Of a stretch of DNA of 20,220 nt, positions 1 to 20,220 are shown in pieces (within the stretch, counting starts at the first letter, position 1; each line of letters starts with the position of its first letter). The DNA is taken from positions 1 to 20,220 of the forward strand of contig JALFTG010000094.1 of the NCBI GenBank assembly GCA_022779345.1, read 5' to 3'. The notes under the pieces are model-generated. The model was not told the origin of the DNA and did no database searches. It saw nothing but the letters and a program-made list of their open reading frames with translations. This stretch comes from Oscillospiraceae bacterium. GTDB lineage: Bacteria > Bacillota > Clostridia > Oscillospirales > Oscillospiraceae. A program made the position numbers and the translations under genes.

Positions 1-645
1 CTTTTTCAGCAGGCTCTGGACCTGCACGCCGTATTTACCCACGATGTTGGTGTAGTACCGCCGGGCCTCGTCCAGATGATCCCGGTCAAAGTCCACCTCA
101 TCGGCGAACAGGGCGCCGTTCAGGGCACCGAAAGTGCCGAAGGCGTCGGCGGAGAAGAGGATCTTCGCCGTTTCATCATAAGTGACCATGACCTCCGGCC
201 AGTGGACCATGGGGGCCATAATGAATTTGAAGCTGTGCCTGCCGGAAGAGAAGTCGGCCTTTTCATCCACCACCTGCACCGTGTCAAAATTCTGAGCAGG
301 GAAGAAGTTCTTCAGCATGGTGACCACCTTGCTGTTGGTGACGATGGTGGTCTCCGGGTGGCGCAGCAACAGCTCGCTGACCGTGGCGGAGTGGTCCGGC
401 TCCATGTGCTGGATCACGAGATAATCCAGGCTCCGGCCGGCCAGCACATGGTCGATGTTTTCAAAAAAGACCCGGCTGACCGCGTTGTCCACCGTGTCGA
501 ACAGAACGGTTTTCTCGTCCAGCAGCAGATAGGAATTGTAGGACACGCCGTCGGGGACGGAATAGACGCCCTCAAACAGGGACAGCCGCCGGTCATTGCC
601 GCCCACCCATACCAGATCGTCGGTCACATTTCTTGTGCAGTACAT
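1..645 (-). CDS. Flavodiiron protein (FprA-type A-type flavoprotein), N-terminal metallo-beta-lactamase-like part. The 3' end lies outside the window.
   Basis: My own reverse-strand translation from ATG 645..643 reads MYCTRNVTDDLVWVGGNDRRLSLFEGVYSVPDGVSYNSYLLLDEKTVLFDTVD...LVIQHMEPDHSATV...FSADAFGTFGALNG. It contains the H-x-E-x-D-H di-iron motif. GGAGG sits 8 nt upstream of this ATG; the in-frame ATGs at 660 and 651 lack a usable SD. The frame is open to the window edge, which is why it is missing from the ORF track. Confidence 0.8.
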   Translation of the reverse strand, partial: MYCTRNVTDDLVWVGGNDRRLSLFEGVYSVPDGVSYNSYLLLDEKTVLFDTVDNAVSRVFFENIDHVLAGRSLDYLVIQHMEPDHSATVSELLLRHPETTIVTNSKVVTMLKNFFPAQNFDTVQVVDEKADFSSGRHSFKFIMAPMVHWPEVMVTYDETAKILFSADAFGTFGALNGALFADEVDFDRDHLDEARRYYTNIVGKYGVQVQSLLKK

Positions 646-777
646 AAGCATTTCCTCCATCTATTCATACAAATTTTCAAACCTGTCACAATTCTTTGTA
701 AGAAATCAGTCTATCACACAGGGGGAGTTCTGTAAACCGGTTTCTGTGTAAAATTTCCCGCACAGCGGGGAAATCTG

Positions 778-786
778 TGGTATAAT
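778..786 (+). promoter_or_regulatory. Candidate extended -10 promoter (TGgTATAAT) for the GTPase-NYN gene
   Basis: TG at 778-779, one nt, then a perfect TATAAT at 781-786, about 30 nt upstream of ATG 816. GGAG lies 7 nt before the ATG. No good -35 is present. Sequence match only. Confidence 0.4.
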
Positions 787-815
787 ACAATCATTCTGTC
801 AATCGGAGTTGGACT

Positions 816-3365
816 ATGAAGAAACTGACCATCGGCATCATGGCCCATGTGGATTCGGGCAAGACCACATTGTCCGAAGCGCTGCTGTATGAGACCGGAA
901 CCATCCGCAAGCTGGGGCGGGTGGATCACCGGGATGCCTATCTGGACCACTATGCCCTGGAGCGGGAGCGGGGGATCACCATTTTCTCCAAACAGGCCCG
1001 GCTGAAAACCCCCTCCATGGAGATCACCCTGCTGGACACCCCCGGCCACGCGGACTTCTCCGCGGAGATGGAGCGGGTGCTCCATGTGCTGGACTATGCC
1101 ATCCTGGTGATCAGCGGCACCGACGGGGTCCAGGCCCACACGGAGACCGTGTGGCATCTGCTGCAGCGGTACCGGGTGCCCACATTTCTGTTTGTGAATA
1201 AAATGGACCTGGCCGGGGCGGACCGGGGGCAGGTGCTGGCATCGCTCCGGCGGAACCTGTCGGAGGCCTGTGTGGACATGACGCCCCGGGAAGAGCTTCC
1301 GGAGGAGCTGGCAATGTGCGACGAGGCGGTGCTGGACCGGTATATGGACACCGGCGCCGTGTCAGACGCCGACATCACCGCACTTGTCCGGGAACGGAAG
1401 CTGTTCCCCTGCTGGTTCGGGTCCGCCCTGAAGCTGGAGGGCGTGGCGGAATTTCTGGACGCCCTGGAGCGGTTCACGGCCGAGCCGGAGCGGGGCAGAG
1501 AATTTGCCGCCAGCGTGTATAAGATCGCCCGGGACGCCCAGGGCAACCGCCTGACCTATCTGAAGCTCACCGGCGGCAGCCTGAAGGTGCGCTCCGCCGT
1601 TTCCTATACCGCCCGGAACGGGGACGCGCTGGAGGAGAAGGTGAACCAGATCCGCCTGTACTCCGGGGAGAAATTCGAGACGGCGGAGACGGTGTCCGCC
1701 GGGGATGTGTGCGCCGTCCTGGGCCTGACGGATACCTGGCCGGGCCAGGGCCTGGGCGCCCAGCCGGATGCGGCGGCCCCCCTGCTGGAGCCGGTGCTGT
1801 CTTACCGGATCGGCCTGCCCGCCGGGACGGACGCCCGGGTGATGCTGCCGAAGCTCCAGCAGCTGGAGGAAGAGGACCCCATGCTGCGGATCGTGTGGAA
1901 CGAACGGCTCCAGGAGATCCAGGCCGAGCTTATGGGCAGGGTCCAGATCGAGGTGCTGAAAAGCCTGATCCGGGACCGGTTCGATGTGGATGTCACCGTG
2001 GACTCCGGGCATATCTGCTACCGGGAGACCATCGCCGCCCCGGTGGAGGGCGTGGGCCATTTTGAGCCATTGCGCCACTATGCGGAGGTCCACCTGCTGC
2101 TGGAGCCCCTGCCTGCCGGGAGCGGGCTGGTATTTGGCACAGCGTGCAGCGAGGAGACCCTGGACCGGAACTGGCAGCGGCTGATCCTGACCCATCTGGA
2201 GGAGCGGCAGCATCCGGGGGTGCTCACCGGGTCGCCCGTCACGGATATGAAAATCACCCTCATCGCCGGCCGCGCTCATCTGAAGCACACGGAGGGCGGC
2301 GACTTCCGCCAGGCCACCTACCGGGCGGTGCGTCAGGGCCTGATGGAGGCGGAAAGCGTTCTGCTGGAGCCGGTTTACAGCTTCCGGCTGGAGGTGCCCG
2401 CCGACCAGATGGGCCGTGCCATCAACGACATCCGGGCCATGTCCGGCACCTTCCAGACCCCGGACGACTATGGCGAGACCGTCACCATCACGGGCACGGC
2501 CCCGGTGGCCTGCATGGGGGATTATCAGGCGGAGGTGGCCGCCTATACCCGGGGCCGTGGCCGGCTGAGCTGCGCCCTGTCCGGGTACGCCCCCTGCCAC
2601 GACGCGGATAAGGTCATCGCCGAACTGGGCTATGACCCGGACAGCGACACGGACAACCCCACCGGGTCCGTCTTCTGCGCCCACGGAGCGGGGTTCTATG
2701 TACCCTGGGATCAGGTGCGCGCCTATATGCACATCGACAGCGGCCTCAGCGACCGGCAGGGCGAAGATGCCCCCCTCCAGCCCCGGGTGTATACCCGGAA
2801 CCTGGACATCGACGAGAAGGAGCTGGAGGCCATCATGGAGCGGGAATTCGGCGCCATCCGCCGGCCCCAGTACCGCTCGGCAAAACAGGAAATGCAGCTG
2901 GAAAAGATGCGCCAGCCGGCGCCGAAAAAGGACTACATTATCGTGGACGGGTACAACATGATCTTCGCCTGGGCGGATCTGAAACCCCTGGCCGAGACAG
3001 ACCTGGATGCCGCCCGCCTGCGCCTGATGGACAAGCTGGCCAACTACCGGGCCTTCCGGGACTGCGAGCTGGTGCTGGTGTTCGACGCCTACCGGGTAAA
3101 GGGCAACCCCGGCTCCCGGTTTGACCACTTCGATGTCCATGTGGTCTACACAAAAGAGAACGAGACCGGGGATCTGTATATCGAGAAGCTGGCCAACTCC
3201 ATCGGCCGGAACTACCGGGTCCGGGTGGTGACCTCCGACGCCCTGATCCAGCTCTCCGCCCTGCGCTCCGGCGTGCTGCGGATGTCCGCCCCGGAGTTTG
3301 AGCGGGAAGTGAACGATATCCTCGCCCGCATCGACCGGTTTATCCAGGGAACCATGGAAAAATAA
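816..3365 (+). CDS. Translational GTPase of the EF-G/TetM (ribosomal-protection-like) family fused to a C-terminal YacP/Rae1-like NYN nuclease domain
   Basis: A single 849-aa ORF. G1 AHVDSGKT, G3 DTPGH and G4 NKMD are present. By eye it aligns with Tet(M)/EF-G domains I-V over roughly aa 1-650 (e.g. [45 protein letters not shown]). A roughly 55-aa charged linker follows. Then [13 protein letters not shown]...LVFDAY...[16 protein letters not shown]...VVTSD matches B. subtilis YacP/Rae1 (LVDGYNMI, VVFDAH, TKENETAD..IEKLA, ATSD). Confidence 0.9.
2928..3362 (+). other. NYN_YacP (Rae1-like) ribonuclease domain, a sub-region of CDS 816..3365
   Basis: Conserved acidic NYN motifs are present: VDGYN (Asp codon 2946-2948), VFDAY, ENETGD and VTSD. 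They are collinear with B. subtilis YacP/Rae1 as recalled from memory. Confidence 0.75.
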
Positions 3366-3371
3366 GCCTCC

Positions 3372-3412
3372 GCGCCGCATTCCGCAGCTTCTGCCGGAAG
3401 GCGGCGCTTTTT
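3372..3412 (+). terminator. Rho-independent terminator of the GTPase-NYN gene
   Basis: GCGCCGC (3372-3378) pairs with GCGGCGC (3401-3407), with an inner TTCCG/CGGAA extension. TTTTT follows at 3408-3412. It starts 7 nt after the TAA stop. Confidence 0.7.
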
Positions 3413-3421
3413 GTGGGTTGG

Positions 3422-3536
3422 TGACGAAAAATGACAAAGTTGAATCCGCACAGAATCGGACGGGAACGGTCGAAAAACATCGAAAAGTTTTGAAAAGTTC
3501 AGAAATCTGGCGAAAAACTGAGGTTTATGTCGATAA
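3422..3536 (+). promoter_or_regulatory. Array of five 0A-box-like motifs (nCGAAAA / TGnCGAA type) upstream of spo0A
   Basis: The motifs are TGACGAA 3422-3428, GGTCGAA 3468-3474, CATCGAA 3478-3484, TGGCGAA 3508-3514 and TGTCGAT 3528-3534. The CGA cores begin at 3425, 3471, 3481, 3511 and 3531, so the last four are spaced by exact multiples of 10 bp. Confidence 0.4.
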
Positions 3537-3550
3537 AAAATTGCCATTTT

Positions 3551-3579
3551 TTACCATTTTGTTATTGAAATACTACAAT
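3551..3579 (+). promoter_or_regulatory. Candidate sigma-A type promoter for spo0A
   Basis: -35 TTACCA (3551-3556), a 17-nt spacer, then -10 TACAAT (3574-3579), inside an AT-rich 300-bp intergenic region. Sequence match only. Confidence 0.35.
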
Positions 3580-3669
3580 TCGATGTGTAAAATGAAAATC
3601 AAATCAGCGGCTGTTCGGCTTAGAAAGAGAGATGCTGGCCGTAATTTATTGTTTGGAGGAATCAAAGTT

Positions 3670-4449
3670 ATGGAGAGCAAAGTACGCATCCTGATCGCGG
3701 AGCCGGAAGAGGAATTTCGGATGCTGCTGCGGGACACGATCTCGGAAGAAGAGGACATGGAGCTTGTCGGAGAGACCGGGGACGGTCTGGAACTGCTGAC
3801 GCTGGCGGAGCGGTATAACCCGGATATCATCCTGATGGAGCTGGTGCTCACGGGGCTGGACGGGTTCGGGGTTCTGCGGAACCTGCAGGACGCCCGGCTG
3901 ACCGGGGATGTGCTGGTGCTGTCGGCCTTTGTGAACGCCCAGACGGTCCGGGACTGCTCGGAGCTGGGTGCGGCCTGTTTCATCCCGAAACCCTGTGATA
4001 TTCCCTCTGTGATGGCCCGGATCCGTCAGCTCCGGGAGAACAAAGGGCTCCATGTTGTGAACAATCAGCCCGTCCCGGACCCTGCCCCGGACCTGGAGGC
4101 CATGGTCACGGACATCCTCCATGAGATCGGCGTGCCCGCCCACATCAAGGGCTATCAGTATCTGCGGGAGGCCATCGTGCTGACCATCAACGATATGGAC
4201 ATGATCAACGGCGTCACCAAGGTGCTGTACCCGGCGGTGGCCCGGAAATTCGGCACCACGCCCTCCCGGGTGGAGCGGGCCATCCGCCACGCCATCGAGG
4301 TGGCCTGGGACCGGGGCGATGTGGAGGTGCTGCAGAGATATTTCGGCTACACCGTCTCCGGCGTGAAGGGAAAACCCACCAATTCCGAGTTCATTGCCAT
4401 GATTGCCGACAGCCTGTCCCTGCGCCGGAAGACCATGAAAAATCAGTGA
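3670..4449 (+). CDS. spo0A: Spo0A-family sporulation/stationary-phase response regulator with an atypical receiver domain
   Basis: The C-terminal domain is nearly identical to the B. subtilis Spo0A signature: [47 protein letters not shown]. The N-terminal part has a CheY-like fold pattern. I chose the start at ATG 3670 ([11 protein letters not shown]), with GGAGG at 3655-3659. The track's 3418 start adds 84 low-complexity residues across the AT-rich intergenic region. Confidence 0.9.
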
Positions 4450-4500
4450 GACAAGCTGTGCAGGCAGAAAATCCCCGGAAAATGCTGAAAAAAATACCGG

Positions 4501-4540
4501 AAAAATCCCACGGAACCGAAAAATTCCGTGGGATTTTTCT
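4501..4540 (+). terminator. Rho-independent (bidirectional-looking) terminator after spo0A
   Basis: AAAAATCCCACGGAA (4501-4515) is the perfect reverse complement of TTCCGTGGGATTTTT (4524-4538), with an 8-nt loop. An A-run precedes it and a T-run follows. Confidence 0.75.
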
Positions 4541-4562
4541 GTAACCATTGTAACAAATTGTA

Positions 4563-4580
4563 ATCGACAAAGTTCGACAA
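4563..4580 (-). promoter_or_regulatory. Tandem 0A boxes (reverse orientation), 10 bp apart
   Basis: ATCGACAAA at 4563-4571 and TTCGACAAA at 4573-4581. The second is the exact reverse complement of the extended 0A box TTTGTCGAA; the first matches 8 of 9 positions. Confidence 0.4.
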
Positions 4581-4668
4581 ATTTCTCGTTACTTTTTGTA
4601 ACGGAAATCAGGTCTTGAGCAGATCAATTAACTGGAGAATGACGGCGATTTTGTCGGGGGTCAGAATA

Positions 4669-4775
4669 CTGTCATTGCGAGGCCCGCAGGGCCGTGGCAA
4701 TCCGTTTCCCCGTCCTGCGCGCCCCGGAGGATGCGGATTCCCACGGCTGCGCCTGGCGCAGCCTCGGAATGACAA
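4669..4775 (+). repeat. 107-nt nested-hairpin intergenic repeat, copy A (REP/MITE-like, non-coding)
   Basis: It shares four identical blocks with copy B (15533..15639): CTGTCATTGCGAGG, CGTGGCAATCCGTT, ATGCGGATTCCCACG and CCTCGGAATGACA. The outer and inner blocks form inverted repeats. The variable modules have the same lengths in both copies (10, 24 and 16 nt). Confidence 0.85.
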
Positions 4776-4791
4776 ATTTCTCCCGCCAAAT

Positions 4792-4826
4792 AAAAACGCC
4801 CGGAGAAGCTCTCTCCGGGCGTTTTT
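4792..4826 (-). terminator. Bidirectional Rho-independent terminator, serving rpmE on the minus strand
   Basis: CGCCCGGAGA (4797-4806) pairs with TCTCCGGGCG (4812-4821) around a 5-nt loop. It is flanked by A5 (4792-4796) and T5 (4822-4826) and lies 26 nt beyond the rpmE stop. Confidence 0.75.
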
Positions 4827-4851
4827 ATATCCTTATGACAGGAATATCCAA

Positions 4852-5052
4852 TTACTTCAGGTTGTAGCGCTTGTTGAACTTGTCCACGCGGCCGCTGGTG
4901 TCGACCAGCTTCTGCTTGCCGGTGTAGAAGGGGTGGCACTTGGAGCAGATTTCGACGGTGATGTTCTGCTTGGTGGAGCCGGTCTCATACACGGCGCCGC
5001 AGGCGCAGCGGATGGTGGTGGGCTGGTAATTGGGATGGATTCCTTCCTTCAT
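4852..5052 (-). CDS. rpmE: 50S ribosomal protein L31, zinc-ribbon (type A) form
   Basis: The sequence [63 protein letters not shown] is a canonical L31 with CxC...CxxC. I chose the start at the second ATG (5052) because AGGAGA lies 8 nt upstream; the track's 5070 start adds MKEKCT. Confidence 0.9.
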
Positions 5053-5116
5053 GGTACATTTCTCCTTCATTCAAGCTGCCTTGAGTACATTTCTGTGGTT
5101 ACAAGACGCATAGCAA

Positions 5117-5145
5117 ATCATAGCATACCCAAACGGAAATTGCAA
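5117..5145 (-). promoter_or_regulatory. Candidate sigma-A promoter for rpmE
   Basis: Read on the minus strand: TTGCAA (5145..5140), a 17-nt spacer, then TATGAT (5122..5117). It lies between the addA stop (5157) and the rpmE start. Confidence 0.5.
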
Positions 5146-5156
5146 GAGCAAATCGC

Positions 5157-8100
5157 TCAGAATTCCACGGAAATTCCCGGATGCAGGAAGTACAGCACGC
5201 TTTTTTTCACGGGCAGGCCCGTAATTTCCGTCAGGGCCTGAGCGTAGGCGTCCACCTGACTGCGGTACAGCTCCGCCCGGGCGGGCACGCCTTCGGCAGA
5301 GACGGCGTCAGTCTTGTAGTCGATGACCGTCCAGACCCCGTCCTGCTCCACGGCGCAGTCGATGACGCCCTGGAGCAGCACCTCGTCGTCCCCGGCGCCG
5401 GGGAAGTACGCATCCGCCGGATGGAGGAGGGAGAATTTGAATTCCCGCAGCACCCGGTCCCCGTGCTTCACCGCCTGCCCCGCCGGGGAGGTGAAAAAGC
5501 CGTACACCCGTTCCGGGTCCACCACTGCCGCCTGCTGCTCCGTCAGGCACCCGGCGGCCCGGAGCCGGGCGATCTCCTGCTCCACCTGTTCCCGGGTGTC
5601 CGTTTTCCGGAAGTCGATGTGCTGGAACACCAGATGGGTGGCAGTGCCCTTCTCCGCGGCGGTGAGGGGGCGGTGGGCGCTGTCGGGACGGAAGGCCCGG
5701 AAGCTCCGGCGCTTCCCGGTGACGAGGGGTGCGGCGTCAGCGTCCGGCACATCCCCAATGTGCTTCAGCTCCGTGGCGGTGATCTTGGAGGGCAGGGCCT
5801 CCGCCGGCTGGTAGGGATATTCCCACGCCAGATTTGCCGCCAGCTGGTCCACCAGCGCCGGGTCGGCGGTCTCCGCCTCCGGGACGGATTCCTCCGTCCG
5901 GACCGGGGCGATGTCGTCCACCTCCCGGTACTCGATCCGCAGATGGTTCCCCTCATCCGCCAGGGCGGCGGAGATCAGCCAGTCTGACAGGGAACTCTGC
6001 CCGGCCAGCAGCTGGGGGGACATGGGGGAGGTGACCAGGGGGTACAGGTCGTTCACCTTTTTCTCCCCGTCCCCCACGATGGCGGTCATGTACAGATACT
6101 CCTTCGCCCGGGTCATGGCCACATACAAAAGGCGCATCTCCTCGGACAAGGTCTCCGTGTTCATCCGCCGGGCGATGGCCCGCCGGGGCATGGAGAAGTA
6201 TTCGATCCCCCGGTCCGGGTCCGTGACCTTCGGCCCCAGCCCCAGCTGGGGATGGACCAGCACCGTGGCCATGGTGTCCTGCTTGTTGAACCGCCGGGCG
6301 GTATCGCACAGGAATACGATGGGGAATTCCAGCCCCTTGGACTTGTGGATGCTCATGAGGCGCACGGCGTCGCCGCTGTCGGCGTGGGACACGGCGGGTT
6401 CCTCCCCGGATTCCGCCTGCCGCTTCAGCCATACCACGAACTGCCGCAGCCCCTGATACTGCCCCGCCTCAAACCGGGCGGCCAGATCGATCAGGGCCAT
6501 GAGGTTGGCCCGCCGGACGGCCCCGTCCTCCATGGCGGAGCTGATGGTGAGGATGTCCAGATCCCCGTACACCCGCCACAGCAGCTCGCTCAGGGGCAGA
6601 TCCGCCGCCAGGGTGCGGAAGGTGTTCAGTTTCTCCAGAAACTCCCGGCACTTTTCGTCCTCCTGGCCCCGCAGGCACAGTGCCTCAAAGAAGCTCAGCT
6701 TCTTCCCGCAGGCGCGGATGGCGGCCAGATCGTCCGGGGAGAAATCCAGATAGGGGGAGCGGAGCACGGCGATGAGCGGCACATCCTGCTGGGGATTGTC
6801 GATGATGGCCAGCAGGGACATCATCAGGGAGATCTCCGGGGTCTCATAATATCCGCCGCCCTGTTCGGACTGGACGGGGATGCCTTGAGCCGCCAGCTCC
6901 CGGCGGTACACGGCAGACACCGTGTTGGCCGAGCGCATGAGCAGCACGATGTCCCCGTACCGGGCGGGGCGCTGCACGCCGCCGTCGGTGACAGGGGTGC
7001 CGCTGTCGATCAGCTCCCGGATGCGCCGGGCCACGAAAGCGGCCTCACAGGCGTGGGCGTCCGGGGATTCCTCCCCCTCATCCGCATCCGGCTTGTTCAC
7101 CAGATACAGCGTGGGCAGGGGGACGCTGCCCTCGTAGTCTGCCCCGCACTGCAGGCGGGCGTGCCCGTCATAGTCCAGCTCGCCCAGCTGCCGGGACATG
7201 ATGTTTTCAAACACCGCGTTGGCCGCGTCCAGCACCTCATGCCGGGAGCGGAAGTTCTGCTGGAGCAGGATGCGCCGGGGCGCACCCGGTTCGGCGGTGT
7301 CATAGTCGGCGTAGGTCAGGTACTTCTCCGTGAAGATGCCCGGGTCCGCCAGCCGGAACCGGTAGATGGACTGCTTCACATCCCCCACGGTGAACAGGTT
7401 TGTCCCGTCCCGGGACAGGCACCGGAAAATCAGCTCCTGCACGGCGTTCACATCCTGGTATTCGTCCACCATGATCTCCGTGTACCGGCTGCTCAGCTCC
7501 CGTGCCAGCTCTGTAGGCTGATCGTTTTCATCCGCCAGCAGCTTTGCGGCGAAGTGCTCCAGATCGGCGTAGTCCACAAAGTCCCGGCGGCGCTTCTCGG
7601 CGGCGTAGGCCCGGTCAAACTCCAGGGTCACCCGGAGCAGGGCGTCCATGGCCGGGGCGGTTTTCCGCATATCCGCCAGTACCTTGGCCGACGGCTCGGA
7701 AAATTCCGCCTTCAGCTTGGCGCAGGCCTTTTTGCAGGCGTCCCGCCGGGCTTTGATGCCCTCCGCCACCTCCGGGTGTTTCGGATTTCGCAGTCCACCC
7801 AGCCGGGGGAAGGGGATGTCGGCGTACATGGCCGCCTTGTCCCAGCCCTGCTCCGCCGCCCGGACAAAGGCGCGCAGGCCGTCGGCGGTTTCACCGATGC
7901 TGGCGGCGTATTTGGCCCCGATGTAGGCGTACTCCGGCTCGTTCATCAGCCCCAGCAGCCCGTCCATGACATCGGCCCAGTAGGCGGCGTCGGCGGCATT
8001 GCTGCTGAGCAGATACCGGCCCCAGACCGTGTCTCCGGCATCGGTGATGTCCCGGGCGTACAGACCGTCCCGCCGGGATTCGGCCCACCGCTCCGGGTCC

Positions 8101-8663
8101 GGGTGGCTCTGCATTTTCGTGTGCAGGTTCAGAATCAGCGCTTCCAGCCGGGCATCGTCCCGTCCGGCGCCCACGGTGTCCGCCAGCAGGCGGAAATCCG
8201 GGTCCGTATCGATCTTCTCATACCGGGCTTCCAGCACTTTCGTCAGCGCCGTCTGCTTCATGGCCTCCGCCCGGTCGTTTTCCAGAATTTTGAAGTCCGG
8301 AGACAGCCCCAGGGGCAGGGCGTGGTCCCGGAGAAGGGACGCACAGAAGCCGTGGATGGTGCTGATCTGGGCATGGGGCACCAGGGCGTACTGCCGCCGC
8401 AGGGCGGCGTTGCCGGGATCATCGGCCATGCGCCGGGTGATCTCGTCCATGATCCGCCCCCGCAGTTCTCCGGCGGCGGCACGGGTGTAGGTGATGATGA
8501 GAAAGCTGTCGATGCTTTTCGGGTCTGCTCCCGTGATCCAGGCCATGAGCCGCTCGGTGAGCACCTTGGTCTTGCCGGACCCGGCGGCGGCGGACACGAG
8601 GATGCCGCTGCCCCGGCCGTCAATGGCCTGCTGCTGTTCTCTTGTGGGGGTAAATTCAGCCAC
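5157..8663 (-). CDS. addA: ATP-dependent helicase/nuclease subunit A (AddA, UvrD-like helicase plus C-terminal PD-(D/E)XK nuclease)
   Basis: 1168 aa. Walker A is VSAAAGSGKTKVL. UvrD/PcrA-type motifs are present (TFTRAA-like ITYTRAAAGEL, VDEYQDVN, GDVKQSIYRFR, QNFRS, SIHKSKGLEFP, LLYVAMTRAK). The C-terminal nuclease motif is VIDYKTD. It uses a GTG start at 8663 with GGAG 9 nt upstream, and sits immediately downstream of addB. Confidence 0.93.
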   Translation of the reverse strand: MAEFTPTREQQQAIDGRGSGILVSAAAGSGKTKVLTERLMAWITGADPKSIDSFLIITYTRAAAGELRGRIMDEITRRMADDPGNAALRRQYALVPHAQISTIHGFCASLLRDHALPLGLSPDFKILENDRAEAMKQTALTKVLEARYEKIDTDPDFRLLADTVGAGRDDARLEALILNLHTKMQSHPDPERWAESRRDGLYARDITDAGDTVWGRYLLSSNAADAAYWADVMDGLLGLMNEPEYAYIGAKYAASIGETADGLRAFVRAAEQGWDKAAMYADIPFPRLGGLRNPKHPEVAEGIKARRDACKKACAKLKAEFSEPSAKVLADMRKTAPAMDALLRVTLEFDRAYAAEKRRRDFVDYADLEHFAAKLLADENDQPTELARELSSRYTEIMVDEYQDVNAVQELIFRCLSRDGTNLFTVGDVKQSIYRFRLADPGIFTEKYLTYADYDTAEPGAPRRILLQQNFRSRHEVLDAANAVFENIMSRQLGELDYDGHARLQCGADYEGSVPLPTLYLVNKPDADEGEESPDAHACEAAFVARRIRELIDSGTPVTDGGVQRPARYGDIVLLMRSANTVSAVYRRELAAQGIPVQSEQGGGYYETPEISLMMSLLAIIDNPQQDVPLIAVLRSPYLDFSPDDLAAIRACGKKLSFFEALCLRGQEDEKCREFLEKLNTFRTLAADLPLSELLWRVYGDLDILTISSAMEDGAVRRANLMALIDLAARFEAGQYQGLRQFVVWLKRQAESGEEPAVSHADSGDAVRLMSIHKSKGLEFPIVFLCDTARRFNKQDTMATVLVHPQLGLGPKVTDPDRGIEYFSMPRRAIARRMNTETLSEEMRLLYVAMTRAKEYLYMTAIVGDGEKKVNDLYPLVTSPMSPQLLAGQSSLSDWLISAALADEGNHLRIEYREVDDIAPVRTEESVPEAETADPALVDQLAANLAWEYPYQPAEALPSKITATELKHIGDVPDADAAPLVTGKRRSFRAFRPDSAHRPLTAAEKGTATHLVFQHIDFRKTDTREQVEQEIARLRAAGCLTEQQAAVVDPERVYGFFTSPAGQAVKHGDRVLREFKFSLLHPADAYFPGAGDDEVLLQGVIDCAVEQDGVWTVIDYKTDAVSAEGVPARAELYRSQVDAYAQALTEITGLPVKKSVLYFLHPGISVEF

Positions 8664-11600
8664 GGTCCAGCGCTCCTTTCATCATCTCCCACACCTTTGT
8701 GGCCGGGAGACCCGGCAGGTACCGCCGGGCGTCCCCGTGGCGGCCCTCCTCAAAGTAACAGGCGTCGGCGTAGTCACAGAACATACAGGCGTTTTTCTGC
8801 TGGGATTTATAGTAGGGGTCGGCGGCGATGCTGCCGCTTTTCAGTTCACAGGCCAGTTTCCGGAGGGTGGCGTCGATGTGCCGGGCCAGAATCCCCATCT
8901 GCTCGGCGGTGGCCAGGGCTTCCGGCGCGGAGGAACCCCGCTTTTTCACGGTGACGGGGATGTACCGGTATTCCTCCCCCTCCTCCATGGCGGCGATCAC
9001 TGCGTCGTCCTGCAGAATCAGGCCGGAACGGAGATGCTGTTTGGATTTCAGCTTGGCGATCTCCTCATCGGACAGGTCGGCATCACTGCGGACCGCCTTG
9101 TCAAAGGCGGGGACATACAGCACTCCGGCGGGGACAATCTCCTTGCCGTACAGCTCCTGCCCGCACTGCTCCAGCGTGAACAGATACAGCAGCATCTGGA
9201 GATTCATGCCGTACCACACATCGGACAGGGAGAACTCCTTCCGGCCGGTCTTGTAGTCCACCACCCGGAGGTACAGCTTGCCCTCGTGCTCCCAGCCGTC
9301 CACCCGGTCGGCGATGCCCGTGAGCACCAGACTGTCCTCTCCCTCGCCCAGCTCCATGGGCGGGATCTGGTCGGCGTTGCCGAAGTCCAGCTCGAAGCTC
9401 AGCGGCTCAAATTCGGACCGGCGCAGCTCTCCCGCCATGTCGTCCACCACGGCCCGGACATCCCGGGTCAGGCGGCGGAACAGATAGACGAACCGGGGGC
9501 TTTTCTCCCGAAAATCGTTCAGGTATTCGGTAATATACTGCCCGATGGCGGCGTCCGTCAGGGCGTGGAGGGTGTCGTCATCCACCTCCCGGAACCCGCC
9601 CCGGGCCATCACATCCCCGGCCACCCGCTCCAGCACATAGTGCATGAAGGTGCCCATCTCCGGCGGAGCAAAAGCGGCGGGCTGCCGGGGCCTGGCGTTC
9701 AGGCCGTACTGGAGAAAGTAGGCGAAGCGGCAGGAGGCGAACTTGTCGATCCGGGAGGCGGACAGCCGGGGCTTGTCCCCGTACAGCTGCTCCACCGCCC
9801 GGCGGGACAGCTGGCCCCGGCTCTGCCCGGCGGCGGTGCGGAGCCGGAACAGTTCGTCCGGGTCCTCTTTTTCAAACCAGGCGCAGGCCGCCCGGGCCTG
9901 CCCGCCCGCTGTGGGGGTGCGCAGGGCAAAGGCCGCCAGCTCCAGGGCGCTGCCCCGGCTCTGGGCCTTGCACACCGCCGTGTCGATTGGGCGGACGGGG
10001 GCGTCAAACAGGGCCGCAGCCCGGTTCATGACGATGGAGGGACGGCTGTCCCCGTCATCGGCGTAAGTCATGGTCAGGCTCTCCTTCGGCAGGGTCAGGC
10101 AGTTGTAGATCAGACTGAACTCCCGCCACAGTTCCGCCTCTCCGCAGGAACCCAGGTCCAGCCCGGCTTCCAGCAGCCGCTCCCGGTCCTCGGCGGAGAA
10201 CACGCCGGTGGTGTCGTCCGGCCGGGGGAGGTTTGCGTCAGAGGCGCCCAGCACGATGAGATGCTTGATATTTCTCCGCCGCATCCGGTCCATCTCGCCG
10301 GCGCTCACCCGGTCCACGGCGATGGGGATGGTGCCCACATCGTACTGGGAGAGCATGAGGGAGAACAGTTTGGCGAAGGTCTCTGTGTCCATCTCCGTAT
10401 CTCCCAGCAGGGCCTCGAACTGCTCCATGGCGGTGAGGGTGATCTCCCACAGCCCGGCGCACTCGGCGGCCTGCTGGGGATAGCCCGCCGCCTCCAGAGC
10501 GTCCGCCTGCCGTTCCAGATGCTCTGCCGTGTGCAGCTGCTCCAGCAGGGAGGCCAGGGCGGCGATGTGGTCCCGGCCGGTCTCAGCGGATGCCTCCGCC
10601 TCTGTCAGGGCGGCCAGAGGGGCGGCTGTCTGCCGGCGCAGGGCGTTAATCCGCGCCAGGGCGGCGTTGTCCCCGTCGGTCCAGGTGTCGGAGTACCCCG
10701 CCGGGTGGAGGGTCCAGTCCGCCTCCCGGGTCCACAGGGTGCCCCGGAGGTTCCACAAAAGCACATAGTTTTCCAGAGCATCGCACTCCGCCGGGGTCAT
10801 GCCCGTCAGGCCCGTGCGGAGATAGGCGAACACATCGTCCGCCTCCCAGCCGCCGGTGATGATCTCATAGGCGGAGGAGATCAGCAGGGGCAGGGGCTTG
10901 GAGAGCAGGTCGGTCTTTTTCGCAAAGTACAGAGGCACCCCGTATTTCCGGAAGGTGCTGTCCAGAATCGTCTCATAGGCGTCAAAGCCCCGGACGGCCA
11001 CGGCGATGTCCCGCCAGCGGCAGCCCGTGTCCCGGACCAGGGTGATGGCGGCGGCCGCCGCCAGCTCGCACTCGGCGGCGATGCTGTCCCCGGCATAGAG
11101 CCGGATGCGCCCCTCCGGGTCCGGGCAGCGCAGGCGGGTATAGGTGAACAGATGCTCCCCGAAGAAGGTGAGGGGGGCGTCCGGGGTTCGGCTTTCCATG
11201 TGGATGTGCTCCGGGACCATGCCCCGGTCCTCTGCCTCCCGGCGGAGATGCCGGTAAGTGGTCAGGGGGATGGCGAACACCTCGTTCTCCGGCTCCCGGG
11301 GATCGCAGGTCAGGCACACGGTCAGGTCGCACCCGGCATCCAGCAGAGCGGAGAGGATGTTCCGCTGCTGGCGGGTGAAGTCCGTGAAGCCGTCGATGTA
11401 CACCCGGATGCCCCCCATGTCCGCGTCGGGAATGCGCTCCGCCAGCCGGGTGAGCCGGTCGGTGGGGTCCGTGTGGCCCTCACTGACCACGCTGTCGTAC
11501 ATCCCGGCCAGAAGGGCCAGGTCATAGAGCTTGTCCTCCAGTACGCCGCCGCAGGCCTTTCCGGCCTCCAGCAGGTCCTCCGGGGTGATGCAGGCGGTTT

Positions 11601-11979
11601 TCAGCTCGGTCACCGCGTCCAGCAGCTGGCTCTGCAGGCGCACCTGTTTCCTTGCGGCGCCGTAAAACCGCAGCTGGGAAAACACCCTGGACACGGCCAG
11701 GGACATGCACAGCAGCTGTCCGCCCTTGTCCAGAGGCGGCAGTTCCCCGCTGCCCAGCATCCGGTCCACCCACCGGGCCAGCCCCGTGAAGCTGAGCACC
11801 TCCGCATACAGCGACAGCCCCGGGCCGCACACCCGGCACAGTTCCCGCTCCGCCTCATGGCTGTACTGCTCCGGCACGATCAGGATGCTCCGGCGCCGGG
11901 CCGTCACATCCTCCCGGATGCGCTCCATGAGATATGTGGTTTTTCCTGTTCCGGCCCTGCCGGTGACGATGGTGAGCAT
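8656..11979 (-). CDS. addB: ATP-dependent helicase/nuclease subunit B (AddB, with a C-terminal Fe-S nuclease domain)
   Basis: 1107 aa. The N-terminal P-loop is TGRAGTGKTT. The C-terminal RecB-type motif is VVDYKTGRK. Four Cys match the AddB iron staple (ASCRFAYF ... CMFCDYADAC). GGAGG lies 7 nt upstream of ATG 11979. The stop overlaps the addA GTG start (GTGGCTGA). Confidence 0.93.
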   Translation of the reverse strand: MLTIVTGRAGTGKTTYLMERIREDVTARRRSILIVPEQYSHEAERELCRVCGPGLSLYAEVLSFTGLARWVDRMLGSGELPPLDKGGQLLCMSLAVSRVFSQLRFYGAARKQVRLQSQLLDAVTELKTACITPEDLLEAGKACGGVLEDKLYDLALLAGMYDSVVSEGHTDPTDRLTRLAERIPDADMGGIRVYIDGFTDFTRQQRNILSALLDAGCDLTVCLTCDPREPENEVFAIPLTTYRHLRREAEDRGMVPEHIHMESRTPDAPLTFFGEHLFTYTRLRCPDPEGRIRLYAGDSIAAECELAAAAAITLVRDTGCRWRDIAVAVRGFDAYETILDSTFRKYGVPLYFAKKTDLLSKPLPLLISSAYEIITGGWEADDVFAYLRTGLTGMTPAECDALENYVLLWNLRGTLWTREADWTLHPAGYSDTWTDGDNAALARINALRRQTAAPLAALTEAEASAETGRDHIAALASLLEQLHTAEHLERQADALEAAGYPQQAAECAGLWEITLTAMEQFEALLGDTEMDTETFAKLFSLMLSQYDVGTIPIAVDRVSAGEMDRMRRRNIKHLIVLGASDANLPRPDDTTGVFSAEDRERLLEAGLDLGSCGEAELWREFSLIYNCLTLPKESLTMTYADDGDSRPSIVMNRAAALFDAPVRPIDTAVCKAQSRGSALELAAFALRTPTAGGQARAACAWFEKEDPDELFRLRTAAGQSRGQLSRRAVEQLYGDKPRLSASRIDKFASCRFAYFLQYGLNARPRQPAAFAPPEMGTFMHYVLERVAGDVMARGGFREVDDDTLHALTDAAIGQYITEYLNDFREKSPRFVYLFRRLTRDVRAVVDDMAGELRRSEFEPLSFELDFGNADQIPPMELGEGEDSLVLTGIADRVDGWEHEGKLYLRVVDYKTGRKEFSLSDVWYGMNLQMLLYLFTLEQCGQELYGKEIVPAGVLYVPAFDKAVRSDADLSDEEIAKLKSKQHLRSGLILQDDAVIAAMEEGEEYRYIPVTVKKRGSSAPEALATAEQMGILARHIDATLRKLACELKSGSIAADPYYKSQQKNACMFCDYADACYFEEGRHGDARRYLPGLPATKVWEMMKGALDRG

Positions 11980-12011
11980 GGCGTCCCCTCCGAATAGGAA
12001 TCTTTTGCAGT

Positions 12012-12020
12012 ATTATATCA
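12012..12020 (-). promoter_or_regulatory. Candidate extended -10 promoter (TGaTATAAT) for addB-addA
   Basis: Read on the minus strand, 12020..12012 is TGATATAAT, about 33 nt upstream of the addB ATG. No convincing -35 is present. Confidence 0.45.
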
Positions 12021-12044
12021 TATTCTGACAGGATGAGTATAACA

Positions 12045-12280
12045 AAACCGCTGTCCCGGAAACGGGAGAGCGGGAGGAAATTAGAAATGAGGAATTTAGT
12101 GGGTGCGCTGTCTTTTTGCTTCGCAGAATTCGGCTCCGCAGAGCCGAAGAAAGTTCAGTCTGTTTTTTCGGCAGCTTCGCCGTCGAAAAAACACTTCTCA
12201 CGGAGAGAGTGTGCCCGTAGGGCGCGCGAACGCAGTGCAATCCCATCGTTCAAACCGACAGGTTTGAACGAGTATAGCCG
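12045..12280. repeat. Non-coding mosaic of at least five stem-loops plus a degenerate RAATTAG heptad tract
   Basis: Hairpins: 12048-12073 (CCGCTgTCCCG GAAA CGGGAgAGCGG), 12129-12148 (TTCGGCTC cgca GAGCCGAA), 12163-12191 (TTTTTTCG...CGAAAAAA) and 12247-12270 (CGTTCAAACC gaca GGTTTGAACG). The heptad-like tract is at 12078-12099. No credible ORF is present. Confidence 0.6.
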
Positions 12281-12316
12281 AAAAAAGCCCGTCGGCAGAG
12301 GCCGACAGGCTTGTTT
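12281..12316 (-). terminator. Rho-independent terminator of rpmB
   Basis: Read on the minus strand: AAGCCTGTCGGC ctct GCCGACGGGCTT followed by TTTTTT. It lies about 22 nt past the rpmB stop. Confidence 0.75.
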
Positions 12317-12337
12317 CGGGTAAAATCAATTACGCAA

Positions 12338-12523
12338 TTATGCGCGGGTGACCTTGCCGCTGCGCAGGCAGCGGGTGCAGACGTAAACATGCTTGGGAGT
12401 TCCGTCCACGATGGCCTTGACGCGCTTCACATTGGGTTTCCAGGTGCGGTTGGACCGTCTGTGAGAGTGGGAAACCTGGATGCCGAAAGACACATCCTTG
12501 TCGCAAAACTGACATTTTGCCAT
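12338..12523 (-). CDS. rpmB: 50S ribosomal protein L28 (Cys-containing form)
   Basis: The sequence MAKCQFCDKDVSFGIQVSHSHRRSNRTWKPNVKRVKAIVDGTPKHVYVCTRCLRSGKVTRA is a typical L28 (SHSHRRSNR.W.PN). GAGGAGG lies 9 nt upstream of the ATG. Confidence 0.9.
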   Translation of the reverse strand: MAKCQFCDKDVSFGIQVSHSHRRSNRTWKPNVKRVKAIVDGTPKHVYVCTRCLRSGKVTRA

Positions 12524-12569
12524 TCTGAAGCACCTCCTCGAATTTAATATGCTGAAAAACAGCTATATC

Positions 12570-12598
12570 ATGATACCAGAAAGCAGCGCTGAATGCAA
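12570..12598 (-). promoter_or_regulatory. Candidate sigma-A promoter for rpmB
   Basis: Read on the minus strand: TTGCAT (12598..12593), a 17-nt spacer, then TGgTATCAT with the -10 TATCAT at 12575..12570. Confidence 0.5.
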
Positions 12599-12657
12599 GA
12601 AAAATTTTCAATCCGGGAAAAAACTTCTGAATTGCCCGGCAAAGGCAGGCGGAGCCA

Positions 12658-12686
12658 TTGCCAAAACCGGGGAAATTGGTTAAAAT
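12658..12686 (+). promoter_or_regulatory. Candidate sigma-A promoter for the hprK-murB-rapZ block
   Basis: TTGCCA (12658-12663), a 17-nt spacer, then TAAAAT (12681-12686), about 43 nt upstream of the hprK start. Confidence 0.4.
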
Positions 12687-12728
12687 AAGATATTAGATAT
12701 TTGCACCGTATGAAAGGGGAATTGCGCT

Positions 12729-13658
12729 GTGAGTCAGTATTCCGTACCTTTGAAAACCATCGTGGAGGAGCTGGAACTGGAGATCCTCCGGAAGTCCAGC
12801 GACTATGAGCAGAAAGTCATCACAAAAGCGGATGTGAACCGCCCGGCATTGCAGCTGGCGGGCTTTTATAACTATTTTGATCCCCACCGGCTCCAGTGCA
12901 TCGGCCGGGTGGAGAGCACCTTTCTGGAATCCCTCTCTCCCCGGGACCGGAACCGGTCCTTTGAGGAGTTTATGAAGCAGGACATCGATGGGCTGATCAT
13001 CTGCCACAACTGTGTGCCCTTCCCGGAGTGCCTGGCCATGGCGGAGAAATATGACCGGAATGTGTTCCAGATCCAGGAGGACACCTCCAAATTCATGGCC
13101 GATCTGATCGACACCCTCACCGGCTATCTGGCGCCCCGGAAGACCATCCACGGCGTGCTGGTGGAGGTGTTCGGCGAGGGCGTGCTCATCACCGGCGAGT
13201 CCGGCGCGGGCAAGAGCGAGGCCGCCCTGGCCCTGATCACCCGGGGCCACCGGCTGGTGGCGGACGACGCCGTGGAGATCAAGCGTCTTTCCAAAAAAAG
13301 ACTGCGCGGCTGTGCGCCGGAACTCATAAGATATTACATGGAGCTGCGGGGCATCGGCATCATCAACGCCAAGGAAGTCTACGGCTGGAGCGCCGTGAAG
13401 CCGGAGACGGATATCGACCTGATTGTCCACCTGGAATACTGGGATGAGGACAAATTCTATGACCGGCTGGGCATCGACACGGAGTATGAGGAGATCATGG
13501 GAGTGAAGGTCCCCAGCATCACCATTCCGGTGCGCCCTGGCCGGAACCTGGCCGTCATCATCGAGCTGGCCACGCTGAACAACCGGCAGAAAAAGATGGG
13601 CAACAATGCCGCCCAGATGCTGTCGGACTCCATGGACCAGCAGATGCGGGGGAATTGA
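12729..13658 (+). CDS. hprK: HPr kinase/phosphorylase
   Basis: 309 aa. It contains the Walker A GESGAGKSE, the HprK signature LVADDAVEI and ELRGIGIIN. GTG start at 12729, preceded by AAGGGGA. Confidence 0.92.
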   Translation: MSQYSVPLKTIVEELELEILRKSSDYEQKVITKADVNRPALQLAGFYNYFDPHRLQCIGRVESTFLESLSPRDRNRSFEEFMKQDIDGLIICHNCVPFPECLAMAEKYDRNVFQIQEDTSKFMADLIDTLTGYLAPRKTIHGVLVEVFGEGVLITGESGAGKSEAALALITRGHRLVADDAVEIKRLSKKRLRGCAPELIRYYMELRGIGIINAKEVYGWSAVKPETDIDLIVHLEYWDEDKFYDRLGIDTEYEEIMGVKVPSITIPVRPGRNLAVIIELATLNNRQKKMGNNAAQMLSDSMDQQMRGN

Positions 13659-13675
13659 GTTTGGGAGAGAAGGCA

Positions 13676-14593
13676 ATGGAGAAATCCCTGTTGTATGAAG
13701 CAGTGAAAGGGGCATTCCCGGGACTGGATGTGCGGGCCTGGGAGCCCATGACCCGGCATACCACCTTCCGTATCGGAGGCCGGGCGGAGGTGTTTGTCCG
13801 CCCGGCCTCCCCGGAGGAGACGGCGGCGGTCTGCGCCTTTTTCCGGGAGAAGGGCGTGAAGCCCTTCCTCATGGGCCGGGGCAGCAACCTGCTGTTTGCC
13901 GATGAGGACCTGCCCGGCGCGGTGATTCAGCTGGCGGAGAATCTGTCCGGCGTGGAGCGCACCGGGGAGCGGACCCTGTATGCCCTGGCGGGCACGACCC
14001 TGGCGGGTCTGGCCCAGACCGCCCGGCAGGCAGGGCTGGCGGGCATGGAGTTTGCCGGGGGCATCCCCGGGGCCATGGGCGGCGGCGTGACCATGAACGC
14101 CGGGGCCTACGGCGGGGAGATGAAGGACATCGTCACAAGGGTGGACTATCTGGACAAAGACCTGACCCTCCGGTCCCTGCCGGGGACGGACTGCGGTTTC
14201 CGCTATCGGGACAGTGTGTTCTCCGCACCGGGCAGGGTGATCCTGGGGGCGGAGCTGACGCTGACGCCGGATGACCCGGCGGAGATCGGGGCGCGGATGG
14301 AGACCCTGCGGGAGAAGCGGGTGGCCAGCCAGCCCCTGGACTGGCCCAGCGCGGGCAGCACCTTCAAGCGGCCCGTGGGCGGCTTTGCGGCGCAGATGAT
14401 CGACGAGGCGGGGCTGAAGGGCTATGCCGTGGGCGGAGCCCAGGTGTCGGAAAAACACGCGGGCTTTGTGATCAACCGTGGCGGCGCCACCTGCGGCGAT
14501 GTGCTGGCGTTGATGGAGCACATTCAGAAGACCGTCCAGGCCCGCACCGGCATCCTGCTGGAGCCGGAAGTGAAAATCATCCGCGCGCTGTGA
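13676..14593 (+). CDS. murB: UDP-N-acetylenolpyruvoylglucosamine reductase
   Basis: MurB type-II pattern: TTFRIGGRAE, GRGSNLL, GIPGAMGGGVTMNAGAYGGE, FRYRDS, PSAGSTFKRP, GGAQVSEKHAGFVIN. I preferred ATG 13676 (GGGAGAG SD) to the track's TTG 13655, which overlaps the hprK stop. Confidence 0.92.
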   Translation: MEKSLLYEAVKGAFPGLDVRAWEPMTRHTTFRIGGRAEVFVRPASPEETAAVCAFFREKGVKPFLMGRGSNLLFADEDLPGAVIQLAENLSGVERTGERTLYALAGTTLAGLAQTARQAGLAGMEFAGGIPGAMGGGVTMNAGAYGGEMKDIVTRVDYLDKDLTLRSLPGTDCGFRYRDSVFSAPGRVILGAELTLTPDDPAEIGARMETLREKRVASQPLDWPSAGSTFKRPVGGFAAQMIDEAGLKGYAVGGAQVSEKHAGFVINRGGATCGDVLALMEHIQKTVQARTGILLEPEVKIIRAL

Positions 14594-14621
14594 GCGCGTT
14601 TGCAAACAAGAGGGGAACGGT

Positions 14622-15494
14622 ATGGAATTCATTATCATCTCCGGATTGTCCGGAGCGGGAAAGAGCCGGGCGGCGGCAGCGCTGGAGGACATGGGCGTGT
14701 ACTGTGTGGACAATATGCCCGTGGCCCTGCTGCCCCAGCTGGCAGATATTTTTCTGAATATGCAGGACCGGTACACCCGGGTGGCGCTGGTGACGGACAT
14801 CCGGGCCTGGGGCGACGCCAATGAGCTGCTGTTTGCCCTGGATGAGCTGCGCAGCCAGGGCATCGCCTACCGGATTTTGTTCCTTTACGCGGATATGCCC
14901 ACGCTGATCAAGCGGTATAAGGAGACCCGCAGGCGGCACCCGTTGGAGACGGGCACCGTGTCCCTGGAGGCGGCCATCCGCCGGGAGACGGGGATTCTGG
15001 AGCCTATCCGCCGGCAGGCGGAGGATGTGATCAACACCACGAACATGACGCTGGGCCAGCTGAAAAACCGGATTGAGGACATTTTCGGCTCAGAGGTGGC
15101 CCGCCGGGGCATCGGCGTGAATGTGATCTCCTTCGGGTTCAAATACGGCGTGCCCATCGAGGCGGATATGGTGTTTGATGTGCGCTTTCTGCCCAATCCC
15201 TATTACATAGAGGAGCTGCGCCACAAGACGGGCCTGGACGATCCCGTGTACGACTATGTGTTCCGGGACGGGACGGCGGCGGAATTTCTGGACAAGCTGC
15301 TGGAGATGCTGCTGTTTTTGCTGCCGCTGTATGAGAAGGAGGGAAAGTATTCCCTCACCGTGGGCATCGGCTGCACCGGCGGCCAGCACCGGAGCGTGTC
15401 CATCGCCCGGGCCCTGGCCGAGCATCTGAAGCAGCGGGACATCCCCGTACGCATCGAGCACAGAAATATCGACGGGGACACGAAAGTAAGATAA
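14622..15494 (+). CDS. rapZ: RNase adapter / nucleotide-binding protein RapZ (YvcJ family)
   Basis: 290 aa. It contains MEFIIISGLSGAGKS (P-loop), VDNMP, the FGFKYG...D.VFDVRFLPNPY motif and GCTGGQHRSV. Confidence 0.92.
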   Translation: MEFIIISGLSGAGKSRAAAALEDMGVYCVDNMPVALLPQLADIFLNMQDRYTRVALVTDIRAWGDANELLFALDELRSQGIAYRILFLYADMPTLIKRYKETRRRHPLETGTVSLEAAIRRETGILEPIRRQAEDVINTTNMTLGQLKNRIEDIFGSEVARRGIGVNVISFGFKYGVPIEADMVFDVRFLPNPYYIEELRHKTGLDDPVYDYVFRDGTAAEFLDKLLEMLLFLLPLYEKEGKYSLTVGIGCTGGQHRSVSIARALAEHLKQRDIPVRIEHRNIDGDTKVR

Positions 15495-15532
15495 ACAGAT
15501 TGTCTGCAAAAGACCGACTGCAATTTTGATTT

Positions 15533-15639
15533 CTGTCATTGCGAGGAGCGAAGCGACGTGGCAATCCGTTCTTCTTTTCAAAGACACAAAGAGAATGCGG
15601 ATTCCCACGTCGGGGCTGCGCCCCTCCTCGGAATGACAG
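15533..15639 (+). repeat. 107-nt nested-hairpin intergenic repeat, copy B
   Basis: Same orientation, same length and the same four conserved blocks as copy A (4669..4775). It occupies most of the rapZ-whiA spacer. Confidence 0.85.
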
Positions 15640-15672
15640 TCGATTTTGCGAACGCTGCGAGGCTTTTTCAAT

Positions 15673-16581
15673 ATGTCATTTTCATCAGAAGTCAAAACGG
15701 AATTATGCGCCGCGGCGGTGCATGACAAGGCCTGCGCCGTGGCGGAGTGCTATGGGGTGCTGCTGTACTGCAATACCTTCACCGCCCGGGAAATCCGGAT
15801 CGTCACCGCCGGGCGGGACTTTGCCCAGCGGCTGCCCCGGCTGCTGAAGCGGGCCTTCGGTGTGGAATTTGACCGGATCATCGAGGGCGGGGAGAAGAGC
15901 AAGTATATCCTCACCGTCACGGACCGGGACAAAATCCGGAAGATCTTTGACGCCTTCGGCGCCGACGCGGACAACACCCCGGTGCTCCATGTGAACCTGG
16001 GCGTGCTGGAGGACCCGGGCTGCCGGACAGCCTTCCTCCGGGGGGCGTTCCTGGCCGGCGGCAGCGTCACGGACCCGGACAAGCGGTTCCATCTGGAACT
16101 GGTGACCAGCCATTTCAGCGTCAGCCGGGAGTGCTACACCCTGCTGCTGGAGCTGGGGTTCACCCCCCGGGAGACGGTCCGGAGCGGGAACCAGGTGATC
16201 TATTTCAAGCAGGCCGACGCCATCGCCGAGCTGCTCACCACCCTGGGGGCCTCCAAAGCCGGGATGGATGTGGTGTCCGCCAAGATCGGCAAATCCATGA
16301 GCAACTCCGTGAACCGGAAGCTGAACTGCGACTTCGCCAACGCGGACAAGGTGGTGGCGGCGGCCCAGGAACAGCTGAACGCCATCAAAAAGGTGGACCG
16401 GGAGATCGGCATTCCCAACCTGCCGGAGGGCCTGCAGCAGGCGGCGTTCCTGCGGATCGCCAACCCGGACATGAGTCTGGCGGACCTGGCTCTGCTGTCC
16501 GATCCCCCGGTGACGAAAAGCTGCCTGAACCACCGGCTGAAAAAGCTGGTAGAAATGGCGAAGCAGATTTCATTCAATTAG
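15673..16581 (+). CDS. whiA: Sporulation/cell-division transcription regulator WhiA (YvcL family)
   Basis: It starts MSFSSEVKTELC, the typical WhiA N-terminus, followed by FLRGAFLAGGSV (degenerate LAGLIDADG) and a C-terminal HTH (LADLALL...KSCLNHRLKKL). I preferred ATG 15673 to the track's TTG 15646. Confidence 0.92.
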   Translation: MSFSSEVKTELCAAAVHDKACAVAECYGVLLYCNTFTAREIRIVTAGRDFAQRLPRLLKRAFGVEFDRIIEGGEKSKYILTVTDRDKIRKIFDAFGADADNTPVLHVNLGVLEDPGCRTAFLRGAFLAGGSVTDPDKRFHLELVTSHFSVSRECYTLLLELGFTPRETVRSGNQVIYFKQADAIAELLTTLGASKAGMDVVSAKIGKSMSNSVNRKLNCDFANADKVVAAAQEQLNAIKKVDREIGIPNLPEGLQQAAFLRIANPDMSLADLALLSDPPVTKSCLNHRLKKLVEMAKQISFN

Positions 16582-16588
16582 GAATTAG

Positions 16589-16700
16589 CCGCCTGTCTTC
16601 GCACCGGTTCAGAACCACAGGGGCGGGCGCACACATAGGTGCGCCCCTACCGGTCTATATCAGAACAACGGGTAGGGGCCGACCTGTGTGTCGGCCCGAT
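16589..16700 (+). repeat. Twin GC-rich hairpin element in the whiA-dnaE spacer
   Basis: GGGCGCAC acatag GTGCGCCC at 16625-16646, and GGGCCGAC ctgtgt GTCGGCCC at 16676-16697. Both have 8-bp stems and 6-nt loops. They are bridged by CCCCTACCG ... CGGGTAGGGG, which are complementary to each other. Confidence 0.6.
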
Positions 16701-16731
16701 AGCTTCGCATATTTGATAAGAGGAACACAAC

Positions 16732-19700
16732 ATGGCATTCACCCATTTACATACACACAGTGAATATTCCCTGCTGGACGGCGCCTGCCGGATCGGGGAG
16801 GTGGTGGCCCGGGCGAAAGAGCTGGGGCAGACTTCCCTTGCCATCACGGACCACGGCGTCATGTACGGCGCGGTGGCCTTTTTCAAGGAGTGTCAGGCCC
16901 AGGGCGTCCACCCTATCATCGGGTGCGAGGTGTATGTGGCCCCCCGGAACATGAGCGACCGGGTCTACGGCGTGGACAATGAGTACACCCACCTGATCCT
17001 TCTGTGCAAAAACGAGACGGGATATCACAACCTGTGCTACATTGTGAGCATGGCCTTCACCGAGGGCTTTTATGTGAAGCCCCGCACCGACTGGAAAACC
17101 CTGTCTGAGCACGCGGAGGGCCTTGTGTGCCTGTCCGGCTGTCTGGCGGGGGACATCCCCCGGAACATCGTCCGGGGCGACTATAAAAAGGCGAAGGAGC
17201 GGGCGCTGTGGCTGCGGGATGTGTTCGGGGAGGACAGCTTCTATCTGGAACTCCAGGACCACGGCATCCCCGATGAGCGGAAGGCCGCCCAGGGCATCCT
17301 CCGCATCCATCAGGAGACGGGCATCCCCATCGTGGTCACCAATGACGCCCACTATACGAAGAAAGAGGACTGGTACTGTCAGGATGTCCTCCTGTGCGTC
17401 CAGACGGGCAAGACCGTGAATGACGCCGACCGGATGCGTATGGGCACTCAGGAGCTGTATCTGAAGTCCGAGGAGGAGATGCGCGCTCTGTTCCCGGACT
17501 ATCCCGAGGCCATTGAGAACACCCAGCGCATCGCGGAGATGTGCCGGTTCGAATTCGAGTTCGGCCACTATCACCTGCCCCGGTTCCCCCTGCCCGAGGG
17601 GGAGACGGACGCCCGGGAATATCTGGGCAAGCTGTGCGACGCGGGCTTTGCCCGGCGGTACGGCGGGGACCGGCCGGAAGTGCGCCAGCAGCTGAACTAT
17701 GAGCTGGACATGATCACCCGCATGGGCTTCGTGGACTACTTCCTCATCGTCCAGGACTACATCAACTGGGCCAAGTCCCAGGAGATCCCCGTGGGCCCCG
17801 GCCGCGGCAGCGCGGCGGGGAGCGTGGTGTCCTACTGCCTGGGCATCACGGATGTGGACCCCATCAAATACAACCTCTATTTCGAACGCTTCCTGAACCC
17901 GGAACGGGTGTCCATGCCGGATATCGATGTGGACTTCTGCGTGAACCGCCGGGGAGAAGTGATCGACTATGTGAACCGGAAATACGGCAATGACCATGTG
18001 GCCCAGATCGTCACCTTCGGCACCATGGCGGCCAAGGCCGCCGTGCGGGATGTGGGCCGGGTGCTGGATGTGAGCTACGGGGAGACGGACGCGGTGTCCA
18101 AGGCCATCCCCACGGCCCTGAACATGACCATCGACGAGGCCCTGCAGATCTCCAAGCCCCTGCGGGAGCTGTATAACGGGGATGAGAAGATCAAAAATCT
18201 GGTGGACACCGCCCGGAAGCTGGAGGGAATGCCCCGGCACGCTTCCACCCACGCCGCCGGTGTGGTCATCACGGAAAAGCCGGTGTACGAGTATGTGCCC
18301 CTGGCGAAAAACGATGAGTCCGTGGTGTGCCAGTACCCCATGACCACGCTGGAGGAGCTGGGTCTGCTGAAAATGGACTTTCTGGGTCTGCGGAACCTGA
18401 CGATCCTGGACGACGCGGTAAAAATGGTGCGCCAGACCCGGCCGGATTTCTCCATCGAATCTGTCCCGGACGATGACCCGGCGGTGTTTGAGATGCTGTC
18501 CGCCGGCAAGACTTCCGGCGTGTTCCAGCTGGAGAGCACGGGCATGACCGGCGTGTGCGTGGGCCTGAAGCCCAAAAGTATCGAGGACATCTGCGCTATC
18601 ATCGCCCTGTACCGCCCCGGCCCCATGGACTCCATCCCCCGGTTCCTCCAGTGCAGCGCCCATCCGGAACAGGTGCAGTACCTGCACCCCAGCCTGAAGC
18701 CCATTCTGGAGGTCACCTACGGGTGCATCGTGTATCAGGAGCAGGTCATCCAGATCTTCCAGCAGCTGGCGGGCTTCTCCCTGGGGCAGGCGGACATGAT
18801 CCGCCGGGCCATGTCCAAGAAGAAGGAAAAGGAGATCAAAAAGGAGCGGGAGGCCTTCATCCACGGGGACCCGGACCGGAACATCCCCGGCTGTGTGGCA
18901 AACGGTGTGCCGGAGGATGTGGCCAACGCCATCTATGACCAGATTCTGGACTTCGCCAGCTACGCCTTCAACAAGGCCCACTCCGTCAGCTACGCCATCG
19001 TGGCCTACCGGACGGCCTATATGAAGTGCCACTATCCCCAGCAGTACATGGCCGCCCTGCTCACCTCCGTGCTGGACAATACCACCAAGGTGGCGGAGTA
19101 TATCGGCGAGTGCAGGGAGATGGGCATCCGCCTGCTGCCCCCGGATGTGAACCGGTCCAGCGCCAACTTCACCGTGGAGGGGAAGGACATCCGCTTCGGC
19201 CTGGTGGCCATCAAGAACATCGGCTGGGGCATGATCGAGCAGGTGGTGGCGGAGCGGGAGGCCAACGGGCCTTTCCGGAATTTTGACGATTTCTGCTCCC
19301 GGATGAGCTCCCGGGATCTGAACAAGCGGGCAGTGGAGAGCCTGATCCGTGCCGGCGCCTTTGACAGTCTGGGCGCCAGGCGGAAGCAGCTGCTCATGAT
19401 CTGCCCGGCGGTGGTGGAGGACGCCCTGTCTGCCAGCCGCAGCAATATCGAGGGCCAGCTGGACCTGTTCGGCGGGTTCGGGGACGATGTGGGCGGCACC
19501 GAAGCCGTGACCCACACCCTGCCGGATGTGCCGGAATTCTCCCGGCAGGAGCTGATGGCCATGGAGCGGGAGACCACGGGGTTGTACCTGTCCGGTCACC
19601 CCATGGACGATTACCGGGAGAATGTGCGGAAGGTGGGCGCCGTGCCCATCGGGTCGATTCTCACCGATTTTCAGGAGGAGGAAGGCCCCCGGCGGTTCGC

Positions 19701-20220
19701 CGACGGCCAGAGCGTGGTGGTGGCGGGCATCGTGTCCTCCAGCAAGACCCGCACCACGAAAAACAACACCCTCATGTCCTATATCCAACTGGAAGATGAT
19801 ACCGGTTCCATGGAGCTGATCGCCTTCCAGCGGGCGCTGGATGCCGGCGGCGGTTATGTCCACGACAATGCGGCCCTGATCATCCGGGGCAAGCTCTCCG
19901 TCCGGGACGAAAAGGAACCCCAGATCATGGTGGATTCCATCCGCCCCATCAGCGACACCGCCCCCCTGGAACCGGAACCCCGGGGCAAGCGGCGGCGGAA
20001 GCTGTATGTGAAGGTGCGCAGCACCGATGAGCAGATGCGCCGCCGGGTGGAACTGCTGCTGACCATGTTCCCGGGAGACGAGCAGCTGATTCTGTATTTC
20101 GAGGACACCGGCAAAAAGCTGGCCGCCCCCTGCGTGGTCCACGATGCCCTGGTGGAGGAGCTGACGGAGCTGCTGGGCGAAGACTGTGTGGTGGTGAAGG
20201 AATTAGGAATTAGAAATTAG
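16732..20220 (+). CDS. dnaE: DNA polymerase III alpha subunit, DnaE type
   Basis: 1162 aa. N-terminal PHP domain (FTHLHTHSEYSLLDG, ITDHGVMYG), polymerase core (PGRGSAAGS, MPDIDVDF, FGTM, KMDFLGLRNLT, YRPGP) and a C-terminal OB region. No PolC-type exonuclease insert. AGAGGA SD. The TAG stop is the last triplet of the window. Confidence 0.95.
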   Translation: MAFTHLHTHSEYSLLDGACRIGEVVARAKELGQTSLAITDHGVMYGAVAFFKECQAQGVHPIIGCEVYVAPRNMSDRVYGVDNEYTHLILLCKNETGYHNLCYIVSMAFTEGFYVKPRTDWKTLSEHAEGLVCLSGCLAGDIPRNIVRGDYKKAKERALWLRDVFGEDSFYLELQDHGIPDERKAAQGILRIHQETGIPIVVTNDAHYTKKEDWYCQDVLLCVQTGKTVNDADRMRMGTQELYLKSEEEMRALFPDYPEAIENTQRIAEMCRFEFEFGHYHLPRFPLPEGETDAREYLGKLCDAGFARRYGGDRPEVRQQLNYELDMITRMGFVDYFLIVQDYINWAKSQEIPVGPGRGSAAGSVVSYCLGITDVDPIKYNLYFERFLNPERVSMPDIDVDFCVNRRGEVIDYVNRKYGNDHVAQIVTFGTMAAKAAVRDVGRVLDVSYGETDAVSKAIPTALNMTIDEALQISKPLRELYNGDEKIKNLVDTARKLEGMPRHASTHAAGVVITEKPVYEYVPLAKNDESVVCQYPMTTLEELGLLKMDFLGLRNLTILDDAVKMVRQTRPDFSIESVPDDDPAVFEMLSAGKTSGVFQLESTGMTGVCVGLKPKSIEDICAIIALYRPGPMDSIPRFLQCSAHPEQVQYLHPSLKPILEVTYGCIVYQEQVIQIFQQLAGFSLGQADMIRRAMSKKKEKEIKKEREAFIHGDPDRNIPGCVANGVPEDVANAIYDQILDFASYAFNKAHSVSYAIVAYRTAYMKCHYPQQYMAALLTSVLDNTTKVAEYIGECREMGIRLLPPDVNRSSANFTVEGKDIRFGLVAIKNIGWGMIEQVVAEREANGPFRNFDDFCSRMSSRDLNKRAVESLIRAGAFDSLGARRKQLLMICPAVVEDALSASRSNIEGQLDLFGGFGDDVGGTEAVTHTLPDVPEFSRQELMAMERETTGLYLSGHPMDDYRENVRKVGAVPIGSILTDFQEEEGPRRFADGQSVVVAGIVSSSKTRTTKNNTLMSYIQLEDDTGSMELIAFQRALDAGGGYVHDNAALIIRGKLSVRDEKEPQIMVDSIRPISDTAPLEPEPRGKRRRKLYVKVRSTDEQMRRRVELLLTMFPGDEQLILYFEDTGKKLAAPCVVHDALVEELTELLGEDCVVVKELGIRN
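20200..20220 (+). repeat. Three tandem RAATTAG heptads forming the last codons and the stop of dnaE
   Basis: GAATTAG at 20200-20206, GAATTAG at 20207-20213 and AAATTAG at 20214-20220. Related tracts occur at 16575-16588 (CAATTAG GAATTAG, containing the whiA stop) and at 12078-12099 (degenerate). Confidence 0.6.

Follow-up and report, generated by a model that had tools for sequence, protein, structure and literature searches.

A fusion between a TetM-like translational GTPase and an NYN_YacP nuclease domain in Clostridia was recorded by Atkinson in 2015 (BMC Genomics; PMC4342817) and again by Matelska et al. in 2017 (NAR; PMC5499597). These records are of the architecture only, comprising ten species in 2015, and leave its role open (PMC4342817; PMC5499597). 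The nuclease family, PF05991, is defined by a 'GYN' after the first Asp and by at least four conserved Asp residues (PMC5499597). Its namesake Rae1 (YacP) cuts mRNA only during translation, beside stalled ribosomes, and thereby triggers tmRNA rescue (PMC12407103; PMC10351889). Cleavage in the A site was withdrawn in 2025 by the same laboratory, which now reports a cut at the tail of stalled ribosomes; on the current view that cut falls on the stalled ribosome's mRNA exit side, and structural work on how Rae1 recognises such ribosomes is reported to be under way (PMC12407103). Factors of the TetM/EF-G type occupy the A-site/GTPase centre with the tip of domain IV loop III at C1054, which in TetM is contacted by P509 (PMC8161019; PMC4750697).

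The window (the whole stretch of DNA analysed, 20,220 nucleotides) encodes a protein with exactly the architecture, and from exactly the taxonomic group, of the published Clostridia fusions, and it is 61–79% identical to many of them. The gene and its parts are as follows.

778..786, + strand: extended -10 promoter-like element TGgTATAAT, a consensus match read directly from the sequence, with no good -35
805..808, + strand: GGAG ribosome-binding site, a consensus match 7 nt upstream of the ATG
816..3365, + strand: trGTPase-NYN fusion ORF of 849 aa, with an ATG start and its stop codon at 3363-3365
825..1475, + strand: G domain with a short G' insert, aa 4-220, Pfam GTP_EFTU 1.2e-51
1503..2000, + strand: domains II and III, aa 230-395, Pfam EF-G_D2 (aa 230-306) and EFG_III (aa 325-395)
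2010..2351, + strand: domain IV, aa 399-512, Pfam EFG_IV 8.8e-19
aa 414-426, + strand: family-specific 13-residue tip loop of domain IV, from comparison with TetM and EF-G
2268-2309 (aa 485-498), + strand: family-specific 14-residue tip loop of domain IV, from the same comparison
2358..2603, + strand: domain V, aa 515-596, Pfam EFG_C 1.3e-17
2583..2735, + strand: family-specific C-terminal mini-domain, aa ~590-640, with the motif GYxPCH
2736..2930, + strand: charged flexible linker, aa 641-705, with 13 K+R and 13 D+E
2805-2855 (aa 664-680), + strand: conserved short helix within the linker, from family conservation
2931..3362, + strand: Rae1/YacP-type NYN endoribonuclease domain, aa 706-849
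3372..3414, + strand: intrinsic-terminator-like hairpin with 13-nt arms, 92% complementary, and a 10-nt loop, followed by TTTTTGT

The uninterrupted 849-aa ORF claimed in a preliminary description of this DNA was confirmed as a single reading frame free of stops and frameshifts. Significant Pfam matches to six domains all fall within it, including the GTP_EFTU, EFG_III, EFG_IV, EFG_C and NYN_YacP profiles whose presence had been anticipated. The polypeptide consists of a five-domain EF-G/TetM-like body, a mini-domain of ~50 aa, a disordered linker of 65 aa, and the NYN domain. The motifs and five domains ascribed to the body stand, although it ends at about aa 596 instead of 650; likewise the charged linker exists, at 65 aa where about 55 had been given. 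As the published family is recognised by GTP_EFTU, EF-G domains II–V, and a C-terminal NYN_YacP in one polypeptide, this protein is a member, and its homologues carry the same Pfam set. A separate NYN protein produced from an internal start was not indicated: M691 and M697 are preceded by weak Shine-Dalgarno-like sequences only, and the internal Met is retained only in close relatives.

The NYN domain matches Pfam NYN_YacP over aa 708-844 (7.1e-41; 140.4 bits versus a gathering score of 24.6) and aligns with B. subtilis Rae1/YacP (PDB 5MQ8/5MQ9) over residues 2-140 in the PDB search (E = 1e-25) and over residues 2-146 at about 40–43% identity, which bears out the NYN motifs previously placed at about aa 705-849. 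It contains both the GYN and the four Asp residues that define the Rae1/YacP family. Conservation was counted over 139 fused full-length homologues, from a clostridial total greater than 139. D711, D757, D786, and D808, aligned with Rae1 D7, D53, D81, and D104, are invariant in 139/139 of these proteins, and the GYN motif (D711-G-Y-N714) and E790 are essentially so. Where Rae1/YacP has two basic C-terminal helices, the AlphaFold model contains one long helix (aa 825-848); a second Rae1-like C-terminal tail is absent from the window protein and present in three family members (L008, L022, and L072). Loss of the tail was considered as a trait of the family and rejected, as several members keep it.

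The body is predicted to adopt a five-domain EF-G-like fold (AlphaFold pLDDT 83, with domains II and III mostly >85), and its best PDB fold matches in Foldseek are ribosome-bound or free EF-G, EF-G2, and aEF2 (E 1e-55 to 1e-46). All of the GTPase motifs listed in the preliminary description were found, as was VTSD; the G domain contains G1 AHVDSGKT, G2 RGITI, G3 DTPGH (His78), and G4 NKMD. G1–G4 are invariant in the 139 fused members and His78 is present in 138/139. The five-domain fold, G1–G4, and catalytic His are those of an EF-G-like trGTPase; the scores fall below the equivalog cut-offs for EF-G translocase (305.1 versus 659.4 for TIGR00484; 341.5 versus 583 for NF009381). As both active sites are invariant in 139 homologues, both activities are under selection, and both halves of the protein look catalytically competent.

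Close relatives of the body are also found without a nuclease, as the 'translation factor GTPase family protein' of Lactobacillaceae (e.g., L. salivarius pMP118 LSL_RS10690, 644 aa), which is likewise uncharacterised. These homologues are 49–55% identical over aa 1-641, have the same domain IV loop I and the same mini-domain, and end directly after the latter, lacking linker and NYN. They differ at the tip of loop III, where H488, K490, and E493, fixed in the fused proteins, are replaced by S, V, and V; fixation of these residues only alongside the NYN suggests that the tip co-evolved with the nuclease. Sequence comparison thus places the body in a separate trGTPase subfamily that exists also without NYN; it is not a TetM-type protection protein.

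Between the body and the nuclease, searches of aa 585-710 against Pfam (E <= 10) and PDB sequences returned no known domain. The mini-domain (~aa 597-640) has no counterpart in TetM, EF-G, Pfam, or PDB, and takes the place of the C-terminal helix of TetM. It is predicted to form a beta-alpha-beta-beta-alpha structure (AlphaFold pLDDT 74–93), with C594, C621, H623, W631, and H639 invariant or nearly so in the alignments, including those with the Lactobacillaceae homologues; C594, C621, H623, and H639 may make up a zinc site. The linker that follows has pLDDT <50 over aa 646-702, with helices predicted at 668-678 and 689-697, and ranges from 63 to 144 aa across the family; disorder and variable length are as expected of a tether. 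Its short helix is conserved throughout the family at E669, L670, I673, F/Y678, and G679.

Family members are widespread. There are at least 591 species-level genome matches and 413 representative clusters at E <= 1e-30, and single 90% clusters hold 20,090 and 9,172 member sequences. The closest relatives of the window protein belong to Oscillospiraceae, Ruminococcaceae, and Lachnospiraceae, and the family occurs in Faecalibacterium, Roseburia, Blautia, Agathobacter, and Oscillospiraceae. Because the architecture was published in 2015 and 2017, the novelty assigned to it in the preliminary description was overstated; its function is uncharacterised, and a literature search of sources other than the EMBO J 2017 and RNA Biol 2018 papers on Rae1 found no functional study of any family member. 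To the existing records we add the separate GTPase subfamily with NYN-less sisters, the absence of TetM signature residues, the conserved mini-domain and linker helix, the invariance of both active sites, and the lack of a conserved gene context.

The fusion gene looks monocistronic. The extended -10 element and terminator earlier attributed to it are present as consensus matches; a two-hexamer promoter scan did not report the element at 778-786, and the hairpin, with arms at 3372-3384 and 3395-3407 ahead of a T-run, is a strong match. The window contains no RNA elements or tRNAs, and no tet(M)-like leader or attenuator. The gene sits in core chromosomal DNA among spo0A and other Firmicute housekeeping genes, between a gene of the ODP family (metallo-beta-lactamase fold) and spo0A. 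All-against-all ORF clustering found no neighbour common to more than 10 of 80 related loci. The adjacency of spo0A, correctly described for the window, is not a conserved feature: it recurs in 2/80 related loci, both from Marvinbryantia. It is incidental, and a link to sporulation was dropped on these grounds. Core housekeeping DNA without a conserved partner gene fits a self-contained factor.

Based on these observations, the protein is probably a translation factor with two functions, of a type characteristic of Clostridia: its N-terminal 640 residues form a predicted ribosome-dependent GTPase and its C-terminal 145 residues an active-looking NYN nuclease. We propose, at about even confidence, that it is a GTP-gated anchor by which an mRNA endonuclease of the Rae1 kind is tethered to stalled ribosomes. 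In this model the GTP form would dock at the factor-binding site of a stalled or collided ribosome that has an accessible A site or GTPase centre, with the conserved 12-residue tip of domain IV and the mini-domain pointing, by homology, toward the decoding centre. The tether could then let the NYN reach mRNA just outside the ribosome, at the entry side or where a neighbouring ribosome adjoins it, and there it would make a Rae1-like endonucleolytic cut. The cut message would pass to tmRNA-type rescue and decay, and the factor would be released upon GTP hydrolysis. The GTPase may thus replace or augment whatever allows free-standing Rae1 to recognise stalled ribosomes.

Since the cut that Rae1 makes on the exit side is far from that ribosome's factor site, the model needs either another cut position or binding to the neighbouring ribosome. 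A ribosome-targeted RNase, as suggested in the preliminary description, is still the most reasonable reading; delivery to the decoding site, which was part of that suggestion, no longer follows now that its premise, A-site cleavage by Rae1, has been withdrawn (PMC12407103). Whether mRNA, rRNA, or tRNA, the putative substrate is predicted from homology to Rae1 only.

Several other explanations bear on the same evidence. The metagenome-type source made it legitimate to ask whether an assembly join or a missed frameshift had merged two genes, a concern raised at the outset; no evidence in its support was found. The identical 849-aa ORF was assembled in at least seven contigs from at least four independent samples, the fusion is shared by all 120 + 120 top homologues (120/120 among the best database homologues) and full length in 79/80 related genome loci, and the linker itself contains a conserved motif. 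The artefact is thereby refuted, its remaining probability being negligible. The names in databases point instead to ribosomal protection against tetracycline, with the nuclease as an accessory: among NCBIfam models tet_protect scores highest (424.7 bits), PGAP calls homologues 'TetM/TetW/TetO/TetS family...', and TetM has the same general architecture and a loop III of the same length. However, the scores miss the cut-offs of tet_protect (775), of the TetM/W/O/S model (282.8 versus 1100), and of Tet(M) (238 versus 1420), and the protein shares only 28–32% identity with TetM, O, W, S, and B(P), as it does with EF-G. In the tree, 200/200 bootstraps recover monophyly for the family and likewise for the RPP clade. 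The TetM loop III residues Y506, Y507, S508, P509, and V510 (YYSPV) correspond to A487, H488, L489, K490, and H491, within a 10-residue stretch of the window protein, and the TetM C-terminal helix is absent, with a non-alignable tail and a 50-aa Cys/His-containing mini-domain instead. A leader peptide and a mobile-element context are absent as well, and the distribution is lineage-wide across Clostridia. Judged by its sequence, the fusion is not a tetracycline protection protein, and we regard the protective role as very improbable. An anti-phage or abortive-infection effector or toxin, whose nuclease would halt translation upon infection, is more improbable still. This possibility was raised in the preliminary description, NYN/PIN nucleases are found in defence systems, and homologues occur on two faecal contigs labelled 'Bacteriophage sp.' in GenBank. 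Both contigs are UNVERIFIED, however, and the one examined (MT835563) carries bacterial metabolic genes, its ORFs with Pfam matches being an NAD(P)H-hydrate dehydratase, a LysR regulator, and a citrate transporter, all of bacterial housekeeping types. In PADLOC, neither the full protein nor its NYN domain had a match except a trivial GTPase one (E = 0.0014), the neighbours are housekeeping genes with no conserved partner or immunity gene among them, and only ~5 of 2.9 million IMG/VR contigs hold a family member, several of these matches lying at a contig end. The defence idea has no support in these results. The remaining IMG/VR matches are true tet genes.

An rRNA- or tRNA-directed nuclease is harder to set aside. 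Here the GTPase would dock the NYN to cleave 16S/23S rRNA or ribosome-bound tRNA, with the decoding centre, sarcin-ricin loop, and stalk base as possible targets, for ribosome inactivation, turnover, or maturation, e.g., in stationary phase or sporulation. YacP genes lie in an rRNA-processing/modification operon (mrnC-rlmB-rae1), a GTPase anchor puts the protein against rRNA elements, and His, Arg, and Lys abound in both the domain IV tip and the mini-domain, which are highly conserved. Nevertheless, Rae1, the sole characterised member of PF05991, cuts mRNA, not rRNA, and the NYN hangs from a long disordered tether, with no rigid position against rRNA. Destruction of ribosomes by a constitutively expressed housekeeping gene would be costly, and the non-conserved adjacency of spo0A takes away the connection to sporulation. 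We therefore consider this alternative unlikely.

It is also possible, though we hold this more tentatively than the anchor model, that sensing stalled or collided ribosomes is the dedicated role of the whole EF-G-like subfamily, which is NYN-fused in Clostridia and NYN-free in Lactobacillaceae, and that in Clostridia the sensor physically carries the Rae1 nuclease. If so, this would be the first bacterial translational GTPase to deliver an mRNA endonuclease, a GTP-gated device resembling no-go decay, and the fusion would serve as a 'Rosetta stone' for how Rae1-type nucleases engage ribosomes. The fused protein would further be predicted to replace free Rae1 in the genomes that carry it. In Monoglobus, a fusion carrier, another gene occupies the usual rae1 slot after rlmB, and a second NYN_YacP locus was not found in the incomplete record set of this one organism; rae1 is kept after rlmB in Bacillus, Listeria, Staphylococcus, Latilactobacillus, C. 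difficile, and Acetoanaerobium. With a GTP analogue that resists hydrolysis, a Rae1-type enzyme anchored covalently through a GTPase could be held on ribosomes for structural and biochemical study, which would give direct access to Rae1-type cleavage and to the rescue of ribosomes in anaerobic Firmicutes. In gut Clostridia the family, which has no assigned function, reaches extreme abundance (single 90%-identity clusters of ~9,000 to 20,000 sequences). Pipelines annotate fusions and NYN-less sisters alike as TetM-family tetracycline resistance proteins, a label that the sequence evidence argues against and that, left uncorrected, can lead microbiome surveys to overcount resistance genes.

With Tet(M) and Tet(O) the window protein shares a five-domain EF-G-like trGTPase, the short G' insert, and the length of loop III; it differs in having K490 in place of loop III P509, and the extra mini-domain and nuclease are absent from those proteins. 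Functional analogy, with no sequence relationship, extends to mRNA endonucleases triggered by collisions or stalls (SmrB of E. coli, Cue2 of yeast, RelE-type toxins) and to rescue factors delivered by a trGTPase (Hbs1-Dom34), in which a nuclease or rescue module reaches the stalled ribosome and rescue, of the tmRNA type or another, follows (PMC12407103); unlike the window protein, none is a covalent trGTPase-nuclease fusion. The closest comparison for the nuclease is Rae1 itself, which shares with the window NYN the D-GYN motif, the four Asp residues, and the first C-terminal helix. B. subtilis Rae1, however, is a free protein of 170 aa that functions without such a GTPase and is encoded after rlmB in the canonical order cysS-mrnC-rlmB-rae1, whereas the window NYN forms the C-terminus of an 849-aa GTPase at an unrelated locus and lacks the last ~25 residues of Rae1, which some family members have. 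Shared chemistry is to be expected, and a shared class of substrate, mRNA on stalled ribosomes, is likely.

The fusion gene (window 816..3365, +) is an uninterrupted, ATG-started ORF of 849 codons with six Pfam domains.

Pfam domains of the fusion protein
Residues 4-220: GTP_EFTU (E = 1.2e-51)
Residues 230-306: EF-G_D2 (E = 4.2e-06)
Residues 325-395: EFG_III (E = 1.2e-07)
Residues 399-512: EFG_IV (E = 8.8e-19)
Residues 515-596: EFG_C (E = 1.3e-17)
Residues 708-844: NYN_YacP (E = 7.1e-41; 140 bits against a gathering score of 24.6)

These matches include all five families named in the preliminary description (GTP_EFTU, EFG_III, EFG_IV, EFG_C, and NYN_YacP), and together with the ORF they confirm the proposed fusion of a translational GTPase (trGTPase) and an NYN nuclease in one reading frame. 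EF-G and TetM/TetO structures align end to end with the GTPase body, and residues 2-140 of the crystallised B. subtilis Rae1/YacP (5MQ8/5MQ9) align with the NYN part (E = 1e-25). An AlphaFold2 model from 74 family sequences (mean pLDDT 83) is confident over the GTPase body and the NYN domain, and its top PDB fold matches (E 1e-55 to 1e-46) consist solely of EF-G, EF-G2, and archaeal EF-2 structures. Because pLDDT is <50 over residues 646-702, the two halves are predicted to be connected via a disordered linker.

The fusion layout first described therefore stands, except that the EF-G-like body stops at about residue 596 rather than at ~650. Residues ~590-640 (window 2583-2735) form a conserved C-terminal mini-domain, opening with GYxPCH, in which C594, C621, and W631 never vary, H623 and H639 do so rarely, and H595 is present in 86% of fused members. 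It has no alignable counterpart in TetM or EF-G and no match in Pfam or PDB searches; its Cys/His pattern suggests a putative metal site, compatible with zinc. The linker ranges from 63 to 144 residues in the family and contains a short conserved helix (E669, L670, I/V673, F/Y678, G679). Across 139 fused sequences, there is no variation in the GTPase motifs G1, G2, and G3 or in the K and D of G4, and the catalytic His of DTPGH is found in 138. The NYN residues D711, D757, D786, and D808, which align with Rae1 D7, D53, D81, and D104, occur in 139/139, and the GYN motif is kept too; these features, four Asp plus GYN, are those by which Matelska et al. defined an active NYN_YacP domain (PMC5499597). 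Judged from sequence conservation, the GTPase and NYN catalytic centres are both under selection. In this protein, a flexible tether connects a GTPase of the ribosome-factor type to a nuclease of the Rae1 type, each with its catalytic residues intact.

An assembly join or other artefact is excluded, as seven or more contigs, drawn from at least four independent assemblies, encode the identical protein and its best homologues share the fusion. The best 120 matches to the window protein all have the same Pfam set and are 845-887 aa long, and nearly all of the best 120 matches to an Agathobacter homologue (50% identical) share this set. A species scan (one genome per species, queried with the family-specific peptide KHTEGGDF) yielded at least 591 relatives; the best 80 are all fusions, and 79 of these genes are full length. 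Hosts of these 80 belong to the Oscillospiraceae, Ruminococcaceae, Acutalibacteraceae, Lachnospiraceae (Blautia, Roseburia, Dorea, and others), Peptostreptococcaceae, and Cellulosilyticaceae, and to the genera Faecalibacterium, Flavonifractor, Intestinimonas, Anaerovorax, and Monoglobus. Exhaustive HMMER searching with residues 585-849 returned 413 representative clusters (E <= 1e-30), and the best 150 all cover mini-domain, linker, and NYN. Among 80 related loci, each family of neighbouring genes is present in 10 at most. The fusion arrangement is conserved throughout a large family that is vertically distributed and has no partner genes.

The fusion locus is core chromosome.

Genes in the window
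1-660, -: ODP-family gene (metallo-beta-lactamase fold)
816-3365, +: fusion gene
~3670-4449, +: spo0A
4852-5070, -: rpmE
5157-11979, -: addA, addB
12338-12523, -: presumably rpmB
12729-16581, +: hprK, murB, rapZ, whiA
16732 to window end, +: DNA polymerase III alpha

The promoter and terminator attributed to the fusion gene have consensus-like counterparts in the sequence, an extended -10 element and a strong terminator hairpin, along with a GGAG site. Its adjacency to spo0A, also pointed out earlier, is not general: spo0A lies directly downstream in 2/80 related loci, both Marvinbryantia (L025, L068). A longer contig from the same organism (L090, 575-6634) carries spoIVB (Peptidase_S55), the ODP-family gene (-), GTPase-NYN, and spo0A; we take spoIVB-spo0A to be a common neighbourhood, in which the ODP and fusion pair appears inserted. 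The 61-aa ORF at 12338-12523 (-) (MAKCQFCDKDVSFGIQVSHSHRRSNRTWKPNVKRV...) resembles ribosomal protein L28, and we presume it to be rpmB; around it is a low-GC intergenic stretch of ~750 bp (11980-12728) with hairpins at 12161-12193, 12246-12271, and 12270-12327. Two ORFs antisense to the ODP-family and fusion genes (219 aa at 76-735, +; 691 aa at 1362-3437, -) were rejected as genes, being GC-rich shadow frames with low-complexity translations.

Relatives of the protein carry the database name 'TetM/TetW/TetO/TetS family tetracycline resistance ribosomal protection protein', and the preliminary description called the GTPase EF-G/TetM-like. However, the protein scores 424.7 bits against a cut-off of 775 for NCBIfam tet_protect and 282.8 bits against 1100 for the TetM/W/O/S model; scores for the EF-G models are likewise under cut-off. 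Identity to Tet(M), Tet(O), Tet(W), Tet(S), and TetB(P) is 28-32%, equal to that for EF-G, and a neighbour-joining tree built on the body separates the family from the true protection proteins, each being a clade with 200/200 bootstrap support. Loop III is functionally central in TetM, where P509 occupies the tetracycline site and lies against C1054 (PMC8161019); residues L505 to V510, like the C-terminal helix, are important for activity (PMC4750697). Loop III of the fusion protein is equally long, but it has an invariant Lys (K490) in place of P509 and A487/H488 in place of Y506/Y507, and the TetM C-terminal helix is absent. Neither a leader peptide nor a mobile-element context was found at the fusion gene in the window sequence and neighbours. 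Based on the scores, tree, loop III, and C-terminus, the protein is not TetM, and a true tetracycline protection function is very unlikely. The resistance label, contradicted by these sequence tests, may cause resistance genes to be overcounted in microbiome data. RefSeq/PGAP and other sources give this name to fused and NYN-less members alike (for example L082 from A. rectalis, 4974-7775, and L081 from Ligilactobacillus salivarius, 3986-5920), or else call them 'Tetracycline resistance protein TetM from transposon Tn916' or 'elongation factor G'.

The NYN-less sister group, sampled from the single family Lactobacillaceae, comprises proteins of 640-660 aa with 49-55% identity over residues 1-641. 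Carriers are widespread in that family and include L. salivarius, Companilactobacillus, Levilactobacillus, Paucilactobacillus, Pediococcus, Lactiplantibacillus, and Limosilactobacillus. The gene is chromosomal in most Lactobacillaceae genera and borne on megaplasmid pMP118 in L. salivarius (NC_007930.1), where it is divergent from rpsN (S14). These proteins have the domain IV loops and Cys/His mini-domain in common with the fused members and end just past the mini-domain; in the body tree, the NYN-less clade is recovered in 200/200 and the fused clade in 145/200 replicates. The tip of loop III reads H488, K490, and E493 in fused members (136-139 of 139) and S, V, and V in NYN-less ones (11-12 of 12), so the part expected at the decoding centre appears to have changed with gain or loss of the nuclease.

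Two GenBank records from human faecal viromes, MT835563.1 (L094, 5397-8024) and MT835514.1, contain full-length family members and are titled 'UNVERIFIED: Bacteriophage sp.'. Pfam-matched ORFs of L094 are of bacterial housekeeping types (NAD(P)H-hydrate dehydratase, LysR regulator, citrate transporter, peptidoglycan-binding protein), and the record is probably bacterial DNA, not phage. Two predicted prophage regions of 41-42 kb in IMG/VR (L097, L100) start exactly at a family member (1-2160) whose match is limited to residues 1-641, representing either the NYN-less form or a boundary-cut gene; these genes are most likely host flank within the prophage call. We found no credible case of phage carriage and, in a PADLOC search, no defence signal for the fusion protein, which leaves the abortive-defence function raised earlier, or any defence role, very unlikely.

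The trGTPase-NYN architecture is already on record (Atkinson 2015, PMC4342817; Matelska et al. 2017, PMC5499597), which tempers the novelty first claimed, and alone would not surprise specialists. Full-text literature searches found no functional study, and the fusion gene belongs to a known, functionally uncharacterised family. The Rae1 A-site cut was first proposed from docking; in 2025 the same group mapped cleavage to a point 12 nt upstream of the A-site codon, where the tail end of a ribosome stalled at a stop codon or SPP motif lies, with ribosome collision possibly required (PMC12407103). tmRNA rescue follows Rae1 cleavage (PMC10351889). This mapping corrects the A-site premise of the earlier interpretation, as the cut need not lie in the A site; that interpretation is partly supported, in that a fused, ribosome-linked RNase is retained, and TetM identity, a necessarily A-site cut, and an unrecorded architecture are not.

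As the likeliest mechanism, we propose that the GTP form would dock at the factor site of a ribosome unserviced by EF-Tu or EF-G, either stalled with an open A site or collided. Domain IV and the mini-domain may read the state of the decoding centre, and the tethered NYN domain would cut mRNA just outside the ribosome; GTP hydrolysis would release the factor, and the truncated mRNA would pass to tmRNA rescue and decay. An older proposal is a nuclease directed at rRNA or tRNA, acting in ribosome inactivation, turnover, or maturation. We regard this as rather unlikely because the sole characterised PF05991 enzyme cuts mRNA and the NYN domain is held on a loose tether. The mRNA-cutting factor could be reconciled with the 2025 Rae1 data if it sits on the trailing, collided ribosome, whose mRNA entry would abut the tail of the stalled ribosome, the site of Rae1 cleavage.

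A free-standing NYN gene lies directly 3' of rlmB in Bacillus, Listeria, Staphylococcus, Latilactobacillus, Aerococcus, C. difficile, and Acetoanaerobium, a slot it occupies in every Bacilli record examined. In Monoglobus, which has the fusion, the slot holds a metallophosphoesterase (L159, 3477-5041), and its possibly incomplete record set yielded no second NYN_YacP locus; in Vescimonas (Oscillospiraceae; L160, 3441-6381) it holds a 718-aa hypothetical protein, not rae1/yacP. That the fusion stands in for free Rae1 is weakly suggested, since the record sets may be incomplete. The window protein ends short of the final ~25 residues of Rae1; some family members have a similar tail, and by alignment its loss is specific to certain lineages rather than characteristic of the family. 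The family is abundant, and the fusion gives a practical way into the question of how stalled ribosomes are recognised by Rae1-type nucleases.
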